Below are positions 1 through 64,000 of a stretch of DNA of 64,000 nucleotides, piece by piece. The notes under the pieces are model-generated. The model was not told where the DNA came from and ran no database searches. It saw only the letters and a program-made list of their open reading frames with translations. Positions within the stretch are counted from its first letter, which is position 1. Each line of letters starts with the position of its first letter. Where the stretch lies: IMG/VR virus record IMGVR_UViG_3300021962_000021, positions 124,001 through 188,000 of that record; one strand, given 5' to 3'. The translations under genes were made by a program, and so were the position numbers.

Positions 1-150
1 AAACTTACAGATGGTATGTATGATGAAGATAACCAAAAGTATTTAGCCGGTCACGATATTAAAAAACAATTGAAAGGTAAATTACAATTTATTATGCATT
101 GGGCAGACCACATGTCTACTGTGATTGAAAGACAAGATGTCAAAATTTAA
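1..150 (+). CDS. C-terminal fragment of a probable HD-domain phosphohydrolase (5'-truncated by window)
   Basis: Frame 1 reads KLTDGMYDEDNQKYL...FIMHWADHMSTVIERQDVKI*, resembling the C-terminal H-x-A-D segment of phage HD proteins. Not in ORF track. Confidence 0.55.
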   Translation, partial: KLTDGMYDEDNQKYLAGHDIKKQLKGKLQFIMHWADHMSTVIERQDVKI

Positions 151-227
151 TGACATTATTTCCTAAAAAAAGTTTGGTATGATAGTTGAATAATAATAGT
201 ATATTGTTTAACAAAAAAATTAAAACT

Positions 228-623
228 ATGTATTACACAAATTTTGACAAAGTATTAGAATCTATTTTTGAAAGTAACTCTCCAGTTTGGGAAAACAAAT
301 CAACAACATTTGTTCCTTCTAAATTTGCAGTTGATGTAAAAGATGATAAAGCACACATTGCTTTAGCAGTGATAGGACATGACCCTAAAAACATTGAAAT
401 CAATTGTTATGAAGATAAAATTGAAGTTACTGCAACAAAAGAGAAAAAAGATTCACAAAACGCAGTTGACCAGTTGATTGGAAACATTAAAGAAACAATC
501 ACATTGGGTAAAGACTTAGATGGTAGAAATGCAAAAGCGGAAATTAAAAATGGTATCTTATCAATCTTAGTAGAAAGAAAAGAAGAATCCAAACCAAAAA
601 AATTAACCTTAAAAGTTGGTTAA
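228..623 (+). CDS. Small heat-shock protein (Hsp20/alpha-crystallin domain)
   Basis: ...AEIKNGILSILVERKEESKPKKLTLKVG is the typical sHSP C-terminal strand and tail. ATG at 228 (taaaactATG) preferred over the track start at 186. Confidence 0.85.
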   Translation: MYYTNFDKVLESIFESNSPVWENKSTTFVPSKFAVDVKDDKAHIALAVIGHDPKNIEINCYEDKIEVTATKEKKDSQNAVDQLIGNIKETITLGKDLDGRNAKAEIKNGILSILVERKEESKPKKLTLKVG

Positions 624-646
624 TTCAGTTATTTTTTGTATATTAC
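616..646 (+). promoter_or_regulatory. Putative host-type promoter TTGGT-N18-TATATT
   Basis: TTGGT 616-620 and TATATT from 639; identical spacing at 2007 and 25589. Confidence 0.45.
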
Positions 647-647
647 G

Positions 648-680
648 AAGGTAGGAGTTTTATAACTTCTACCTTTTTTT
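648..680 (+). terminator. Rho-independent terminator after hsp20
   Basis: AAGGTAGGAGTT-ttat-AACTTCTACCTT stem (one G-U pair) followed by a T run. Confidence 0.8.
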
Positions 681-690
681 ATTTAATAAA

Positions 691-698
691 ATATTTAT
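691..698 (+). promoter_or_regulatory. Putative late promoter ATATTTAT
   Basis: Intergenic, 4 nt before the ATG at 703; same motif recurs before 10 genes. Confidence 0.55.
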
Positions 699-702
699 TA
701 GT

Positions 703-879
703 ATGATATATAACGAAAAAATACAAAACTTATTAGAAGCGTTGAATGGTAAGTTGAGAATTATCCAGAATGTTGCAAATGGTGCACAACAACTTTCACC
801 ATCAGAAATTAATACGGTAATTGAAGATGCTAGGAAAATAGTAGAGCGTGCTTCTGAATTAGTATCAATCAATAGATAA
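703..879 (+). CDS. Small hypothetical protein (58 aa), missed by ORF track
   Basis: MIYNEKIQNLLEALNGKLRIIQNVANGAQQLSPSEINTVIEDARKIVERASELVSINR*; TAATG overlap with the next gene; motif upstream. Confidence 0.8.
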   Translation: MIYNEKIQNLLEALNGKLRIIQNVANGAQQLSPSEINTVIEDARKIVERASELVSINR

Positions 880-2006
880 TGAATTGGCTTAAATATTTAG
901 TGGGATTTTCCGCACTAATTATTGCAGGATGTGCGGCTTATTTTTCTGTTACCGGATTAGGTGTTTTATTTGCAGGTGCTTCTTTATCGGTAATGATAAT
1001 GGCATCTTCGTTGGAACTTGCTAAATTGGTAGCGGCAACTTATTTAAAACAAAAATGGGATGAAATAAGTGGTTTTAACAAATGGTATCTAACTATTTCG
1101 GTTGGAGTTCTTATGTTAATTACTTCCGCCGGCATATTTGGATATCTTTCAAATGCATTTCAGGCACAATCACTTAAATTGCAAGTAGTTGATAGAGAAA
1201 TTTTAGTTTATCAAACAAAAATCGACCAAAATACCGCTCAAATTACTCAATTAAACGAACAATTGAACGGATTATCCCAAACGCAATCAACGATTTTAGA
1301 AAAAGGTAAAGTAAATTCTCGTTTACTGCGTAGTATTGACAGTAAAGACCGTCAGACTTCTCAAATTAACAAAAAAATTGAGGGTTTACAAACCGAAAAT
1401 GCAAAAAATACCGAAAAAATTAATGAAATTAAACTTGCTAACTTAGATTTAGAAAAAGAAGTTGGTGGATTTCGTTTTGTTGCAGAAGCATTTGGTATGG
1501 AATTGAAAAATGTTGTAAAATTCTTCATATTTTTGATTGTAATTGTGTTTGACCCTCTGGCAGTAGCACTTATCATCGCATTTAATGGATTAGTTGGTAA
1601 AAAAAATCGAAAAGAAGAAGAAAATTTAACAGAAAATGTAAAATTAAATCAATCAATTCTACAAAATTCCGAATTAGTGGAAAAAAATTACCAAATTTAC
1701 GGAGATAGTAGAAAAAATTCTACAAATGTAGAAGAAAATGAGGTTATAATGGAAAAAATTCCATCTGGACCAGTAAGAATACCAATTGATTTGGATGGTG
1801 ATGGAACGATTGATGGGTATGATACGGATGGAGATGGGATGATAGATGAGTGGGAAGAAAGTGGTGATGAAGAAAGACAAAGAGGTTTAAGAAACTCTAT
1901 ACCATACTACGCAAAAGAAGATTTTAATTGGGCAAATAAAGCCAGTTGGATAAATGACCAAAACGCAGTTAATTATTGGTTAGCATACAAAAAATCAAAG
2001 AAATAA
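879..2006 (+). CDS. Membrane protein with coiled coil and DxDGDG Ca-binding-like loops
   Basis: Three N-terminal hydrophobic helices, a coiled coil, a further TM helix, then DLDGDGTIDGYDTDGDGMIDEW. Confidence 0.7.
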   Translation: MNWLKYLVGFSALIIAGCAAYFSVTGLGVLFAGASLSVMIMASSLELAKLVAATYLKQKWDEISGFNKWYLTISVGVLMLITSAGIFGYLSNAFQAQSLKLQVVDREILVYQTKIDQNTAQITQLNEQLNGLSQTQSTILEKGKVNSRLLRSIDSKDRQTSQINKKIEGLQTENAKNTEKINEIKLANLDLEKEVGGFRFVAEAFGMELKNVVKFFIFLIVIVFDPLAVALIIAFNGLVGKKNRKEEENLTENVKLNQSILQNSELVEKNYQIYGDSRKNSTNVEENEVIMEKIPSGPVRIPIDLDGDGTIDGYDTDGDGMIDEWEESGDEERQRGLRNSIPYYAKEDFNWANKASWINDQNAVNYWLAYKKSKK

Positions 2007-2037
2007 TTGGTATTTTAATTTATTTTTCTTATATTAC
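2007..2037 (+). promoter_or_regulatory. Putative host-type promoter TTGGT-N18-TATATT upstream of uvsE
   Basis: TTGGT 2007-2011 and TATATTAC 2030-2037, in the gap before the ATG at 2043. Confidence 0.5.
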
Positions 2038-2042
2038 ATTCT

Positions 2043-2930
2043 ATGAATATAGGATATGCTTGTATAAACCTTTCATTAGGTAAAAAAATAACTACAAATC
2101 GAACAATGATTAAAAAAACCTTTACGGAAAAAGGTTTGGATTATGTTTCTGATTTGGTATTACAAAATGTTGCCGATTTAGAACGAATCATTGATTGGAA
2201 TGAAGAAATGGGTATTAAATTATACCGAATGAGTTCAGAAATGTTCCCATGGGCTACCGAATACGAATTTACACAACTAAAAGATTGGAAAGCAATATCA
2301 AACATACTAAAAAGATGTGGTGATAAAGCATGGTTGTATGGACAACGCCTAACATTCCATCCAGGTCCGTTTAATGTATTGACTTCCCCAAAAGAAAGTG
2401 TAGTTTTGAATACAATTAAGGATTTAGAGGTGCATGGTAGAATTATGGATGCTATGGGATTATCTCAAACTCAATATAACGCAATTAATATTCATTGTAA
2501 TGGTGTTTACGGAGATAAAAACTCTGCGATGGATAGATTTATCAAAAACTTCCAAAGATGTTCTAATTCGGTTAAAAATAGGCTTACAATTGAGAATGAT
2601 GATAAAGCATCAATGTATTCAGTTAAAGATTTGATGTATATTCACAAAAATACGGGTATTCCGATTGTATTTGATTATCACCACCACAAATTTTGCACAG
2701 GTGATTTATCCGAAGAACAGGCACTTCAATTAGCAGCTACAACATGGCCGGCAAATATCAAACAATTGACACATTATTCGGAATCAAAATCATTACACGA
2801 AAATAATACAAAATTAAAACCCCAAGCTCACTCCGATTATATCAATGAATTACCAAATTCATATGGTGTTGATATTGATGTTGAGATTGAGGCAAAAGCA
2901 AAAGATTTAGCAATTATAAACTTTATATAA
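2043..2930 (+). CDS. uvsE: UV-damage endonuclease (UvsE/UVDE)
   Basis: IGYACIN, YRMSSEMFPW, RLTFHPGPF, RLTIENDD, VFDYHHH, HYSES, QAHSDYI and EAKAKD are the canonical UVDE motifs. Confidence 0.93.
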   Translation: MNIGYACINLSLGKKITTNRTMIKKTFTEKGLDYVSDLVLQNVADLERIIDWNEEMGIKLYRMSSEMFPWATEYEFTQLKDWKAISNILKRCGDKAWLYGQRLTFHPGPFNVLTSPKESVVLNTIKDLEVHGRIMDAMGLSQTQYNAINIHCNGVYGDKNSAMDRFIKNFQRCSNSVKNRLTIENDDKASMYSVKDLMYIHKNTGIPIVFDYHHHKFCTGDLSEEQALQLAATTWPANIKQLTHYSESKSLHENNTKLKPQAHSDYINELPNSYGVDIDVEIEAKAKDLAIINFI

Positions 2931-3305
2931 ATGAAAAAATACGCATTATACATCGGAAGATGGCAAACGTGGCACGCAGGACATGAATGGTTGATTAGTC
3001 AGCAATTAGATAAAGGAAAAAATGTATGGGTAGCAATTAGAGATGTTCAAGTTGATGAAAACAATCCAAAATCAGCACAACAAGTTTTAATAGATTTATC
3101 TAAAGAAAAATTCTTTATTGATAATTCTGATAAAATTATGATTTCAATTATTCCAGATATTGAAAGTGTGAATTACGGTAGAGGTGTTGGATATGATGTT
3201 ATACATCATCACCCACCGGTTGATATAGAATTAATTAGTGGAACTAAAATTAGAAAAGGGTATATGGATACCGATGGAGATATTATAGAGTATGCCGTTG
3301 ATTAA
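2931..3305 (+). CDS. HIGH-motif nucleotidyltransferase (cytidylyltransferase-like)
   Basis: GRWQTWHAGH (HxGH) and C-terminal ISGTKIR. Confidence 0.8.
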   Translation: MKKYALYIGRWQTWHAGHEWLISQQLDKGKNVWVAIRDVQVDENNPKSAQQVLIDLSKEKFFIDNSDKIMISIIPDIESVNYGRGVGYDVIHHHPPVDIELISGTKIRKGYMDTDGDIIEYAVD

Positions 3306-3504
3306 AAGACATATAGTAAAAAGTGTTAGTTATCGTTTTATAGGAACTATAACTACTATAATTCTTACAGTTTCCGCAGGTCTACCTATAAAGTGGGCGG
3401 GTATGGTTGGTTTAGGAGAATTAATAATAAAACCAATAATTTACTTTCTACATGAAAGATTTTGGTATAAATTTATAAAATACGGATTAAAAAAAGAAAA
3501 ATGA
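3292..3504 (+). CDS. DUF2061-like small membrane protein
   Basis: RHIVKSVSYRFIGTITT ... IYFLHERFW matches the DUF2061 pattern. Confidence 0.75.
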   Translation: MPLIKRHIVKSVSYRFIGTITTIILTVSAGLPIKWAGMVGLGELIIKPIIYFLHERFWYKFIKYGLKKEK

Positions 3505-4136
3505 AATTGATTATTGACAAAGACAGTAGAGGATTTGAAACAAAGGAATTTAGAGAGTATCTAAAAACACCATGTCCGAAAACAGAAATTACGCAAAAAG
3601 AAGCTGATGAGTTAAGAACTCAATTAGAAGAAGGTATGAAACAATACCCGGGTTTAGGAATATCAGCTACTCAATTAGGTATTAAAAAAAGAGCATGTTT
3701 AATTAAATTTGGTGATGAAGAACTATTTTTAGTTAATCCTGTTATTAAAGAAAAATCTAAAGATGGATTTCTTTTTTATGAAGGTTGCCTATCAATACCC
3801 AGAACGGTTGAAAGGCCTATTAGAACAATTAGAGCTTGTAAAGTTGTAGTTGATACGGATAATTTGGGTGAATTAACATTTGAAATCAATCCAGAAGGAG
3901 ATAAGCAAAACGAACAGGTTTCAAAAGAAACAATGATGACCGTTATAGTTCAACACGAAATTGACCATTTAGATGGATTCACTATTAAGGATAGAGTTTA
4001 CACTACTACGGTTGTTAAACGACAAACTTATGGTAGAAACGATAAGATTGTAATGAAATCACCTGAAGGGGATTTAGTTGAAGTGAAATATAAAAAAGCA
4101 AACGATTATTTTTTAAAAGGATATGAAATAGTATAA
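3501..4136 (+). CDS. def: Peptide deformylase
   Basis: All three PDF motifs: GLGISATQLG, EGCLS, QHEIDHLDG. Confidence 0.93.
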   Translation: MKLIIDKDSRGFETKEFREYLKTPCPKTEITQKEADELRTQLEEGMKQYPGLGISATQLGIKKRACLIKFGDEELFLVNPVIKEKSKDGFLFYEGCLSIPRTVERPIRTIRACKVVVDTDNLGELTFEINPEGDKQNEQVSKETMMTVIVQHEIDHLDGFTIKDRVYTTTVVKRQTYGRNDKIVMKSPEGDLVEVKYKKANDYFLKGYEIV

Positions 4137-4137
4137 T

Positions 4138-4401
4138 ATGGAATTAGTAACATTTATAACATCAGTTTTATTTTTTATATCATTGTATATTAATTTTAAT
4201 TTATTTAGAAAATTAGAAAAATACGAAGATTTAATTGACGAAAATAATCAATTCATAGATAAAGAGATTCAAAGAAACGAAGCATTGCTGGAAGCATTAA
4301 GACAAATTGACCAACGTCAGATGTTTGAGAAGGATGATGAAGTAGGTTCTATATTTTACCAAATAAAAGAAACTATTGAAAAATTCAAACAAATAAAATA
4401 A
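4138..4401 (+). CDS. Hypothetical protein with N-terminal membrane anchor
   Basis: Hydrophobic residues 1-22, then a charged helical region; tight spacing with both neighbours. Confidence 0.7.
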   Translation: MELVTFITSVLFFISLYINFNLFRKLEKYEDLIDENNQFIDKEIQRNEALLEALRQIDQRQMFEKDDEVGSIFYQIKETIEKFKQIK

Positions 4402-4402
4402 T

Positions 4403-5095
4403 ATGCCCAGAAAAAGAGGTCCAAATAGACAATATTTTACCAAAGATACCGAAGATGCTATCATAGAATATAATTCAACTCAAGATCAATTTGTAAAAGA
4501 CAAATTATATAGAGAAAGAATTGATTCTGCATTTAAAAAATTAGCAGAGATAGTTTACAATAAATGGAAATTCACTTACTTTGATGATGACCCTCAGGAT
4601 GTAATGGCAGAAGTAGTTGCATTTATGATTGAGAAAATTCATATGTATAAAAATGGTAAAGGTAAAGCATTCTCATATTTTACGATTGTTGCAAGAAACT
4701 ATCTTATTTTAAATAACAATGCAAACTACAAACGATACAAAGATACGGATGTAATGTCATCAATGCCTGAAAATTGGGATACTGAAAATAATTTTAGACA
4801 AGAAGTTAGAAATGATGAACATAGAACATTTAATCAAAGAATGTTGGAATATTGGGATAAGCATTTAGAAAACTATTTTCCAAAGAAAAGAGATATGCAA
4901 ATTGCAGATGCTGTATTAGAATTATTTAGAAGAGCAGAGTATATAGAAAATTTCAATAAAAAATCACTTTATCTACTTATTAGAGAAATGACCGGTCACC
5001 CTACTCATTATATAACGAAAGTTGTCAATAAAATGAAAGAAAGACAAATGGAATTATATAATGAATTTGATAAAGAAGGTGATATAAAAATATAA
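4403..5095 (+). CDS. Phage RNA polymerase sigma-like factor (sigma70 region-2 / gp55-like)
   Basis: DVMAEVVAFMIEKIHMYKNGKGKAFSYFTIVARNYLI resembles sigma region 2.2-2.4; helical C-terminus. Confidence 0.6.
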   Translation: MPRKRGPNRQYFTKDTEDAIIEYNSTQDQFVKDKLYRERIDSAFKKLAEIVYNKWKFTYFDDDPQDVMAEVVAFMIEKIHMYKNGKGKAFSYFTIVARNYLILNNNANYKRYKDTDVMSSMPENWDTENNFRQEVRNDEHRTFNQRMLEYWDKHLENYFPKKRDMQIADAVLELFRRAEYIENFNKKSLYLLIREMTGHPTHYITKVVNKMKERQMELYNEFDKEGDIKI

Positions 5096-5098
5096 ACT

Positions 5099-6793
5099 AT
5101 GATACAATTAGGTTTATCAGGATTCTACCACGATTCAGCTGCAGCCTTAGTAATTGATGGTAAAGTAATAGCGGCAATTGAAGAAGAGAAACTATCTGGC
5201 ATTAAGCACGATAGTTCTTTTCCGTTTAAGGCAATACAATGGGTTTTACAATATGCACATATAACAATTGATGAAGTTGATATGGTTTGTTGGTATGAGG
5301 ACCCTCAATCAAAGTTTGATAGAGTTAAAAAGACAGTTGGTAAATTAAATGGATTTAGATATCCAAAGCAATGGAAGGCTTTCTTAAAAAGATGGAAAAT
5401 GGGTGAGGGTAATTTGAAAGGACTATTGGAATCAATTGGATATACGGGTATTATAGAATATACACCACATCATTTTTCACATTTAGCATTTTCATATTAT
5501 ACATCACCATTTGATAAAGCAATTGGGGTATCAATTGATGGTGTTGGTGAATTTAATACAATGCATGCTGTAATGTGTTATCCTGATAAATTTCATACAA
5601 TACAAACCCTACAATTTCCAAACTCATTAGGATTGGTTTATTCAGCGTTCACTGCATATTTAGGATTCAAACCAAACGAAGGTGAGTATAAAGTAATGGG
5701 ATTGGCACCATATGGTGATGCTTCAAAATATCAACAATTATTTGATAAAATAACTGGATGGGATAGATTGGGTGATATCGTTACAATTGACCAAAAATAC
5801 TTTACATATGTGACATCCGAAACTGATATGTTTAATCATAAATTAATTAATTTAATTGGATTTCCTCCTCGTTTTAGAGATGAACCAATAGAACAACATC
5901 ATAAAGATTTAGCTGCATCATTACAAAGATGGTATGAAAGTATGTTATATTATATTATCAATAATGTAACTAATAATTGGAATAGTGAAAATTTAGTATT
6001 AGGTGGTGGATGTGCATATAATGGAACTGCTAATGGTAAGATTAAAAAACATACATCAATAAAAAATATTTGGATTCCATTTGCACCATCAGATAGTGGT
6101 TCTGCTATTGGTGCATGTTTATATCATTGGCATCAAACATTGGGTCATCCTAAAGTAAAAGGTGGTGATAATCAATCACCATATTTAGGTCCTAAGTGGG
6201 AACTATCGGTTGGAGATATAGTTAAACAAAACAAAAAATTATGCGTTGAAGTTGCACAAGATGATGAAAGATTGTGTGAAATTGTTGCAAAATATATTAA
6301 GAAGGGAAAAATAGTAGGTTGGTTTCAAGGTAGGACTGAATTTGGTGCAAGAGCATTAGGTAATCGTTCCATATTGGGTAATCCACATCTATCTGATATT
6401 AGAGATAGAATTAATAAGGTTGTCAAAAAGAGAGAAATGTTTAGACCATTTGCTCCTTCGGTTACAATCGAAGATTATCAAAAGTATTTTAAATCAGAAG
6501 AAGATGTTCCGTATATGAATCAAGTTGTTCAAGTTATTTCCGAAACACCAATCCCTTCAGTAACACATGTGGATAATAGTGCAAGAATACAAACGGTAAC
6601 AAAGGAACAAAATCCACTTTATTACAAATTATTAAAGGAGTTTGAGAAACTAACAGGAACACCAATTCTATTAAACACATCATTCAATTTAAAAGACCAC
6701 ACAATGACAAATGACCCAAATAAAGCAATTTGGACATTTTTAAATTGTGATATGGATATATTAGTTATTAATAATTTTATAATTTATAAGTAA
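5099..6793 (+). CDS. O-carbamoyltransferase (NodU/CmcH/TobZ family)
   Basis: HDSAAAL, EEEKLSGIKH, HHFSH, IDGVGE, EYKVMGLAPYG, GGCAYN, DSGSAIGA, EFGARALGNRS, RPFAP, THVDNSARIQTV, LNTSFN. Confidence 0.95.
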   Translation: MIQLGLSGFYHDSAAALVIDGKVIAAIEEEKLSGIKHDSSFPFKAIQWVLQYAHITIDEVDMVCWYEDPQSKFDRVKKTVGKLNGFRYPKQWKAFLKRWKMGEGNLKGLLESIGYTGIIEYTPHHFSHLAFSYYTSPFDKAIGVSIDGVGEFNTMHAVMCYPDKFHTIQTLQFPNSLGLVYSAFTAYLGFKPNEGEYKVMGLAPYGDASKYQQLFDKITGWDRLGDIVTIDQKYFTYVTSETDMFNHKLINLIGFPPRFRDEPIEQHHKDLAASLQRWYESMLYYIINNVTNNWNSENLVLGGGCAYNGTANGKIKKHTSIKNIWIPFAPSDSGSAIGACLYHWHQTLGHPKVKGGDNQSPYLGPKWELSVGDIVKQNKKLCVEVAQDDERLCEIVAKYIKKGKIVGWFQGRTEFGARALGNRSILGNPHLSDIRDRINKVVKKREMFRPFAPSVTIEDYQKYFKSEEDVPYMNQVVQVISETPIPSVTHVDNSARIQTVTKEQNPLYYKLLKEFEKLTGTPILLNTSFNLKDHTMTNDPNKAIWTFLNCDMDILVINNFIIYK

Positions 6794-7554
6794 TGATATT
6801 ACATGCATATGGAGATAGTTGGACAGAGGGTGAAGGTTGTAATATTAAAAAAGAAAAAAGTTTAAAAAACCAAGATTTAATAATATACCGAAATAACCAT
6901 TCTTGGGTAAAAACATTGGCGGAATCGCTTAATGTTAATTGGATTAATAATGGTAAAAGTGGTAATCCAAATGCGGTAATATTCAACTCCATAATAGATG
7001 ATGTTGTTACAGGCAGAATAAAAAAGAATGATTTGGTTATTATAATGTGGAGTTCATCTTTAAGAGATTATGCCGCATTTTTACCAAGACAACAATGGGT
7101 TAGTTGGTCTGTAAAACACTTATTAAATAAGCCTGAAAAATTTATAGAATCTTATAAAAGTAATGATAATGTATATGATTCATTTTTAAAAGAATATAAA
7201 TCATTCTTTTTAGAAAATCTTTTTAATCAAAATTATTACAACATTGTTAATCAAAATTATATTATTTTTTTACAAAAATTATTAGAATTTTATGAAATTA
7301 AATACATCATGTCTGATGCTTTTGATAAAATGGTAGATGTTGAAAATTTAAATTTAGATGATAATTATTTAGATTTGATTAATAAAAATTTATATTGGAA
7401 ATTTAGTGAAAAAACATTTAGAGATTTTTTAGAAGAAACCAACACAGATTGTTTTGAAGATACTAATGAACCTGGTAAACATCCTAATGCATTGGGGTAT
7501 AATCTAATAAGTCAGGAATTTTATAATTATATAGTAAAGAACAAAGTAATATAA
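6793..7554 (+). CDS. SGNH/GDSL-like hydrolase or acyltransferase
   Basis: N-terminal YGDSWTEG, GKSG block and C-terminal HPNALGY. Confidence 0.65.
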   Translation: MILHAYGDSWTEGEGCNIKKEKSLKNQDLIIYRNNHSWVKTLAESLNVNWINNGKSGNPNAVIFNSIIDDVVTGRIKKNDLVIIMWSSSLRDYAAFLPRQQWVSWSVKHLLNKPEKFIESYKSNDNVYDSFLKEYKSFFLENLFNQNYYNIVNQNYIIFLQKLLEFYEIKYIMSDAFDKMVDVENLNLDDNYLDLINKNLYWKFSEKTFRDFLEETNTDCFEDTNEPGKHPNALGYNLISQEFYNYIVKNKVI

Positions 7555-7961
7555 TGGCAACAGAATTTCAATTATTTGATGGTAAAAACTTATCATCATT
7601 ATTTAAAGATATATACGAAAACCAACAAAACAAAAAGAAAAACATTTCGGAATTGATTGAATCATTAAGAAAATTAATTAAGAATGTTGGTGAAGCAACT
7701 GTTATTGCTCCAATCATAAAAGACCTTATTGAGGTATCCGTTAAGAACGATGACCACTTAATTAAACTTGCAACAATTGCACAAAGATTAGCAGCTGCAG
7801 AAGCAAAGGGTATTGGTGAAGATGGTTGGTTGAGTGAAAATGAAAAAGCTCAATTGTTAGCTGATATGGAGGATACTATAAATGCCGTAGAAGAAAAAAA
7901 TAAAGAAAAGTTACAAGATATTGAAATTGAAATCGAAGAAATAAAAACTAAAGTAAAATAA
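7554..7961 (+). CDS. Hypothetical helical protein
   Basis: Start and stop overlap both neighbours; no recognised motif. Confidence 0.7.
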   Translation: MATEFQLFDGKNLSSLFKDIYENQQNKKKNISELIESLRKLIKNVGEATVIAPIIKDLIEVSVKNDDHLIKLATIAQRLAAAEAKGIGEDGWLSENEKAQLLADMEDTINAVEEKNKEKLQDIEIEIEEIKTKVK

Positions 7962-9178
7962 TGAATTCATTTTTAGCAACTGTAACAAAAGTTTTTTATA
8001 AGGAAGATGATTTTTTTAATACGGATAAAAAAAATGATTTTCTTTTAAAATACAATGATAATAAAAATTTTGCAGATAAAGATTCGAGATTTTTAGGAGC
8101 ATTATCTTATGCTAGAGAAACTCCGATTTTAATAGAAGCGTATGCGTTTCCTTTTGATAAAAATAATTTCACCTATCCAATCGTTGGTGAAACTGTTATT
8201 ATTTTAGAAATCGAAAATGAACATTTTTGGTTACCATATTCAACTACATTATATCCAAATTATAGAGAAGATTATAAAACTTCAGAGACAGCAAAAGAAA
8301 GAAAGCCTGAAACATCCAATACAAAATCTACGGCAAAGGATTATAAAGAAACAAAACAAACAGGAACAACAAACACACCAGCACCGGTTAAGAAATCAGA
8401 AAGCAAAAAATATAAGGTAAACGAAAAAATCAAATTTTTAAAACCTAAAGAGGGCGATACTATTATACAAGGTAGAGTAGGAAATACAATTAGATTTTCT
8501 GAGTTTTTTCTTACAGAAGATGATAAAACTTCATCACCTGGTATTTTTATAAGAAATAAACAAAATCCGGAATTAGATGATAAAAAAATTGGTGAGTTAA
8601 TTGAAGAAGATATAAATAAAGATGGAACATCCATTTATATAACATCTAATAAAATTAAAGTTCCATTTAAAGAAACGGTTGAAAAAACAAAAGTTGGATT
8701 TAAAGAATATCCAACATCAGATGATTTGAAAGGAGACCAGTTGTGGGTAAACTCCGATAGAATAGTTTTATCTGCAAAATCAAAAGAATTTATTATCTTT
8801 GGTAAAGGTAATGCGGGTATAATTACGGATGGTAATTTTTCTATTGATGCTGAAAAGGAAATATATTTTCATAATAAGAAAAATATAACAATTCATTCCG
8901 AAGGTTCTAATAACATATTCTTAAATTCCGATAGTGGTAAAATATATTTAGGAAAAGATAAAGGAGAAGGAGATGCGGGAGCATCCGTTCAAAAAATGGT
9001 ATTAGGTGGTGAATTAGTAAAGATATTAGAAGAATTGATAGATGCAATAACTAAACAAGTTTATTTAACACCAGCTGGTCCATCTGCAACCGGACCGACT
9101 AATGTTGCGCAATTCAATTCTATAAAATCAAAACTAAAAACATTATTATCAGCTAAAAACTATTTAAGTAAGAACTAA
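7961..9178 (+). CDS. Putative baseplate hub/central spike protein (gp5/VgrG-like)
   Basis: YPIVGETV OB-fold-like segment, EGDTIIQGRVGNTIRFS, NSDRIVLSAK beta-repeat region, apex-like C-terminus; upstream of gp25/gp6-like genes. Confidence 0.6.
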   Translation: MNSFLATVTKVFYKEDDFFNTDKKNDFLLKYNDNKNFADKDSRFLGALSYARETPILIEAYAFPFDKNNFTYPIVGETVIILEIENEHFWLPYSTTLYPNYREDYKTSETAKERKPETSNTKSTAKDYKETKQTGTTNTPAPVKKSESKKYKVNEKIKFLKPKEGDTIIQGRVGNTIRFSEFFLTEDDKTSSPGIFIRNKQNPELDDKKIGELIEEDINKDGTSIYITSNKIKVPFKETVEKTKVGFKEYPTSDDLKGDQLWVNSDRIVLSAKSKEFIIFGKGNAGIITDGNFSIDAEKEIYFHNKKNITIHSEGSNNIFLNSDSGKIYLGKDKGEGDAGASVQKMVLGGELVKILEELIDAITKQVYLTPAGPSATGPTNVAQFNSIKSKLKTLLSAKNYLSKN

Positions 9179-9726
9179 TGTCTTGGAGTATATTTAAATC
9201 AACTTTATTACCTGCAATGCAATCCAATTCATTTGGCAACAATATGGCCGGATTTGCAAAAGCATTTACATTGGCATATGATACCGCAGTAAAAGCTGGT
9301 AGGGAAACAATTAGTCCAATTCCATTGATGCAAGGAAACCCAACGGCAATGGAAGCACAGATAGTTGCATTTTTATCTCAGACACAAATGTCAAATTCAT
9401 TAACGCTATTGGATGTTATAGGCCCCGCTGTGATAAGTTATTGGACGGGTGGTTTAATGATGCCAATCCCACCAATATTACCGCCGGCCGGAGCAATAAA
9501 AAGTATAGCATTAACACAGGGTATAGTTTTAAATCCAGGAGTATGGACACCAATACCTGTTCCACCAAATAATAACCCATCTACATTTTTAGATGCATTT
9601 GTTACATCTGCTAAGATACATTTAATGACAGTAAGTGGATTATATGTTGTTTTGGCACAATATCCACCACCTTCACCGCCTGCACCAGGAGTTTTACCTT
9701 GGAGTGGATATATTATACCAGATTAA
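9178..9726 (+). CDS. Hypothetical proline-rich virion-module protein
   Basis: Coupled to the spike-like gene; Pro-rich; no recognised motif. Confidence 0.65.
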   Translation: MSWSIFKSTLLPAMQSNSFGNNMAGFAKAFTLAYDTAVKAGRETISPIPLMQGNPTAMEAQIVAFLSQTQMSNSLTLLDVIGPAVISYWTGGLMMPIPPILPPAGAIKSIALTQGIVLNPGVWTPIPVPPNNNPSTFLDAFVTSAKIHLMTVSGLYVVLAQYPPPSPPAPGVLPWSGYIIPD

Positions 9727-9739
9727 ATTAAAACTTTCA

Positions 9740-9747
9740 ATATTTAT
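9740..9747 (+). promoter_or_regulatory. Putative late promoter ATATTTAT
   Basis: Intergenic, 14 nt before the ATG at 9762. Confidence 0.55.
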
Positions 9748-9761
9748 TAAAAACAATTATT

Positions 9762-10313
9762 ATGGATTCGAAATTATTAGTCGGATTAATCAAAGAAGTT
9801 GTAAAAAACGAAGTTAAACAGCAAGTTAAAGAAGAATTAGCTAAGTTGATTAAATCCGGTGCGGTTACATTGAACTCACAAAAGAAACAAACGGCTCCTA
9901 CATTAAAGGAAGCCATCAAATCGGTTGACCCGTTTACGGCAGCTACAGATGCTCTTAATAAAAGCAGACAGATTAATCAAAAACCCATTCAACAACCAAT
10001 GAAAGAATATACATCTAATGCGGCATTGAATGAGGTATTGAATATGACAACACCATTTACAGCTGCACAAAGAGCAGAAGGTGGTGCACCGGGAATGGTT
10101 GGTGGTAGTAGTGTATTAGACATGATGCAACCACAACAATATGAAGAAGATGGTTGGGATACGATGGATTACAGAGCACAACAAAGTATTCAGCAACAAA
10201 TACCATCAACTGGTAACGCTGGGTTGGATGCATTAACCAAAGCATTAAGTAGAGATTATAGTGATTTGGCAAAAGTGTTTTCAAAACAAGAAAAAGAAAA
10301 AGGATTAAGATAA
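9762..10313 (+). CDS. Hypothetical protein
   Basis: Helical N-terminus (LIKEVVKNEVKQQVKEEL); own promoter motif. Confidence 0.7.
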   Translation: MDSKLLVGLIKEVVKNEVKQQVKEELAKLIKSGAVTLNSQKKQTAPTLKEAIKSVDPFTAATDALNKSRQINQKPIQQPMKEYTSNAALNEVLNMTTPFTAAQRAEGGAPGMVGGSSVLDMMQPQQYEEDGWDTMDYRAQQSIQQQIPSTGNAGLDALTKALSRDYSDLAKVFSKQEKEKGLR

Positions 10314-10314
10314 A

Positions 10315-10752
10315 ATGGCTATAGAGCTTGGTAAAGTAAATGTAAATGACTTAAAAGTAAATGATTACAAAGTAATTGGTATTGGTATAGATAGAAGTTC
10401 CAACACCAATGGAATCTTTTCTGTCAATTTTTCAACAATTACACAAGCTAAAGATAATTTGAAAAATTTAATTATGACCAAAAAAGGAGAAAGAGTTATG
10501 TATCCTGATTTTGGTTGTGATGTATGGTCTCTACTATTTGAACCAATAATAACGGGTGAGATAGATGATAAAATAGAAGCATCTATAATTCGTGCGGTTA
10601 ATACTTGGATTCCATATATTAATATTGATGAAATCATATTTGATTATGATGATGAAGATATTGATAAACATCAAATTAATTTAGAAATTAAATTTTCATT
10701 GAAATCTAATGAAAATTTATCTGAAACAATAAATGTAAGTATAAAACAATAA
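10315..10752 (+). CDS. Baseplate wedge subunit, T4 gp25-like
   Basis: NLKNLIMTKKGERVMYPDFGC is the gp25/GPW signature. Confidence 0.88.
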   Translation: MAIELGKVNVNDLKVNDYKVIGIGIDRSSNTNGIFSVNFSTITQAKDNLKNLIMTKKGERVMYPDFGCDVWSLLFEPIITGEIDDKIEASIIRAVNTWIPYINIDEIIFDYDDEDIDKHQINLEIKFSLKSNENLSETINVSIKQ

Positions 10753-10755
10753 TAA

Positions 10756-12786
10756 ATGGCACTTAAACCAATAGATAAAAATTGGAAAAATAATAACAGA
10801 GATATAAACTATGTTGGAAAAGATTTTGCCTCATTTAGACAAAATTTAGTTGATTATTCTAAGACATATTTTCCAAATACATTTTCCGATTTTAGTGAAG
10901 CATCACCTGGTGGCGTATTCTTAGATATGGCTGCGTTTGTTGGAGATGTTTTATCTTTTTATCAAGATACTCAGTTAAAAGAATCTTTATTATTACACGC
11001 AACGGAGAGAAAGAATGTTATGGCATTGGCTCAATCAATGGGATATAAACCAAAATTGACTACACCTGCAGTAACAACATTGACCGTTTATCAAACCGTT
11101 CCATCAATGGGAGCACCTGGATACGGACCTAATTCTACTTATTATTTTAAAATAAAAGATGGATTACAGGTTCAATCAAGATCAAATCCAAACATTGTAT
11201 TTAGAACAATTGATAATATTGATTTTTCAAATCCAACGGATAGAGAAATAGATGTGGCTGGAAGAGATGAACAAACGGGTGAACCAAATTTATACTTAAT
11301 TACAAAAAAAGTAAAAGCAGTATCCGCAGAAGAACGTGAGATACAAATTGAAATAACCGATAATACGGAATATCCAACGATTACATTAAACGATACAAAT
11401 ATTATATCAATAAGTTCTATTGTGGATTCTCAAGGAAACAAATGGTATGAAGTTCCTTATTTAGCACAAGAAAGTATCTTCGTTGAACAACCAAACACAG
11501 GAGCAAATACCGAATTATCTCAATATGCCGATACTGTTCCTTATGTTTTAGAAGTGCAAAAAGTTCCAAGAAGATTTTCGGTTAGAGTTAATTCCGATAG
11601 CACTATTGATTTACAATTTGGTAGTGGTAATAATTCAGCCGGTTATGAGGATGAAATTCTTTTACCAAACACAAAAAATGTTGGTTTAGGTTTAGCAAAT
11701 TCTATAAAAAGAACAAATGAAGGTATTGACCCATCTAACTTTTTGAAAACAAATACATTTGGAATATCACCGTTTGGAAAAACACTTACTATAAAATATT
11801 TAGTTGGTGGTGGAGTTGAATCCAATGTTAATTCAGAAGATTTAACAACAATAAGTAGAATAGAATTTGAAGAAGATATTTTGAGTTTATCGACAGCAGA
11901 AGCTGCATTATATGAATCAAACAAAGATTCTATTGCAGTTGAAAATTTAGAACCAGCTGTTGGTGGTAGGGGTGCAGAATCCATTGAAGAAATTAGACAA
12001 AATGCAATAGCTATGTTTGGTTCTCAAAATAGAGCGGTAACCAAACAAGACTATATGGTTAGAGCATTATCAATGCCAGAAAGATATGGTAGCGTTGCTA
12101 AAGTTTATGTATCTGCAGATGGTGAAATTGATAATGGTTCACCTGCATCAATTCTTGCTAATCCAAAAAATTTACAAGAGTTTTCAAATTTAGTAGAAAC
12201 GCTTAAAGGATTGTCTAAAGAAGATACGCAAAAAGAATTGGTAAAATACTTATCTCAAAAAAAATCAAATGTAAATGAATTAAATAATCCATTTGCAATC
12301 AATATGTATGTTTTGGGTTATGATTCTGAAAAGAAATTAACAAATTTAAATGATGCCGTTAAGGAAAATCTTAAAACCTATTTAGGAGAATATAGAGTAT
12401 TAACGGATGGTGTTAATATAATAAATGGATTTGTTGTAAATATTGGAGTTGATTTTGAAATAATCGCATATTCAAATTATAATAAAAGAGAAGTTTTAGC
12501 TAATTGTTTAGCTGAGTTGCAGGATTATTTCAATATAGATAATTGGACATTTAATAAGCCAATTAATATTTCTGAAGTAGAACTATTACTTGCAAATGTA
12601 GAAGGGGTTATGAGTGTTCCATCTGTAAAAATTTATAACATATGTGGTGATGGTGGAGCAGGATATTCTCCAAATAAGTATAATATGGATGAGGCAACTA
12701 AAGGTAAAATAATTTATCCATCTTTAGACCCGTGTGTTTTCGAAGTAAAATTCCCTAACAAAGATATAAAAGGAAGAGCTTTATAA
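10756..12786 (+). CDS. Baseplate wedge subunit, T4 gp6/baseplate J-like
   Basis: KDFASFRQNL, DVLSFYQD, ALAQSMGYKP, AVGGRGAESIEEIR, QNRAVTKQDY. Confidence 0.88.
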   Translation: MALKPIDKNWKNNNRDINYVGKDFASFRQNLVDYSKTYFPNTFSDFSEASPGGVFLDMAAFVGDVLSFYQDTQLKESLLLHATERKNVMALAQSMGYKPKLTTPAVTTLTVYQTVPSMGAPGYGPNSTYYFKIKDGLQVQSRSNPNIVFRTIDNIDFSNPTDREIDVAGRDEQTGEPNLYLITKKVKAVSAEEREIQIEITDNTEYPTITLNDTNIISISSIVDSQGNKWYEVPYLAQESIFVEQPNTGANTELSQYADTVPYVLEVQKVPRRFSVRVNSDSTIDLQFGSGNNSAGYEDEILLPNTKNVGLGLANSIKRTNEGIDPSNFLKTNTFGISPFGKTLTIKYLVGGGVESNVNSEDLTTISRIEFEEDILSLSTAEAALYESNKDSIAVENLEPAVGGRGAESIEEIRQNAIAMFGSQNRAVTKQDYMVRALSMPERYGSVAKVYVSADGEIDNGSPASILANPKNLQEFSNLVETLKGLSKEDTQKELVKYLSQKKSNVNELNNPFAINMYVLGYDSEKKLTNLNDAVKENLKTYLGEYRVLTDGVNIINGFVVNIGVDFEIIAYSNYNKREVLANCLAELQDYFNIDNWTFNKPINISEVELLLANVEGVMSVPSVKIYNICGDGGAGYSPNKYNMDEATKGKIIYPSLDPCVFEVKFPNKDIKGRAL

Positions 12787-12787
12787 T

Positions 12788-13885
12788 ATGCATAAATTTT
12801 TCACATCATCATACGATGCCAGTATCTACCTACAACAACCTGACCAAAACGCAGGTAGAGATGAGATATTAGAGGTTGGTAAACTTTACTATGGTTCTAT
12901 TAAAGATATAGCCAGAGCATTAATAAAGTTTGATACAGGTTCCATAAAAACAGAAATAGAAACGATAGGAACGGGTAGTTGGAAAACATACTTAGTTCTT
13001 CGTTCTGCTAATTCTTCTGAAATACCTTTGGAATATACGATTTATGCAAACGCAGTTTCGCAAAGTTGGACTATGGGAACTGGAACAAAATTTGATAATA
13101 TAACAACCGATGGTATTAGTTGGAAATATAGAGATGGTGATAGAAAGTGGCAAGAAAATACAATAGCCGGAACTGCGAATTATATAGGAAGTGGTGCAAC
13201 CGGTTCAGCAAATGCAGAAGGTGGAACTTGGTATACCGCATCGGAAGCATCGCAATCATATAACTATCAACCCGATGATGTTAGAATGGATGTTACAAAT
13301 ATTATTCATTTGTGGATAAGTGGTTCATTACCAAATAATGGATTTATTTTACATCATAGTTTAACTAACGAATATGGTAATAGTTTGGATTATGGTGTTC
13401 TTAAATTCTTTTCAAAAGAAACAAATACAATATACGAACCAAAATTGGAATTAGTATGGAACGACCAAATATTTTCAACGGGTAGTTTGTCTCCTGTGAC
13501 TGGTTCAACTTCAACCGATGCATTAGAAAATTCAAAAGTAGTTGTAACAAATCTGCAAAAAGAATATTTCCAAAATACAAAAACAAAAGTAAGAGTTAAA
13601 GGTAGAGATTTATATCCGGCCAAAACATTTGGTTCAACATTTGAATATGACCAATCAAAATATTTACCTACTTCATCTTATTATCAAATCGAAGATTATA
13701 AAACAAGTGAAATTATTGTTCCATTTGGTGAATATTCAAAATTGAGTTGTGATTCTAAATCTAATTACTTTTATTTAGATACGGCATCATATCCTATAAA
13801 CAGAAGTTATAGATTAAAATTAAAAGTTGTAGTAGATGGTGTTTCAAAAATAATTGATGACAAATTAATATTTGATGTTATATAA
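12788..13885 (+). CDS. Virion structural protein (beta-sandwich, DNRLRE-like)
   Basis: DASIY...RALIKFD...FFSKETNTIYEPKLELVW pattern; inside the baseplate operon. Confidence 0.55.
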   Translation: MHKFFTSSYDASIYLQQPDQNAGRDEILEVGKLYYGSIKDIARALIKFDTGSIKTEIETIGTGSWKTYLVLRSANSSEIPLEYTIYANAVSQSWTMGTGTKFDNITTDGISWKYRDGDRKWQENTIAGTANYIGSGATGSANAEGGTWYTASEASQSYNYQPDDVRMDVTNIIHLWISGSLPNNGFILHHSLTNEYGNSLDYGVLKFFSKETNTIYEPKLELVWNDQIFSTGSLSPVTGSTSTDALENSKVVVTNLQKEYFQNTKTKVRVKGRDLYPAKTFGSTFEYDQSKYLPTSSYYQIEDYKTSEIIVPFGEYSKLSCDSKSNYFYLDTASYPINRSYRLKLKVVVDGVSKIIDDKLIFDVI

Positions 13886-15000
13886 TGACAAATTTAGAAG
13901 CTATAGCATTAAAATTGCAAGAAGAAAAGGATAAACGATTAGATGATATTCTAAAAGTATCAGGATCGGCTGCCATTTCTAAAACCGAATACAATGTTAA
14001 TATTGTAGATGATTCTAATCCCGCATCTTCATTGATATTTAAAAAATTGAACAAACCAAAATTAGATGAAGAAAGAATTGTAAAATCAATAGATGTAGAA
14101 TTAAAAGAATTAAAACCAAATATTCCAAAGCAAGTAAAAGATTTAGTTCCAAAACCATTATACGATGCCGTTGTTTTGGATAATGAAGATTTGAGATTAA
14201 AAGTTGAAAAACTTACTAATGATGTGGAAGAATTAAACGGAACTATAACTAATTTAAAATCACAAGTTCAAACTGAAATAAATAACAGATTAAATATTGA
14301 ACAAACCAATGATGCTTTGGCAAATCAATTAGATACGATTAATAAAACAATAGATGATTTTTCAAATCAGATTGCAACATCTTTACAAAAATCAGTTGAT
14401 GAATCTATATTGAGAGCAGCTTTACAATCACAAAATACAGGATTTAAAGCACAAATTAATGCATTAATAAAACAAATTGATTCATTAAACTCTATCATTG
14501 AAGGTTTACAATCTCAATTGGGTGCAGTTCAACAACAACAGGCAATTCAACAATCAACTGCAAATGTTGCATTGGCAAGTGGTGCAGATGTAGTTAATAG
14601 TGTAGTTGCCGTTAAAGTTACACCTAAAAAAGAAAAAGCCGAATATCCTGATTTTGATGCAAGAATAAATAATAAGGATAGTGCAACAAAGTGGATTTGT
14701 GGTAATACGATAGATATTACTAATAATGATACAAAAGAAGTTCAAATAGAAATAACAACCGAATTCGGAGAAGGACAAAAATGGATGAGTGTTCCAAAAA
14801 CCAATTTCAGTATTGCCGCAGGACAAAACGATAAATTAGCATTAACAATTACTCCTGGTGGTTGTAGATACGGAAAGAGAGATAAGAGTAAATATGTAGC
14901 TGGAACAATGAAAATTAAAGTAAAAAGAACATCCGATGGAAGTGAACAAACTAAAGAGTATAAAATGCAAATTGGTATAATGCACCCATCATCATATTAA
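13885..15000 (+). CDS. Coiled-coil plus Ig-like domain virion-module protein
   Basis: Long heptad region followed by a beta-rich C-terminal domain. Confidence 0.6.
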   Translation: MTNLEAIALKLQEEKDKRLDDILKVSGSAAISKTEYNVNIVDDSNPASSLIFKKLNKPKLDEERIVKSIDVELKELKPNIPKQVKDLVPKPLYDAVVLDNEDLRLKVEKLTNDVEELNGTITNLKSQVQTEINNRLNIEQTNDALANQLDTINKTIDDFSNQIATSLQKSVDESILRAALQSQNTGFKAQINALIKQIDSLNSIIEGLQSQLGAVQQQQAIQQSTANVALASGADVVNSVVAVKVTPKKEKAEYPDFDARINNKDSATKWICGNTIDITNNDTKEVQIEITTEFGEGQKWMSVPKTNFSIAAGQNDKLALTITPGGCRYGKRDKSKYVAGTMKIKVKRTSDGSEQTKEYKMQIGIMHPSSY

Positions 15001-15006
15001 TAAATT

Positions 15007-16386
15007 ATGAGTATAAAGAAATATACAAATTTTGAAGATGTAAATTTAAAAAACACAAACGAAGGACAGTTTTTACAGGCTGAAGATTTTTTTATTGTCA
15101 CAAAAAATGAAGTAGAAGAAAGTTATTTCAGCGAATGTAAATACGATGTTATGGAAGTTGCTGTTTATGATATCAATAACAATCTTTTACCACAAACATC
15201 TGGAAACAATGTTGCATATATAAAATCGCAAAATATTGCACAATATATGAACAATGTTACAAATAAACAAGGTCAAAAAGAATTGGTAATAAATGCAGAA
15301 AAATTATTAAATGATTTAGGATTTACAAATGGTATACTTAAATTAAACATAAATTTTGTTCGTAATAGAGTCGGAAGTGATAATGAATTGGAAAGAGTTT
15401 GGATACATGAAATTTCTCCTTCAAGAGAAGAAATTAGAATTTTACCTCTAAAAACAAAATTTGAGAATATAAACGAAAAAAATTATAAAGAATTTAATGA
15501 TATAAATAAATTAACAAAGGATTTCGTATTCTATAAAAAAGAAATATTAAATTCTTTGGATTTATATGAAACACAATATATCGAAAAGATAGATACAGCT
15601 TTAGAAACCAAATTTGGTAAAGATTTTTTTGCAATACTTAAAAAAGATTTTGGATTATCAAAATTTGCAGATTTGAGAACAAAAATATTTTCAGATTTTA
15701 AAACATCTGTAACATATTATTTAGAAAATAGATACTATACATTGGGAGATTCTACTTATGGTAAACCATCGGAAATTCGTTTTGAAAATTGTGAAAAGTA
15801 TGAATTTGAATTAATATTAAATGATATTGAAAGTATATTATCGCATTCTGTAAATTTCAACATGTCATTTCTTAAAAGAAGAACTGAAGTTAAAAAAACT
15901 GTTCAAAGAGAATTTGCAAAAGTTGATATAAATAAAAAAGTAACAGATACTGCAGATATATTCAACAATCCTGTTAAAAATATACAGGTAGTTTTTGATA
16001 GTGAAAAAATAATAGATATTCCACCACCAAAATTACCAATTATACCGAATGCGCCCGAAATGCCAATTAAAGAAATTCCTGTTAAGGAAGAACCAATTGA
16101 CTTAGGACCAAAAGAAATAATAGAACCCCCAATTAAAACACCGATTAAACCAATTGAACCAATAGAAATAATTGATATGCCACCACCTCAATTTGATATC
16201 ATACCAAAAGAGGATTTACCGCCGGCACCAAAAGAATATATAGAACCTATAAAAATTATAGAACAACCAAAAGAATATGGTGGTGGTGGATATAGTGGCG
16301 GGGGTGGAGCTGTGGAAGAATATGGTGATAAAATCGGAAGAAATATTATTGATTTTGATATGAATCAAAGAGAAAACTTAAGATAA
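15007..16386 (+). CDS. Hypothetical virion-module protein with Pro-rich C-terminal tail
   Basis: Globular N-terminus (IHEISPSREEIR), then P/I/E/K low-complexity tail and GGGG. Confidence 0.65.
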   Translation: MSIKKYTNFEDVNLKNTNEGQFLQAEDFFIVTKNEVEESYFSECKYDVMEVAVYDINNNLLPQTSGNNVAYIKSQNIAQYMNNVTNKQGQKELVINAEKLLNDLGFTNGILKLNINFVRNRVGSDNELERVWIHEISPSREEIRILPLKTKFENINEKNYKEFNDINKLTKDFVFYKKEILNSLDLYETQYIEKIDTALETKFGKDFFAILKKDFGLSKFADLRTKIFSDFKTSVTYYLENRYYTLGDSTYGKPSEIRFENCEKYEFELILNDIESILSHSVNFNMSFLKRRTEVKKTVQREFAKVDINKKVTDTADIFNNPVKNIQVVFDSEKIIDIPPPKLPIIPNAPEMPIKEIPVKEEPIDLGPKEIIEPPIKTPIKPIEPIEIIDMPPPQFDIIPKEDLPPAPKEYIEPIKIIEQPKEYGGGGYSGGGGAVEEYGDKIGRNIIDFDMNQRENLR

Positions 16387-16387
16387 A

Positions 16388-16396
16388 ATATTTATA
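16388..16396 (+). promoter_or_regulatory. Putative late promoter ATATTTATA
   Basis: Intergenic, 11 nt (from the 8-mer) before the ATG at 16407. Confidence 0.55.
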
Positions 16397-16406
16397 AAAA
16401 AAGTAG

Positions 16407-19400
16407 ATGGCAAGATATTATGACCCAAACGAATTAGGAGGAAACCAAATTGGTACACCATACGATGGTATTGGTGATTATAACCCGTTTGCCGGTCAAA
16501 ATTTGAGTGATTTAAATCAATTTGGCGGCGGCGGTGGTGGAACATATATCCCACCGGTTGAACCAAATCCAACATTCGTTCCACCCTCATATGTAGACCA
16601 AAATTCGGGTTCATTAAAAATAAATCTTACATCGGATGAACCAACTGAATTTTTGGAAAACGATATATTAGTTGGTCTGGGTTCATCGCAAACTGTAACA
16701 TACAATCCATCATTTACATTCACAGGCCCAAAGATATATAAAGCAAATATTGCAAACAAAATATCTAAAAATTATTATGAGATAAGTATTAAACGTGCTT
16801 TTCCTGGAATAAGAGATTTTAATAATCAAGATCAAAATATTATACCATTTGATGATATATCAAATACACCAAGAACATTGGTTGCAAATAACTTTGGATT
16901 TGATTCAAATATACCACAAATTGGAAGATTAAACTTCACAAACATACCACCGGATGATATATTAGGAGGAACACCAACAGCAAATGACTTATCATATAGA
17001 GAAGTTATAAAAATACAAGAATATATTTTAGATGAAACATCTAATCAATATACTTTAGGAAATTTATCCACACTACCAAGTCTAAATGGTGTTGTAAATT
17101 TAAACTTTTCTTTTAAACCAAAAACAACCGGCGGTGGTGGAACTGGAGATGGTGGTGGAGGAAACGGCGGTGGTGGAACTGGAGATGGTGGTGGAGATAA
17201 AACTATTGAATACAATGTAGAATTTATATCAAATTACACATCAGAATTAGGCGAATTTATAAAATTAAAATATGAAATAGTTTCTGCTGCAAATGATATT
17301 GTAGATTTTGGTGATTTAAAATTATCGGTTGGAAATATAGATACAAAAAGTGTAAAAGAATCTTTATTAACAAATGGAGAAGTAAATCTTAATATATTTG
17401 AATCATATGAAACTGCTAGATTAGTTTTAAATAATAATAATCTACCTGAAGGGTTTTCTTATTTAAAATTTTATTGGGCGCCAAAAGCAGTTGCTGCTGG
17501 TAATACCGATTATACGAAATGGAATGAAGTAAATAAATTCTTCAAAGTTACAGGAAAAGAATTTGCAAGTGGAATTGTAGTTGCTGCGTTATTTTCAAAA
17601 CAAGAAAGGGAGCAAATATTAAAACCAATAATTAATTTAGGTGATTTTACAAAAGAATATCAAGTAAAAGATTCCGATTCGGATAGAACAATACAAATTC
17701 CATTCTCATATACAAATATGGAATATGTAGATGTTTATATAACAGATACACCAATCAGAGTTCCGGCAATAAATCGTTTTGTAGAACTATCTTTTGCAAA
17801 AGATTTTTCAGGAGTTTATGGAAATAAAAAGATATATTTTGTACCAGTAAATAGATTTGGAATAGGTAATACGGTAGAAGAAGTTATTAGATTTACCGCT
17901 ATCAATGATTTTCCATCTATAACACAAATAACATTGGCAGAATCAATAGATGTACCTGTATTTTCTGATTTAAATGTTGAATTTGATGTTTCGTATAATA
18001 CCTTTGCGGCAACTTCCGTAGATATATTTGTTTTAAATAACGAAAAAAATAAAATTCCGTTATTATCATCTCAACCACCAAATGGAACTTTTACCGTAAA
18101 TTTAAAAACTATAATTGAAAAGTTTTTAGGTGGTAAAAAAATAGATTTGACTTTTGTATTTTTACCGATAAACAGAGGTGGTGAAAAAGAATTAATTGGT
18201 AATGAATATGAAATTACAACTTCTGTATTCTATCCTGAATTAGTTTTAGATGAATCAACAATAAAGACGGCAATTTTTAATATTATTTCCGATAGTCTTA
18301 AATTCAACGATTTAGGATTAGAAAGTAAATATTTAACCCATTTGGTTAATTTTGGAAATAACGAACAAATTATAGTTTCTTCTTGGGAAGAAGATGATTG
18401 GACATTATCGGAAAAAGTAGAAGATGAAATAGGTAATCTGGTTGTTAAAAATAAAGTAGATTCAATTCTTTTAAAATTATATTCACCACTACCTGCAAAC
18501 ATTGGAACAAATTCAACTCTTTGGATTACAAAATTAATGAGTAATCCGTTGATTGAAACGGTTGTATTGAATGAACAGGATGTTGTGAAATGTCCACCAA
18601 TAAAAGGACCTAATTTTAGTATAGAAGTAGATTTTGTTAGTGGAAAATCAACAGCATTTGAATCATTAGATAATTTAATACTAAGTGCATCGACATCATC
18701 ATCTGCCAATCTTATATCAACATATTTAAGTTCATCATTAATCAATACCGATGAATTAAATATAGAATATTATAGTGGTTCAAATTATTTAACAGGTTCA
18801 TTAGTTTGGGATAATTTTGTTCATTTTAGTTCTGCAAAAGAAAGAGTTGATAATTTTGTTTATAAAATTCAATTAATAGAAGCATACGAAACTTATATAG
18901 ACAATAGTTACAATGTAGGAAACTCAACAGCAGAACTTCAAGAAAGAGAAAGACAACTTTTAAAGAAAAATCAACTAATAAATAATTTTGATGGTTTTGA
19001 AAAATTCTTATATACATCATCATCGTTATATACAAATAGTGGAAGTAATTCTATAACATGGCCTTATGAAAATGGGGTTAGATTATTGAGTAACACCACA
19101 CAGGTTGCAACATGGTATGAAAATACGATAGAATTGGCAGATAATTATGATTCTGAAAACCAAAATTATTTAAAAAATAATATACCTGAATACATTTTGA
19201 ACAATACTGAGAATGATAATTTTTTATTATTCTTCTCAATGATTGGACATCACTTTGATAACATTTATTATTTTACCAAAGCTTTAGAAAAAAATAGAGG
19301 ACTTGGTTATAAATTAAAAGGTGGTATGCCTGATAAGTTGTTATTTGATACTTTGAAATCATTTGGTTGGGATGCTAAAAATCTTGCTGTTGATGAAAAT

Positions 19401-21767
19401 TTATGGAAGTATGTTTACGGACAAGATTCGAATGGTAATGTAAAAGAATCCAATCCTGCAAAAGCTAGAACAAATGAAATATGGAGAAGAATTATAAACA
19501 ACTTACCATATCTTTTAAAACACAAAGGAACAAGAAGAGGTATATATGCTATTATGGCATGTTATGGTGTTCCATCATCAAATCTTTCAATTTTAGAATT
19601 TGGTGGACCGGAAGCACCTAATAGATTTTCAGAAACGGAAGAAGTTGGAACTACAAAATTATTAATGGATAATACAACATATGCATTATCTATGATAAGT
19701 GGTTCAAAATTAGAAGTAGAATGGAAAACCACAAACACAGGTGAAAAACCGAAAACAATAGAAATGTTTTTAAAACCTGCGTATGCACAAAACACAACGA
19801 TAATATCTGGTTCTGCAGGTTGGAATGTGGAAATATCTGGATCAGTTGGTAGTGAATATGGTGTAGTAAAATATAATAGTGGTAGCACAAATTTAATTAC
19901 ATCGGATTCTATTCCAATTTTCAATGGTAGATTTTTTGGATTATGTATTTCATCAGGTTCATCAGGAATTAAAATGAATCTTAAACAAGTAGAAAAAGAT
20001 AGAAATATATTTGAAAATGCATATAGTTCTTCCTTATCTAATAATTTTGGTCCACAAACAAATAAAGTTTATTTTGGGTGGAATTATAGTGGTAGTGTGG
20101 ATGAAATAAGATTGTGGACAACACAATTATCAGCATCTGCTTTCCATAAACACGTTTATTTTCCTGAAGCCGTAAATGGTAACCACATTTCTTCTTCTAC
20201 TGAAGATTTGTATTTCCGTTTAGATTTTGAGTATCCAAAAAATCTAGCATTAACATCTTCTTTGATGAATGTTGATACCAATGTTTATTTTAGTGGAAGT
20301 TTGACAAGAAATGATTACGAAAATAGACCAATATTATCCGCATCTTTATATTCGGAAAATCCTTCACCATTGTTATATGCAACTGCAAGTAACTTTAGTT
20401 CTTCTACAATATATCCATATAATTTTGAAGTAGTAGAAAGAACAATTGCATTGGAAATTCCAAACATTGGTTCTAGTAGATACTCAACTAATAAAGTTCG
20501 TTTTGAAAACCAAACAGATGTATTTGGTAATGATGCATCACTTGGAATTAATCTTTCATCAAAAAGTAGAACAACTAAAAAAGCATTTGACCAATCACCT
20601 GTTGATAGTAATAGAATTGGATTATTCTTCTCTCCAACAAAAGAGATGAATATTGATATTGCAAAATCATTTGGTGGGGTTAATTTAGATAACTATATTG
20701 GTGACCCATCGGATGAATATCGTTCTAACTACAAATCATTAGAAAAATTAAGAAAATATTATTTTAATAGATTTGATGGTAGAGATATTTACCAATATGT
20801 TAATTTAATAAAATCATACGAAAAATCTTTATTTGAGGATATTAAAAAGATGTTGCCTGCAAGAGTTAGAGCAACAACTGGTTTATTGATTGAACCGCAC
20901 ATTTTAGAAAGAAGCAAGATTGAACAAAAGAAACCAACAGGAGCTGAATATCAAAATGAATCTTTAATATCTTATAAAGATGAGTTAGTAACATCGGCGG
21001 AAAACAATCAATTTGAAACTATTATTGAAAGTAATTTATCAAAAGATTTATTTGGTGAAAATAATCAATATGATGCAACAATCTATACGGCATCTTTAAA
21101 TAATACTTCTGCAGAAAATTATCAATATGATACTCCGATATATGTAAATGATGAGTTAAATACCAGTGGAGATTATTATCAAAAAGAAGTTATAATTGAA
21201 ACGGAATTAGATAAAGGTGGAATATTAACAGAAATAGATGTTTATGATATAAATACCATCGCAGGTCAATCTGAATTAGAAACAATTGGATTTGGTATTT
21301 ATGCACAAAGTGGTTCTGCTATTAGAACTTATTTTGATAAAGATGGTAGACGAGTTAAAGAAAGAATTAGAGTTAATTTAGTAACCGAACAAAAACAAAG
21401 AGATATTGTTAAATATAAAGTTGTAATAGGTGGAAAGGGAGACCCTAGAGGTGGGATGGAATTAACATCATCTTTATACACCGAAACCAAACTTAATATT
21501 CAACCATTTAGTGGTTCAGTTCAGCCTGTTGCAACGGGCAATATCATATCGGTAAAACCTGTTAGTGGTTATTTAGGAACACATTATAGAAATACATCCG
21601 ATTTGACAAGAGGATTACAAAATTCATTCTATAAGGGCAGTAAAAACACAGCTGCAACAACATTGGATGGAACTCCGCCTGTTGAAACATTTACAACTAA
21701 TCCTAACACATTGAGAGTAAACAAAGCGGGTAGAGATGCAAGTGAACCAATTTTGGAAATAGAATAA
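16407..21767 (+). CDS. Large baseplate/tail structural protein (1786 aa) with LamG-like segment
   Basis: IINNLPYLLKHKGTRRGI wedge-like motif, YSGSVDEIRLW LamG-like strand, GLLIEPHILERSK; position in the tail module. Confidence 0.65.
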   Translation: MARYYDPNELGGNQIGTPYDGIGDYNPFAGQNLSDLNQFGGGGGGTYIPPVEPNPTFVPPSYVDQNSGSLKINLTSDEPTEFLENDILVGLGSSQTVTYNPSFTFTGPKIYKANIANKISKNYYEISIKRAFPGIRDFNNQDQNIIPFDDISNTPRTLVANNFGFDSNIPQIGRLNFTNIPPDDILGGTPTANDLSYREVIKIQEYILDETSNQYTLGNLSTLPSLNGVVNLNFSFKPKTTGGGGTGDGGGGNGGGGTGDGGGDKTIEYNVEFISNYTSELGEFIKLKYEIVSAANDIVDFGDLKLSVGNIDTKSVKESLLTNGEVNLNIFESYETARLVLNNNNLPEGFSYLKFYWAPKAVAAGNTDYTKWNEVNKFFKVTGKEFASGIVVAALFSKQEREQILKPIINLGDFTKEYQVKDSDSDRTIQIPFSYTNMEYVDVYITDTPIRVPAINRFVELSFAKDFSGVYGNKKIYFVPVNRFGIGNTVEEVIRFTAINDFPSITQITLAESIDVPVFSDLNVEFDVSYNTFAATSVDIFVLNNEKNKIPLLSSQPPNGTFTVNLKTIIEKFLGGKKIDLTFVFLPINRGGEKELIGNEYEITTSVFYPELVLDESTIKTAIFNIISDSLKFNDLGLESKYLTHLVNFGNNEQIIVSSWEEDDWTLSEKVEDEIGNLVVKNKVDSILLKLYSPLPANIGTNSTLWITKLMSNPLIETVVLNEQDVVKCPPIKGPNFSIEVDFVSGKSTAFESLDNLILSASTSSSANLISTYLSSSLINTDELNIEYYSGSNYLTGSLVWDNFVHFSSAKERVDNFVYKIQLIEAYETYIDNSYNVGNSTAELQERERQLLKKNQLINNFDGFEKFLYTSSSLYTNSGSNSITWPYENGVRLLSNTTQVATWYENTIELADNYDSENQNYLKNNIPEYILNNTENDNFLLFFSMIGHHFDNIYYFTKALEKNRGLGYKLKGGMPDKLLFDTLKSFGWDAKNLAVDENLWKYVYGQDSNGNVKESNPAKARTNEIWRRIINNLPYLLKHKGTRRGIYAIMACYGVPSSNLSILEFGGPEAPNRFSETEEVGTTKLLMDNTTYALSMISGSKLEVEWKTTNTGEKPKTIEMFLKPAYAQNTTIISGSAGWNVEISGSVGSEYGVVKYNSGSTNLITSDSIPIFNGRFFGLCISSGSSGIKMNLKQVEKDRNIFENAYSSSLSNNFGPQTNKVYFGWNYSGSVDEIRLWTTQLSASAFHKHVYFPEAVNGNHISSSTEDLYFRLDFEYPKNLALTSSLMNVDTNVYFSGSLTRNDYENRPILSASLYSENPSPLLYATASNFSSSTIYPYNFEVVERTIALEIPNIGSSRYSTNKVRFENQTDVFGNDASLGINLSSKSRTTKKAFDQSPVDSNRIGLFFSPTKEMNIDIAKSFGGVNLDNYIGDPSDEYRSNYKSLEKLRKYYFNRFDGRDIYQYVNLIKSYEKSLFEDIKKMLPARVRATTGLLIEPHILERSKIEQKKPTGAEYQNESLISYKDELVTSAENNQFETIIESNLSKDLFGENNQYDATIYTASLNNTSAENYQYDTPIYVNDELNTSGDYYQKEVIIETELDKGGILTEIDVYDINTIAGQSELETIGFGIYAQSGSAIRTYFDKDGRRVKERIRVNLVTEQKQRDIVKYKVVIGGKGDPRGGMELTSSLYTETKLNIQPFSGSVQPVATGNIISVKPVSGYLGTHYRNTSDLTRGLQNSFYKGSKNTAATTLDGTPPVETFTTNPNTLRVNKAGRDASEPILEIE
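17129..17196 (+). repeat. 32-bp direct repeat (36-bp period) encoding a Gly-rich linker GGGGTGDGGG x2
   Basis: CGGCGGTGGTGGAACTGGAGATGGTGGTGGAG at 17129-17160 and 17165-17196. Confidence 0.9.
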
Positions 21768-21786
21768 ACGGATTTTAAAAATAATT

Positions 21787-21795
21787 ATATTTATA
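21787..21795 (+). promoter_or_regulatory. Putative late promoter ATATTTATA
   Basis: Intergenic, before the ATG at 21818. Confidence 0.55.
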
Positions 21796-21817
21796 AACAA
21801 AAGAATAATACAATACT

Positions 21818-22441
21818 ATGGGATATTTAAGTAATACCGAATTGACAGTTGATGCTATCCTTACTAAAAAAGGTAGAGAAAAATTAGCAGCTGGGCAAGG
21901 TTTAAACATTACACAATTTGCATTGGCAGATGATGAAATAGATTACTCACTTTATGAACCAGCACATCCATTGGGTTCTGCTTATTATGATGCGGCAATT
22001 AAAAATATGCCTGTATTGGAAGCAAATCCTGATGAAACTCAAGTAATGAAATATAAGTTAGTAACTTTACCAAAAAATACTACAAGAATCCCAGTTGTAG
22101 AATTTGGTGTTCCTAATATTTCAGTAAATCAAAGAAGTGGTGAAGTATCACTTTCTCCAACCACATCTCCAGCTGGTAATAGAAGTTTGGGATATACATT
22201 AGTATTAGCAAACAAAAATGCAGGTGATATTGTAGGTGAAGGTGTTTCCGCAGCAGTTGGTTCAGTACCAGTATTTATTGGTGATGATGTATCTGCAACA
22301 GCAGCAATCGCTAAAGGTTTAACTTTCAAATTTATTCCAAACCCATCATTAACTTCGAATATCAGAACAACTATAACTGTTTATGGTAACGAAACGGGTG
22401 GTTCACAAACTATTCCAGTAACAGTAACATACGTTCAATAA
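21818..22441 (+). CDS. Tail/baseplate structural protein (tail-collar-fibre-like N-terminus)
   Basis: LTKKGREKLAAGQGLNITQFALADDEIDY resembles the N-terminus of tail-collar/fibre attachment proteins. Confidence 0.5.
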   Translation: MGYLSNTELTVDAILTKKGREKLAAGQGLNITQFALADDEIDYSLYEPAHPLGSAYYDAAIKNMPVLEANPDETQVMKYKLVTLPKNTTRIPVVEFGVPNISVNQRSGEVSLSPTTSPAGNRSLGYTLVLANKNAGDIVGEGVSAAVGSVPVFIGDDVSATAAIAKGLTFKFIPNPSLTSNIRTTITVYGNETGGSQTIPVTVTYVQ

Positions 22442-22449
22442 TATAAACT

Positions 22450-23691
22450 ATGGCAGTAATAAGAGATAATAGAGGAGCCCTTTTAGCAAGTAATTTATCA
22501 CAATACTTAGCAGGTGCAGCTAACACCGCAGGAACTCCAATTGATTCAAACGAAGTCGTTAGAATCCTTAACCAATTTTTAGGAAGTGGTGAACAAATTA
22601 GCGGTGATATCACTACGATTAGTAATGGTATTTACAAAAAATTTGGTGCAATTGATAAAGTAACCAATAGAACGGAAATCGTAACTTCTGGAATATGGAG
22701 TGGTGATACTGGTTCTTTAGATGTTAAAGCAAACTTTACTTCATCTGCACAAGTTGTCGGTGTATCTGGTAAATATTATTTAGATGTTTATAATTCATTA
22801 ACATCTTCCGATGCAGCTGAAGTTCAATTTTCAATTGGATATGGTGATGTAAACGGATATGGTGCACCAACATTAACGCAAGATGATTCATCAACATTAC
22901 CTACTAAGGCTGTTTATAATCAATTTAAAAACGTATTGTTAGAAAGAACGGATGATTATTTTAGTGTTTACACAGGCTCAACTGCAGGTGGACACAACTT
23001 ACAAAATTTCTACGCAATTAATGTAAATAGAGCAAGATATAAAGAAAGACTTGATCCAGGTAATTTTTCTTTAGTTTTATCTGGTTCTATTAGAAGTATC
23101 ACTTTAATTGATGATAGTGGTGGAACCGATGAAAATGTAACAACTGCAGGAAGAGTTTACAACTTAGTTAGTGGTTCATTAAACATTGGTTCAGCATTAA
23201 CCGCATCAATCAATACATATACCGCATCAAACGGACAAGGTTGGGGATTATTCTATCCAGATATGGGTGTAATATTACTTAACCCATCAGCATTAGCTAC
23301 ATCTGTTGACCCATTCTTAGCACCTGCAAGTTCTTCAATCACATCTATTTATCACCAAAATAATGGTAATAAATCAGGATCGGTTGCATTACTTATGGCT
23401 ATAAGTGGTGGTGCAGATTTCCAAGCAAGAAGAACTGAAAATGTTTCTACATCTCACTACTTCGTAAGAGCAAACAATAGAGAATTTAATTTCTCAAATA
23501 ATCCAACATTCGTAACGGGTTCTATTGGTGAATTTTCGGTATCTAGTTTCGAAAGAGACCCTAAAGTTTACATAACTACGGTTGGACTTTATGATGATAC
23601 AAATGAATTATTGGCAGTTGCAAAAGTATCTAAACCAATTGAAAAATCATTTGATAAAGAAGTTGCAATTAAAGTTAAATTAGATTTCTAA
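22450..23691 (+). CDS. Virion structural protein, paralogous C-terminus with 23767 gene
   Basis: EFNFSNNPTF ... YITTVGLYDDTNELLAVAKVSKPI; Ser/Thr/Gly-rich. Confidence 0.6.
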   Translation: MAVIRDNRGALLASNLSQYLAGAANTAGTPIDSNEVVRILNQFLGSGEQISGDITTISNGIYKKFGAIDKVTNRTEIVTSGIWSGDTGSLDVKANFTSSAQVVGVSGKYYLDVYNSLTSSDAAEVQFSIGYGDVNGYGAPTLTQDDSSTLPTKAVYNQFKNVLLERTDDYFSVYTGSTAGGHNLQNFYAINVNRARYKERLDPGNFSLVLSGSIRSITLIDDSGGTDENVTTAGRVYNLVSGSLNIGSALTASINTYTASNGQGWGLFYPDMGVILLNPSALATSVDPFLAPASSSITSIYHQNNGNKSGSVALLMAISGGADFQARRTENVSTSHYFVRANNREFNFSNNPTFVTGSIGEFSVSSFERDPKVYITTVGLYDDTNELLAVAKVSKPIEKSFDKEVAIKVKLDF

Positions 23692-23716
23692 TCGGAGAAT
23701 AAATTAAAACCCTACT

Positions 23717-23745
23717 AACCCACCTTAATTTGGTGGGTTTTTAGT
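23717..23745 (+). terminator. Rho-independent terminator
   Basis: AACCCACC-ttaattt-GGTGGGTT followed by a T-rich tail. Confidence 0.8.
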
Positions 23746-23751
23746 TTTAGA

Positions 23752-23760
23752 ATATTTATA
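23752..23760 (+). promoter_or_regulatory. Putative late promoter ATATTTATA
   Basis: Directly after the terminator, 7 nt before the ATG at 23767. Confidence 0.6.
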
Positions 23761-23766
23761 TACGAT

Positions 23767-24921
23767 ATGTTAAAAAGAATACCAAAATCAGATATTAGTA
23801 TTAGACCATTCAAAGCTTATAAAGAATGGTCATTTGATAATACATCTGCAGATATTACATTATTAGAAGCTGATGCGGAATCGCAAGCATCATCATCATA
23901 TTTTCCAAAGAAATCTATTTTTGGACAATTAAAGGCACAGTTTTATAATGAGCATATTGATAATCCGTTTTTAAGATTTGGTGCAAAGAGTGTAGATTAT
24001 ACAACCGGATTGGGTTCGGAAAGATATATAAGTAGTTCTGCTAAAATATTATCAATTCCACAAATATATGTGGGTGAAGGAATTAAAAAAGGTTCTGTAA
24101 CTTTGATAGATAACGGTGTATCGTATATAGATGATGGTAACGGAAATTTAATTGGAGCTGCAGGTGACACTGTAAATTTTTCTATATTTAATAATGAAAC
24201 AGGAGATGCAACATTTACTGATTTTTTAAGTAATGTTTACAATATAGTAGTTACAACTATAAATTTTACAACTGGAGTAATTACAGGAACACATTTGGGA
24301 GACCCATTTTCCGCAAATATGGTATCTTTCGATATTCAAACCGGAGATATGTTGGTTGATAATTTTGATTTCTTAGAAGGTGCGGCCGGGTCGGATAAAG
24401 CTGGTAATATTTTTTACAATCAAGGATTAATTGTTTTAACGAGAACAATCAACGATAGATTAAATAGTAATTGGGATTTATCTTTTAAATCGACAAAAAC
24501 AATTTATGAACACGAATATCTGTTGATTGTAAATCCAGATGAATTTAATATATCACAAAACCCATCGGCTGTATCTGAGGTTGGGTTTGAATACCAATAC
24601 ATAACAGGTTCGGATAATAGAATATACAAAGTAAATACAAAAACAGGAGCTAGATACATTAGAAAACGATTGGAATTAGAAAACGGCGATGTATTGGACT
24701 ATAGATTTACATCATCTTATAACGGAACTACTAAAGGTGGATTTGATGATTGGGATTTAAATAGTTCGGTTGATTCAACGGGTTCATTCCTTGCACCATT
24801 TATAACAACAATCGGCTTATACGATGATGATATGGATTTAGTAGCAGTGGCAAAATTACCACAACCAATTAAATCAGAGCCAGATTTTCCTGTGAACTTT
24901 ATTATCCGATTTGATATTTAA
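23767..24921 (+). CDS. Virion structural protein, paralogous C-terminus with 22450 gene
   Basis: EFNISQNPSA ... FITTIGLYDDDMDLVAVAKLPQPI. Confidence 0.6.
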   Translation: MLKRIPKSDISIRPFKAYKEWSFDNTSADITLLEADAESQASSSYFPKKSIFGQLKAQFYNEHIDNPFLRFGAKSVDYTTGLGSERYISSSAKILSIPQIYVGEGIKKGSVTLIDNGVSYIDDGNGNLIGAAGDTVNFSIFNNETGDATFTDFLSNVYNIVVTTINFTTGVITGTHLGDPFSANMVSFDIQTGDMLVDNFDFLEGAAGSDKAGNIFYNQGLIVLTRTINDRLNSNWDLSFKSTKTIYEHEYLLIVNPDEFNISQNPSAVSEVGFEYQYITGSDNRIYKVNTKTGARYIRKRLELENGDVLDYRFTSSYNGTTKGGFDDWDLNSSVDSTGSFLAPFITTIGLYDDDMDLVAVAKLPQPIKSEPDFPVNFIIRFDI

Positions 24922-24924
24922 TTT

Positions 24925-24933
24925 ATATTTATA
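24925..24933 (+). promoter_or_regulatory. Putative late promoter ATATTTATA
   Basis: Intergenic, before the ATG at 24949. Confidence 0.55.
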
Positions 24934-24948
24934 GTAAAACAAAAAGAT

Positions 24949-25158
24949 ATGTCTAAAATTTTAGAATTATACGAAGCAAATAAATCAGCATTGGGTGTTG
25001 ATAAAATTTCATTTGAAGCAGGTGTTAATGCACAAACACCATATACTACCAATGATTTGAAAAAAGCAGATGACCAAGTATTAACTGCTGCAAAATTTAA
25101 AACAGGTAGAGGTGGAGAAGTAAATGAGAAAAAATACTCCGATTCTGTAAAGAAATAA
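24949..25158 (+). CDS. Small hypothetical protein (69 aa)
   Basis: Fills the gap on the coding strand and has its own promoter motif. Confidence 0.7.
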   Translation: MSKILELYEANKSALGVDKISFEAGVNAQTPYTTNDLKKADDQVLTAAKFKTGRGGEVNEKKYSDSVKK

Positions 25159-25164
25159 TTTTCA

Positions 25165-25584
25165 ATGGCTAGAAAAAAAGTTACAAAAAAGAACAATCCT
25201 AAATGGGTTGCAAAAAAGTATGGGTTTAAATCAGGTCTTGAAGAAAACATTTCCAAACAAATTGAAGATAGAGGGATTGAGGTTCAATATGAGTCAGAAA
25301 AAGTGGCTTACACTATACCTGCTTCTGAACATACTTACAATCCTGATTTTAAGTTACCAAATGGAATAAGAGTAGAAACAAAAGGTAGATTTGTTCTTGC
25401 AGACCGTAAGAAACACTTATTAGTAAAGGAACAAAACCCTAATTTAGATATACGATTCGTATTTTCCAATTCAAAGAATAAAATCAACAAAAAATCTAAA
25501 ACTACATACGGAGATTGGTGCGATAAGCACGGATTTAAGTATGCGGATAAAGTAATACCGGATGAGTGGTTTTTAGAACCATAA
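25165..25584 (+). CDS. Holliday-junction endonuclease, T7 endonuclease I (gp3)-like
   Basis: SGLEENISKQ...YTIPASEHTYNPDFKLPNGIRVETKGRF..DRKKHLLVKEQNPNLDIRFVFS..TTYGDWCDKHGFKYADKVIPDEW closely follows T7 gp3. Confidence 0.92.
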   Translation: MARKKVTKKNNPKWVAKKYGFKSGLEENISKQIEDRGIEVQYESEKVAYTIPASEHTYNPDFKLPNGIRVETKGRFVLADRKKHLLVKEQNPNLDIRFVFSNSKNKINKKSKTTYGDWCDKHGFKYADKVIPDEWFLEP

Positions 25585-25587
25585 AAA

Positions 25588-25619
25588 TTTGGTATTTTCA
25601 AATATTTGTTGTATATTTG
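25588..25619 (+). promoter_or_regulatory. Bacteroidota-type sigma70 promoter TTTG-N20-TATATTTG
   Basis: TTTG 25588-25591, 20-nt spacer, TATATTTG 25612-25619; matches the -33/-7 consensus TTTG-N19-21-TAnnTTTG. Confidence 0.65.
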
Positions 25620-26565
25620 GTTTGTGTTGAAGCAGACTGATAAAAATATCGTAATATCTACGCTGTCTAATGCGTTGGGTAGTTATTCCGCATTAAAGGG
25701 TAACGAATTAGCATTTTATTGTCCGTTTTGTAATCACCATAAACAAAAGTTACAAGTTAATACCGAAACTCAAAAATGGCATTGTTGGACTTGTAATAGT
25801 GGTGGTAAAAAATTGACATCCCTACTTCGTAAACTTGATGTGGACAGGAAAACTATATCCATAATCAGAGAAATATACGGAGATAGTAATTGGACACCAC
25901 AGCAAGAAGATGCCGATACAAAGGTATTTATTTCACTCCCAAAAGAATTTATTAGTTTAGCAGAAGAACCAAAAGGGTTTAATCCTGAATATAAGCACGC
26001 TATTCATTACCTTAACGAAAGAGGTATTACACAAAAAGATATAATCAAATATAACATAGGGTATTGTAAAGAAGGATTATATGCCCGTAGAGTAATAGTT
26101 CCATCATATAATTCCGATGGGTCATTGAATTACTTTGTTTCTCGTTCATATTATCCGGAAGAGAAGATGAAATACAAAAACCCACCAATCAGTAAGAATG
26201 TTATAGCATTTGAGTCACAGGTAAATTGGAATGAACCGATTATACTTTGTGAGGGTGTATTTGATGCAATCACAATTAAAAGAAACGCAATTCCACTATT
26301 AGGTAAGTTTCCTTCTAAACAATTAGTTGAGAAAATCTTTATGAGTGGTGTTAGTGATATCATCATCTCATTAGATAACGATGCGATGAGTGAAGCATTG
26401 AAAGCAGCAGAGTATTTTAGAAAGAATGGAATACAGGTTAAAATGATGTATTTAAAAGATAAAGATGCCGCCGATATGGGGTATGAAAAATTCTACGAAG
26501 AACTAAAGAAAACTAAAGAATTTACTTCGGAAGAATTATTGTTAAATAAAATAAAAAGTTTATGA
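25606..26565 (+). CDS. DNA primase (Zn-finger + TOPRIM)
   Basis: CPFC...WHCWTC zinc finger; ILCEGVFDA and LDNDA TOPRIM motifs. True start is probably the GTG near 25624, downstream of the promoter. Confidence 0.9.
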   Translation: MLYIWFVLKQTDKNIVISTLSNALGSYSALKGNELAFYCPFCNHHKQKLQVNTETQKWHCWTCNSGGKKLTSLLRKLDVDRKTISIIREIYGDSNWTPQQEDADTKVFISLPKEFISLAEEPKGFNPEYKHAIHYLNERGITQKDIIKYNIGYCKEGLYARRVIVPSYNSDGSLNYFVSRSYYPEEKMKYKNPPISKNVIAFESQVNWNEPIILCEGVFDAITIKRNAIPLLGKFPSKQLVEKIFMSGVSDIIISLDNDAMSEALKAAEYFRKNGIQVKMMYLKDKDAADMGYEKFYEELKKTKEFTSEELLLNKIKSL

Positions 26566-29500
26566 GTAAATTAAAAACGATTTACCATATTGCGGATGTT
26601 CATATCCGTAACGTGAAAAGACACAAAGAGTATAGACAAGTATTTGAAAAAATGTTTGAGGAAATCCGTAATAGAGGAACGGAAGATGCAATCATTTATT
26701 TAGCAGGTGATATTGCACATGCTAAATTGGAAATGTCTCCTGAATTAGTTAGAGAGATTAGTTGGTTATTTACGGAATGTGCTAAATTGGCACCTACAAT
26801 CCTTATCACAGGTAACCACGATTGTAATATGAACAATTTGGATAGAATTGATGTTCTTACTCCGATTGTTGAAGCATTGAATTTAGATAACTTTTATTAT
26901 TTAAGAGATACACAGGTTTGGAAACATGGTGATACCGCATTTGCTGTTTATTCTATTTTTGATAATAAGAATAATTGGCCAAAAGCAGAGGATATTGATG
27001 CAAAAACAAAGATTGCACTATTTCACGGACCTGTTGATAATTCTATAACGGATGTGGGTTATGTGGTTAGTAGTAGACACTTCACAACGGATATATTTGA
27101 TGGATATGATTTAGCTCTATTGGGTGATATTCATAAAAGACAAGAGATGATTTCTCCAAAAGGTTGTAAGGTAGTTTATGCCGGCTCATTGGTTCAACAA
27201 AACTTCGGTGAAACATTGGATAAGCACGGTTTCCTTATTTGGGATATAGATACCCTAACTTATGAAGCGATTGATATTCCAAATGAGTATGGTTATTATA
27301 CTTTGGATGTAGATAATGGTATAGTTCCGATTGTAAACAATATGCCAAAGCATGCAAGATTGAGAGTTCGTTTATCTAACACCGATACTGCCGATACAAA
27401 GAAAGTATTGACAGAAATTAAGATGAGATACGGACTTGAGGATTTTACAATCATTAGAACAGACTCACTTTCTAAATTAAAGACCGGAAATAGACAAAAC
27501 AAATTAGACTTTGAAGATATAACGGATGTAAACCATCAAAACTCTTTAATACATGATTATGTTAAGAGAATGATGCCATTTGTGACAGATGAAGATTTGT
27601 TCGAATTGGAAACAATTAATAGAGATGTAAATAGTAGAATTGTATTAGATGATGTTGCAAGAAATATCCAATGGAAACCTATCCGTTTTGAATTTTCTAA
27701 TATGTTCTCTTATGGTGAGGATAATGTTATTGATTTCAGTAAATTGAATGGTTTAATGGGATTATTTGCACCAAACGCAAGTGGTAAATCATCTCTATTT
27801 GACTCTATCTCATTTTGTTTATACGATAAGAGTAGTAGAGCATTCAAAGCAGCAAACATAATGAATAATCGTAAGACCGATTTCAAATGTAAATTGGAAT
27901 TCGATATAAATGGTGAAAGATACTTCATTGAGAGAAGTGCTAAAACAATCAACAAAGGAAAGAATGTAAAAGTGGATGTTGAGTTTTACAAAATGGAAGG
28001 AGATGAAAGAACATCACTAAACGGAACGGAACGTAGAGATACCAACGCAATCATTGAACAATATGTAGGAACGTATGAAGATTTCGTTCTAACTGCATTG
28101 AGTTTGCAAGGTAATAATGCCCTATTCATTGATAAATCCCAATCGGAAAGAAAAGATTTGTTAGCACAGTTTATGGGATTGAATATTTTTGATAAATTGT
28201 ATGATACTGCATTGGAAGATATTAGAGAAGTGAGTGTGCTTATCAAAAATTTTAAGAAAACCGACTTTACGACAGAATTGGCGAATAAGGGTATTGAGAT
28301 TAAAGATAGAAAAGGTGAATTAAAAGAATTACAACAACAATTAAATTCTGAAACAAAAATAAAAGAAGGAATTGAAGGTGAGGTATTGAATTTAACAAGA
28401 CAACTTGCACCAATCGACTCTAATTTGGATTTACCTACTTTGGAAGAGAAACGAAAATCAATTGGAAAACAAATTGAAAATTTAGAAACGGAGTATACAA
28501 ATACCGAAACCAAAATAGAAACACACAACGATACTCTTACAGAAATTTCTAAATCAATTGAAGAAAAGAAAACCTTTAATGGTTCGATTGATATAGAAAC
28601 TGCTTATTCAAATTATCAACGAGAGAAAACCAATTTAGTTGAAGCTACAAAAGTTTATGATACTGCAAAACTACATTTAAGTTTAGCAGAGGAAAAGATT
28701 TCACATTTGGATAAACACGAATATGACCCAAATTGTAAATTCTGTTGCAATAATGAATTCGTTAAAGATGCGATGAAAGCAAAAGAAGGATTACCTCAAT
28801 TTAAAGATGTAGTTAAACAGGCGATGATTGATTGTGTGGGTATTCAACAAACATTGGATACTATGGAAGGTGTGGAAGAACAATATAATCAATTGCAAGA
28901 ATTAAAAACAAGATATTCCAAATTGAAAGTGATATTAGAGAAAGCAGAAATGGAATATAAAGGATTGGAAACAAAAGAAGAATTATTACAAACTCAATTG
29001 GATAAAGTCGAAGAAGATATTGAGAAATATTACGAAAACGAAGATACGATTGAAACCAATAAAGAGTTAGAAAAACAAATCAAAGAAAAGGAAACTCTTA
29101 AATCGGAAGTTGATAAGGTAATAAGACAAATTAACAAAGATATAAACGATACAAATAGTGCTATAACGCAATTACAATCGTTTATAGACAACATCAAAGC
29201 AAAGATGGATGAAGTTAAGGATTTGGAAGAAAAGAACCGCCTATACACCTATTATTTAGATGCAGTGAAGCGTGATGGAGTTCCATATGAATTAATTTCC
29301 AAAGCATTACCAGTTATTCAAACGGAAGTAAATAATATATTAGGACAAGTTGTTGATTTCGGAGTTGTAATGGAAGTAGATGGTAAGAATATCAACGCAA
29401 AGATTGTTTATGAGGACCAGGAGTGGGCATTAGAAATGTGTAGTGGTATGGAGAAGTTTATTAGTGGACTAGCTATTAGAGTTGCTTTAATAAACATATG

Positions 29501-29711
29501 TGGATTACCTCGTCCAAACTTCTTAGTAATTGATGAGGGATTTGGAACATTGGATAGTGATAACCTTTCTTCTTTATTCGGAATGATGCAATATCTTAAA
29601 ACTCAATTTGATTTTATTTGGGTAATTTCTCACTTAGATGCTATGAGAGATATTGTAGATGGATTGATTGAGATTAAAAAGGAGAATGGATTTAGTAAGA
29701 TTGATTTTTAA
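26562..29711 (+). CDS. Fused SbcD(Mre11/gp47)-SbcC(Rad50/gp46) nuclease-ATPase
   Basis: ADVH, GDIAH, GNHD, GDIH metallophosphoesterase motifs; APNASGKS Walker A, CKFC hook, CSGME signature, VIDEGFGTLD Walker B/D-loop, ISH switch, all in one ORF. Confidence 0.92.
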   Translation: MSKLKTIYHIADVHIRNVKRHKEYRQVFEKMFEEIRNRGTEDAIIYLAGDIAHAKLEMSPELVREISWLFTECAKLAPTILITGNHDCNMNNLDRIDVLTPIVEALNLDNFYYLRDTQVWKHGDTAFAVYSIFDNKNNWPKAEDIDAKTKIALFHGPVDNSITDVGYVVSSRHFTTDIFDGYDLALLGDIHKRQEMISPKGCKVVYAGSLVQQNFGETLDKHGFLIWDIDTLTYEAIDIPNEYGYYTLDVDNGIVPIVNNMPKHARLRVRLSNTDTADTKKVLTEIKMRYGLEDFTIIRTDSLSKLKTGNRQNKLDFEDITDVNHQNSLIHDYVKRMMPFVTDEDLFELETINRDVNSRIVLDDVARNIQWKPIRFEFSNMFSYGEDNVIDFSKLNGLMGLFAPNASGKSSLFDSISFCLYDKSSRAFKAANIMNNRKTDFKCKLEFDINGERYFIERSAKTINKGKNVKVDVEFYKMEGDERTSLNGTERRDTNAIIEQYVGTYEDFVLTALSLQGNNALFIDKSQSERKDLLAQFMGLNIFDKLYDTALEDIREVSVLIKNFKKTDFTTELANKGIEIKDRKGELKELQQQLNSETKIKEGIEGEVLNLTRQLAPIDSNLDLPTLEEKRKSIGKQIENLETEYTNTETKIETHNDTLTEISKSIEEKKTFNGSIDIETAYSNYQREKTNLVEATKVYDTAKLHLSLAEEKISHLDKHEYDPNCKFCCNNEFVKDAMKAKEGLPQFKDVVKQAMIDCVGIQQTLDTMEGVEEQYNQLQELKTRYSKLKVILEKAEMEYKGLETKEELLQTQLDKVEEDIEKYYENEDTIETNKELEKQIKEKETLKSEVDKVIRQINKDINDTNSAITQLQSFIDNIKAKMDEVKDLEEKNRLYTYYLDAVKRDGVPYELISKALPVIQTEVNNILGQVVDFGVVMEVDGKNINAKIVYEDQEWALEMCSGMEKFISGLAIRVALINICGLPRPNFLVIDEGFGTLDSDNLSSLFGMMQYLKTQFDFIWVISHLDAMRDIVDGLIEIKKENGFSKIDF

Positions 29712-29718
29712 TATTTAT
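29711..29718 (+). promoter_or_regulatory. Putative late promoter ATATTTAT
   Basis: 4 nt before the ATG at 29723. Confidence 0.5.
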
Positions 29719-29722
29719 TATT

Positions 29723-30448
29723 ATGATAAGTGTAGAACAATTTAGAGAACAAGGATATGTTTGTGATTCAATTGAAAAATATTCTGATTTAATTGATTTT
29801 AATGATTTAAAATCTATAAAAAATTCAATAGATTCAATTAATATAAAAAGACATTCAAAATACGATTATTGGTTTAAATATAAAGAATTATCATATATGG
29901 AAGAAATTGTATATGATGAACTTTTAAGAAATGATAAAAATTTGGATGTTGCTGATGAGGTTTATGAAAAAGGTCACGAATATCAAATCAAAAAAATAGA
30001 AGATTGTGGGTTTTATCCAACTTGGGTATTTGGAACTTCAATGTCTCCAGATATAACGCATATTTTACATAATGGTATTATAAATAAATTCCAAGAGAAT
30101 TTTTGTAAAAAATATTATGCGGATAAAGTAAATGATACTACAACATACATGCCAATGAATCGTTTACAATTTTACGATAAGGGGTGTGAAATAAAATTAC
30201 ATGATGATGGTAGCCCTGTTGATAGAATTTGTGTTTTTCTTTATTTTTTAAATTCAGAATGGAATACGGATAATGGTGGGCAATTGATTCTTCATACAAA
30301 TGAAAATGAAATTATAAAAATAAATCCAACATTTCCAAACTTTGTTGTATTAGACTCTGAAAAAAACTTATTTCATGAAGTAGAAAAAGTTAAAAATGAT
30401 ATGAAATATAATATGGTATCATTTCTATCATATAAAAATAATGGTTAG
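29723..30448 (+). CDS. 2OG-Fe(II) oxygenase (prolyl-hydroxylase-like)
   Basis: LHDDG (HxD), FLYFLNSEW..NGGQL, FHEV (distal His). Confidence 0.8.
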   Translation: MISVEQFREQGYVCDSIEKYSDLIDFNDLKSIKNSIDSINIKRHSKYDYWFKYKELSYMEEIVYDELLRNDKNLDVADEVYEKGHEYQIKKIEDCGFYPTWVFGTSMSPDITHILHNGIINKFQENFCKKYYADKVNDTTTYMPMNRLQFYDKGCEIKLHDDGSPVDRICVFLYFLNSEWNTDNGGQLILHTNENEIIKINPTFPNFVVLDSEKNLFHEVEKVKNDMKYNMVSFLSYKNNG

Positions 30449-30630
30449 GAAGAGTGAGTTCTAATAGAAACTTTATCAGCCTTCAACACACCTGATTGTT
30501 GTTTCACAACACCGACGTGTTTTTTAATTAGATTCTCAACCAAACTACCCATCTTAAACCCGTGTTCTTCACAATATGTTTTGAGAAGTTCATGGGTTTC
30601 TTTTTTGATTTGCAACATAGCGTATTTCAT
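30445..30630 (-). CDS. Small ribbon-helix-helix-like DNA-binding protein
   Basis: MKYAMLQIKKETHELLKTYCEEHGFKMGSLVENLIKKH fits an RHH strand-helix-helix pattern; late-type motif upstream on its own strand. Confidence 0.65.
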   Translation of the reverse strand: MKYAMLQIKKETHELLKTYCEEHGFKMGSLVENLIKKHVGVVKQQSGVLKADKVSIRTHSS

Positions 30631-30690
30631 AACTTATTTATTTTTCTTTAGTTTTCTAAAATACAATATAGTATTTTTTATTTTTCTTTA

Positions 30691-30699
30691 TATAAATAT
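30691..30699 (-). promoter_or_regulatory. Putative late promoter ATATTTATA on minus strand
   Basis: Plus-strand TATAAATAT; upstream of the only minus-strand gene. Confidence 0.45.
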
Positions 30700-30720
30700 G
30701 AAGGAATAATTTTTTTGGAA

Positions 30721-30728
30721 ATATTTAT
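30721..30728 (+). promoter_or_regulatory. Putative late promoter ATATTTAT driving tail fibre and glycan operon
   Basis: 12 nt before the ATG at 30741. Confidence 0.55.
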
Positions 30729-30740
30729 TTAAAAAGATTA

Positions 30741-33700
30741 ATGGCGGTTCTAAAGAAAACATTATTTCCTGAAAATTTAGAAAAGTATTCCGTTCTCATT
30801 CAAGATACGGATACCAATAGTAAGTATTTTAAAATTACAGAGTTACCCGATACCTTTACAGGAGGTAAAAATGCATTCTTAATTCAAGGTTCTGAATTTT
30901 TAGTTGCTGATACTATTGTAAAAATAGAAATCAAAGATTCTCAAGGTAATATAATTTATCACGAACCAGGTGAGGGTATACCCGAATATTATGAGGGAAC
31001 TTCAAAAGTTATAGCGGTTTACATTTATCCAGATACGGCATTTGGTCCATGTACAATTACAATATTGGGTGAAGTTTCGGAATATGTTGATGCAAATGGT
31101 ATAAAGCAACCCGTTCCGTTACAATATAGAGATACTTACAATGTAAGATGGCAGAAAGAAATAAATGTAAATCCATTTTTACAAAATAATACAAAAATTC
31201 GTTTTTACAAAAGACCGCAGGTAGAGATAACCGAAATTTTAAAACCTGTATTTACTATCACCGAAACAAGAATAGCACAAGGTGGTAATACATCTTTATA
31301 TCCAACGGATTATTATGTAAATAATACTTTTGGTAAATTTGGTGACCAATATATTTTACCAGATGATTTGGAATATTTTGCTACATTACTAAATGGACAA
31401 ACTTTTCAAAATAATATGTTGGGCGAAACTATGAGTTTTTCATCCTATCCAACTTATACTCCAGAAATATTAGAAATTATATCAGCTGATACTGCTAAAA
31501 TTAATCCTCCCTTAATAGAATCCGATATTGTTCAGACGGTTATGACAACACCATATTCTGTTACATATTTATCCGGTTCAGATAGAACGCAATCCGAATT
31601 TACATCATCATATGCAAATATAAAATTATCTCAATTGGAAACATTTGCGGGTGATGTAAAAAGAGTAAAAGTATTTAGACGTTCTAAAGGTAGTATTTCT
31701 GATTATGAATTGGTGCAAGATATTTTATTAGAATCGACAGAGTTATTGATTACATTGGAAGGTAGTAGTAGAGCAGTTCAATCTACTGGTATTTTTGATT
31801 CTGAAATTTTATCAAAATATTGGAATACTACGGAAACTTTAACATCCACTTTATCAAATTCAAGATTAGTAAATGGAGTTAAATTAAATGGTGGTGGTAA
31901 GTTTTTATATACATCATCTTTAGATTTAACATCCAAAACCGTTTATGAATTACAATTTGATGCGTTTTATAGTTCATCAACTGCATCGGATTTAGATATA
32001 TACATAAGTGGTTCAACTACAACAAATAGTTCATCTATTGGTGAATTAAAAATAGGAACTTTAACCGGTATATCACCGACTAAAAAATTTGAAAATCAAA
32101 TAGTTCAATTTAAATTGGATGTAACGGAACCATCGGCATCACTATATTTTAGCGCATCACAAGGTGAATGGCATCTATCAGATTTAAGTTTAGTTGTATC
32201 AGCAGAAACAGCATTTTCACCCGACTCTGTTGCATTTTTGACATCTGTTCCAACGACCGTTCCAAATGAAATATTTGAATTTAAATTTGAATTTTATGAT
32301 GTAAATAATAATTTCGTTCCAATAACGATATTAAAAGAAAAACAATTTTCAGGTGGAACAAATACAGTTATTGTTTTAACTCAATTGGCTTCATCATCGG
32401 TTGAGTTAAGTTCTTCGATTGCATCGGCATCTTTAGATTTAACAAACACAATATCTTCCGTTTCACAATCTATTAGTGGAACAGTCACAGTAAATAGTGC
32501 ATCTGCGTATACAACAATTACAAATGTAAGTAGTTCGGTTAGTGGTTCGATATTTAGTTTGAGTGGAAGTGTTAGTGGAACAATAGGCAGTGTGAGTGCA
32601 TCTGTAAGTGGGACTATCGGACAAGTTAGTAGTTCGGTAAGTGGAACAATAGGTAGTGTGAGTGCATCAGTGAGTGGGACTATTGGTCAAGTAAGTGGTT
32701 CAATTAGTGGTTCAATATATACATTAAGTGGAAGTGTTAGTGGTTCGATAGCAAATGTTAGTTCATCTATAAGTTCATCATTATCTACGGCAAATTCGCA
32801 ATCATTATATACCGTTTATTCGGCATCTGCATATTTGGATAAATTTATTTTTACGGATGAAAATGGTAAGGTAAAAAGACCACCAACCGCATCTGTATCT
32901 GGTCTTTATACGGGAGATACTCATTTAGGATTTTATGGTGGTGGTGTTTGGAAAACTTATATGGATAATCAGGGTGATTTTTATTTAACATCATCTGCGG
33001 TTAATGGTGGGTTTTTAGCATGGAGTTCGACACAAGGTAGATTACAAATCGCCGGAGATATAAATATTCAAGGTGGTAATGCCGCAACAACTACTGCTTT
33101 ATCATCTTCATTAAATGCAGTAAGTGGTGCCATAAATTCCGCAACCGCTTCTTTATCTACATCCGTTGCATCTACAACATTTACAACAGCAACTGGTTTA
33201 ATTGCAAAACCACCAACCGTATTAGTTGGTTCTACTGCCGGTCTTTATTTGGGAAGTTCTTATTTAGGATATTATAATGGAAGTGATTGGAAAACCTATA
33301 TGGCCAATAATGGTAACTTCTATTTAAGTGGAACAGGAACCGATTCATTAACTTGGAATGGTAGCACTTTAACAATCAATGGTGCAATAACTGTTACGGG
33401 TGGTAATGCTGCAACATCGGCAGCTTTAACATCTTCGTTATCATCCACATTAAGTTCTGCAAATTCGACTGCAGCTGGGTATGCTGCAAATGCGGTGACA
33501 TCTGGTTCAGTATCTGCGGCAGCTGCACAAACGGCTGCACAATTATTTGCAACAAGTATAGGAACTAACGCTGTAGCATCAGGTTCAGCTGCAGCATCTG
33601 CTGCACAGACTGCGGCAATAAATCAGGCCAAAACGGATGCATCCGCCTCTATTAATTTATTAGCTAATGGTAACTGGACAGGTGGTAGTGGAACATTTAT

Positions 33701-35822
33701 AACTGCTACATCTATTTCATCGCCTGTAATCGCAGGTAATGGTGGATATATTTCAGGTTTATTTGTAGTTGGAAGTGGTGGAGCAATAACATTGGATGGT
33801 GTAAATAAAAAAATGTATATTGGAACGGGAACATATAATAATACCAATACATCTTTTTATGTAGATAATTCGGGTCAATTTTCTTTAAAAGATAAATTAA
33901 CTTGGGATGGAACAACATTGACAGTAAATGGTGCCGTTAATATTACAGGAGGTAGTGCTGCCAGTGCAATAACAAATTTAAATAGTGCAACATCTTCATT
34001 AGCAAGTTCGGTATCAACTGCACAATCAACTGCAAATACAGCGGTATCAAATGCTTCAACGGCACAATCTACCGCAAATACTGCAAATACAAAAGCAGAT
34101 ACTGCACAATCACAATTAACAGCAATAGGTTCGCAATCTGGTTCTTGGGTAAATCCATCAAACTACAATTTCGGTGGAAGTGGATTTGCATTGGCAAACG
34201 CAGCACCTGCGGGCTCTGGATTATATTTGGGTGCAAATTATTTGGGGTATTATAATGGTAGTTCTTGGAAATCTTATATGGATAATTCGGGTAACTTTGG
34301 TTTACAAGGTAGTGCGGGTTATTTAACATGGACCGCCGCATCCGATGCATTGGCTATAAAAGGAGATATTACTGCAACGAATATAACAGCAACAAACACA
34401 GGAAATATTGCAGGGTGGACACTAAGTTCCGATTCTTTATCAAAATCAACGGGTAGTTTTAGTTTAAGATTAACAACTTCAGGAAACAAACCAGCTATTG
34501 TTATTAGAGAAACAAATAGTGTGGATTATTTGGATAGATTGAGAATTAATGCCGATTTAACCATTCCTGCAATTAATATTAGTGATACGGGATCGTTGGG
34601 GTATTCTAATAGTTCACAAATACTTGCAACCGTATATGGGTCGGATAATCCGCCATATCAAGATGGTAATACGGGATACGATATGGCTGCATATGGGCAT
34701 ATCAACTATGGATATGGGTATGGTATAATTGGTTTACAATACGCATCTGAAGAGATATTTGTGGAAGCGGACCAGTTTCCAAGCATATCAAATATTATTT
34801 CAGGCCAATGTGATTATCAGGAATCTATTACAGGATATTGGGATTGTTATTTAAGAGTTAGACAATTCCCATCGGCAGTAGATGCACAAAATGAAACAAA
34901 TGTAAATACTTCTTTTGGATTTGGTGGAGAACAATTAATATTGTTAGCTTCAGCGCAATATTATGAATATAGTGGTCAAGTATATACCGATGTTCAAAAT
35001 AAATACGGTGGAACAATTAAAGCACCAGGAGGTGGGGGTATTAACACGGTGGGGACAGCCGTTTGGTATAGAGTTGAAATCATACAATATTATTATGGAT
35101 ATGTGGATGGAACCGCAAATAGTTTTATAAGAATTAGAAGGCCGGCAGGAGATATTATTGTAAAATTTGGTAGAGTTGGTAATGGTTATTCGATATTCTC
35201 TCCGGGCGGTATACAGGTTTATCAGGGTTTTAAAAACTATATGAATGCGGCTGATGTTTCTGCAAAAGCAGCGGGTCTTGATTCGGAGGCAGCTGCGAAC
35301 ATAAACTTTTTTGAAGTAAAAGGAAAATCGGGTATAATTGGTTCATTATCAATATCGGAAGGTTTAACTGGAAAATATAAAAACTTTAAAATACAACATC
35401 CAATACATGAAAACAAATGGTTATATCATACAGCAATAGAAGGACCTAGAGCAGATTTGATGTATAGAGGGACCGTTGAATTGTTAAACGGAGAAGCAAT
35501 GTGTTCAATAGATTCTGCCTCAAAAATGACGGAAGGAACTTTTTATAATCTATCAAGAAATGCACAATTATTTTTACAAAACGAATCAGGATTTGATAGA
35601 ATTAAAGGAAATATTATTAGTGGTTCTATAAATATACAATGTGAAAATACTCAATCAACCGATGTGGTTAGTTGGTTAGTTGTTGCCGAAAGAAATGATC
35701 CAGATATAATAGATTCACCACTATATGATAGAAATAAAAATTATAGAACGGAAAAATATAAAAACGATTTTTTATTACAGGCTAAAAATGAATTAATACA
35801 AAGAATAAGTGGTAGTATATGA
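30741..35822 (+). CDS. Long tail fibre / receptor-binding protein (1693 aa)
   Basis: Globular N-terminus, Ser/Ala coiled-coil stalks, repeated beta modules, C-terminal KNFKIQHP...LYHTAIEGPRADLMYRG chaperone-like segment typical of fibre ends. Confidence 0.75.
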   Translation: MAVLKKTLFPENLEKYSVLIQDTDTNSKYFKITELPDTFTGGKNAFLIQGSEFLVADTIVKIEIKDSQGNIIYHEPGEGIPEYYEGTSKVIAVYIYPDTAFGPCTITILGEVSEYVDANGIKQPVPLQYRDTYNVRWQKEINVNPFLQNNTKIRFYKRPQVEITEILKPVFTITETRIAQGGNTSLYPTDYYVNNTFGKFGDQYILPDDLEYFATLLNGQTFQNNMLGETMSFSSYPTYTPEILEIISADTAKINPPLIESDIVQTVMTTPYSVTYLSGSDRTQSEFTSSYANIKLSQLETFAGDVKRVKVFRRSKGSISDYELVQDILLESTELLITLEGSSRAVQSTGIFDSEILSKYWNTTETLTSTLSNSRLVNGVKLNGGGKFLYTSSLDLTSKTVYELQFDAFYSSSTASDLDIYISGSTTTNSSSIGELKIGTLTGISPTKKFENQIVQFKLDVTEPSASLYFSASQGEWHLSDLSLVVSAETAFSPDSVAFLTSVPTTVPNEIFEFKFEFYDVNNNFVPITILKEKQFSGGTNTVIVLTQLASSSVELSSSIASASLDLTNTISSVSQSISGTVTVNSASAYTTITNVSSSVSGSIFSLSGSVSGTIGSVSASVSGTIGQVSSSVSGTIGSVSASVSGTIGQVSGSISGSIYTLSGSVSGSIANVSSSISSSLSTANSQSLYTVYSASAYLDKFIFTDENGKVKRPPTASVSGLYTGDTHLGFYGGGVWKTYMDNQGDFYLTSSAVNGGFLAWSSTQGRLQIAGDINIQGGNAATTTALSSSLNAVSGAINSATASLSTSVASTTFTTATGLIAKPPTVLVGSTAGLYLGSSYLGYYNGSDWKTYMANNGNFYLSGTGTDSLTWNGSTLTINGAITVTGGNAATSAALTSSLSSTLSSANSTAAGYAANAVTSGSVSAAAAQTAAQLFATSIGTNAVASGSAAASAAQTAAINQAKTDASASINLLANGNWTGGSGTFITATSISSPVIAGNGGYISGLFVVGSGGAITLDGVNKKMYIGTGTYNNTNTSFYVDNSGQFSLKDKLTWDGTTLTVNGAVNITGGSAASAITNLNSATSSLASSVSTAQSTANTAVSNASTAQSTANTANTKADTAQSQLTAIGSQSGSWVNPSNYNFGGSGFALANAAPAGSGLYLGANYLGYYNGSSWKSYMDNSGNFGLQGSAGYLTWTAASDALAIKGDITATNITATNTGNIAGWTLSSDSLSKSTGSFSLRLTTSGNKPAIVIRETNSVDYLDRLRINADLTIPAINISDTGSLGYSNSSQILATVYGSDNPPYQDGNTGYDMAAYGHINYGYGYGIIGLQYASEEIFVEADQFPSISNIISGQCDYQESITGYWDCYLRVRQFPSAVDAQNETNVNTSFGFGGEQLILLASAQYYEYSGQVYTDVQNKYGGTIKAPGGGGINTVGTAVWYRVEIIQYYYGYVDGTANSFIRIRRPAGDIIVKFGRVGNGYSIFSPGGIQVYQGFKNYMNAADVSAKAAGLDSEAAANINFFEVKGKSGIIGSLSISEGLTGKYKNFKIQHPIHENKWLYHTAIEGPRADLMYRGTVELLNGEAMCSIDSASKMTEGTFYNLSRNAQLFLQNESGFDRIKGNIISGSINIQCENTQSTDVVSWLVVAERNDPDIIDSPLYDRNKNYRTEKYKNDFLLQAKNELIQRISGSI
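32529..32792 (+). repeat. Eight 33-bp (11-aa) Ser-rich repeats, e.g. SSSVSGTIGSV / SASVSGTIGQV
   Basis: Hendecad periodicity visible in protein and DNA, including a near-identical 66-bp duplication. Confidence 0.85.
32901..34335 (+). repeat. Three ~40-aa modules GLYxGxxxLG(F/Y)YxGxxWK(T/S)YMxNxG(D/N)F
   Basis: Copies begin at 32901, 33240 and 34218, separated by Ala/Ser/Thr stalks. Confidence 0.85.
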
Positions 35823-36793
35823 TAGTATTCATAACAACGGGTTACGGAAAAAATGTTATAGGGGGTTCTGATATTTGGTGCAATAACTTTGTAGAAAATA
35901 TACTCCCTTTAATAAAAGAAGATTACAAAATAATTGTGGTTGGTAGACCTTTAATAAAAGAAGAAGGTGCAATTTATACATACGAAAACGAAGAAGAAGT
36001 AAAAAAAATATTAGATGAATGTGAAAAAATTGTTATCCTTCATCATCCATATAAAAAGTGGGAATTACTTCAAAATTACTTTCATAAAATACACACAACA
36101 TTTGTTCATGCTTTCATACCAGATGTAGTTGGATTGAATGATGAATACGAAAACCTAATGACAAGATTAGATTGGCATTGGCAAAAAGACCTTTTAGATA
36201 ATTCTAAAAACATAGTTTGGATTGGTTATGAGAGTGATACAATTCATACTTATTTTCCAAATACAATCACAATAACAAACTATTATGAATGGAAACACAA
36301 TAAACCATTTGTTCCAATAGTTAGTAATAGAATTGGTTATGCTGCAAGATGTGAAACGAGAAAGAATGCACATTATTTAGATAAAATACCCGCTTTCATA
36401 TTTTCAAACAAATATGATTACAAACGATTATTGGATGTATCTAAAATAAATTCGGAAGTTCATCAATTTATAGAATTTGATTATAAATTTCACAACAAAT
36501 TTTTTGAAAAGAATTTTCAAATATTTCATGGAGCATATACTAAAGAACCATTTGGTTATGCAATCTTCGATGCAATTGATAATGGTAAACTACCAATATT
36601 AGATACGAATTGGATGAAGGGAATTAAGTATCGTTATAGAGCAATGAATAAAGAACAATTTCATTATCAATATCTTCGTATACTTGAAGATGATTTTGAA
36701 AAAAATAAAAAACAATTTGATAGATTAAAAAAAGGTCTTGAAAAATATACAAACAAAGAAAAATGGATTACTGAAATATTAAAGGTTATATGA
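35819..36793 (+). CDS. GT-B fold glycosyltransferase (GT4-like)
   Basis: N-terminal IGGSD and C-terminal EPFGYAIFDAIDNGKLPIL (E-x-F-G...E/D-A...G-x-P); ATGA overlap with the tail-fibre stop. Confidence 0.7.
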   Translation: MIVFITTGYGKNVIGGSDIWCNNFVENILPLIKEDYKIIVVGRPLIKEEGAIYTYENEEEVKKILDECEKIVILHHPYKKWELLQNYFHKIHTTFVHAFIPDVVGLNDEYENLMTRLDWHWQKDLLDNSKNIVWIGYESDTIHTYFPNTITITNYYEWKHNKPFVPIVSNRIGYAARCETRKNAHYLDKIPAFIFSNKYDYKRLLDVSKINSEVHQFIEFDYKFHNKFFEKNFQIFHGAYTKEPFGYAIFDAIDNGKLPILDTNWMKGIKYRYRAMNKEQFHYQYLRILEDDFEKNKKQFDRLKKGLEKYTNKEKWITEILKVI

Positions 36794-38124
36794 AATATAT
36801 AAATTTACTTTGCACCACAGCAGAATTACATTGTTTATTTCCAGATGCTAAACTTTTGGATTTGAATAAGGTAATGGATAATAAATTATCTGTATTAAAA
36901 ATAAAATCAAATGATAATACTATTACAATAAACCATCATTTGGATATGAATGTGTATTCCAAAATACAAAATACAAATGATTTGATAAATATGGATTCAT
37001 ATTATACAAATCCGATTGATGATTTAACAATAATATGTGATAGAAAACTTTGGTATGAATTATACTATCCATTATTAAAAAATAATAAAGAAGATTTTTT
37101 AAAATTAGAAAATCGTTATGTAGAAAAAAACATTACAGTTTTTTTTAATTTTGCATTTTTAGAAGCAGTAAATTATGAAGATGAATCCGATTTGTTTTTG
37201 TATAATTTTAAATTTAATCATATTAAATTAACAGATTATGAATTGTTTGCAAAGGAAAATAATTTTTATTATGATTCATTTTATTCTTTATTTCATATAT
37301 TAGGAGAAGGACAATTGATAACAACTTTATTTCCACATACAAAATATGGATGGAGTGAATATTTGGTTGATTTTAAAAAAATGTTTGAAAATTTTAACAT
37401 AAATAATAAATTATATAGAACTAATGTTTATTCACAAACTTGTCAAAAACCAAGATACCATAGAATAAAATTTTTATTAGAGGCATATAAAAATGATATA
37501 TTACAACATGGAAAAAATAATGTTAATATTAAATTTTTAGAAGAATATAAACAAGCCGTAAATGATAATTTTATTTATACGGATAACACCAAAAAACATA
37601 GTATTAATCATAAGAAATATTTTAATAAAGAATTTTTTAATGAATTTTTAAAAATTATTGACAAAATAAACATCACATCAGACAATGCTGATTTTTTATA
37701 TGACCATTTGAAATATTATTTTAAAGATGAAGAATATAATGATGCATGGATTGATGTAGTTGGTGAAACACATTGCATTTTTGATTTACAATACGGATTT
37801 TTTACAGAAAAATCAATAAAACCAATTATAGCTGAAAATTTTTGTATGATTTACGGTTCTAATAAAGTTTATGATTCTTTTAAAAAAATAGGAATAGACC
37901 TATTTTTAGATGAATTTGATTTAAATGGAATAGAATATAAAAATGAATTGGAGCAAATAGATATGATTGTAACTTCTTTAAAAAAATTAAATACTAAAGA
38001 ATTGCAAAAGTTATATATAAAAAATTATAATAGAATAAAAAATAATAAGGAAAATTTAATTAATCATTATTGTAATATAATGAATAATATTAATAAATTA
38101 CTTTTAAAAACAAATATAATATGA
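36790..38124 (+). CDS. Hypothetical protein, ET..TEK..KP family (possibly GT10-like glycosyltransferase)
   Basis: IDVVGET...FFTEKSIKPI...YGS..SFKKIGIDLF; paralogous to the 52212 gene. Confidence 0.45.
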   Translation: MKYINLLCTTAELHCLFPDAKLLDLNKVMDNKLSVLKIKSNDNTITINHHLDMNVYSKIQNTNDLINMDSYYTNPIDDLTIICDRKLWYELYYPLLKNNKEDFLKLENRYVEKNITVFFNFAFLEAVNYEDESDLFLYNFKFNHIKLTDYELFAKENNFYYDSFYSLFHILGEGQLITTLFPHTKYGWSEYLVDFKKMFENFNINNKLYRTNVYSQTCQKPRYHRIKFLLEAYKNDILQHGKNNVNIKFLEEYKQAVNDNFIYTDNTKKHSINHKKYFNKEFFNEFLKIIDKINITSDNADFLYDHLKYYFKDEEYNDAWIDVVGETHCIFDLQYGFFTEKSIKPIIAENFCMIYGSNKVYDSFKKIGIDLFLDEFDLNGIEYKNELEQIDMIVTSLKKLNTKELQKLYIKNYNRIKNNKENLINHYCNIMNNINKLLLKTNII

Positions 38125-39005
38125 TTTTAGTGAATGGGTGTTCTTTTTCTGCACCATCCGATGATAATGATAGTTGGGTATCGGGATTATATAATAAAGG
38201 ATTTGACCGTTATAATTATAAAATTCCAAGTAGTATAGAACAAAAATATGCAGTAAGAAATATTGCAGTTGGTGGTTCTTCTAATACTGTAATACGAAGA
38301 AAAACTTTTTGGTATTTAAATGATATATCGCATAAGCATATGCCTGATTATATGATTGTTCAATGGTCCACAATTGATAGATGGGATTATCCAATTTTTG
38401 TTTCAGAAGAAAAAGCAAATACATTTCCAAGAATAAAAGATATATCACCACATTGGGTAAATAAAATAAATTATATGTGTAATGGGACCGATACTATGGG
38501 ATATGCTAAAGATTTTTATGAAAAATATTATTCTTTTTATGGAGCAGTTTTGGATACATTAGAAAACATATATCACACACAACAATATTTGAATACAAAA
38601 GGTATACCATATAAAATGCTTACAATTGGTAATCTTTTCGATATGGATGTTAGTATTGAAAAATTAATAAAATTACAAACGGATAAAACGGGCCAAAGTG
38701 GTAATTATGCAACTTTAAAAACAAATAAAAGTATTTTTGATAAATTAGAACCGTTTGAGAATTCTTGGTATGAATTAGATACACTAAAAGCATTACTAAA
38801 TAAAATAGATTTTAGTAAATTTATATTTACAGATGATGTAAACATATCCGGATTTGGTGGTGGGATTATAGAATGGTTTTTAAATCAAAATGAAATGCTT
38901 AACGGAGGACAGTGGCATCCATCTGGAGAACAACACATTAGGTTTTTTAATGAATTTCTTTGGCCAAAAATAGAAAAAGAAGTAGAACAATATTCCAGAA
39001 AATGA
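38121..39005 (+). CDS. SGNH/GDSL-like protein
   Basis: NGCSFS, AVGGSSN, VQWS, C-terminal WHPSGEQH. Confidence 0.6.
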   Translation: MILVNGCSFSAPSDDNDSWVSGLYNKGFDRYNYKIPSSIEQKYAVRNIAVGGSSNTVIRRKTFWYLNDISHKHMPDYMIVQWSTIDRWDYPIFVSEEKANTFPRIKDISPHWVNKINYMCNGTDTMGYAKDFYEKYYSFYGAVLDTLENIYHTQQYLNTKGIPYKMLTIGNLFDMDVSIEKLIKLQTDKTGQSGNYATLKTNKSIFDKLEPFENSWYELDTLKALLNKIDFSKFIFTDDVNISGFGGGIIEWFLNQNEMLNGGQWHPSGEQHIRFFNEFLWPKIEKEVEQYSRK

Positions 39006-39760
39006 ACTTACTAAATCAAACACTAATTCAAAAATATTTAACAAATAATCATACTATTGATGAAAATGGTAATGTTAAATTGGAGCCTGTAAAGTATCGT
39101 TGGACACATGGTGCAACCGATTTACACTTAGGAGATGGGTTAATGATATATTCACTCATAATGTTTAATAGAGCAAAAATATGCGTTTGTATTGGAACAG
39201 GAGGAGGATTTATACCCCGTCTTATGACGCAAGCTAGAAAAGATTTATGGGAACAAAAAATATTCGAAGGGAATAATCAAACCGAATGGGGTGATATTGG
39301 AACAACTATAATTATAGATGCTTCAAATGGTATTGGAGGGTTTACTGATTGGACAGATGAAAATTCTTTTTTAAGACAACATTTTTCACCACAAGTTATT
39401 TTAGAAACATCAGAAAGGGCCTTTTATGATTATTTTGTAAGACAAGATATTAAGATTGATTATTTGCATATAGATGGCGACCATTCTTATGAAGGTGTTA
39501 AAAAAGATTTTGAATTGTATTCAACCATAATGTCAGAAAATGGAATTATAACAATACACGATACCGACCAAAATTATCATGATACTTTTATCGTTACTGA
39601 AGATGCTAAAAAGGATTTTGATAATTTTGATGGGCCGGCAAAATTTATTAAAGATTTAGAAAATAATTCTGATTGGAATTTGGTAAATTTAAAAAATTTT
39701 CGTATGTTTGATTCTTTAAAACCAACAACAACTGGATTGACAGTTCTGACAAGAAAATAA
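39002..39760 (+). CDS. Class I SAM-dependent methyltransferase (Methyltransf_24-like)
   Basis: CIGTGGG motif I; IDYLHIDGDHSYEGVKKDF..GIITIHD. Start moved from 38960 to the overlapping ATG at 39002. Confidence 0.8.
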   Translation: MNLLNQTLIQKYLTNNHTIDENGNVKLEPVKYRWTHGATDLHLGDGLMIYSLIMFNRAKICVCIGTGGGFIPRLMTQARKDLWEQKIFEGNNQTEWGDIGTTIIIDASNGIGGFTDWTDENSFLRQHFSPQVILETSERAFYDYFVRQDIKIDYLHIDGDHSYEGVKKDFELYSTIMSENGIITIHDTDQNYHDTFIVTEDAKKDFDNFDGPAKFIKDLENNSDWNLVNLKNFRMFDSLKPTTTGLTVLTRK

Positions 39761-39762
39761 AA

Positions 39763-40629
39763 ATGAATAAAAAAATAAGATTAGTTACAGTAACAGGTTC
39801 GAGAACAGATACACTCGAATATATGATTAATCATTACTATGATTTGGTTGACGAGATTTATATTGTTGTTTATGATACAGGAAATGGACAATACGATAAA
39901 GTTAAAGAGATAACTGATAATTACAAAGACAAAATATTTTTATATAGGCACGATGATACTCAAGAATACAATTGGGAGACAGTTACAGCATTATACAATG
40001 AAATAAAAAATTTATATCCAAATGATTGGTGGGTTATTTCAGATGATGATGAATTTCATTTATATTCAAAACCATTAAGAGAAATAATAAATGATTGTGA
40101 TGAAAATAATTGGGATATAGTTAGAGGTGGTTTTATAGATAGAATTGGAGAAGATGGTAAATTTAAAGAAATTGAAAAATTCTCTAAAAAACAAAATATA
40201 TTTAGTCAATTTCCATATGCTGGATTTTTCAGATATCAAATGAGCAAAGCATGTCCTAATAAAATTTGTATTGTAAAGGGTTATATAGAAATAACTCCTG
40301 GTCAACATTATGCAAAGATAGATGGGCATACAACTTGGAGATGGCAAGGTTGGCAACACCCTTTAATTGCACCTGTAGATATTTACAATGTTCAGGTACA
40401 TCATTTTAAATGGGATAAAACAGTTGTTGATAGAATAAAAAAAGTAGCAGATATTAGAAAAGATTATGCATACTCAGATGAATATTTTAAAATGCATCAA
40501 TCATTAAGAAATTCAAATTTTGAATTGAATTTATTATCAGAAGATTATATGTTTGAATATTGTCCAGTTGCATCCTTTGAAAGTTACAAAAAATGGAAAA
40601 AATTATTTAATAAAATTATATCTATATAA
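39763..40629 (+). CDS. GT-A fold glycosyltransferase (GT2/GT92-like)
   Basis: WWVISDDDEFH (DxDE), ACPNKI, VHHFKW. Confidence 0.65.
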   Translation: MNKKIRLVTVTGSRTDTLEYMINHYYDLVDEIYIVVYDTGNGQYDKVKEITDNYKDKIFLYRHDDTQEYNWETVTALYNEIKNLYPNDWWVISDDDEFHLYSKPLREIINDCDENNWDIVRGGFIDRIGEDGKFKEIEKFSKKQNIFSQFPYAGFFRYQMSKACPNKICIVKGYIEITPGQHYAKIDGHTTWRWQGWQHPLIAPVDIYNVQVHHFKWDKTVVDRIKKVADIRKDYAYSDEYFKMHQSLRNSNFELNLLSEDYMFEYCPVASFESYKKWKKLFNKIISI

Positions 40630-40637
40630 AAGGTTAT

Positions 40638-42086
40638 ATGCAAGATAAAAAGTTATCTATTATAGTTCCATATTCTGACCGTAAAGAACAAATGTATACA
40701 TTCATAGGTCATATGGAATATTTCCTTAAAGATAAGGTCAATTACGAAATACATTTCATAGAACAAAAAGATGCAGATGTTTATTTTAATTATGGTAAAC
40801 TATGTAATATTGGGTTTGATATAACCGCAGATACTTCTGATTATTATGTTTTTCAAGATATAGATTTATTACCAAAGCAAGATAATTGTGATTATACATA
40901 TACACATTATCCAACACATCTTGCTACAAATTTAAAACCATATGCAAATTGGATTGGTGGTAGTTTTAAAATAACAAAAGAAGATTTTATCAAAGTAAAT
41001 GGATTTAGTAATGATTATTGGGGTGGTATTTTTCATTGGGAAGATTTTCTATTTAGATTAAATAAACACAATCTATTGCCGGTTAAGAGATTCTTTACTA
41101 AAAATGTTTACAAACCACATAGATTAATTGATGTTGATGAGATAAATAAATTTAGTAAAAAAACAGTTTATCCATTTATTTCCGACCAAAATAATTGTGC
41201 TATTATAAAAGCAAATAAGAAAACTGATTATCTATTTGAAGATTCATTTACGATATCAATGGATATCTGGATAAACGATAATCAATCAACAAACGGGTGT
41301 ATAATTGGTAAGCAAGGATATGATATGGGTATTTTTGTTATGAAAAACCAGGCTATAGCTGTTCAAATCTGGGGAGATGATAATCAATTGTATAATATTT
41401 GGTTCGAACATAAAAACTATACAAATCAATGGATTAATTTAGCATTAAAAGTTGATATGGATTATAGAAAAGCATCTTTATTTGTAGATGGTAAATTGGT
41501 TGGTTGGAGTGAATTGCCAGATACATTAATGGATTTTAGAGGTAAAGATTTGTGGATAGGAAGTATGGCGTTTAGAGATTGTTTCGAAGGTAAAATATCA
41601 AATCTATTGTGCTTTGATTATGCATTAAACGATTCGGAAATAGAAAAAATATATGTTGATGGTTATAAAACAGATGATATTGTCAATACAAATTTTGAAT
41701 CTATAATAGACATAACATTTAGTAAAAAATTTGGAGATTTTTATGTAGATGAATCTAAATCAAAATCGCATGCAAGATTGATATCTACGGGATTACATAA
41801 CCAAATATATTCAGAAGAAATAACTCTTTCATACGAAACAAATATGCCAGAACAATCTTTGGGTAGATTTGAAGTTATGGAAGGAGAAGAAAAATTTTCT
41901 AAATTGGGTGTGTATAATTGGGTTGATAAGGATGGAAATTTTGTAGAAAATGAAAGTATATTTTTCTATGAAATAGCAAACAACACCCTAAACACAGACA
42001 ATTTTGGATTAAATACACTTTCATATGATTTATATGAAACAGAACAATTAAAAGATAATATATTTTTACACTCAATTAAAATTTAA
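40638..42086 (+). CDS. GT7 (beta-1,4-galactosyltransferase-like) with inserted LamG domain, degenerate motifs
   Basis: IVPYSDR, FNYGKLCNIG, FQDID, GFSNDYWG, LamG core, C-terminal FGLNTLSY. Confidence 0.8.
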   Translation: MQDKKLSIIVPYSDRKEQMYTFIGHMEYFLKDKVNYEIHFIEQKDADVYFNYGKLCNIGFDITADTSDYYVFQDIDLLPKQDNCDYTYTHYPTHLATNLKPYANWIGGSFKITKEDFIKVNGFSNDYWGGIFHWEDFLFRLNKHNLLPVKRFFTKNVYKPHRLIDVDEINKFSKKTVYPFISDQNNCAIIKANKKTDYLFEDSFTISMDIWINDNQSTNGCIIGKQGYDMGIFVMKNQAIAVQIWGDDNQLYNIWFEHKNYTNQWINLALKVDMDYRKASLFVDGKLVGWSELPDTLMDFRGKDLWIGSMAFRDCFEGKISNLLCFDYALNDSEIEKIYVDGYKTDDIVNTNFESIIDITFSKKFGDFYVDESKSKSHARLISTGLHNQIYSEEITLSYETNMPEQSLGRFEVMEGEEKFSKLGVYNWVDKDGNFVENESIFFYEIANNTLNTDNFGLNTLSYDLYETEQLKDNIFLHSIKI

Positions 42087-42088
42087 AA

Positions 42089-42388
42089 ATGGCAAAAATT
42101 AAGTTACAAGAAGTAGAAACTCCAGAACAAAATTTAGAATCAGTTGTATTGGAAACAAGAAAAGTTAAAGCATTGGAAAAGATAGCAAATTCTTTGGATG
42201 CACTTACTATTTGGTTCGAAGAAATTGATAAGAAAGAATGGGGTGAAAGATTGGCATGGTATTTGTATGAATGGCATACAATGGCTAAAGCAAATTTTAG
42301 TGGGGAAGTTCCAACAACACAGGAAGAACAACAAACTCCACCACCACCAAGAAAAGTTAGACCAAAAAAAGATATAGAAAAAGTTTAA
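42089..42388 (+). CDS. Small hypothetical protein between GT7 paralogues
   Basis: 99 aa, tight spacing, W-rich helix LTIWFEEIDKKEWGERLAWYLYEW. Confidence 0.7.
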   Translation: MAKIKLQEVETPEQNLESVVLETRKVKALEKIANSLDALTIWFEEIDKKEWGERLAWYLYEWHTMAKANFSGEVPTTQEEQQTPPPPRKVRPKKDIEKV

Positions 42389-42391
42389 TAA

Positions 42392-43822
42392 ATGAAATTA
42401 GGAATCATCGTTCCATATAGAAATAGAGAGACTCATTTAAATAGGTTTATATCAGAAACAAAAAGTTATTTAAAATCTAAAAAAATAGATTCCGAAGTAA
42501 TAATAGTCGAACAATCCGATGATAAACCTTTTAATAGAGGAAAACTATTAAATGTTGGATATATAAAAGCAAAAGAGTTAGGTTGTGATTATATTGTATT
42601 TCACGATGTGGATATGATACCAATTGATGTTGATTATTCTTATTCGGAAGTTCCACTCCATCTTGCAACAAAATTTGAATTGGAATATGAAAAAGCTAAA
42701 AATTTAGAATTCGATGATTATTTTGGCGGAGTAACAATGATGTCAAATAAAACATTTGAAAAAATAAATGGTTATTCGAATTTATATTGGGGATGGGGAT
42801 TTGAGGATGATGACCTTCTATTTAGATGTGCAGAAAAGGGAATTATTTTAGATAGAAAAGTAATAGGAAAAAAAGAAGTTAAAAAAATATATGGTTTATA
42901 CTTCAATGGTAAAGATTCTCATATAAAGATTCCAAAAAAAGATTTATTTGATTTTAATAGGGATGCATCAATATTGATATCTTTTAAACCCGATGAAGTC
43001 ATATCTAATCCTATGAAAGAGTATGATGAATATACCGTATTCTCTATACCAGGGTATGATACTAATATATCTTATAATTCATTTAGAAGATATAAATGTG
43101 ATTTTTGGAATTCAAAAAATGAAAATTTATCTATTAATTCGGAAATACTTACAAATCACTTTACGCAAATTTGTATTACAATAAGTGTAAAAAATAAAGA
43201 AATTTCATTTTATAAAGATGGTGAATTGGTTGAATCAAAAAAATTAATAGGCGATTTCAAAAACTATTCAGATGAAGAATATTTTTATTTGGGCGTTGGC
43301 TCTCCTGAAAGATTAGATAACAACAATTATTTTTATGGTATAATTTCTGAATTTGCTATTTTTGATAAAGTATTAGATGAAAGAGAAATTGAAATACTTT
43401 CGGAAAATACATTAGAAAATTCTCTATTAGAAAATTTTAGAGCTTATAAATCTTCCGATAATTTAAAATTATATTACGATTTTAAATTCTACAAAAATAA
43501 AAAATTGATAGATTTATCAGGTAACGGAAATGATGGAGAAATTATCAATTCACATTTTATTAAATCAAACCAGCAATTGGGTAAAGAAATGATGGTTCCT
43601 TATAGAAGAGATAGTCTTTTCAAATTATTATCACACAAACCAAATAGTTGGAATGGTAAGAGTTGGGTTCATAGAGAAACCAGAATAAATCAATTGAGGT
43701 TTTTGAATGAAGTTAAAAAAAGATTATATAATATAGAATTAGATGGTTTAAATAGTTGTATGTATCAAATAATCGGAGAAGCAAAAAAAGAAAATATACA
43801 TCATTTATCAGTATTGTTATAG
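42392..43822 (+). CDS. GT7 glycosyltransferase with inserted LamG domain
   Basis: IVPYRNR, PFNRGKLLNVG, FHDVD, GYSNLYWGWGFEDDD, LamG core, DGLNSCMY. Confidence 0.9.
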   Translation: MKLGIIVPYRNRETHLNRFISETKSYLKSKKIDSEVIIVEQSDDKPFNRGKLLNVGYIKAKELGCDYIVFHDVDMIPIDVDYSYSEVPLHLATKFELEYEKAKNLEFDDYFGGVTMMSNKTFEKINGYSNLYWGWGFEDDDLLFRCAEKGIILDRKVIGKKEVKKIYGLYFNGKDSHIKIPKKDLFDFNRDASILISFKPDEVISNPMKEYDEYTVFSIPGYDTNISYNSFRRYKCDFWNSKNENLSINSEILTNHFTQICITISVKNKEISFYKDGELVESKKLIGDFKNYSDEEYFYLGVGSPERLDNNNYFYGIISEFAIFDKVLDEREIEILSENTLENSLLENFRAYKSSDNLKLYYDFKFYKNKKLIDLSGNGNDGEIINSHFIKSNQQLGKEMMVPYRRDSLFKLLSHKPNSWNGKSWVHRETRINQLRFLNEVKKRLYNIELDGLNSCMYQIIGEAKKENIHHLSVLL

Positions 43823-43823
43823 T

Positions 43824-45281
43824 ATGAAATTAGGAGTTTGTGTTCCATATAGAAATCGACAAGAACATATGAATAAGTTTGTTCCTCATGTATCTAAATT
43901 TTTAGAAGATAGGGGAATTGAGCATACAATATATTTGGCACACCAATGTGATGAAAAATTATTTAACAGAGGTTTGATGAAAAACATTGCAGCCAAATAT
44001 GCATTTGATGATGGTTGTGATTATATAGTTTGGCATGATATTGATATGGTGCCAGAAGATGATAGTTGTGATTATTCATATAATCCAGATGCACCAAAGC
44101 ATTTGGCAGTTAGGATATCACAATCTGATTACGGATTAAAATATCAGGAATACTTTGGTGGTGCAGTGTTGTTTACAAAAGAACAAGTGATAAAAACCAA
44201 CGGATATTCTAATGGTTATTGGGATTGGGGTATGGAAGATGATGACTTATTTTGGAGATGTGTTTTAGAAGGATATGCCGATAAAAAAACATTAAATTAT
44301 AATAAAACAAAAACGGTTGGAGTATTTAATGGTAAATCATCATTTATAAAAATACCAAACCAACCTGATGATAAATTAAGACAATCTTTGAATTCTTGTC
44401 ATACCGTTTCTGTTTTAGTTAAAGCAGACCAGCAAATAGAAAAAGTTCCTATTTGGTTAATCGGTGATGATAAAAGAAAGTTTGTAGAATACCCTATAAT
44501 AAGAAAACCAGGATTTGATTGGGGATTATCTTTTAACAATAGTAGAGCATATACTGCAATGCTTTGGAATAATCATAGAGAACACATCTACCAATGGATA
44601 AAAAGATATGAAAATGAATGGAGTTGGGTTACTATGGTAGTGGATTCTAAAAGAAAAAGAATGCACTTATATATCAATGGTAGAGAAAGTGATGCAAGAA
44701 ATGGAATGGGAACACAATCACCAATCAGATATCAATATGATTTAAAAAGATATGGTAGTGAACCATTTTACATTGGACATACACCATCTGTTGCTGGATT
44801 TGAACCAAATGCATATTTTAAGGGCGAAATAGCGGATATAAAAATATGGAATAGAGCATTAGATGAAACCGAAGTTGAATTATTAAATAAACAATATTCA
44901 ACAAACGGATTAGTTTTACATTACAATTTTGATGATATAGAAAATGGATATCTAATAGACCAATCCGAATTAAATGATGGTTTTATAAATGATGTAAAAT
45001 TTGAAGAAAGAGATATTATAATACCTGATGTTGTATTACCACATAGACGAGATGGTAAATTCTTTTGTTTACCACATCAAACGGAAGGATTGATAAATGT
45101 TGGTGGAATAGAAAAGTGGGCAAAGGGTGAAACAACAGCAGCAAATGAAAGGAGATATGTATTAGAAATGCAACAAGGCAAAATAGATTATAAAAAAGAT
45201 GGTATAAATAGTATGAAATACACATACTTAAATACCCAAACAATATTTGAAAAACACAAAATGATTAACGTTCATTGTTAA
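43824..45281 (+). CDS. GT7 glycosyltransferase with inserted LamG domain
   Basis: VPYRNR, FNRGLMKN, WHDID, YWDWGMEDDD, FKGEIADIKIWNRAL (LamG), DGINSMKY. Confidence 0.9.
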   Translation: MKLGVCVPYRNRQEHMNKFVPHVSKFLEDRGIEHTIYLAHQCDEKLFNRGLMKNIAAKYAFDDGCDYIVWHDIDMVPEDDSCDYSYNPDAPKHLAVRISQSDYGLKYQEYFGGAVLFTKEQVIKTNGYSNGYWDWGMEDDDLFWRCVLEGYADKKTLNYNKTKTVGVFNGKSSFIKIPNQPDDKLRQSLNSCHTVSVLVKADQQIEKVPIWLIGDDKRKFVEYPIIRKPGFDWGLSFNNSRAYTAMLWNNHREHIYQWIKRYENEWSWVTMVVDSKRKRMHLYINGRESDARNGMGTQSPIRYQYDLKRYGSEPFYIGHTPSVAGFEPNAYFKGEIADIKIWNRALDETEVELLNKQYSTNGLVLHYNFDDIENGYLIDQSELNDGFINDVKFEERDIIIPDVVLPHRRDGKFFCLPHQTEGLINVGGIEKWAKGETTAANERRYVLEMQQGKIDYKKDGINSMKYTYLNTQTIFEKHKMINVHC

Positions 45282-45285
45282 AATT

Positions 45286-46701
45286 ATGGCAGAGCAAAAA
45301 ACATACAAAGAAAATCCAATTTATTTAAGAGTAAAAGATGAACTTAATTCAGTTGGTCCAGGAATGTGTTTAGCAAAGTGGACACAAGTAACACTACAAT
45401 TGCAAAATGGACATAATCATTCATGTCACCATCCAAGAACACATAAAATTTCGGAACAAGAGATTGCACGAAACCCATCGGCACTTCATAATACGAGATA
45501 TAAAAAACTTCGTAGAAAAGAAATGTTACAAGGTAGTAGACCTGTTGAGTGTGATTATTGTTGGGGAGTAGAAGATAATTCTGACCGTTTTTCTGATAGA
45601 ATTTTTAAATCAGGAGAAAGTTGGTCTTATCCATTTATGAAAGAAATTACAGAATCAGATTGGAGAGATGATTACAATCCAAAATATGTAGAAGTAGCAT
45701 TCTCAAATGCATGTAATTTTAAATGTTCATATTGTGGACCCGCTTTCAGTTCAAAATGGGTAGAAGAAATAGAACAATATGGACATTATCCAACTCTTGA
45801 TAATTTCAACTCAACTGAGTGGATGAAAGTAGAAGATAAATTTCCAATTCCTGCTAGAGAACATAATCCTTATGTAGAAGCATTTTGGAAATGGTGGCCT
45901 GATTTATATAGAGATTTACACACCTTTAGAATTACAGGTGGAGAACCCCTAATGGCAAAAGATACTTGGAAAGTATTAGATTACATCATTGAACAAGAAA
46001 ACCCAAATACGGAATTAAAATTAGCGTTTAATTCGAATTTAGGTGTTCCTACCGAATTGGTTAAAAAATTTATTGAGAAGATAAAAAGAATTGAAGATGA
46101 AGGTAGAGCAAAAGAAGTTGTAATATTTACATCAGTTGATACTTGGGGAGAACAGGCAGAATATATTAGAACGGGATTAGAATTTAATCGTTTTTGGGAC
46201 CATGTTAATATGATATTGACAGAATGTCCTAGAGTTATTATTACATTTATGTCTACATACAACGCATTGAGTGTATTTAACTATGAACAATTAATTCACA
46301 ATGTATATACCTTAAAAGACCAATACGCATCATCTGATAGATATTGGAACTCAGCAGTATTTTTAGATTCATCATATTTAAGATATCCTTTACACCAAAC
46401 TGTGCAAGTTCTTCCTTATGATTTTTCTAAATATATTTTAGACCAATCTAAATTAATTACATATTATGCGGCACCATCATTTAGTCCTGAACACATTGGA
46501 TATAGTGATGTTGAAGTTCAAAAAGTAAAACGTATTTACGATTGGATGTTGGCACCACAAGATGCAACACAGCAAATGAAAAATAGATATAGTTTTTATC
46601 AGTATTTTTCAAATCACGATAAACGTAGAGGAACTAATTTTGTAAAAACATTCCCAGAATTGGAAGAGTTTTATAACTTTTGTAAAACAATAAAAATATG
46701 A
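45286..46701 (+). CDS. Radical SAM protein with N-terminal Cys/His auxiliary-cluster domain
   Basis: CNFKCSYC (CxxxCxxC), ITGGEP; N-terminal CLAKW...HSCHH...CDYCW. Confidence 0.9.
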   Translation: MAEQKTYKENPIYLRVKDELNSVGPGMCLAKWTQVTLQLQNGHNHSCHHPRTHKISEQEIARNPSALHNTRYKKLRRKEMLQGSRPVECDYCWGVEDNSDRFSDRIFKSGESWSYPFMKEITESDWRDDYNPKYVEVAFSNACNFKCSYCGPAFSSKWVEEIEQYGHYPTLDNFNSTEWMKVEDKFPIPAREHNPYVEAFWKWWPDLYRDLHTFRITGGEPLMAKDTWKVLDYIIEQENPNTELKLAFNSNLGVPTELVKKFIEKIKRIEDEGRAKEVVIFTSVDTWGEQAEYIRTGLEFNRFWDHVNMILTECPRVIITFMSTYNALSVFNYEQLIHNVYTLKDQYASSDRYWNSAVFLDSSYLRYPLHQTVQVLPYDFSKYILDQSKLITYYAAPSFSPEHIGYSDVEVQKVKRIYDWMLAPQDATQQMKNRYSFYQYFSNHDKRRGTNFVKTFPELEEFYNFCKTIKI

Positions 46702-47447
46702 GTTTAAAAGTAGATAAGGATAATATATTTTTTATTTTACCTGAAAGTAGGTATTCTGTATCAAATAGAATTGATAAATGGATGGAAGAAGATTTTTCTT
46801 TACATCTATCCGCAAAAGTATTTTTAGAAGATTTGGATATTAATCAATCTTTTATGTTTGCAAGAAATGGAATGCATTCTGGGATATCGGCATTCAAAGA
46901 CCAATTTGATAATGTAAATGTTTCATTTAGTTATTGGTTTAGAACACCAAATGGAGAATCTGTTGTTAAGCAAGTATTTCATGGTTTACTTCCCGAAGAA
47001 GTTGGTGAATTTAATGAATACTCAATGATATGTGACCAGTTTGAAGATAGAAAGATAGATTGTTATTTTAATGGAAAATTGGTTGGAACCATACATTTTG
47101 GAGATGATGAAAAACAATCATATGAACATGCTTTTTATTGGTTTGGTTGTGGGAGTATGATAGGACCCGAAGAGCATAGGGGATATGGTAAGTTTGAATA
47201 CAAATTGTGTTTTCTATTAGATAAGAAATTAAAAATAGTTGAATTACAAGATATAGCAGATAACTACACAGATAAATACAGCCATACGGTTTTTAATGAT
47301 TTAAAGAAATTAAACTATGATTTTGCATTAAGACCGCATTTTGCATTTTTTTGTGATTTTAATCATCACAACCGATATAAAGTTTGGGATTTATCATTTA
47401 GCGGAAACTATCCACAATTTTATATAGAACACAATATATACTTTTAA
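46698..47447 (+). CDS. Stand-alone LamG/concanavalin-A-like domain protein
   Basis: IDCYFNGKLVG, WFGCG, terminal WDLSFSGN, like the LamG inserts of the GT7 genes. Confidence 0.45.
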   Translation: MSLKVDKDNIFFILPESRYSVSNRIDKWMEEDFSLHLSAKVFLEDLDINQSFMFARNGMHSGISAFKDQFDNVNVSFSYWFRTPNGESVVKQVFHGLLPEEVGEFNEYSMICDQFEDRKIDCYFNGKLVGTIHFGDDEKQSYEHAFYWFGCGSMIGPEEHRGYGKFEYKLCFLLDKKLKIVELQDIADNYTDKYSHTVFNDLKKLNYDFALRPHFAFFCDFNHHNRYKVWDLSFSGNYPQFYIEHNIYF

Positions 47448-47448
47448 T

Positions 47449-48420
47449 ATGAAGATTTTAATAACAGGTGGTGCCGGATATTTGGGTTCGGTTATTGTTG
47501 GTAAAATGTTAGAAGAAGGATATGATGTGGTTGTATTAGATAAATTATTATTTAATCAAACTTCGTTATTACAATATACTTCTAATTCAAAATTCAAATT
47601 TATTTACGGAGATGTTCGTAATGAGGTGTTATTGGAAAAACTATGTAATGAAGTTGATGTTATTATTCCATTAGCAGCAATTGTAGGATTTCCAGCATGT
47701 GCCGCAGACCCAAAATTAGCAAGAGAGATAAATTTTAATCAAATTGTAAATATAGTTAAATTTACAAATGGTAAAGATAAAAAAATTCTTTATCCAAATA
47801 CTAATAGTGGATATGGACTTGGGCAAGGACAAACGGAGTGTGATGAAGAATCGCCGTTGAATCCAATATCCGTTTACGGACAAACTAAATGTGAAGCTGA
47901 GAACTTTTTAAGAACATCTACGGATGCAATTATTTTCAGATTAGCAACTGTATTCGGAGTATCACCTAGAATGAGAACCGACCTATTGGTGAACGATTTT
48001 ACATATAAAGCAATTACAGACAAATACATTGTTGTGTTTGAAAAAAATTTTAAAAGAAACTATATACACATTGAAGATGTTGCAAATGTATTTCTTTTTA
48101 TGTTAAAAAATTATGATAAATATAAAAATGAAGTTTTTAATATAGGATTGAGTTCTGCAAATCTTTCAAAAAAAGAACTTTTGGAAAAAATACAATCTCA
48201 TGTAAAAGATTTTGCAATATCATATAATGATTATTACGAAGACCCGGATAAAAGAGATTATATAGTTTCCAATACAAAAGTAGAAGCTACGGGTTGGAAG
48301 CCAGAATGGGATTTGGATAGAGGAATAAAACAACTTATAATGGCATATCAAATGATTGTTCCAAAAATGGGAGCAGAATTTAGAAACGGATTTCCTTTAG
48401 GTTACGCAAATCAAACATAG
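47449..48420 (+). CDS. NAD-dependent NDP-sugar epimerase/dehydratase (extended SDR)
   Basis: TGGAGYLGS, LAAIVG, YGQTK (YxxxK), RLATVFG. Confidence 0.9.
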   Translation: MKILITGGAGYLGSVIVGKMLEEGYDVVVLDKLLFNQTSLLQYTSNSKFKFIYGDVRNEVLLEKLCNEVDVIIPLAAIVGFPACAADPKLAREINFNQIVNIVKFTNGKDKKILYPNTNSGYGLGQGQTECDEESPLNPISVYGQTKCEAENFLRTSTDAIIFRLATVFGVSPRMRTDLLVNDFTYKAITDKYIVVFEKNFKRNYIHIEDVANVFLFMLKNYDKYKNEVFNIGLSSANLSKKELLEKIQSHVKDFAISYNDYYEDPDKRDYIVSNTKVEATGWKPEWDLDRGIKQLIMAYQMIVPKMGAEFRNGFPLGYANQT

Positions 48421-48421
48421 T

Positions 48422-48967
48422 ATGAGTAATAAGTGGGATGAATTTATAGAAACACCATCTAAGAAATTTGGATATCAAGTTCCATCGTTTCAACCATCGG
48501 TGTTTAGAGAATATAGAGGTGAAATATTTACAACCTTTCATTCAGAAGAACATCCTGTAATGAGGCATATTCATTATGATAAAGAAGAAATTTCAATTCA
48601 CGGAAGATTTTCTCGTTCATACAAAGGTGTCCTAAGAGGATTACATTGGGATAAAAAGACATGGAAATTAGTTCAGGCAGTAGTAGGTGATATCTACTTA
48701 GTTGTTTTGGATATGAGAGAAACATCCGATACCTATGGTGAGTGGGAATCGTATATAATTTCAGAAAGATTGAGAAACCAGGTTTTAATTCCACCAGGAT
48801 TCGCAAACGGACACTACGCATTAACTGATTGTATGTTTCACTATAACTTATTTTACAAAGATGGTTATGTTGATGCAAACGAACAATATGTTGTGAAATG
48901 GAATGACCCGGAGTTTCAAATGGAATGGCCGACCGATAAACCTATATTACAAAAAAGAGATAGATAA
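48422..48967 (+). CDS. rmlC: dTDP-4-dehydrorhamnose 3,5-epimerase (RmlC-like cupin)
   Basis: FREYRG, SYKGVLRGLHW, KLVQAVVGDIYLVVLDMR, IPPGFANGH, KWNDP. Confidence 0.88.
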   Translation: MSNKWDEFIETPSKKFGYQVPSFQPSVFREYRGEIFTTFHSEEHPVMRHIHYDKEEISIHGRFSRSYKGVLRGLHWDKKTWKLVQAVVGDIYLVVLDMRETSDTYGEWESYIISERLRNQVLIPPGFANGHYALTDCMFHYNLFYKDGYVDANEQYVVKWNDPEFQMEWPTDKPILQKRDR

Positions 48968-49596
48968 TGATAAAAAATTTAGAACAATATTCAATAGTTA
49001 GACCTATTGAACAAACTGCAGAAACATTAATTGATTTTGAAAATCTAATAGTAAAACATTGGGAAGAAGGAAAAATTAGAGGACCTATCCATCTTTCAAA
49101 CGGAAACGAAGAACAACTAATAGAAATTTTCAGTAGAATAAAAACTACCGATTGGGTATTTTCAACTTGGCGTTCTCATTACCATGCACTATTAAAGGGA
49201 GTTTGTCCCGTTTGGATTGAAGAAGAAATTCTAAAAGGAAAATCTATTACTCTTTGTAATATTGATGAAAAGTTTTATTCATCTGCAATAGTTGGTGGGA
49301 CATTATCCATTGCATTAGGCGTCGCAATGGGAATTAAAGAAAGGGGTAGTGATGAAAAAGTATTTGTATTTATAGGTGACATGTCTTTCGAAAGTGGTAT
49401 CTTCTATGAAGTTCACAAATATTCTAGAAACTTTAATTTACCAATTGTATTTGTTGTGGAAGATAATGGCGTTTCAACATACACACCGACCGAAGCAACT
49501 TGGAATGTAAAAAGAGAAATTCCATCGGATGTTATTCATTACACTTATAAATCAAAATATCCACATTACGGAAGTGGTAAGTGGGTAGTATTTTAA
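48967..49596 (+). CDS. ThDP-dependent enzyme, short PDH E1-alpha-like subunit
   Basis: GPIHLSNGNE, STWRSHYHAL, ThDP motif GDMSFESG...VVEDN; only 209 aa. Confidence 0.85.
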   Translation: MIKNLEQYSIVRPIEQTAETLIDFENLIVKHWEEGKIRGPIHLSNGNEEQLIEIFSRIKTTDWVFSTWRSHYHALLKGVCPVWIEEEILKGKSITLCNIDEKFYSSAIVGGTLSIALGVAMGIKERGSDEKVFVFIGDMSFESGIFYEVHKYSRNFNLPIVFVVEDNGVSTYTPTEATWNVKREIPSDVIHYTYKSKYPHYGSGKWVVF

Positions 49597-49597
49597 T

Positions 49598-50803
49598 ATG
49601 CTATACCAAAACGATATACATAATTTTGATAAATTCACAAAAGATTGGGATTTAGAAACCGAATATGTTTTATTTGGTGCAAGTAAGGAATGTGTCCAAT
49701 TTATTCGTAGTATGGATATATTAATGGGAGAAGGTGTATTGAAAATAAAATACATAGTTGACCATTCTATAAAAGATAAAGATACTTTGGATAACATAAA
49801 AGAAATAAGTTCGGCATATCACGAATCAAAAGTAATTCAATCAAATAGAAATAATTTAAAGTTGGTTAATATGGATGAATATGATTTCAATCTAAATCAA
49901 CAAATTATTATTACAACCGATGTATTTAAAAACAAATACAAAAAGTTATTGGATGAAAAAAATATAAAGTGGACTTGGTATAAACACATTGCTTCCATTT
50001 GGCCTTTCAAACATAAAAACAAAACTCATATATTTCAAACGGATGTATTGGTGACTGAAAAATGCACATTAAATTGTTCTCATTGTAATATGTTCATGCC
50101 ACATTTTGAAACACCAATTCATAGAGAAGTTGATACAATAAAGAACGATATTGATTCATTTTTTAATAAAGTGGATTATGTTAGTGTGTTTCATTTGGTA
50201 GGTGGAGAGCCATTTTTATATCCAAATATTGAAGATGTAGTTAGATATGTTATTACAAACTACATTCATAAAATTGATAAATTAATAATTACAACCAACG
50301 GAACAATTTTACCAAAAGATAGCATGCTTAATTTATTAAAAGTAAATGATGTTATTTTGAGTGTAAGTGATTATACCGATAAGCTGGAAAATATAAAAAA
50401 GAAAGTCACAAAGGTATTAGAAAAATATAAAGAAGTTGGAATCAATCATTATGTTAGAAATGAAATTGAATGGTATGATTTCGGAGATTTAAGAATAAAG
50501 GGTGGTAGAACAACGGAACAATTGATAAATCATTTTGATTCATGTACAGCACCATTTAGAGGATTAAATGATGGTAAGTTTTACTATTGTCACCTAAACA
50601 CATCGGCAGTTAGAACAAACTTATTTCCATTAAACGATAATGATTATGTTGATATAAAAATAATTTCAAACGAAGAACTATTAAAGTTTGATTTGGGTTA
50701 TACTGACTTAGGATATATTACATTTTGTGATAATTGCAATGGTTGCAACACCGGAATTAAAATACCTGTAAGTTACGAAAAGCAAGGAGTTAGAGATTTA
50801 TGA
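49598..50803 (+). CDS. Radical SAM protein
   Basis: CTLNCSHC, LVGGEP, TTNGT, C-terminal C...YYC...CDNC. Confidence 0.88.
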   Translation: MLYQNDIHNFDKFTKDWDLETEYVLFGASKECVQFIRSMDILMGEGVLKIKYIVDHSIKDKDTLDNIKEISSAYHESKVIQSNRNNLKLVNMDEYDFNLNQQIIITTDVFKNKYKKLLDEKNIKWTWYKHIASIWPFKHKNKTHIFQTDVLVTEKCTLNCSHCNMFMPHFETPIHREVDTIKNDIDSFFNKVDYVSVFHLVGGEPFLYPNIEDVVRYVITNYIHKIDKLIITTNGTILPKDSMLNLLKVNDVILSVSDYTDKLENIKKKVTKVLEKYKEVGINHYVRNEIEWYDFGDLRIKGGRTTEQLINHFDSCTAPFRGLNDGKFYYCHLNTSAVRTNLFPLNDNDYVDIKIISNEELLKFDLGYTDLGYITFCDNCNGCNTGIKIPVSYEKQGVRDL

Positions 50804-51240
50804 AAGTAATAATTGATATAGATAATACACTTTGTATTAGTAATGAAAGATTTAGATTAGCAACAAAACCTGATGGAAAAATAGATTGGGATATTGCACA
50901 TAGAATAGACCTTATAGAAAAAGATAAACCAAACTGGCCAATGATTGATTTGGCAAAAAAATATAAGAAAGATGGATTCGAAGTTATTGTTTTAACAGGA
51001 AGACCAGAATCGGTTGAAAAGGTTACGGAAGAGTGGTTGGAAAAATATGGTGTAGAATATGACCAATTGATTATGAGAAATCGCAGTTCACATTTTTTAA
51101 AAGCTCCTGTTTATAAAGAGAAAGCATATAAAACTCTAATAAAATCAGATGTATTTTGTGCATATGATGATGAGGAAGAAATAATACAAATGTGGAATAG
51201 TTTGGGAATACCGGCATTTAAAGTTTATGGAATTGATTGA
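50800..51240 (+). CDS. HAD-family phosphatase (PseT phosphatase-domain-like)
   Basis: DIDNTL (motif I), LTGRP (II), K, AYDDE (IV). Confidence 0.85.
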   Translation: MKVIIDIDNTLCISNERFRLATKPDGKIDWDIAHRIDLIEKDKPNWPMIDLAKKYKKDGFEVIVLTGRPESVEKVTEEWLEKYGVEYDQLIMRNRSSHFLKAPVYKEKAYKTLIKSDVFCAYDDEEEIIQMWNSLGIPAFKVYGID

Positions 51241-52210
51241 TAAACATATAAAATTATTGTTACAACACAGAGATTTACAAAACCCAAACTCTTTTGAAGA
51301 TTTGGGTTATAATTTTTTTGGACCAATCGTTTTTAATTTTTTTGATTGGTTGCGAAAAGAATTAGATGGTTGTGATTTGGTTTTATTTAATTCCAGAGAA
51401 GGATATTTTTTTATAAAAATATATGAATTGTTTAAAGAAAAGTATAATTTACCAAAATACGAATATTTTAAAACATCAAGAAAATTATCAACTATTGCAT
51501 CTTTAAAAACGGAACAAGATATATACGATACATTTAAACTACACCGATATTCTGGCAATTTAAATGGTTTATTGAAGAATAGATTTGGAATAGATATTGA
51601 GGATAATTTTGATATTGATACATCTAAAGAAATTCCAAATTTAAGTAAATATGTTAATGATATTTTGAACAACGCGAAAAGAGTTAGAAGTGAGTATGGA
51701 AAGTATGTAAAGGATGTTATAGGTAATTCTAAAAATGTAATTATGGTTGATAGTGGATTTCAGGGAACAACACAATACAATATTCAAAACACATTTGCAG
51801 TAGAGCTTAAAGGTAGATATATAACATACAAAGGAAATTTACCATTAAAAGATACAAAAGGTTTTTGTGAATTTTATAAAGCGAATTTTAAAGATAACAT
51901 AATATTTTTTGAAAGCGTTTTTACTGATAAAATTGGCACATATATTGATATTACTGATAATAAATTTGTAAATGAAAATATCGAAGTTTTATTTTTTGAT
52001 GAAAAAGAAAAAATTGTAAATGGAGTATTACAATTTATAAAAGATGTATTTGATTTACAAATGGATTACGAAATATCTTATGAATACCCTGATTATATTT
52101 TTGATTTAATGTGTAAGACTGGTTATATAAAAAATGATATATTATTTGATATTTTTTTGCACGATAATTATTATGTAAGAGATAGTATTAAAAAAGTTAA
52201 TAGAATATAA
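51227..52210 (+). CDS. Putative glycan phosphoribosyltransferase (gPRT-like)
   Basis: LGYNFFGPIVFNFFDWL, LFNSREG, YFKTSRK, PRPP-loop-like MVDSGFQGTTQ, FESVF. Confidence 0.6.
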   Translation: MELIDKHIKLLLQHRDLQNPNSFEDLGYNFFGPIVFNFFDWLRKELDGCDLVLFNSREGYFFIKIYELFKEKYNLPKYEYFKTSRKLSTIASLKTEQDIYDTFKLHRYSGNLNGLLKNRFGIDIEDNFDIDTSKEIPNLSKYVNDILNNAKRVRSEYGKYVKDVIGNSKNVIMVDSGFQGTTQYNIQNTFAVELKGRYITYKGNLPLKDTKGFCEFYKANFKDNIIFFESVFTDKIGTYIDITDNKFVNENIEVLFFDEKEKIVNGVLQFIKDVFDLQMDYEISYEYPDYIFDLMCKTGYIKNDILFDIFLHDNYYVRDSIKKVNRI

Positions 52211-52211
52211 T

Positions 52212-53639
52212 ATGGAACATATGCATGGTTCTAAATTTAAATTAGTTTATACCGATTGGTATATACAGAGTGGTGAAAGAAAACCATTTGGTAATGGAAT
52301 TCATCCTGCAATAAGACAATTTATTCAATATGTTCATAGAAATAATTTGAATATAGATTATTATAGAATGTTACAATATGAACAAGAACAAAAAGGAATT
52401 CCATTTGACCATTCGGAATTATTAAATTATTTTGCAAGAAATTTTGAAAATAATATTATCAACATTACACAGATAGAAGATGATGAATATACATACATTT
52501 ATCCTTTAGAAATAAAAGCGACATTAAGTTATCTAACCGCAGAGAATAAATTTTTTTTAAATGATGTAAATTATGTTTGGAAACTAAAAGATATTATTCC
52601 AACGGAAATGATTGAATATTTTAAATCGGGAAAAGTAAAAATTTTAGTAAACATAATACACGACCCATTATATGATGATTACAATATAAGGGAGTTTGAA
52701 TTAGAAATGAACAAATTGGGTATAAATGGGTCTAATATTATTGTGTTAGGTGGTAGCGAATTTACAGAATATTATCAAAAACATCCACATAGTAAAGTAA
52801 AAATTTATAATGGCCATTTATTTATAAAGGGATATGCGGATATGATGAAAAAATTTCCAGAAAAGGGAGATTTAGGATATATTTGTGATTTGGCAAGAAT
52901 AGAAGATTTATCTGAAAATGCGATAAGACCTTACAAATTTTTGTGTAATAATAAAACAATGTCTAAACCACATAGAGTTGCAATGGCCTATTTTTCAATA
53001 AAATATGATTTACTATCGGAAGGGTTATTTTCTTTTATACAAAAATTATCAAAGGATGAATTATTGAGAAATGTTACATCTTTAATAGATAATCCAAATA
53101 AAGAATATATTGATACGATAGAATCAATGATACCATATGAATTGGATACACAAAATTTGGAAGAAAGACAAAAAGCACATTTCGGAGCAAAAAACAATAT
53201 GAAAGAATGGTATACGGATACATATATAAATTTAGTTACCGAAACTTTTTTTGGTAGAAATGTATTCTTATCGGAAAAAATATTTAAACCATTATCTAAT
53301 TTACAACCATTTATTGTATTAGGTGATTATGGAACATTGGCAGAATTAAAAAGATTAGGATTCAAAACATTTGAACCATTTATTGATGAGAGTTATGATT
53401 TAGAAATTGAAAGAAAAAAGAGAATTAAAAAAATTGAAATTGAAATTGAAAAATTAAAAAATAAATCAATAGAAGAAATACACAATTGGTATTATTCTAT
53501 AAAAGAAATACTTATACATAATCAGAATCATTTGTATACATTTGATAAATACGAATGTTTTGAAGAAATATTTCAAAAAATAAAATTAGATTACGAAAAA
53601 GAAAAGTTATGGAATTCTCAGGAAAAAAAGTTATTGTAA
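52212..53639 (+). CDS. Hypothetical protein, ET..SEK..KP family (possibly GT10-like glycosyltransferase)
   Basis: INLVTET..FLSEKIFKPLSNLQPFIVLG..LKRLGFKTF..IDESYD. Confidence 0.5.
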   Translation: MEHMHGSKFKLVYTDWYIQSGERKPFGNGIHPAIRQFIQYVHRNNLNIDYYRMLQYEQEQKGIPFDHSELLNYFARNFENNIINITQIEDDEYTYIYPLEIKATLSYLTAENKFFLNDVNYVWKLKDIIPTEMIEYFKSGKVKILVNIIHDPLYDDYNIREFELEMNKLGINGSNIIVLGGSEFTEYYQKHPHSKVKIYNGHLFIKGYADMMKKFPEKGDLGYICDLARIEDLSENAIRPYKFLCNNKTMSKPHRVAMAYFSIKYDLLSEGLFSFIQKLSKDELLRNVTSLIDNPNKEYIDTIESMIPYELDTQNLEERQKAHFGAKNNMKEWYTDTYINLVTETFFGRNVFLSEKIFKPLSNLQPFIVLGDYGTLAELKRLGFKTFEPFIDESYDLEIERKKRIKKIEIEIEKLKNKSIEEIHNWYYSIKEILIHNQNHLYTFDKYECFEEIFQKIKLDYEKEKLWNSQEKKLL

Positions 53640-54607
53640 CCGGAGCAAACGGATTGGTCGGATTACCAGCAGTTAAAAAATGTTTAGAAGAAGGTGCTGC
53701 AAAAGTATACGCAGTTGACCTTAGATTTAGTGAAAATTTAAACTTTCTAAAAGGACAGCATCCTGATAGATTGGTATTAATTAAAACGGATTTAACTTAT
53801 CTTTCTCATTGTGAAGATTTATTCACTATGGATAAGATTGATATTGTATTACATATCGCGGGTGTAAAAGGTTCACCGGCTCGTTCATCAACGCAACCAG
53901 CAGATTACCTATTCCCAATGTTGATGTTCAATACTAATATGATTAAAGCATCATTTGATGCAAAGGTAGATTGGTTTGTATATCTTTCATCGGTTGGTGT
54001 ATATAAGCCGGCAGAAGTAATGAATGAAGAAGATACTTGGAATCAGGAAGAAACTTGGGCATCAACTCCATCTCGTTTAGATTGGCATCCAGGTTGGACA
54101 AAAAGAATGGGTGAATTAACATTGGATTCTTTAAGAGTTCAATATGGTTGGAAAAATTGGACAGTAATTAGACCTTCAAACATATATGGTATTAATGATA
54201 ACTTTGCACAAGATGCAACGGTGATTAGTTCTAATATTTGGAAATTATTTAATGTAGAGGGTGAGGAAATGGTATGTTGGGGTAATGGTTCTTCTCGTAG
54301 AGATTTCGTATTTGGTGATGATGTTGCACAAGCTACAATTGATGTAGTTAAAAAGGAAGTTAGTGATATTATCAACTTTGGATGTGCAGAAGCAGTAACT
54401 ATTAAAGAAACAATTGAAACTATTGTAGAATGTTATAAAGAATTAACAGGAGAAACCAAAACTATTGTATGGGATGAAACCAAAACAAATGGTGACCCAA
54501 TTAGATGTTTAGGTTCTAAAAAACAAAAACAATATAGTATTCTTCCACAAACATCATTAAAGGAAGGTATTATGAAATCTATTAAAGAATATAAGAGTAG
54601 ATTATAA
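53609..54607 (+). CDS. GDP-fucose-synthase-like extended SDR with non-canonical active site
   Basis: TGANGLVG, RPSNIYG, WGNGSSRRDF; YxxxK is replaced by PGWTK. Confidence 0.8.
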   Translation: MEFSGKKVIVTGANGLVGLPAVKKCLEEGAAKVYAVDLRFSENLNFLKGQHPDRLVLIKTDLTYLSHCEDLFTMDKIDIVLHIAGVKGSPARSSTQPADYLFPMLMFNTNMIKASFDAKVDWFVYLSSVGVYKPAEVMNEEDTWNQEETWASTPSRLDWHPGWTKRMGELTLDSLRVQYGWKNWTVIRPSNIYGINDNFAQDATVISSNIWKLFNVEGEEMVCWGNGSSRRDFVFGDDVAQATIDVVKKEVSDIINFGCAEAVTIKETIETIVECYKELTGETKTIVWDETKTNGDPIRCLGSKKQKQYSILPQTSLKEGIMKSIKEYKSRL

Positions 54608-55290
54608 TGGAAATGTATGCATTTGGTTGCTCCTTTACGGATGGCGTTGGGTTGCAAAATAATAAAACAGAAGCATATCCCATATTATTGGGTAAAAAGT
54701 TGGGATTAAATGTTTATAATATGGGGTCTGCGGGACAATCTAATGATTATATTTTTAGAAATGTTTTTGCACATTTAAAAACTCATATAAAAAAAGATGA
54801 CATTATTTTAATTCAATGGACACATTATATAAGAAAAGAAATTCCAATACAATATAATAATAGAAATTTATATTTAGTTGCACCCAATTGTTTCAATGCA
54901 TTACAAACCGGAACAGCGGATAGTTTATCAAAAAATTGTGTAGGCCAGTATGTTAATCAAAATTTAGAAAGTGATAATGAAGAAATAAAAAAAGAGTATA
55001 AGGATTTTTATAATGAATATATTCTTAAAGCATTGCATGAGGAATATCAAATAACAACAACTGAAAATTATATAAATTCTTTATACACATATCTTGAACA
55101 TAATGGATATAAACACATTCATTTTTTTGGTTGGGATTCTTGTAAAGAACCTTTTAATTTTTATTTTAATAAAATATTAGAAGATACTTTTGGTGGATAC
55201 ACAAATACAAAAAATAATGACCATCCTGATAAAATTGGACATGAGAATTGGGCAAATTATTTAGAAGATAAAATAAAAAAAATGTTATGA
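54607..55290 (+). CDS. SGNH/GDSL-like protein
   Basis: FGCSFTDG, GSAGQSN, IQWT, DHPDKIGH. Confidence 0.65.
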   Translation: MEMYAFGCSFTDGVGLQNNKTEAYPILLGKKLGLNVYNMGSAGQSNDYIFRNVFAHLKTHIKKDDIILIQWTHYIRKEIPIQYNNRNLYLVAPNCFNALQTGTADSLSKNCVGQYVNQNLESDNEEIKKEYKDFYNEYILKALHEEYQITTTENYINSLYTYLEHNGYKHIHFFGWDSCKEPFNFYFNKILEDTFGGYTNTKNNDHPDKIGHENWANYLEDKIKKML

Positions 55291-56324
55291 AACATATAGT
55301 AGTATCGGGTTGTTCATTTACAAATAATTTTAGAATTAATATAGGAGATGAAAGGAGATGGGAAAATGACCCAATAGAAGATTGGACATGGGCAAATTGG
55401 TTACAATATAATTTACAAAAGACTCATGTTTTACACAACTATGGTGCACTAACACATGATAATAAAAGTATTGTTCGTTCTATAATTTATAAAGTTACGG
55501 ATTTATTAAAAGAAGGAATTAATCCGGAAGATATATCAGTAATTGCACAATGGACAACATTGACAAGAAATTCTTTTTTTATTACTCCCGAAAAATACGA
55601 TAGTGTAAATCCTGCATTAAGATATCAAAAGTATAATGAAAGTTGGGCTCACACCACAGATTATCTGATAAACGGTAAAGATAAAGTATCACCGTATCAG
55701 CAGGGGTATTTTCACCTAACAGGTGGATTTAATCCTACAAATAATCCAATTAATATAGACCCGGTTACATTTGAATGGTTAGATAAAGTAATGACATATA
55801 ACGAAAGATATTTTGAATGGTTTGAATATATGAACATGCTTTTAGATTTTCTTCACAATAAAGGAATTACAAAAATTAAGTTTTTTTGTATGAATAATAA
55901 TTTTAGTAAAAAATATTTAGGTGAAGGAAGAACACCACCATATTATCATACACCAAAGGAAAAATCCGTATACGAATGTATTATAGAAAATAAAGATATT
56001 TGTAATACTTGGGAACAAAAAGAATTACAATTTGAAAATGCATATGTAAAATCATATGCCGATAAAATAGATTTCAAAAAATATTTTTGGTTTTTTGAAG
56101 AAAATTCCTTACATTTGTTTGGTGGTCTAATTGAATGGTCAATTAGAAATTTTGATTACAATATGGATAGTGATTTACCAAAAGTATTGTGGAGAGAAAT
56201 GAATGGAATGGATTTAGACGAACAAAAAAAATATTTAGAAAGAAGTTGGTATGGGCACACATCATCTATACTAACTAAAAAATTTGTTAATGATGTGGTA
56301 TTAAATTGGGATATTTTAAAATAA
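55287..56324 (+). CDS. SGNH/GDSL-like protein
   Basis: SGCSFT, AQWT, C-terminal GHTS. Confidence 0.55.
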   Translation: MKHIVVSGCSFTNNFRINIGDERRWENDPIEDWTWANWLQYNLQKTHVLHNYGALTHDNKSIVRSIIYKVTDLLKEGINPEDISVIAQWTTLTRNSFFITPEKYDSVNPALRYQKYNESWAHTTDYLINGKDKVSPYQQGYFHLTGGFNPTNNPINIDPVTFEWLDKVMTYNERYFEWFEYMNMLLDFLHNKGITKIKFFCMNNNFSKKYLGEGRTPPYYHTPKEKSVYECIIENKDICNTWEQKELQFENAYVKSYADKIDFKKYFWFFEENSLHLFGGLIEWSIRNFDYNMDSDLPKVLWREMNGMDLDEQKKYLERSWYGHTSSILTKKFVNDVVLNWDILK

Positions 56325-56328
56325 ATTT

Positions 56329-57321
56329 ATGAATAAAACGGACAAGATTTTAGTTACAGGAGCAAGTGGTTTTATCGGCTCACACCTATTGAGATTATTA
56401 TGGGAAAAAGGATATAGAAACCTAAGAGCAACATCTTATAGTAGAGATTTAAAAAACGATTTCGAAGGAACATCGGAAGTTGAATTTTACAAAGGAAATT
56501 TACAAGATGCGGATTTTTGTAAAGAAGTTTCTAAAGATGTAAATGTAGTATTCCACTGCGCAGCAAACACATCAAACGCATTGGATACGAAAGAAAATCC
56601 ACTATTACATGTTACTCCAAATGTGGAAATGAATGTAAATTTAATGGAACAAAGTTGGAGAAATAGTGTAAGTAAATTCTTATTCATTTCATCTAATACT
56701 TCTTATCCTGATATGGGTAGTGATTGGTGCACAGAAGATATAAATGTTCATGCAACACCTACATTTCCAATTTATGGAGCAGTTGGTAATATGAAAAGAT
56801 ATGGTGAATTACTTTGTCATTTCTTCTCAAATCAAATTCATAACCCAATGCAATGTTTGATTGTTAGACCTTCAAATGCATTCGGACCAAACGACAAATT
56901 TGATTATGAAAAATGTCATGTTACTCCTGCAAACATCAGAAAAGTAGCAGATGGCTTAAATCCAATTCCAGTGTGGGGTGATGGAACGGAAGTTAGAGAT
57001 TTGTTGCATGTAGAAGATATGGCAGATGGTTTTATCTTTGTTGCAGAAAATAATGACAAGTATGATATATTTAATGTTTGTTATGGAGAAGGATTTAGTG
57101 TAAACGAAGTATTAAGTTGGATTAAAGAAGCAGATAACAACAATAATCCAGTTGAATATGTGAATAACAAAGCACCTATGATTCCGGTTAGATTAATGTC
57201 ATCTAAGAAAATAAACGCTGCAGGTTGGAAACCTAAGAGAGATTTAAAAACTGCTTTAAAAGAAACTATCGAATGGTATAAAGCAAATAAACATTTGTAT
57301 AATCCAAATTCAAAACCATAA
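56329..57321 (+). CDS. GDP-fucose-synthase-like extended SDR with non-canonical active site
   Basis: TGASGFIGS, RPSNAFGPNDKFD, CHVTPANIRK, WGDGTEVRD; YxxxK is replaced by VGNMK. Confidence 0.85.
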   Translation: MNKTDKILVTGASGFIGSHLLRLLWEKGYRNLRATSYSRDLKNDFEGTSEVEFYKGNLQDADFCKEVSKDVNVVFHCAANTSNALDTKENPLLHVTPNVEMNVNLMEQSWRNSVSKFLFISSNTSYPDMGSDWCTEDINVHATPTFPIYGAVGNMKRYGELLCHFFSNQIHNPMQCLIVRPSNAFGPNDKFDYEKCHVTPANIRKVADGLNPIPVWGDGTEVRDLLHVEDMADGFIFVAENNDKYDIFNVCYGEGFSVNEVLSWIKEADNNNNPVEYVNNKAPMIPVRLMSSKKINAAGWKPKRDLKTALKETIEWYKANKHLYNPNSKP

Positions 57322-57863
57322 TGAGTAAGCCAGAATTTTCACCATATAAGGATGAATTGACAAAAGCAATGAATTTTCTTTCTGAAAAAGAGGATACGGT
57401 TTTCATTGGACAGCAAATAGTTTATGCCGGAAATCCAATGTCAACTACATTGAATGATGTTCCAAAGGAAAAAATGATTGAAGTTCCTGTTATGGAAGAA
57501 ACACAAATGGGAATGAGTTTAGGACTTGCAATAACAGGTAAAACGGTAATATCATTTTATCCAAGATGGGATTTTTTAGTTTCCGCAGCAAATCAGTTAA
57601 TTAATCATGCTGATAAATTTGAACATATGACCGGTAAAAAGGTCAATGTTATTGTTAGAGTCGGTGTTGGTAGTAAAGACCCATTGGATCCAGGTATTCA
57701 GCATAGAAACGATTATACCGATGAATTCCAATCAATTCTTCAATTTACAAAAGTTCATAAATTAAAAAAAATAGAAGATATTTATAAAATATATACTGAA
57801 GCATATGAGCAAGGTGGTATTCATATAATAGTGGAATGGCCTGAATTATATTATAAAAACTAA
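57321..57863 (+). CDS. ThDP-dependent enzyme, short PDH E1-beta/transketolase pyrimidine-binding subunit
   Basis: EVPVMEETQMGMSLGLA, YPRWDFL..AANQLIN, PGIQH; only 180 aa. Confidence 0.85.
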   Translation: MSKPEFSPYKDELTKAMNFLSEKEDTVFIGQQIVYAGNPMSTTLNDVPKEKMIEVPVMEETQMGMSLGLAITGKTVISFYPRWDFLVSAANQLINHADKFEHMTGKKVNVIVRVGVGSKDPLDPGIQHRNDYTDEFQSILQFTKVHKLKKIEDIYKIYTEAYEQGGIHIIVEWPELYYKN

Positions 57864-57866
57864 ATT

Positions 57867-57995
57867 ATGTTTAAAAAATTACCTATCATCTCATTTTTCA
57901 TTAAAAAATATGAAAATTATAAGATGAAAAAGAAAATTCAGAAAAAATTAGAGGAACTCAAAAAGAGAGACCCATTCGTTTATAAGAATTTCTAA
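57867..57995 (+). CDS. Small basic hypothetical protein (42 aa), missed by ORF track
   Basis: MFKKLPIISFFIKKYENYKMKKKIQKKLEELKKRDPFVYKNF*; fills the gap on the coding strand. Confidence 0.65.
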   Translation: MFKKLPIISFFIKKYENYKMKKKIQKKLEELKKRDPFVYKNF

Positions 57996-58004
57996 TATTT
58001 TAGG

Positions 58005-58013
58005 ATATTTATA
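58005..58013 (+). promoter_or_regulatory. Putative late promoter ATATTTATA
   Basis: 4 nt (from the 8-mer) before the ATG at 58017. Confidence 0.55.
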
Positions 58014-58016
58014 TGT

Positions 58017-61000
58017 ATGAATTTAATAAACGAAGTAGATAAACCGGAAATTAAGAAAACTGTTGTAATATTTTCAGGCAGATTTCAACCCTTTCATAGA
58101 GGACATTATGCAACATATGAGCACTTAGTGTCAAAATTTGGTGCTGCAAATGTTTACATAGGAACATCAAATGACCAATCTGGTCCAAAATCTCCGTTTG
58201 GATTTAAAGAAAAAAAGGAAATTGCAACAAAGATGTTTGGTATTCCTTCAAATAGATTTATACAAATTCGTAATCCATATCAACCGATTGAAATACTTAA
58301 AAAATTCGATGGACAAACTACGCAATATATTGCAGCAGTAGGAGAGAAAGATGCAACAAGATTGCAAGGTAAATACTTTAAACCATATAAAGGCAAAGCT
58401 GGATATGGTTATGATGAAATTGGTTATGTTTATCCGGTACCAGCAGAACAAAATCCAATAAGCGGAACGGATGTTAGAAATGCATTAGGTAGTGGGAATG
58501 ATGAAAAAGCTAAAAAGTTTTTTCTAAAAGCATATCCAAAATTTGATAAAGAAATATATAAAATGATAACAGGAAAGTTAAATGAGAATTTTATAAAAGG
58601 TTATCCATCAAAAGAAGATGTTAAAAAAATCCAAAAGAAAAATGATGATATTCGTTCAGTAGCAACTACGGATGATTCATATGTATATGACCCAATTGCA
58701 GAATTAATTGGTAGAGTGGCAGCAGAAGAGATGTTTAATGAATTTATTTTAGAATATTTGGATGAAGCACCTAATAAAGCATTAGACCAAGACATCACTT
58801 ATACAAATAGTAAAGGCCAGCAAAAGAAAATTAAAGCCAGGGATGCATTAAGATTACCAAAAGACCATCCAGCTCACGTACAAGCAGCTAAAATAGCAGG
58901 ACCGGATGATGCACCTGTGAATGAACCAAAAGCAAAAAAAGAACCAGGAAAAGCAGCTCAAAAAGCAGCAGAACCATCTCAGCCTGGTCAACCAACCAAA
59001 AAAGACCAAACCCAACAAGGAAAAATAGATAAAGAAAAATCATCTACCAGTGCACAATCTGGAAAAGAACAAGGTCCACCACCTGAACAAAAATTAAGTG
59101 GAACTGAATTAAAATCTTCAGCAGAAACTACACCTAAAGACCAAAAAGCCGAAAAAGTAAAACAAGCATTGGATGGTGCAAGAAAAGAGTTATCAAAAGA
59201 AGATAACCAAACTATTGATAAAGTAAACAACCCACAATCTCCGGAAAGAAAAGGAATGATGGGTAACATTAAAAATGGTTTAAAAAAGATTGGTGATGGA
59301 TTAGGACATTGGGCAAAGCATAAGGCAGAAATGGTCGGTGGAACGGTTGATGCAGTAAAAGCATTAGCAAATGGACAGAAAATTGGTTCTACTAAAAATA
59401 AAGAAACAGGCGAATGGGAATACTCCGATGAAAAAAGAAAAGAACAGATAAAACATATAAAACACTTTGCATTGGATGCTGGATTGTTAATAGGTTCTAT
59501 GGCATTGGGTGGAGCTGGAGTTGCAGGAGTAAAAGCAGTGATGGCAGGTAAAGGAGCGGCCGCAGCGGGTTCTGCAGCATTACACGGCGCCGCTGGTGCA
59601 TTTACACATGGTGCCGTTGGATTTGGTGCACATTTGGGTAAAGATATTGCAAAACACGCCGCATTGGAAACATTAGGATTGGGAGGAGTTAGCGCAGCAG
59701 GTGGTGGAGCAGCGTTATCCATAGCAACGGGTGGGATATTGGAAATGATTAATGAAGAAATTGATGATAACAACAAATTTATATCAAACTTTATGAGAAA
59801 GGTTGTCGAAAAAATGGAAACATATCAACTTTCCGATGAACAACTACTCAAATCTATTGAAAATTATAAGAAAAATAAACCAAAACAAGATGCAGCCGAT
59901 TTGTTAAGAGAAAACCTTTCAGAAACAAAACAACAATCAATTCAACATTTTGTAGAGTTTGCAACTAAAAGATTAAAATTACAAGAAACACCAAAAGTTA
60001 ATTTAGTAGGTGGTGGAGAATTTGCAGAAATAAAAACCAGTTTAGGGGGATTTGACCCTGAAACAAAAGAAATATATGTTGCAACCGAAGGAAGATTAAC
60101 GGCGGATATTTTAAGAACTCTTGCACATGAAATGGTTCACAGAAAGCAAGATGAAATGGGATTGGTTAGAAATCCTATGAAAGATGGTGCAGATGGTTCT
60201 CCAATAGAAAACCAGGCGCATGCAGTTGCGGGTATTCTAATGAGGGAATATGGTAGAATTAACAAACAAATATATCAAGAAGGAAAAAACTCACCGGCAT
60301 ATAAAGGACCGGAAGGATACGATGATAGTTGCGATTGTTATCCAAATGAAGATATTAACTTAGATGTTGATAAGGGTGATACTTTATTGATGGGAAAGTT
60401 TAAAAACAAAAAAGTTACAGTAAAAGATATTGGTGTAGATGACCACGGAATGCCAACAATCAATGGTAAGCAAGCAACTACATTTCGTAAAGTAGATGAA
60501 ATGGGCAGTAAGGATATTCATTTTAAAAATATTTTAGATAAACTAAAAAACGGAAACTATACAACAAGAAAGAAGATAGCAATGGCAATTGTCGGTAAGT
60601 ATAATGCAAGTAGAGATACCATTGTAAGAGCTTTGCGTAATATGGGATATGATGATATTACAAATGTTGAAAAGCAAGCCGGAATAGAATTAAATGAAAA
60701 TTTATTATTAGAAGGTGGTGCATATGGACACATGTCGCATCCATTTGATGATATGGATTTAACATTTGGTGACCTTAAAAATATAATTACAGGAGCACTG
60801 AATGGTGATTTGGGTGTAGTAAGAGAGAAAACCGATGGACAAGCATTAGCTATCAGTTGGAAGAATGGTAGATTGATTGCAGCAAGAAACAAAGGACATT
60901 TAGCAAATGCTGGAGCAAATGCTATGGGTATTGAAGATGTTGCATCAAAGTTTGCCGGAAGAGGTGGATTAACCGATGCATACAATTTCGCAATGAGAGA

Positions 61001-61901
61001 TTTATCAGCTGCAATTAGTTCTCTATCAGAAGCACAAAGGAAAAAAATATTCAACGAAGGACAATGTTTTATGAATTTGGAAGTAATATGGCCAACTTCG
61101 GTAAATGTTATTCCTTATGGACAGGCTTTATTAGTATTCCACAATACAACATGTTATGATGAGAAAGGTGTTGCAATTGGAGCAGACCAAGGAGCATCAT
61201 CTACATTAGCAGGAATGATTAAGCAAGTAAATGCAGATGTTCAATCAAAATATACAATACAAGGCCCGCCTATTACTTCAATTCCAAAAGATGAAAACCT
61301 TTCTTCTAAACAAGGAAAGTATTTATCAAAATTAAGTAAACTACAATCTGAATTTAAATTATCCGATAGTGATACGGTTGCACTTTATCATCAGAGTTGG
61401 TGGGAAAATTTTATAGATAAAAAATCTCCAGTTAAAGTTGATAAATTAACAAAAGAAGCTTTAGTAAGAAGATGGGCATTTGGTGATAAATCGTTTAGAT
61501 TAAATACAATATCAAATCCTAAGTTACAAGAGTGGGCAATAGAGAACGATAAAGTAAATGTAGAAAAACAACAAAAAGAAAATATAAAACCATTTGAAGA
61601 AATATTTTTAAGTGTTGGAGCAGATGTATTAGATTTTGTAAGTTCAGTATTGACAGTTCATCCGGAAAAAGCAATAAGAGCAATAAAGAATAAATTTAAA
61701 TCAGTTGCATCTGAAGTTAGAGGGAGTGGAGATAAAACAAAAATACAAAAACTTAAATCGGAATTAAAAAGATTAAATGATTTAGGTGGAATTGATAGAA
61801 TAGTTGCATCTGAAGGTTTGGTATTTTTCTATAACGGAAAAACATATAAATTGACAGGAACATTCGCACCGTTAAATCAAATATTAGGATTATTTTATTA
61901 A
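58017..61901 (+). CDS. Multi-domain protein: HIGH nucleotidyltransferase + hydrophobic Gly/Ala segment + HExxH metallopeptidase + RNA-ligase-like nucleotidyltransferase
   Basis: GRFQPFHRGH...ISGTDVR; AHEMVH...E; EKTDG...EGLVF...YKL. Confidence 0.75.
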   Translation: MNLINEVDKPEIKKTVVIFSGRFQPFHRGHYATYEHLVSKFGAANVYIGTSNDQSGPKSPFGFKEKKEIATKMFGIPSNRFIQIRNPYQPIEILKKFDGQTTQYIAAVGEKDATRLQGKYFKPYKGKAGYGYDEIGYVYPVPAEQNPISGTDVRNALGSGNDEKAKKFFLKAYPKFDKEIYKMITGKLNENFIKGYPSKEDVKKIQKKNDDIRSVATTDDSYVYDPIAELIGRVAAEEMFNEFILEYLDEAPNKALDQDITYTNSKGQQKKIKARDALRLPKDHPAHVQAAKIAGPDDAPVNEPKAKKEPGKAAQKAAEPSQPGQPTKKDQTQQGKIDKEKSSTSAQSGKEQGPPPEQKLSGTELKSSAETTPKDQKAEKVKQALDGARKELSKEDNQTIDKVNNPQSPERKGMMGNIKNGLKKIGDGLGHWAKHKAEMVGGTVDAVKALANGQKIGSTKNKETGEWEYSDEKRKEQIKHIKHFALDAGLLIGSMALGGAGVAGVKAVMAGKGAAAAGSAALHGAAGAFTHGAVGFGAHLGKDIAKHAALETLGLGGVSAAGGGAALSIATGGILEMINEEIDDNNKFISNFMRKVVEKMETYQLSDEQLLKSIENYKKNKPKQDAADLLRENLSETKQQSIQHFVEFATKRLKLQETPKVNLVGGGEFAEIKTSLGGFDPETKEIYVATEGRLTADILRTLAHEMVHRKQDEMGLVRNPMKDGADGSPIENQAHAVAGILMREYGRINKQIYQEGKNSPAYKGPEGYDDSCDCYPNEDINLDVDKGDTLLMGKFKNKKVTVKDIGVDDHGMPTINGKQATTFRKVDEMGSKDIHFKNILDKLKNGNYTTRKKIAMAIVGKYNASRDTIVRALRNMGYDDITNVEKQAGIELNENLLLEGGAYGHMSHPFDDMDLTFGDLKNIITGALNGDLGVVREKTDGQALAISWKNGRLIAARNKGHLANAGANAMGIEDVASKFAGRGGLTDAYNFAMRDLSAAISSLSEAQRKKIFNEGQCFMNLEVIWPTSVNVIPYGQALLVFHNTTCYDEKGVAIGADQGASSTLAGMIKQVNADVQSKYTIQGPPITSIPKDENLSSKQGKYLSKLSKLQSEFKLSDSDTVALYHQSWWENFIDKKSPVKVDKLTKEALVRRWAFGDKSFRLNTISNPKLQEWAIENDKVNVEKQQKENIKPFEEIFLSVGADVLDFVSSVLTVHPEKAIRAIKNKFKSVASEVRGSGDKTKIQKLKSELKRLNDLGGIDRIVASEGLVFFYNGKTYKLTGTFAPLNQILGLFY

Positions 61902-61913
61902 AATTAAAAAGTT

Positions 61914-62585
61914 ATGCAAAAAAGAACCAGTTTTGACCAAAAAAACAAATACATTCACAAATCTCGTAAAAAGATTATTGATACCGTATTTGGTAGAGAA
62001 GATAATACACAAAGAGTCTTTGGTTATGAAAAAGTAGAAGATACTACAAAAAGAGAAGTTGGAGAAAAGTGGACTGATGCCGATGGTAAAGAGTGGGAGC
62101 AAAGAGAAGGATACAAAGTTGCCGTATCTCAAATGGATGATGTTAGAGATTATTTAAAAAAATTAACTACATGTAAAAATTCAGAATGTAAAACAACAAC
62201 TTATACCAAAGCCGATAAAAAACTTATAGTAAGAGCCGGTTATTGTATTAATTGTAATATTGAATTTGAAGCAAAATTGAAAAAAGAAGGTGTTTATCCA
62301 TTTTATGAAGATTACAAAATAACTTCTAATAAAATTGGATGGTTAAGAGATTATAAACAAAAAATGGAAGATAGTTTAAAATATATTACAAAAGATTATC
62401 AAATGGTTTATGAAAATGGACATGTTGAAAATTGGAATTGGGATATAGATATAGATAAGGTAAAAGCAGATTTAAAAAATGATATAGATAGTTCTTATGA
62501 AGCATTGGAATTATTAATACATAGAAAAAGGTTATTGGAAGATAAGTTACGAGAATTAAATTATGAAGAACTAATAAAAAATTAA
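61914..62585 (+). CDS. Hypothetical protein with putative Zn finger
   Basis: CKNSEC...CINC; REVGEKWTDADGKEWEQ. Confidence 0.7.
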   Translation: MQKRTSFDQKNKYIHKSRKKIIDTVFGREDNTQRVFGYEKVEDTTKREVGEKWTDADGKEWEQREGYKVAVSQMDDVRDYLKKLTTCKNSECKTTTYTKADKKLIVRAGYCINCNIEFEAKLKKEGVYPFYEDYKITSNKIGWLRDYKQKMEDSLKYITKDYQMVYENGHVENWNWDIDIDKVKADLKNDIDSSYEALELLIHRKRLLEDKLRELNYEELIKN

Positions 62586-62587
62586 TT

Positions 62588-63244
62588 ATGAAAAAATTAT
62601 TGAATTTTAAAAACATTGCTATCGCAGCATTGATTATTTACATTTTATTACAATGGTTTAACCCAGGTGGAGTTATGCCAGGTGGAAGAACTATCAGAAT
62701 TGATGGTAAAAAATATGAAGTATTAAAGCACACAATCGACACGGTTGAAGTAGAAAAATTAAAAGTAGTTACTAAAAAAGGAAAAGATATTGTACATGAA
62801 GTAATTGATGTGGATACTTTAGTTTTAAAAGAATTGGTAAATGTAGATTCTGCAGCAATTCTTAAAGATTATTTATCAAAAGTAATTTATAAAGATACAT
62901 TATTCCTTCCTGATTCATTAGGAACTGTTTCATTAGTTGATACTATTACTAAAAACAGAATATTAGGTAGAACATTTGACGCAAAAGTAAAACAAAGAGA
63001 AATAAAAGAAACTCTTATTGTTAAAGAACCGGCTAAACACCAACTTTATTATGGTTTAAATGGTGGATTCAACAAAGCAGATGTGGTATCTCATGTAGGA
63101 GCAGGTTTAATGTTAAAAACCAAAAAAGATAAATTATATCAATTTGGTGTAGGTGTTACAAATAGAACAGTTGATGGAACAAATGGTTCATTATCACCGT
63201 TTATAAATTTTGGAACATATTGGAAAATTAAATTGAAAAAATAA
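62588..63244 (+). CDS. Membrane-anchored protein (possibly spanin/Rz-like)
   Basis: N-terminal TM helix (IAIAALIIYILLQWF) and beta-rich C-terminus ending YWKIKLKK. Confidence 0.5.
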   Translation: MKKLLNFKNIAIAALIIYILLQWFNPGGVMPGGRTIRIDGKKYEVLKHTIDTVEVEKLKVVTKKGKDIVHEVIDVDTLVLKELVNVDSAAILKDYLSKVIYKDTLFLPDSLGTVSLVDTITKNRILGRTFDAKVKQREIKETLIVKEPAKHQLYYGLNGGFNKADVVSHVGAGLMLKTKKDKLYQFGVGVTNRTVDGTNGSLSPFINFGTYWKIKLKK

Positions 63245-64000
63245 TGAGTGTTCAAGGGCAACCAAAGAAAACACTTAAAGAGATAATTGCTGATGAATAT
63301 CGTAGATGTGCGGGAGACCCCATCTACTTTATGAAAAAATATTGTATGATTCAGCACCCGGTGAGAGGTAAAATACCCTTTCACCTTTATCCTTTCCAGG
63401 AATCTTGTTTGACAGATTTTAAAGATAATCGTTTTAACATAATTCTTAAAAGTAGACAATTGGGTTTATCTACACTTTCTGCCGGTTATATTCTTTGGAA
63501 AATGATATTCAATCAGGATTTTAACGCCTTAGTAATTGCAACCAAAGTGACCGTTGCAAAAAACTTAGTAGAGAAAGTAAGAGTTATGCATGACCTCCTT
63601 CCTGTTTGGTTGAGAGATGGTGGAACAGCGGCAGCTGAAGATAATAAACTTTCTCTTAAATTAAAAAATGGTTCACAAGTAAAAGCAATCGCATCTTCTC
63701 CAGATGCCGGACGTTCGGAAGCCTTATCACTACTTGTTGTGGATGAGGCAGCTTTCATTAGAGATATTGATGAAATTTGGTTATCAGCACAATCAACCTT
63801 ATCAACGGGTGGTTCTGCTATTGTATTATCTACACCAAATGGTGTTGGTAACTGGTTTCATAAAATGTGGGTTGAAGGTGAAAATGGAACGAATGGATTT
63901 AATACGATAAAACTTCATTGGACAGTTCACCCAGAAAGAAATCAGGCTTGGAGAGATGAACAAACTCGTATCTTAGGAGTTAAGGGTGCAGCACAAGAAT
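63244..64000 (+). CDS. terL: Terminase large subunit, T4 gp17-like (3'-truncated; absent from ORF track)
   Basis: Translated by hand: DPIYFMKKYCMIQHP..LYPFQ..ILKSRQLGLST (Walker A)..LLVVDEAAF (Walker B)..LSTPNG (motif III)..FHKMW. Confidence 0.95.
   Translation, partial: MSVQGQPKKTLKEIIADEYRRCAGDPIYFMKKYCMIQHPVRGKIPFHLYPFQESCLTDFKDNRFNIILKSRQLGLSTLSAGYILWKMIFNQDFNALVIATKVTVAKNLVEKVRVMHDLLPVWLRDGGTAAAEDNKLSLKLKNGSQVKAIASSPDAGRSEALSLLVVDEAAFIRDIDEIWLSAQSTLSTGGSAIVLSTPNGVGNWFHKMWVEGENGTNGFNTIKLHWTVHPERNQAWRDEQTRILGVKGAAQE

What the first reader, a model, noticed from the sequence alone, without database searches (positions are those of the whole stretch)
47449..57863. Truncated PDH-E1 alpha and beta among NDP-sugar enzymes: likely two-carbon-branched sugar pathway
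Seen: a 209-aa E1-alpha-like gene directly after rmlC and an SDR, and a 180-aa E1-beta-like gene 7.7 kb later directly after another SDR. No E2/E3 is present in the window, and both subunits are much shorter than respiratory E1 chains. Known: E1-like pairs such as AviB1/AviB2 (avilamycin eurekanate), and the ThDP enzyme YerE (yersiniose A), transfer a pyruvate-derived C2 unit onto NDP-4-keto sugars. Inference: the phage makes a rare branched octose rather than boosting host pyruvate metabolism.
Basis: partly seen in the sequence, partly recalled or inferred. Interest (0 to 1): 0.72.

Follow-up and report, generated by a model that had tools for sequence, protein, structure and literature searches.

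The report
Phage mini-E1 enzyme for branched heptose
An uncultured aquatic phage carries two short genes that together form a stripped-down thiamine-dependent enzyme; they sit among enzymes that oxidise and epimerise GDP-heptose, so the pair most likely adds a two-carbon branch to a seven-carbon sugar for a phage-made glycan and has nothing to do with host pyruvate metabolism.

Summary
ORF 48967-49596 (209 aa) is an E1-alpha-like ThDP/diphosphate-binding domain. ORF 57321-57863 (180 aa) is an E1-beta-like pyrimidine-binding domain. The 238-kb phage genome has no E2, lipoyl or E3 gene.

The two genes are halves of one enzyme. They are fused in cyanophages S-SM2 and P-TIM68 and in many cellular genomes, and directly adjacent in 12 related phage loci. 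They are predicted to bind (0.83 vs 0.00 for controls), keep the ThDP motif and catalytic Glu/His, and are under purifying selection. The 7.7-kb gap is a hypervariable glycan cassette.

The family is a distinct short clade, far from canonical E1-alpha genes found in the same bacterial genomes.

The upstream SDR is a close homologue of C. jejuni Cj1427 (GDP-heptose C4-dehydrogenase). The "rmlC" is closest to GDP-4-keto-heptose epimerases. Relatives lacking the Cj1427-like gene carry a GDP-heptose 4,6-dehydratase homologue instead.

Best reading (about 0.5): a minimal ThDP carboligase that adds a pyruvate-derived C2 unit to GDP-4-keto-heptose. That gives a branched nonose-type sugar, not an octose. 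No biochemistry exists for any member, and I could not compare it with AviB1/B2.

The parts
47449..48420 (+). SDR1: Cj1427-like NAD-dependent C4-dehydrogenase of a GDP-heptose. It makes the 4-keto sugar without 6-deoxygenation.
   Evidence: PDB 6VO6/6VO8, E 2e-106. The model matches the Cj1427 entries at Z 42 and 52% identity; the next hits are Z 35 at about 22% identity. It has T118-N119-S120, Y143 and K147 and lacks the Asp-Glu pair of 4,6-dehydratases. A copy at 50% identity or more is present in 61 of 80 related phage loci.
48422..48967 (+). RmlC-like cupin, probably a GDP-4-keto-heptose 3,5- (or 3-) epimerase
   Evidence: PF00908, E 4e-32. The best PDB hits are C. jejuni GDP-D-glycero-4-keto-D-lyxo-heptose epimerases 8DCO, 8DB5, 8DCL and 7M14 at E about 1e-35; true dTDP RmlC scores about 1e-22. 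It was found in 76 of 83 loci and lies directly upstream of E1a in most of them.
48967..49596 (+). E1a: minimal E1-alpha-like subunit (ThDP diphosphate-binding PP domain only), 209 aa
   Evidence: ThDP motif G137-D138-(M)...E165-D166-N167. H42, G46, N47, E48, R69, H71, Y72, H73, G137, D138, E165 and N167 are at least 95% conserved in 113 family sequences. dN/dS is 0.07-0.16.
49598..57321 (+). Variable glycan cassette inserted between E1a and E1b. It holds a radical SAM (49598-50803), a small HAD phosphatase (50800-51240), a HAD-like protein (51227-52210), a GT-B-fold glycosyltransferase-like protein (52212-53639), a GDP-fucose-synthase-like SDR (53609-54607), a GDSL/SGNH protein (54607-55290), a DUF6071/SGNH-like protein (55287-56324) and an extended SDR (56329-57321).
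   Evidence: Pfam and NCBIfam, Atlas leads, and a GT-B fold match for 52212-53639 (probability 0.9-1.0 but TM only 0.25-0.36). The content of this interval differs between related loci, from 0 to about 9.3 kb.
57321..57863 (+). E1b: minimal E1-beta-like subunit (ThDP pyrimidine-binding Pyr domain only), 180 aa
   Evidence: E59 (the cofactor-activating Glu), H128, R82, D84, F85, N95 and H96 are at least 95% conserved in 100 family sequences. It aligns with the C-terminal half of the fused cyanophage proteins. Predicted to bind E1a: 0.83 against a best control of 0.00. dN/dS is 0.08-0.43.
39763..47447 (+). Upstream glycan genes, probably part of the same system: a GT2-like gene, three paralogous GT7 + Laminin_G_3 glycosyltransferases, a twitch-domain radical SAM and an unknown 249-aa protein
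   Evidence: They co-occur with the module in 20-47 of the related loci.
58017..61901 (+). 1294-aa protein with an N-terminal cytidylyltransferase-like domain; the rest is unknown. It follows E1b in several related loci.
   Evidence: PF01467, E 1.2e-4. phrog_395 cytidyltransferase, E 3e-12. Conserved downstream of E1b in L012, L038, L056, L057 and L067.

Best explanation
E1a (PP domain) and E1b (Pyr domain) assemble into one minimal heteromeric ThDP enzyme that has lost everything an E1 needs to work with E2.

In this phage it sits in a three-step module. First, a Cj1427-like dehydrogenase oxidises C4 of a host-supplied GDP-heptose; in some relatives a GDP-heptose 4,6-dehydratase does this step. 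Second, an RmlC-like cupin epimerises the 4-keto sugar. Third, the ThDP enzyme decarboxylates a 2-oxo acid, most likely pyruvate, and adds the resulting hydroxyethyl-ThDP carbanion to the C4 ketone. The product would be a tertiary alcohol with a C-acetyl branch.

The SDRs of the cassette may reduce that branch. The GT-B and GT7 glycosyltransferases would then install the sugar in a phage-directed glycan.

Shown here: the domain identities, the alpha/beta partnership, the absence of a PDH context, and the heptose-type neighbours. Inferred: the acceptor, the donor and the position of attack.
For: One enzyme:
- Fused alpha-beta proteins in S-SM2 (402 aa), P-TIM68 (381 aa) and about 15 cellular genomes align end to end with E1a plus E1b.
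- E1a and E1b are directly adjacent (gap -49 to +19 bp) in 12 related phage loci. Both are present in 76 of 83 loci.
- Predicted complex: 0.83, best of 3 controls 0.00. That mark was reached by 51 of 78 solved complexes and 2 of 108 mismatched pairs. The interface lies around the ThDP motif and the catalytic Glu.
- Catalytic residues are conserved and selection is purifying.

Not PDH:
- No E2, lipoyl or E3 gene in the genome.
- TIGR03182 scores far below its cut-off.
- The family is a separate clade from canonical E1-alpha genes of the same bacterial genomes.

Acts on a nucleotide 4-keto sugar:
- Of 80 phage loci, 60 have the Cj1427-like gene only, 11 have the heptose 4,6-dehydratase homologue only, 1 has both, and 8 have neither; most of those 8 are contigs cut upstream. 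Two non-orthologous ways to make the same 4-keto sugar therefore alternate beside the pair.
- The minimal loci L055, L061 and L063 hold only SDR1-RmlC-E1a-E1b. L066 holds RmlC-E1a-[heptose 4,6-dehydratase]-E1b. No C4-reductase homologue was found in them, which leaves the ThDP enzyme as the consumer of the ketone.
- Natural fusions: DegT sugar aminotransferase + E1a + E1b (L096), and E1b + extended SDR (L100).

Precedent: E1-type pairs install C2 branches on keto sugars. KbDH-alpha/beta was assayed in vitro with pyruvate and keto-sugar analogues; there is genetic evidence for aldgamycin, avilamycin and paulomycin (PMC12247030, PMC4425429, PMC4753412).
Against: - No member of this short family has been assayed.
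- Most loci, including this one, also carry GDP-fucose-synthase-like SDRs. These could reduce the 4-keto sugar as Cj1428 does, leaving the ThDP enzyme some other job.
- The second clade of the family (cellular genomes and cyanophages) sits beside ADP-heptose synthesis genes (HldE, a GmhB-like HAD, GT9), a Zn-ADH and a radical SAM/SPASM, not beside Cj1427/RmlC homologues. This also allows chain building, or attack on another carbonyl.
- The alpha subunit lacks the C-terminal half of E1-alpha. From established knowledge of E1 structures, that half carries an active-site His loop.
- The phage encodes no GmhA, PfkB kinase or sugar nucleotidyltransferase. GDP-heptose must come from a host that is unknown.
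- Sequence comparison with AviB1/B2, Pau11/12 and KbDH was not possible.
- The complex score may partly reflect the model's memory of solved E1 structures.
Confidence: 0.5

Rival explanations
1. Same carboligase chemistry but a different acceptor carbonyl or donor. The acceptor could be an aldehyde or ketone made elsewhere on the nucleotide-heptose by the Zn-ADH or radical SAM partners, giving linear chain extension or a C3 branch. The donor could be a 2-oxo acid other than pyruvate.
For: In the cellular/cyanophage clade the conserved neighbours are a Zn-ADH directly upstream (15 loci) and a radical SAM/SPASM (17 loci), not a Cj1427-like SDR. Known E1-type branchers act at C3 or C4 (PMC12247030). 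YerE-like enzymes use donors from C3 to C8 (PMC9306805).
Against: In the phage clade that holds this window, the constant partners are 4-keto-forming enzymes and a 4-keto-sugar epimerase. Known E1-type sugar branchers appear restricted to C2 donors (PMC12247030).
Confidence: 0.2
2. A transketolase- or DXS-like chain-building enzyme that makes a ketose phosphate (sedoheptulose-7-P or a higher or deoxy analogue) to feed the heptose-nucleotide pathway.
For: E1a also matches the DXP_synthase_N and transketolase models weakly. The cellular clade lies next to HldE, a GmhB-like HAD and GT9. S-SM2 and P-TIM68 have GmhA, kinase and nucleotidyltransferase genes nearby.
Against: This phage has no GmhA, PfkB kinase or sugar nucleotidyltransferase, yet it keeps the pair. 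The pair is fused to NDP-sugar enzymes (DegT, extended SDR), not to sugar-phosphate enzymes. The best family matches are 2-oxo-acid-decarboxylating E1s, not transketolase.
Confidence: 0.12
3. A plain 2-oxo-acid decarboxylase supplying an aldehyde, or via an ADH an alcohol, for a non-sugar substituent of the glycan.
For: A Zn-ADH lies directly beside the fused form in many genomes. Minimal two-domain ThDP decarboxylases exist, for example sulfopyruvate and phosphonopyruvate decarboxylases (own knowledge).
Against: The genome has no PEP mutase. The domain order and the best matches are E1-type, not ComDE/Ppd-type. This reading does not explain the strict linkage to 4-keto-sugar-forming and 4-keto-sugar-epimerising enzymes.
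Confidence: 0.1
4. Decaying remnants of host pdhA/pdhB, or an auxiliary metabolic gene that boosts host pyruvate oxidation.
For: Public annotations call close homologues 'pyruvate dehydrogenase E1 component alpha subunit'.
Against: dN/dS is 0.07-0.43, and the lengths of about 209 and 180 aa are kept across more than 100 sequences. The genome has no E2 or E3. The clade is separate from canonical E1-alpha. The domains that contact E2 are missing. The pair always lies inside glycan clusters.
Confidence: 0.02

Closest known systems
E1-type ('alpha-KADH2') sugar C2-branching pairs: AviB1/AviB2 (avilamycin), Pau11/Pau12 (paulomycin), the aldgamycin pair, KbDH-alpha/beta (kibdelomycin)
   Same: Separate alpha (PP) and beta (Pyr) ThDP subunits without E2 or E3, encoded inside a nucleotide-sugar cluster next to enzymes that make keto sugars. 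The proposed chemistry is the same: a pyruvate-derived C2 unit added to a sugar ketone.
   Different: Those subunits are full length (Pau11 325 aa, Pau12 345 aa; PMC4425429) and come from actinomycete antibiotic clusters acting on dTDP-deoxyhexoses or already attached sugars. Here the subunits are 209 and 180 aa, single-domain, sometimes fused in alpha-beta order. They occur in phages, DPANN archaea, CPR and other bacteria, and sit next to GDP- or ADP-heptose enzymes. The sequence relationship was not tested.
YerE / ErwE family (yersiniose A, erwiniose)
   Same: ThDP-dependent acyl branching at C4 of a nucleotide 4-keto sugar in surface-glycan clusters, followed by a reductase (PMC9306805).
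   Different: YerE is a single-chain enzyme of the decarboxylase (acetolactate-synthase-like) superfamily acting on CDP-3,6-dideoxy-4-keto-glucose. It is not homologous at family level to the E1-type pair here.
Heterotetrameric E1 of pyruvate, branched-chain 2-oxo acid and acetoin dehydrogenase complexes
   Same: Best sequence matches. Same ThDP motif, cofactor-activating Glu and beta-subunit His. Alpha/beta interface predicted at the cofactor site.
   Different: Lacks the C-terminal half of alpha and the C-terminal domain of beta. No E2 or E3 partner. Scores far below the equivalog cut-offs. Forms a separate clade, and canonical E1-alpha genes coexist with the short form in the same genomes.
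Campylobacter jejuni capsular heptose modification pathways (Cj1427 C4-dehydrogenase or GDP-heptose 4,6-dehydratase; Cj1430-type epimerases; Cj1428-type C4-reductases; PMC10680097, PMC7949155)
   Same: SDR1 is about 52-60% identical to Cj1427. The cupin is closest to the heptose 3,5-/3-epimerases. Relatives carry a homologue of the heptose 4,6-dehydratase 7US5 (E 1.6e-108). GDP-fucose-synthase-like SDRs are present.
   Different: As far as the literature I searched shows, no ThDP enzyme is known in the C. jejuni pathways. Here the E1-like pair is the constant extra member, and in minimal loci it stands where the C4-reductase would be.
Cyanophage 'transketolase central region-containing protein' (S-SM2 SSM2_198 / ADO97531; P-TIM68 AIR93527)
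   Same: Homologous over the full length of E1a plus E1b (about 40% and 31-33% identity), and located in a phage glycan cluster.
   Different: Fused into one chain. Belongs to the other clade of the family. Neighbours are a Zn-ADH, a PfkB-like kinase, GmhA and nucleotidyltransferases, not Cj1427/RmlC homologues. Annotated only; no function has been assigned.

Membership tests
ThDP-dependent enzyme, E1-type alpha subunit (Pfam E1_dh PF00676) | Score above the curated Pfam gathering threshold | tested here: met
   61.5 bits against a cut-off of 22, E 8.6e-17. Only profile positions 3-174 of 300 are covered.
ThDP-dependent enzyme, E1-type alpha subunit | ThDP/Mg2+-binding motif GDG-x(25-30)-N(N) | tested here: met
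   G137-D138-M...E165-D166-N167 in the window. G137, D138, E165 and N167 are at least 95% conserved in 113 family sequences.
ThDP-dependent enzyme, E1-beta / transketolase Pyr domain (Pfam PF02779) | Score above the curated Pfam gathering threshold | tested here: inconclusive
   The window copy scores 22.0 bits, below the cut-off of 27. The homologue in L005 scores 28.1 bits. NF006667 gives E 4.7e-9 and BCKDH E1-beta gives E 1.2e-6.
ThDP-dependent enzyme, E1-beta / Pyr domain | Conserved Glu that activates the cofactor's aminopyrimidine | tested here: met
   E59 aligns with the Glu of BCKDH E1-beta and is at least 95% conserved, as is H128.
Heteromeric E1 (alpha plus beta form one active site) | The two chains bind each other | tested here: met
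   Computational only. Complex score 0.83 against a best control of 0.00. Natural alpha-beta fusions and adjacent gene pairs.
Pyruvate dehydrogenase complex E1 (TIGR03182/TIGR03181, NF006667 equivalogs) | Score above the curated equivalog cut-off | tested here: not met
   85.5 against 393.85; 52.7 against 411.35; beta 35.6 against 321.
Pyruvate dehydrogenase complex E1 | E2 (lipoyl acyltransferase) and E3 partners encoded with it | tested here: not met
   No PF00198, PF00364 or PF07992 match in the complete 238-kb genome.
Pyruvate dehydrogenase complex E1 | Full-length alpha (about 320-370 aa) and a beta with the C-terminal domain | tested here: not met
   209 and 180 aa. Canonical copies in the same bacterial genomes cover profile positions 2-299 in ORFs of about 368-397 aa.
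Pyruvate dehydrogenase complex E1 | Groups with canonical E1-alpha in a tree | tested here: not met
   The short family (113 rows) is split from 5 canonical E1-alpha by a branch of length 3.07, SH-aLRT 100. This is the quick IQ-TREE run; the careful search did not finish.
E1-type sugar C2-branching enzymes (AviB1/B2, Pau11/12, KbDH) | An E1-like alpha/beta pair without E2/E3 inside a nucleotide-sugar cluster, beside keto-sugar-forming enzymes | tested here: met
E1-type sugar C2-branching enzymes (AviB1/B2, Pau11/12, KbDH) | Sequence clustering with AviB1 (AAK83190), AviB2 (AAK83191) and their homologues | not tested
   No tool gave me these sequences. Only their lengths and accession numbers come from PMC4425429.
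E1-type sugar C2-branching enzymes (AviB1/B2, Pau11/12, KbDH) | Full-length E1 subunit architecture | tested here: not met
   Pau11 325 aa and Pau12 345 aa (PMC4425429), against 209 and 180 aa here.
E1-type sugar C2-branching enzymes (AviB1/B2, Pau11/12, KbDH) | Pyruvate-dependent transfer of a C2 unit to a sugar ketone | not testable with these tools
   Needs an enzyme assay.
C. jejuni-type GDP-heptose modification module | A Cj1427-type C4-dehydrogenase or a GDP-heptose 4,6-dehydratase, plus a cupin 3/5-epimerase | tested here: met
   SDR1 against 6VO6, E 2e-106, Z 42. The cupin against 8DCO and 7M14, E about 1e-35. The alternative dehydratase against 7US5, E 1.6e-108.
C. jejuni-type GDP-heptose modification module | [quoted passage not shown] | not testable with these tools
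   Inferred from homology only. The phage encodes no GmhA, PfkB kinase or nucleotidyltransferase.

The most novel reading that the evidence does not exclude
A widespread, uncharacterised family of minimal two-domain E1-like ThDP carboligases (split or fused; in aquatic phages, cyanophages, DPANN archaea, CPR and other bacteria) makes C-branched or chain-extended heptoses. These would be nine-carbon sugars of a type not yet described in any glycan. In this phage lineage the two halves of the enzyme also serve as conserved anchors flanking a swappable cassette, which diversifies a phage-directed glycan that is probably attached to soluble (virion?) proteins.
Probability: 0.3. Interest if true: 0.78.

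Novelty: new variant of a known kind. Interest (0 to 1): 0.62.

Why it matters
If the reading is right, it matters in four ways.
- It extends ThDP-dependent sugar branching from actinomycete antibiotics and a few O-antigens to phages, DPANN archaea and CPR bacteria.
- It defines the smallest known E1-type catalytic unit (about 390 residues per active-site pair), which is of interest for biocatalysis of tertiary alcohols.
- It predicts a new class of branched heptose-derived sugars.
- It corrects a recurrent metagenome annotation. Close homologues are named 'pyruvate dehydrogenase E1 alpha', which could be counted as a central-carbon auxiliary metabolic gene in aquatic viromes.

The cassette between the two halves also gives a concrete model for how phages vary a glycan.

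Tried and rejected
- Phosphonate pathway (a phosphonopyruvate-decarboxylase-like two-domain ThDP enzyme plus a cytidylyltransferase). Rejected: the genome has no PEP mutase, and the domain order and matches are E1-type.
- A conserved alpha/radical-SAM partnership. The huge phage LR756501 has beta-rSAM-alpha, and the window has alpha followed by a rSAM. The two rSAMs are only generically related, and the window's rSAM-HAD-u327 block occurs in only 12 of 80 loci. It is not a core partner in this clade.
- Near-identical DNA in cultured phages: none found. The closest cultured phages by baseplate wedge are Microcystis phage Mel-JY01 (42.6%) and Flavobacterium phage immuto (40%). The host stays unknown.
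- Literature searches for a characterised short E1-like enzyme in heptose or phage glycan clusters found nothing. Two Cj1427 papers could not be read, and a search for the PDB codes was useless. The identity of 6VO6/6VO8 was settled from the entry titles instead.
- PHROG scans of the large neighbouring proteins gave nothing useful.
- Transcription evidence. Three riverine metatranscriptome libraries hold a few 150-213-nt contigs identical or nearly identical to SDR1, RmlC and E1a. Such libraries can contain DNA, so this does not show expression.

Full report
**Setting.** The window is bases 124001-188000 of a 238,219-bp IMG/VR virus record that CheckV rates 100% complete. GC content is about 30% and every long ORF is on the + strand. 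It is a tailed phage: there are baseplate-wedge and SbcCD-like PHROG matches. The closest cultured relatives by baseplate wedge are Microcystis phage Mel-JY01 (42.6%) and Flavobacterium phage immuto (40%). Near-identical DNA occurs in many independent marine, estuary, river, lake and other freshwater metagenomes from 2018-2025.

The gene order is SDR (47449-48420), RmlC-like (48422-48967), E1-alpha-like (48967-49596, 209 aa), eight genes, SDR (56329-57321), then E1-beta-like (57321-57863, 180 aa).
- The alpha protein passes the Pfam E1_dh threshold but covers only profile positions 3-174 of 300.
- The beta protein matches the Pyr domain of E1-beta. Its Pfam score is just under the cut-off, but NCBIfam gives E 4.7e-9 and BCKDH-beta gives E 1.2e-6. 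It is too short to hold the C-terminal domain.
- No E2, lipoyl domain or E3 is encoded anywhere in the genome.

**The two genes are halves of one enzyme.**
- Cyanophages S-SM2 and P-TIM68 encode single proteins of 402 and 381 aa, annotated 'transketolase central region-containing protein'. These align end to end with E1a followed by E1b.
- In 80 related IMG/VR loci plus three phage records, E1b accompanies E1a in 76 of 83. In 12 loci the two are directly adjacent (gap -49 to +19 bp). Elsewhere they are separated by 1-9 kb of variable content. The 7.7-kb gap in the window is therefore an inserted cassette.
- In 41 loci from species-representative cellular genomes the pair is adjacent or fused into a protein of about 400 aa. 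These genomes include Woesearchaeota and Pacearchaeota, CPR, Omnitrophota, Planctomycetota, Verrucomicrobiota, Nitrospirota, a Methanosarcinales contig of 969 kb, and Prochlorococcus single-cell assemblies.
- A complex prediction scored 0.83 in all three runs, against 0.00 for the best of 3 controls. That mark was reached by 51 of 78 solved complexes and 2 of 108 mismatched pairs. The interface lies around the ThDP motif of alpha and the catalytic-Glu loop of beta. The score may partly reflect the model's memory of solved E1 structures.
- Across 113 alpha and 100 beta sequences, the ThDP motif (G137, D138 ... E165, N167), several His/Arg/Tyr residues of alpha, and E59 and H128 of beta are at least 95% conserved.
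- dN/dS against eight relatives is 0.07-0.16 for alpha and 0.08-0.43 for beta, similar to the neighbouring SDR and cupin. dS is near saturation, so the values are rough.
- These are working genes, not decaying fragments.

**It is a distinct short family, not PDH.**
- A search of 1.84 billion cluster representatives gave 108 hits at E <= 1e-30, nearly all about 200 aa or fused forms, and 2,894 at E <= 1e-3.
- The 90%-identity database holds 6,440 matches. The best 120 are all 209-210 aa, and several carry the name 'pyruvate dehydrogenase E1 component alpha subunit'.
- Five bacterial genomes that carry the short form also carry canonical full-length E1-alpha genes, with E 1e-50 to 1e-97 and profile coverage 2-299.
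- In a quick maximum-likelihood tree the 113 short sequences are separated from five canonical ones by a branch of length 3.07 with SH-aLRT 100. The careful search did not finish.
- Inside the family there are two clades, each with support 99. One has 71 phage rows, including the window, plus 10 cellular rows, nearly all with split genes. The other has cellular genomes, S-SM2, P-TIM68 and a 735-kb phage, and holds all but one of the fused forms.

**What the neighbours really are.**
- The SDR at 47449 is not a 4,6-dehydratase. Its best solved relative is 6VO6/6VO8 at E 2e-106. A model of it matches those entries at Z 42 and 52% identity, against Z 35 and about 22% identity for the next hits. 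[quoted passage not shown]
- Cj1427 oxidises C4 of GDP-heptose, using alpha-ketoglutarate to re-oxidise its bound NADH (PMC10680097).
- The window protein has T-N-S where dehydratases have T-D/S-E.
- The 'rmlC' is closer to the C. jejuni GDP-4-keto-heptose 3,5- and 3-epimerases (E about 1e-35) than to dTDP RmlC (about 1e-22).
- The two other SDRs resemble GDP-fucose synthase and C4-reductases.

**The key comparative result.** Related phage loci that lack the Cj1427-like gene carry a 4,6-dehydratase instead. [quoted passage not shown]

| Content of the 80 phage loci | Loci |
|---|---|
| Cj1427-like gene only | 60 |
| Heptose 4,6-dehydratase homologue only | 11 |
| Both | 1 |
| Neither (mostly contigs cut upstream) | 8 |

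Two non-orthologous ways of making a GDP-4-keto-heptose thus alternate next to the same cupin-E1a-E1b core. Some loci are minimal. L055, L061 and L063 hold only SDR1-RmlC-E1a-E1b. L066 holds RmlC-E1a-[dehydratase]-E1b. No C4-reductase homologue was found in any of them. Natural fusions point the same way: a DegT-family sugar aminotransferase fused to E1a-E1b in a Woesearchaeota genome, and E1b fused to an extended SDR in another.

**Mechanism proposed.** In a rhamnose- or Cj1428-type pathway the 4-keto group ends up reduced. Here I propose that the minimal ThDP enzyme captures it. The enzyme would decarboxylate a 2-oxo acid, pyruvate by analogy, and add the hydroxyethyl-ThDP carbanion to C4. 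The product would be a tertiary alcohol with an acetyl branch, which cassette SDRs might reduce. This is the chemistry assigned to E1-type pairs in avilamycin, paulomycin and aldgamycin. It was shown in vitro for KbDH-alpha/beta with pyruvate and keto-sugar analogues (PMC12247030, PMC4425429, PMC4753412). It is also the YerE/YerF logic (PMC9306805). With a heptose as acceptor the product would have nine carbons, not eight.

**Caveats and rivals.**
- Most loci also have reductase-like SDRs that could consume the ketone.
- The other clade of the family lies next to ADP-heptose synthesis genes (HldE, a GmhB-like HAD, GT9 heptosyltransferases), a Zn-ADH and a radical SAM/SPASM. That keeps open a different acceptor carbonyl, or a transketolase/DXS-like chain-building role.
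- This phage has no GmhA, PfkB kinase or sugar nucleotidyltransferase, which argues against the chain-building role here.
- A phosphonate-type decarboxylase reading was dropped because there is no PEP mutase.
The known homologues are full length (325 and 345 aa), so this is at least a different architecture.

**Rest of the cluster.**
- The cassette's most frequent gene (52212-53639) models confidently (pLDDT 88). It matches GT-B glycosyltransferases such as the protein O-glycosyltransferases SdgB and GtfA, with probability 0.9-1.0 but TM only 0.25-0.36, so this is a fold-level lead only.
- The other unknowns look HAD-like and SGNH-like.
- Upstream lie three paralogous GT7 + Laminin_G_3 glycosyltransferases, a GT2-like gene and a twitch radical SAM.
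- A crude hydropathy scan of the 26 proteins from 30741 to 63244 found only isolated weak hydrophobic windows, in five proteins, and nothing resembling a multi-spanning protein. Nothing like a flippase, polymerase or polyprenyl-phosphate transferase is therefore evident. This hints at glycosylation of soluble proteins rather than an exported polysaccharide.

**Verdict.** This is a new variant of a known kind and of moderate to high interest.

Noticed in passing
window 49598-57321; loci L006-L085: The interval between E1a and E1b is hypervariable among related phages, from 0 to about 9.3 kb with different mixes of GT-B-like genes, SDRs, SGNH-like genes and rSAM-HAD blocks. E1b identity to the window tends to follow cassette type (81-87% in L016, L017, L019 and L024, which share the rSAM block, against 61-68% in L007, L010 and L012 and in L014, which also has the block). 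E1a stays at 77-88% in the same loci. This suggests recombination inside the cassette with the two half-genes as anchors.
   Followed up: partly
proteins P0134, P0135 (homologues of E1a): Two E1a homologues are interrupted by mobile elements. P0135 holds an intein splicing/Hint domain after residue about 121, near the ThDP motif. P0134 holds a LAGLIDADG_3 domain.
   Followed up: no
L022:8692-9435 and its homologues in 13 other viral loci: In the L020/L022/L025/L026/L027 group a PhyH-family Fe(II)/2-oxoglutarate dioxygenase lies directly upstream of RmlC-E1a-E1b. Its position in the other loci was not checked. In avilamycin the E1-like pair AviB1/B2 works together with the non-haem iron enzyme AviO2 (PMC4425429). 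The parallel is untested.
   Followed up: no
L022:10623-12380: In this relative E1b is the N-terminal 180 aa of a 585-aa protein whose C-terminal 400 aa have no Pfam match. A NodU-type carbamoyltransferase follows it. The window has a related carbamoyltransferase far upstream at 5099-6793.
   Followed up: no
window 40638-45281: Three tandem paralogues combine a eukaryote-type GT7 (beta-1,4-galactosyltransferase-like) domain with a Laminin_G_3 lectin-like domain. This combination is unusual for a phage.
   Followed up: no
window 30741-63244: A hydropathy scan of the 26 proteins in and around the glycan cluster found only isolated weak hydrophobic windows, in five proteins (SDR1, E1a, the 1294-aa protein and the 218-aa protein), and nothing resembling a multi-spanning membrane protein. 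No Wzx/Wzy/WaaL-like component is evident, which hints at glycosylation of soluble, possibly virion, proteins.
   Followed up: partly
window 58017-61901: This 1294-aa protein has only an N-terminal cytidylyltransferase-like domain recognisable. With the two small ORFs after it (61914-63244), it is conserved downstream of E1b in several relatives.
   Followed up: no
window 26562-29711: A single 1049-aa ORF combines SbcD-like (residues 5-323) and SbcC-like (321-1048) nuclease subunits, which are usually two genes.
   Followed up: no
L109, L110, L119 (Prochlorococcus single-cell assemblies): The fused E1ab of these SAG contigs groups with that of cyanophage P-TIM68 (support 98). Whether the contigs are host islands or co-sorted phage DNA was not examined.
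   Followed up: no
window 48247-49339: Riverine metatranscriptome libraries contain a few 150-213-nt contigs identical or nearly identical to the SDR1 3' end, the RmlC start and E1a. This is suggestive only, because DNA carry-over is not excluded.
   Followed up: partly
window 45286-46701: A twitch-domain radical SAM protein matches NF033640 strongly (E 1.5e-105). It is present in 47 of the related loci upstream of the SDR1-RmlC-E1a core. Its role is unknown.
   Followed up: no

What the first reader, a model, noticed from the sequence alone, without database searches (positions are those of the whole stretch)
58005..61901. 1294-aa late protein looks like a head-packaged effector polyprotein cut at L/I-x-E sites
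Seen: in order, a HIGH nucleotidyltransferase (~58050-58570), a K/P/Q linker, a ~90-aa Gly/Ala hydrophobic stretch (~59470-59745), a HEMVH...E zincin (~59950-60270), a short GDTLLMGKFKNK module, and a KxDG...EGLVF...K RNA-ligase-like domain (~60715-61900). Nearly every boundary has L/I-x-E or a similar motif (LINE, KLNE, ILEYLDE, ILEMINE, LRENLSE, LNENLLLE), and a late-type promoter precedes the gene. Known: the T4 gp21 protease cleaves after L/I-x-E in head proteins; large phages carry polyvalent proteins with metallopeptidase and nucleotidyltransferase domains. Inference: the pieces are injected to counter defences (NAD or nucleotide restoration, RNA repair, proteolysis), with the hydrophobic segment acting at the membrane.
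Basis: partly seen in the sequence, partly recalled or inferred. Interest (0 to 1): 0.78.

Follow-up and report, generated by a model that had tools for sequence, protein, structure and literature searches.

The report
Likely capsid-packaged multi-enzyme phage polyprotein
A 1294-residue late protein of an uncultured T4-like phage joins an NMNAT-like nucleotidyltransferase, a small zinc protease and a new RNA-ligase-like enzyme, and sequence evidence suggests, without proving, that the phage's head protease cuts it into pieces that are packed in the capsid and injected with the DNA.

Summary
The ORF (58017-61901, +, 1294 aa) is intact and every named motif is present.

**Domains**
- An HxGH nucleotidyltransferase closest to archaeal/NadM NMNAT.
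- A minimal HExxH+E zincin.
- A mobile ~50-aa module of unknown function.
- A C-terminal covalent nucleotidyltransferase of RNA-ligase fold. AF2 pLDDT is 91 and Z is about 9 to Rnl5/Rnl1/Rnl2. KxDG, E, EG and K are invariant, and a ~170-aa helical insert is present. No Pfam model matches it.

**Family and context**
- The ligase family has 1881 clusters at 50% identity.
- It sits in fixed synteny: X, one or two small genes, TerL, T4 portal, S77 (gp21-type) prohead protease.

**L/I-x-E sites**
- They are not enriched overall (14 against 11.5).
- They cluster at junctions (12 against 4.5 expected).
- Two are conserved family-wide: in the N-terminal leader and directly before the ligase domain (47 of 61).
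- They are depleted inside the enzyme domains (ratio 0.55-0.63; controls about 1.0).

**Stand-alone versions**
Stand-alone NTase, zincin and ligase genes in other phages carry short leaders ending in L/I-x-E at the same junctions. Some leaders are shared between unrelated genes of one genome, as with the T4 capsid-targeting sequence.

**Verdict**
The polyprotein reading is well supported in silico but unproven. The effector roles are inferred. The upstream motif is phage-specific, not the T4 late consensus.

The parts
58005..58012 (+). Upstream motif ATATTTAT, 12 nt (motif start to ATG) before the start codon
   Evidence: The same + strand motif lies 12-31 nt before the ORFs starting at 9762, 16407, 21818, 23767, 29723 and 30741. 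In all, 9 of its 11 + strand copies lie in gaps between ORFs or just before an ORF start. The T4 consensus TATAAATA is present here only on the minus strand.
58017..61901 (+). Whole CDS, 1294 aa ('X')
   Evidence: An identical copy lies in the IMG/VR contig fetched as L006.
58017..58034 (+). N-terminal leader MNLINE, a putative propeptide ending in I-x-E
   Evidence: L/I-x-E is kept in 9 of 10 close orthologues. More distant members have longer leaders that also end in [IL][LMV]xE. T4 Alt loses a 7-residue propeptide (PMC9026906).
58059..58571 (+). HxGH (HIGH) nucleotidyltransferase domain, NMNAT-like. GRFQPFHRGH is at residues 21-30 and ISGTDVR at 148-154.
   Evidence: Pfam PF01467 at 22.7 bits; PHROG 395. 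A family profile hits archaeal/NadM NMNAT structures at E 2e-9, aligning both motifs. Invariant residues are listed.
58572..58916 (+). Post-NTase junction segment with four L/I-x-E sites (188, 227, 244, 248)
   Evidence: 4 observed against 1.1 expected, P = 0.013. Sites 188 and 227 are kept in 9/12 and 9/11 close orthologues.
58917..59276 (+). K/P/Q/E-rich low-complexity linker
   Evidence: Composition. Found only in close relatives (7 of 269 proteins).
59469..59732 (+). Gly/Ala-rich (55%) hydrophobic stretch with glycine-zipper-like spacing and repeated HG
   Evidence: Found only in close relatives (15 of 269). Marginal as a membrane helix (KD19 peaks 1.63 and about 1.3).
59733..59996 (+). 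Helical junction segment with five L/I-x-E sites (574, 578, 630, 634, 655)
   Evidence: 5 observed against 1.85 expected, P = 0.019. LRENLSE aligns with the end of the leader MNYKQFLRE of the stand-alone cyanophage zincin.
59922..60296 (+). Minimal zincin metallopeptidase-like domain. HEMVH is at 60126-60140; the putative third ligand E731 is at 60207-60209.
   Evidence: H, E, H and E are invariant in 28 sequences. AF2 pLDDT is 75-87 over the core. Best Foldseek matches are abylysin, selecase, IrrE and CapP, with probability up to 0.97 but E >= 0.13. Atlas look-alikes are M78/IrrE-like viral proteins. A stand-alone 124-aa homologue exists in Synechococcus phages.
60357..60521 (+). Mobile ~50-aa module (GDTLLMGKFKNK...), function unknown
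   Evidence: Present in 90 of 269 family proteins at varying positions. Always preceded by Glu (35 of 35). Low AF2 confidence. No family match.
60522..60680 (+). Small four-helix (HTH-like) domain
   Evidence: AF2 pLDDT about 85. Weak matches to the C.Esp1396I controller protein.
60690..60713 (+). Junction LNENLLLE; putative cleavage after E899, directly before GGAYGH
   Evidence: [LI]xE immediately before GG in 47 of 61 diverse family members and 11 of 11 close orthologues. The segment is disordered in the model (pLDDT < 50). Stand-alone ligases have 10-20-aa leaders ending here, or start exactly at M-GG.
60714..61898 (+). Covalent nucleotidyltransferase (RNA-ligase-like) domain. Residues: K938 of KTDG (60828-60830), R957, E1022, E1266 of EGLVF (61812-61826), K1278 (61848-61850).
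   Evidence: AF2 pLDDT 91.1, pTM 0.85. VIA Z 8.9-9.1 to Naegleria Rnl5 and T4 Rnl1, and 8.0-8.2 to T4 Rnl2, over about 185 residues. Top Foldseek hits are all RNA or DNA ligases or capping enzymes. There are 1881 clusters at 50% identity. A split intein sits between K and TDG in a relative.
61293..61799 (+). About 170-aa all-helical insert between motif IIIa and motif IV of the ligase-like domain
   Evidence: Secondary structure of the model, residues 214-382 of the piece. The structural alignments to ligases skip it.
61914..63244 (+). Two conserved small genes (223 and 218 aa) between X and the large terminase
   Evidence: The 223-aa gene follows X in nearly all 80 loci. No family hits.
63244..64000 (+). 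Start of the large terminase gene, which runs off the window
   Evidence: Translation. The full gene is in L006, followed by the T4-type portal and the Peptidase_S77 protease.

Best explanation
X is a capsid-targeted polyprotein of the T4 internal-protein/Alt type, built in the style of 'polyvalent' proteins.

**Proposed mechanism**
1. X is made late, together with structural genes.
2. Its short N-terminal leader takes it into the prohead core.
3. There the phage's gp21-type S77 protease cuts after Glu of L/I-x-E. It removes the leader and cuts at retained inter-module junctions, most clearly ...LLLE|GGAYGH.
4. Separate enzymes then lie in the head and enter the cell with the DNA: an NMNAT-like HxGH nucleotidyltransferase, a minimal zincin, small modules, and a lysine-nucleotidylating RNA-ligase-like enzyme.
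5. The NTase and the ligase form a conserved functional pair. They most likely act on nucleotides and broken RNA at the very start of infection, as repair or counter-defence.

**Shown**
- Domain identities and folds.
- The S77 protease in the same genome.
- The synteny.
- Conservation, placement and depletion of L/I-x-E.
- Shared leaders on stand-alone modules.

**Inferred**
- Packaging, cleavage and injection.
- Substrates, and any counter-defence role.
For: 1. **Protease in the same phage.** Peptidase_S77 lies 8.4 kb downstream (L006). TerL is present in 65 of 65 related loci and S77 in 24 of 25 related loci that have enough downstream DNA. Microcystis phage Mel-JY01 shows the same arrangement.
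2. **Conserved sites.** [LI]xE is kept in the N-terminal leader while the flanks vary. It lies directly before the ligase domain in 47 of 61 members, in a segment the model leaves disordered.
3. **Junction clustering in X.** 12 sites against 4.5 expected.
4. **Depletion inside domains.** [LI].E is depleted in ligase domains (121 against 221, ratio 0.55) and NTase cores (0.63).
   - Controls [LI].D and [VM].E are not depleted in the ligase domains. In the NTase cores [LI].D is also low (31 against 48.5), so the NTase result is less specific.
   - TerL is 1.01, portal 0.92, other window proteins 1.09.
   - The S77 protease itself is 2.2-fold enriched.
5. **Stand-alone modules carry leaders ending at the same junctions.**
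   - Ligase: MRNIGPYLIE|GG.
   - NTase: MIQIGPYIITE|.
   - Cyanophage zincin: MNYKQFLRE|.
   - In one contig the GPY[IL]..E leader heads at least five unrelated genes.
   - One stand-alone ligase starts exactly at M-GGAYGH.
6. **Leader profile.** Among 1560 ORF N-termini, its non-X hits are almost all head-module proteins: prohead-core-like proteins, the S77 protease and two neighbours. The one exception is a 99-aa gene beside TerL in phage immuto. All are weak, E 0.03-0.9.
7. **T4 precedent.** CTS propeptides of 7-10 residues are removed by gp21, and the CTS has been proposed as an evolutionary route for packing varied proteins (PMC9026906).
8. **Polyvalent-protein precedent.** A zincin hub, with packaging in phages that have a portal and terminase (PMC5512222).
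9. **NTase-ligase linkage.** The two are fused in at least 109 of 269 family proteins and are adjacent genes where unfused.
Against: - There are no virion proteomics for any family member, and no cultured close relative. Only Mel-JY01 and two huge-phage assemblies carry the ligase domain among 50,697 phage records.
- About 15% of members have LLxC or LLLM instead of LLxE before GG. Some members have no leader at all.
- The motif before the ligase domain could be part of the enzyme rather than a cleavage site.
- The depletion and conservation statistics rest on related sequences, so the z-scores are inflated.
- I chose the junction limits myself.
- In the contig with stand-alone genes (L090/L094) the neighbours are repair-type enzymes, not head genes, and no S77 was seen in the 17.6 kb read.
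- The cyanophage virion 'cytidylyltransferases' reported in PMC9146016 and PMC10665884 are not detectably related to this NTase, so they lend no direct support.
- The leader of X itself is only 6 residues long.
Confidence: 0.5

Rival explanations
1. X is a cytoplasmic multi-enzyme made late or in mid-infection, for example for RNA or DNA end repair and nucleotide metabolism. It is not packaged. The L/I-x-E pattern then reflects helical linkers or enzyme features, not protease sites.
For: - The upstream neighbours in the window are metabolic sugar-modifying enzymes.
- In L090/L094 the stand-alone ligase and NTase lie among Metallophos, HD, P-loop kinase, PDDEXK and methyltransferase genes.
- L/I-x-E is not enriched overall.
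- C and M variants occur at the pre-ligase position.
Against: This reading does not explain:
- the specific depletion of [LI].E, but not [LI].D or [VM].E, inside the ligase domains, with TerL at 1.01;
- the shared leaders on unrelated genes of one genome;
- the resemblance of the leader to head-module propeptides;
- the near-invariant position next to the head and packaging genes.
Confidence: 0.25
2. X is a classical polyvalent protein. It is packaged or injected largely intact and cut by its own zincin domain, before packaging or after entry. The S77 protease at most removes the leader.
For: - The zincin has an intact HExxH+E site.
- Iyer et al. 2017 propose zincin-mediated autoprocessing for polyvalent proteins (PMC5512222).
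- The same small zincin module is fused to other enzymes in viral proteins, namely CTP_transf_like, NTP_transf_2, NT5C and Sod_Fe.
Against: - The zincin is present in only 36 of 269 family proteins, whereas the conserved L/I-x-E sites are family-wide.
- Stand-alone zincins themselves carry L/I-x-E leaders, which makes them look like cargo rather than the processing enzyme.
Confidence: 0.15
3. The ligase-like domain works as an assembly factor, like T4 gp63 (RNA ligase 1, which also promotes tail-fibre attachment). On this reading X is a morphogenetic helper rather than an effector.
For: - T4 Rnl1 is among the best structural matches.
- X lies after tail-fibre and glycosylation genes in relatives: a Peptidase_S74 fibre protein is upstream in L003.
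- The dual role of T4 gp63 is my own knowledge.
Against: - The Rnl1 C-terminal domain is absent.
- The catalytic residues are strictly conserved, and an intein sits at the catalytic lysine. Both point to selection on the enzymatic activity.
- The link to an NTase and the L/I-x-E features are not explained.
Confidence: 0.05

Closest known systems
T4 internal head proteins and Alt (CTS-targeted, gp21-processed, injected)
   Same: - The phage has a T4-type portal and a Peptidase_S77 protease.
- A short N-terminal leader ends in L/I-x-E. The leader of X is 6 residues; that of T4 Alt is 7.
- Leaders are shared between unrelated cargo genes in relatives.
- An enzymatic cargo is plausibly delivered with the DNA.
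   Different: - There is no sequence relation to IPI-III or Alt.
- X is far larger and multi-enzyme.
- Internal junction sites would make it a polyprotein, which is not described for T4 cargo.
- Packaging has not been demonstrated.
Polyvalent proteins of phages and conjugative elements (Iyer et al. 2017, PMC5512222)
   Same: - One polypeptide combines disparate enzymes with a zincin-like metallopeptidase.
- It is encoded by a portal-terminase phage.
- It is predicted to be delivered early.
   Different: - The HIGH NTase plus KxDG-ligase combination is not in that survey: 'cytidylyltransferase' occurs 0 times, and RNA ligases are reported as not associated.
- Processing here appears tied to the prohead serine protease rather than to the zincin.
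ATP-dependent RNA ligases Rnl1, Rnl2 and Rnl5 (covalent nucleotidyltransferase superfamily)
   Same: - The nucleotidyltransferase fold (Z about 9).
- Motif order: I (KxDG), Ia, III, IIIa, IV (EG), V (K), with invariant catalytic-type residues.
   Different: - No Pfam or PDB sequence match.
- None of the known accessory domains is present (Rnl1-C, Rnl2-C, Rnl5-N, OB).
- A ~170-aa helical domain is inserted between motifs IIIa and IV.
- A conserved GGAYGHMxHPFDD segment precedes motif I.
- Motif V has a single Lys.
- The nucleotide donor and the substrate are unknown.
Archaeal/NadM-type NMN adenylyltransferase, including the phage NadM-Nudix and NadR-like enzymes of jumbo phages (PMC7824862)
   Same: - The GRFQPFHxGH and ISGTxxR motifs.
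- The best profile matches are NMNAT structures (E 2e-9).
- One stand-alone ligase is followed by a NUDIX gene.
   Different: - Only the two nucleotide-binding motifs align.
- Scores are far below the NCBIfam NMNAT cut-offs (29 bits against 127 or more).
- The substrate-binding middle part is divergent.
- The fusion partner is a ligase, not a Nudix hydrolase or a kinase.
Minigluzincins / ImmA-IrrE (M78) minimal zincins
   Same: - A core of about 110 residues with three strands, the HExxH helix and a following helix carrying Glu.
- The best fold matches are abylysin, selecase, IrrE and CapP.
   Different: - The fold E-values are weak (>= 0.13).
- Pfam hits are below threshold.
- No target is known.

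Membership tests
Covalent nucleotidyltransferases (ATP/NAD ligases, capping enzymes) | Motif I KxDG with the catalytic lysine | tested here: met
   KTDG is at 938-941. K, D and G are invariant in 61 diverse sequences. hhalign places it on the EKIHG of T4 Rnl2, though the overall score is not significant.
Covalent nucleotidyltransferases (ATP/NAD ligases, capping enzymes) | Motifs III, IIIa, IV (EG) and V (K) in order, on beta strands | tested here: met
   E1022 and E1266 are at least 90% conserved; G1267 and K1278 are invariant. All lie on predicted strands in the canonical order.
Covalent nucleotidyltransferases (ATP/NAD ligases, capping enzymes) | Nucleotidyltransferase fold | tested here: met
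   VIA Z is 8.9-9.1 to Rnl5 and Rnl1 and 8.0-8.2 to Rnl2, over about 185 residues. The top 47 Foldseek rows are ligases or capping enzymes, but E >= 5.6e-3 and TM is 0.2-0.25 because of the insert.
Covalent nucleotidyltransferases (ATP/NAD ligases, capping enzymes) | Formation of a lysyl-NMP intermediate and end joining | not testable with these tools
   Needs biochemistry.
Named RNA ligase families Rnl1 / Rnl2 / Rnl3 / Rnl5 | Sequence membership (Pfam RNA-ligase models) and the family-specific accessory domain | tested here: not met
   No Pfam, NCBIfam or PDB sequence hit for residues 880-1294. The domain ends right after motif V and carries an internal helical insert instead.
HxGH (HIGH) nucleotidyltransferase superfamily | HxGH motif and ISxTxxR-type motif on a Rossmann-like core | tested here: met
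   HRGH is at 27-30 and ISGTDVR at 148-154. G21-H30, T151 and R154 are invariant. Pfam PF01467 is above its cut-off.
NMN adenylyltransferase (NadM/archaeal type) | Equivalog-level similarity and NMN-binding residues | tested here: inconclusive
   The best PDB profile hits are NMNATs (E 2e-9), but only over the two motifs. NCBIfam scores are far below the cut-offs. NMN-contact residues were not mapped.
Zincin metallopeptidases (minigluzincin / M78-like) | HExxH plus a third ligand on the next helix | tested here: met
   H704, E705, H708 and E731 are invariant in 28 sequences and lie on helices 121-139 and 155-183 of the model.
Zincin metallopeptidases (minigluzincin / M78-like) | Fold and family-level match | tested here: inconclusive
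   Foldseek probability is 0.93-0.97 and TM by target 0.55-0.58 to abylysin and selecase, but E is 0.13-0.19. The Pfam DUF6647 and DUF6782 hits are below cut-off.
T4-type CTS-targeted, gp21-processed head cargo | gp21-type (S77) prohead protease and T4-type portal in the same genome | tested here: met
   L006 is 100% identical to the window over X and extends 10 kb further. Peptidase_S77 has E 3e-32. S77 is present in 24 of 25 related loci.
T4-type CTS-targeted, gp21-processed head cargo | N-terminal propeptide ending in L/I-x-E, shared among cargo proteins | tested here: met
   The evidence is sequence pattern only.
T4-type CTS-targeted, gp21-processed head cargo | Presence in the virion as a processed form, and ejection into the host | not testable with these tools
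   No proteomic data were found for any family member.
Polyvalent proteins (Iyer et al. 2017) | Several unrelated enzymatic domains plus a zincin hub in one polypeptide of a portal-terminase phage | tested here: met

The most novel reading that the evidence does not exclude
The fusion is a prohead-protease-processed polyprotein, a strategy typical of RNA viruses and not described for tailed-phage cargo. It delivers a coupled two-enzyme system. In that system the NMNAT-like domain makes or regenerates the nucleotide cofactor or an activated intermediate (for example NAD+ from NMN, or an adenylylated 5' end). A previously undescribed class of RNA-ligase-like enzyme uses it. Injected repair could then work in cells whose NAD or ATP pools or tRNAs have just been attacked by defence systems. 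The conserved NTase-ligase linkage, fused or adjacent, is the Rosetta-stone hint. Nothing in the data tests the chemistry.
Probability: 0.12. Interest if true: 0.85.

Novelty: new variant of a known kind. Interest (0 to 1): 0.72.

Why it matters
- **Reach of the T4 mechanism.** If the model holds, the T4 capsid-targeting and gp21-processing mechanism would be a general, modular delivery system. It would operate in a very abundant, almost uncultured clade of T4-like phages: more than 1800 protein clusters, and 559 of the first 600 candidate stretches in IMG/VR.
- **A new cargo strategy.** Cargo enzymes would be either tagged one by one or strung together as a polyprotein that the head protease cuts.
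- **A sequence rule to test.** It gives a rule for finding injected phage effectors in metagenomes: a leader ending in L/I-x-E, with that motif depleted inside the cargo domains.
- **A new enzyme family.** It defines an RNA-ligase-like family with no Pfam model, tightly linked to an NMNAT-like enzyme. That pair is a candidate for early counter-defence or RNA repair chemistry.

Tried and rejected
- **Megablast.** Searching 56000-64000 against 50,697 phage records found no match.
- **Sequence searches for the ligase part.** Pfam, NCBIfam and PHROGs gave nothing. A PDB profile search gave only spurious eS6, TetR and GntR hits in the Lys-rich helical insert.
- **hhalign of the family against T4 Rnl2.** Probability 1%, not significant, although motif I aligned.
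- **Middle piece.** The AF2 model has mean pLDDT 64. The ~50-aa module and its flanks are unmodelled. AFDB/Swiss-Prot gave nothing useful, and Atlas scores for 776-892 were at most 0.69, which is not meaningful.
- **T4 late promoter.** Rejected, because the consensus is on the wrong strand.
- **Cyanophage virion 'cytidylyltransferases'.** Considered as support but set aside, because tblastn finds no similarity to this NTase.
- **Immuto Flavobacterium phages.** These are the closest isolates by TerL (54%), but they have no X homologue.
- **Literature.** No paper on Mel-JY01 was found in the library.
- **tRNAs.** None in the window.
- I dropped that row and sent it nowhere else.
- **T4 positive control.** I considered a control for the depletion test using T4 Alt and the internal proteins. 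I did not run it, because single proteins give too little power.

Full report
**1. Observation**

The window is AT-rich (about 30% GC) and all its large ORFs lie on the + strand. The ORF at 58017-61901 is intact and encodes 1294 aa. The linker composition and the 55% Gly+Ala stretch are as described. That stretch is only marginally hydrophobic enough for membrane helices.

**2. N-terminal domain**

- Residues 15-185 match Pfam CTP_transf_like just above its cut-off, and PHROG 395.
- A profile of 48 family members hits archaeal and NadM NMN adenylyltransferase structures at E 2e-9. It aligns GRFQPFHxGH and the SGTxxR motif.
- NCBIfam NMNAT models score far below their cut-offs.
- So this is a HIGH nucleotidyltransferase that is NMNAT-like. 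Its substrate is not established.

**3. C-terminal domain**

- No sequence library recognises residues 880-1294.
- An exhaustive HMMER search finds 1881 clusters at 50% identity. In nearly all of the best 150 the domain sits at the extreme C-terminus, behind N-terminal parts of 0 to 1500 residues.
- An alignment of 61 diverse members shows invariant K, D and G of KxDG, an invariant Arg, a conserved Glu, an EG pair and a final invariant Lys.
- AlphaFold2 gives pLDDT 91.
- The top 47 Foldseek hits are RNA ligases, DNA ligases or capping enzymes, with weak E-values.
- VIA-align gives Z 8.9-9.1 to Naegleria Rnl5 and T4 Rnl1, and about 8 to T4 Rnl2, over about 185 residues.
- The conserved residues lie on strands in the canonical motif order. 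A ~170-residue helical domain is inserted before motif IV.
- This is a covalent nucleotidyltransferase of the RNA-ligase kind, but not a member of any named Rnl family.
- In a 104-109 kb metagenomic relative (L003/L004) the orthologous gene is 'fractured'. A split intein sits exactly between K and TDG, and a free-standing ORF lies between the halves. Inteins favour active sites, so this supports the catalytic role of that lysine.

**4. Middle part**

- The zincin has invariant HExxH plus Glu and a moderately confident model.
- Its best fold matches are minigluzincins, IrrE and CapP, but they are weak. Atlas look-alikes are M78-like.
- A 124-aa stand-alone homologue exists in Synechococcus phages.
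- The GDTLLMGKFKNK module recurs in 90 of 269 family proteins at different positions. It remains unidentified.
- The K/P/Q linker and the Gly/Ala stretch occur only in close relatives.

**5. Genome context**

- L006 (IMG/VR) is 100% identical over X and extends 10 kb beyond the window.
- Downstream of X lie a 223-aa and a 218-aa gene, TerL, a T4-type portal, small head-module proteins and a Peptidase_S77 protease (Pfam E 3e-32).
- Among 80 related loci, TerL follows in 65 of 65 with at least 3.5 kb downstream, and S77 in 24 of 25 with at least 9.5 kb. Mel-JY01 has the same order.
- By TerL, the closest isolates are Flavobacterium phages of the genus Immutovirus (54%) and Mel-JY01 (52%).
- Upstream of X in the window is a sugar-modification cluster.

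**6. The L/I-x-E question**

- *Counts in X.* The total is at chance level. However, 12 of 14 sites fall in junction segments, against 4.5 expected. The domain cores hold 2 against 5.7 expected.
- *Close orthologues.* The sites at 4, 188, 227, 574 and 897 are mostly kept.
- *Family-wide sites.* Two sites stand out.
  - The N-terminal leader ends in [IL][LMV]xE in most members, although its other residues vary.
  - [LI]xE lies immediately before the invariant GG of the ligase domain in 47 of 61 members. The exceptions include LLxC and LLLM.
- *Depletion.* [LI].E is depleted inside the ligase domains (121 against 221 expected) and the NTase cores (25 against 40).
  - [LI].D and [VM].E are not depleted in the ligase domains. 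[LI].D is also low in the NTase cores (31 against 48.5), so the NTase depletion is less specific.
  - TerL (1.01), portal (0.92), the two small genes and the other 50 window proteins (1.09) are not depleted.
  - The S77 protease family is 2.2-fold enriched.
- *Caveat.* The sequences are related, so these z-scores overstate significance. The contrast with the controls is what counts.

**7. Stand-alone modules and shared leaders**

- In contig L090/L094 the ligase (419 aa) and the NTase (182 aa) are separate genes. Both start with M..IGPY(I/L)I.E, and the ligase leader ends exactly at ...E|GGAAGH. Three more unrelated ORFs of that locus carry the same leader.
- In L089 the ligase starts exactly at M-GGAYGH and is followed by an NTase gene.
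- The cyanophage zincin starts MNYKQFLRE. That leader aligns with the internal LRENLSE of X and resembles the T4 CTS. Many other stand-alone zincins have L/I-x-E leaders.
- In immuto phages, two unrelated genes next to TerL begin with leaders like those of the X family.
- A leader HMM finds 16 weak non-X hits among 1560 N-termini. Apart from one, the 99-aa gene beside TerL in immuto, all are head-module proteins.
- So each junction of X corresponds to a leader-domain junction of a separately encoded protein.

**8. Interpretation**

The pattern matches the T4 paradigm. In T4, CTS propeptides of 7-10 residues target varied proteins to the prohead core, and gp21 removes them after L/I-x-E (PMC9026906). 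The architecture also matches polyvalent proteins (PMC5512222).

I therefore favour a capsid-targeted polyprotein processed by the S77 protease (confidence 0.5). The rivals are a non-packaged enzyme (0.25), zincin autoprocessing (0.15) and an assembly role (0.05).

The recurrent NTase-ligase linkage argues that the two enzymes act together. Roles in NAD salvage or RNA repair are plausible but untested. Neither this fusion nor this ligase family appears in the surveys read.

**9. Promoter**

The T4 late consensus is on the wrong strand. The + strand ATATTTAT just upstream of X recurs 12-31 nt before six other large ORFs, several of them next to baseplate genes. This is consistent with co-regulation with structural genes.

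**10. Verdict**

Novelty: a new variant of known kinds (T4 CTS cargo, polyvalent proteins) that contains an undescribed ligase-like family.

Noticed in passing
L003 4875-11176 (and L004): The orthologue of X is a fractured gene. The N-part ends ...LTREK followed by an N-intein and a stop. A free-standing 244-aa ORF (DUF7487-like) follows. The next ORF starts with a 35-aa C-intein ending HN|TDG. The large terminase of the same contig also carries an intein.
   Followed up: partly
L090 3710-13051 / L094 1508-16297: At least five unrelated ORFs of one phage contig begin with the same leader (..GPY[IL][IA].E), among them the stand-alone NTase and ligase. Their neighbours include Metallophos, HD_4 and a zeta/AAA_33-like kinase, which gives the locus an RNA-repair flavour.
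   Followed up: partly
L086 7609-8909 (Flavobacterium phage immuto): A PduO-like adenosyltransferase gene and a 99-aa gene lie directly upstream of TerL. Both start with near-identical leaders (M.(D)NF.L..FL.ENKL......LKE) that resemble X-family leaders. They may be another set of capsid-targeted cargo.
   Followed up: no
window 9740, 16388, 21787, 23752, 29711, 30721, 58005 (+ strand): The motif ATATTTAT lies 12-31 nt upstream of seven large + strand ORFs. It is probably a phage-specific promoter or initiation-region element. Start codons lack obvious Shine-Dalgarno sequences, as in phages of Bacteroidota.
   Followed up: partly
window 2931-3305: A second, small (124 aa) ORF carries an HxGH-type motif (GRWQTWHAGH). 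It has no Pfam hit.
   Followed up: partly
window 47449-57863, and 5099-6793: There is a cluster of sugar- and cofactor-modifying genes just upstream of X: two NAD-dependent epimerases/dehydratases with Pfam hits (a third ORF, 47449-48420, has the Rossmann start but was not scanned), a radical SAM enzyme, GDSL-like hydrolases and a transketolase-like fragment. A Nol-like carbamoyltransferase lies at 5099-6793.
   Followed up: partly
window 26562-29711: SbcD-like and SbcC-like parts are fused in a single 1049-aa ORF.
   Followed up: no
L003 about 8600-8900 and family members P0167, P0186, P0214, P0218, P0238: Members with LLxC instead of LLxE before the ligase domain have a different preceding segment. 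In L003 that segment looks like an in-frame HNH nuclease domain, judged by motif only.
   Followed up: no
S77 proteases of the related loci (e.g. L006 19601-20191): The protease family itself is 2.2-fold enriched in L/I-x-E (197 against 89 expected) and 4-fold depleted in L/I-x-D. This is consistent with extensive self-cleavage.
   Followed up: partly
L088 244-2163 (Mel-JY01 WWT39297): In the only cultured phage with this family, the NTase motif is degenerate (GRFQPMGIHH instead of ..FHxGH), while the ligase motifs and the IAE|GG junction are intact.
   Followed up: no
Atlas clusters: The small zincin module is structurally matched in viral proteins that also carry CTP_transf_like, NTP_transf_2, NT5C or Fe-superoxide dismutase domains. 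This suggests that the module is a common companion of phage cargo enzymes.
   Followed up: no
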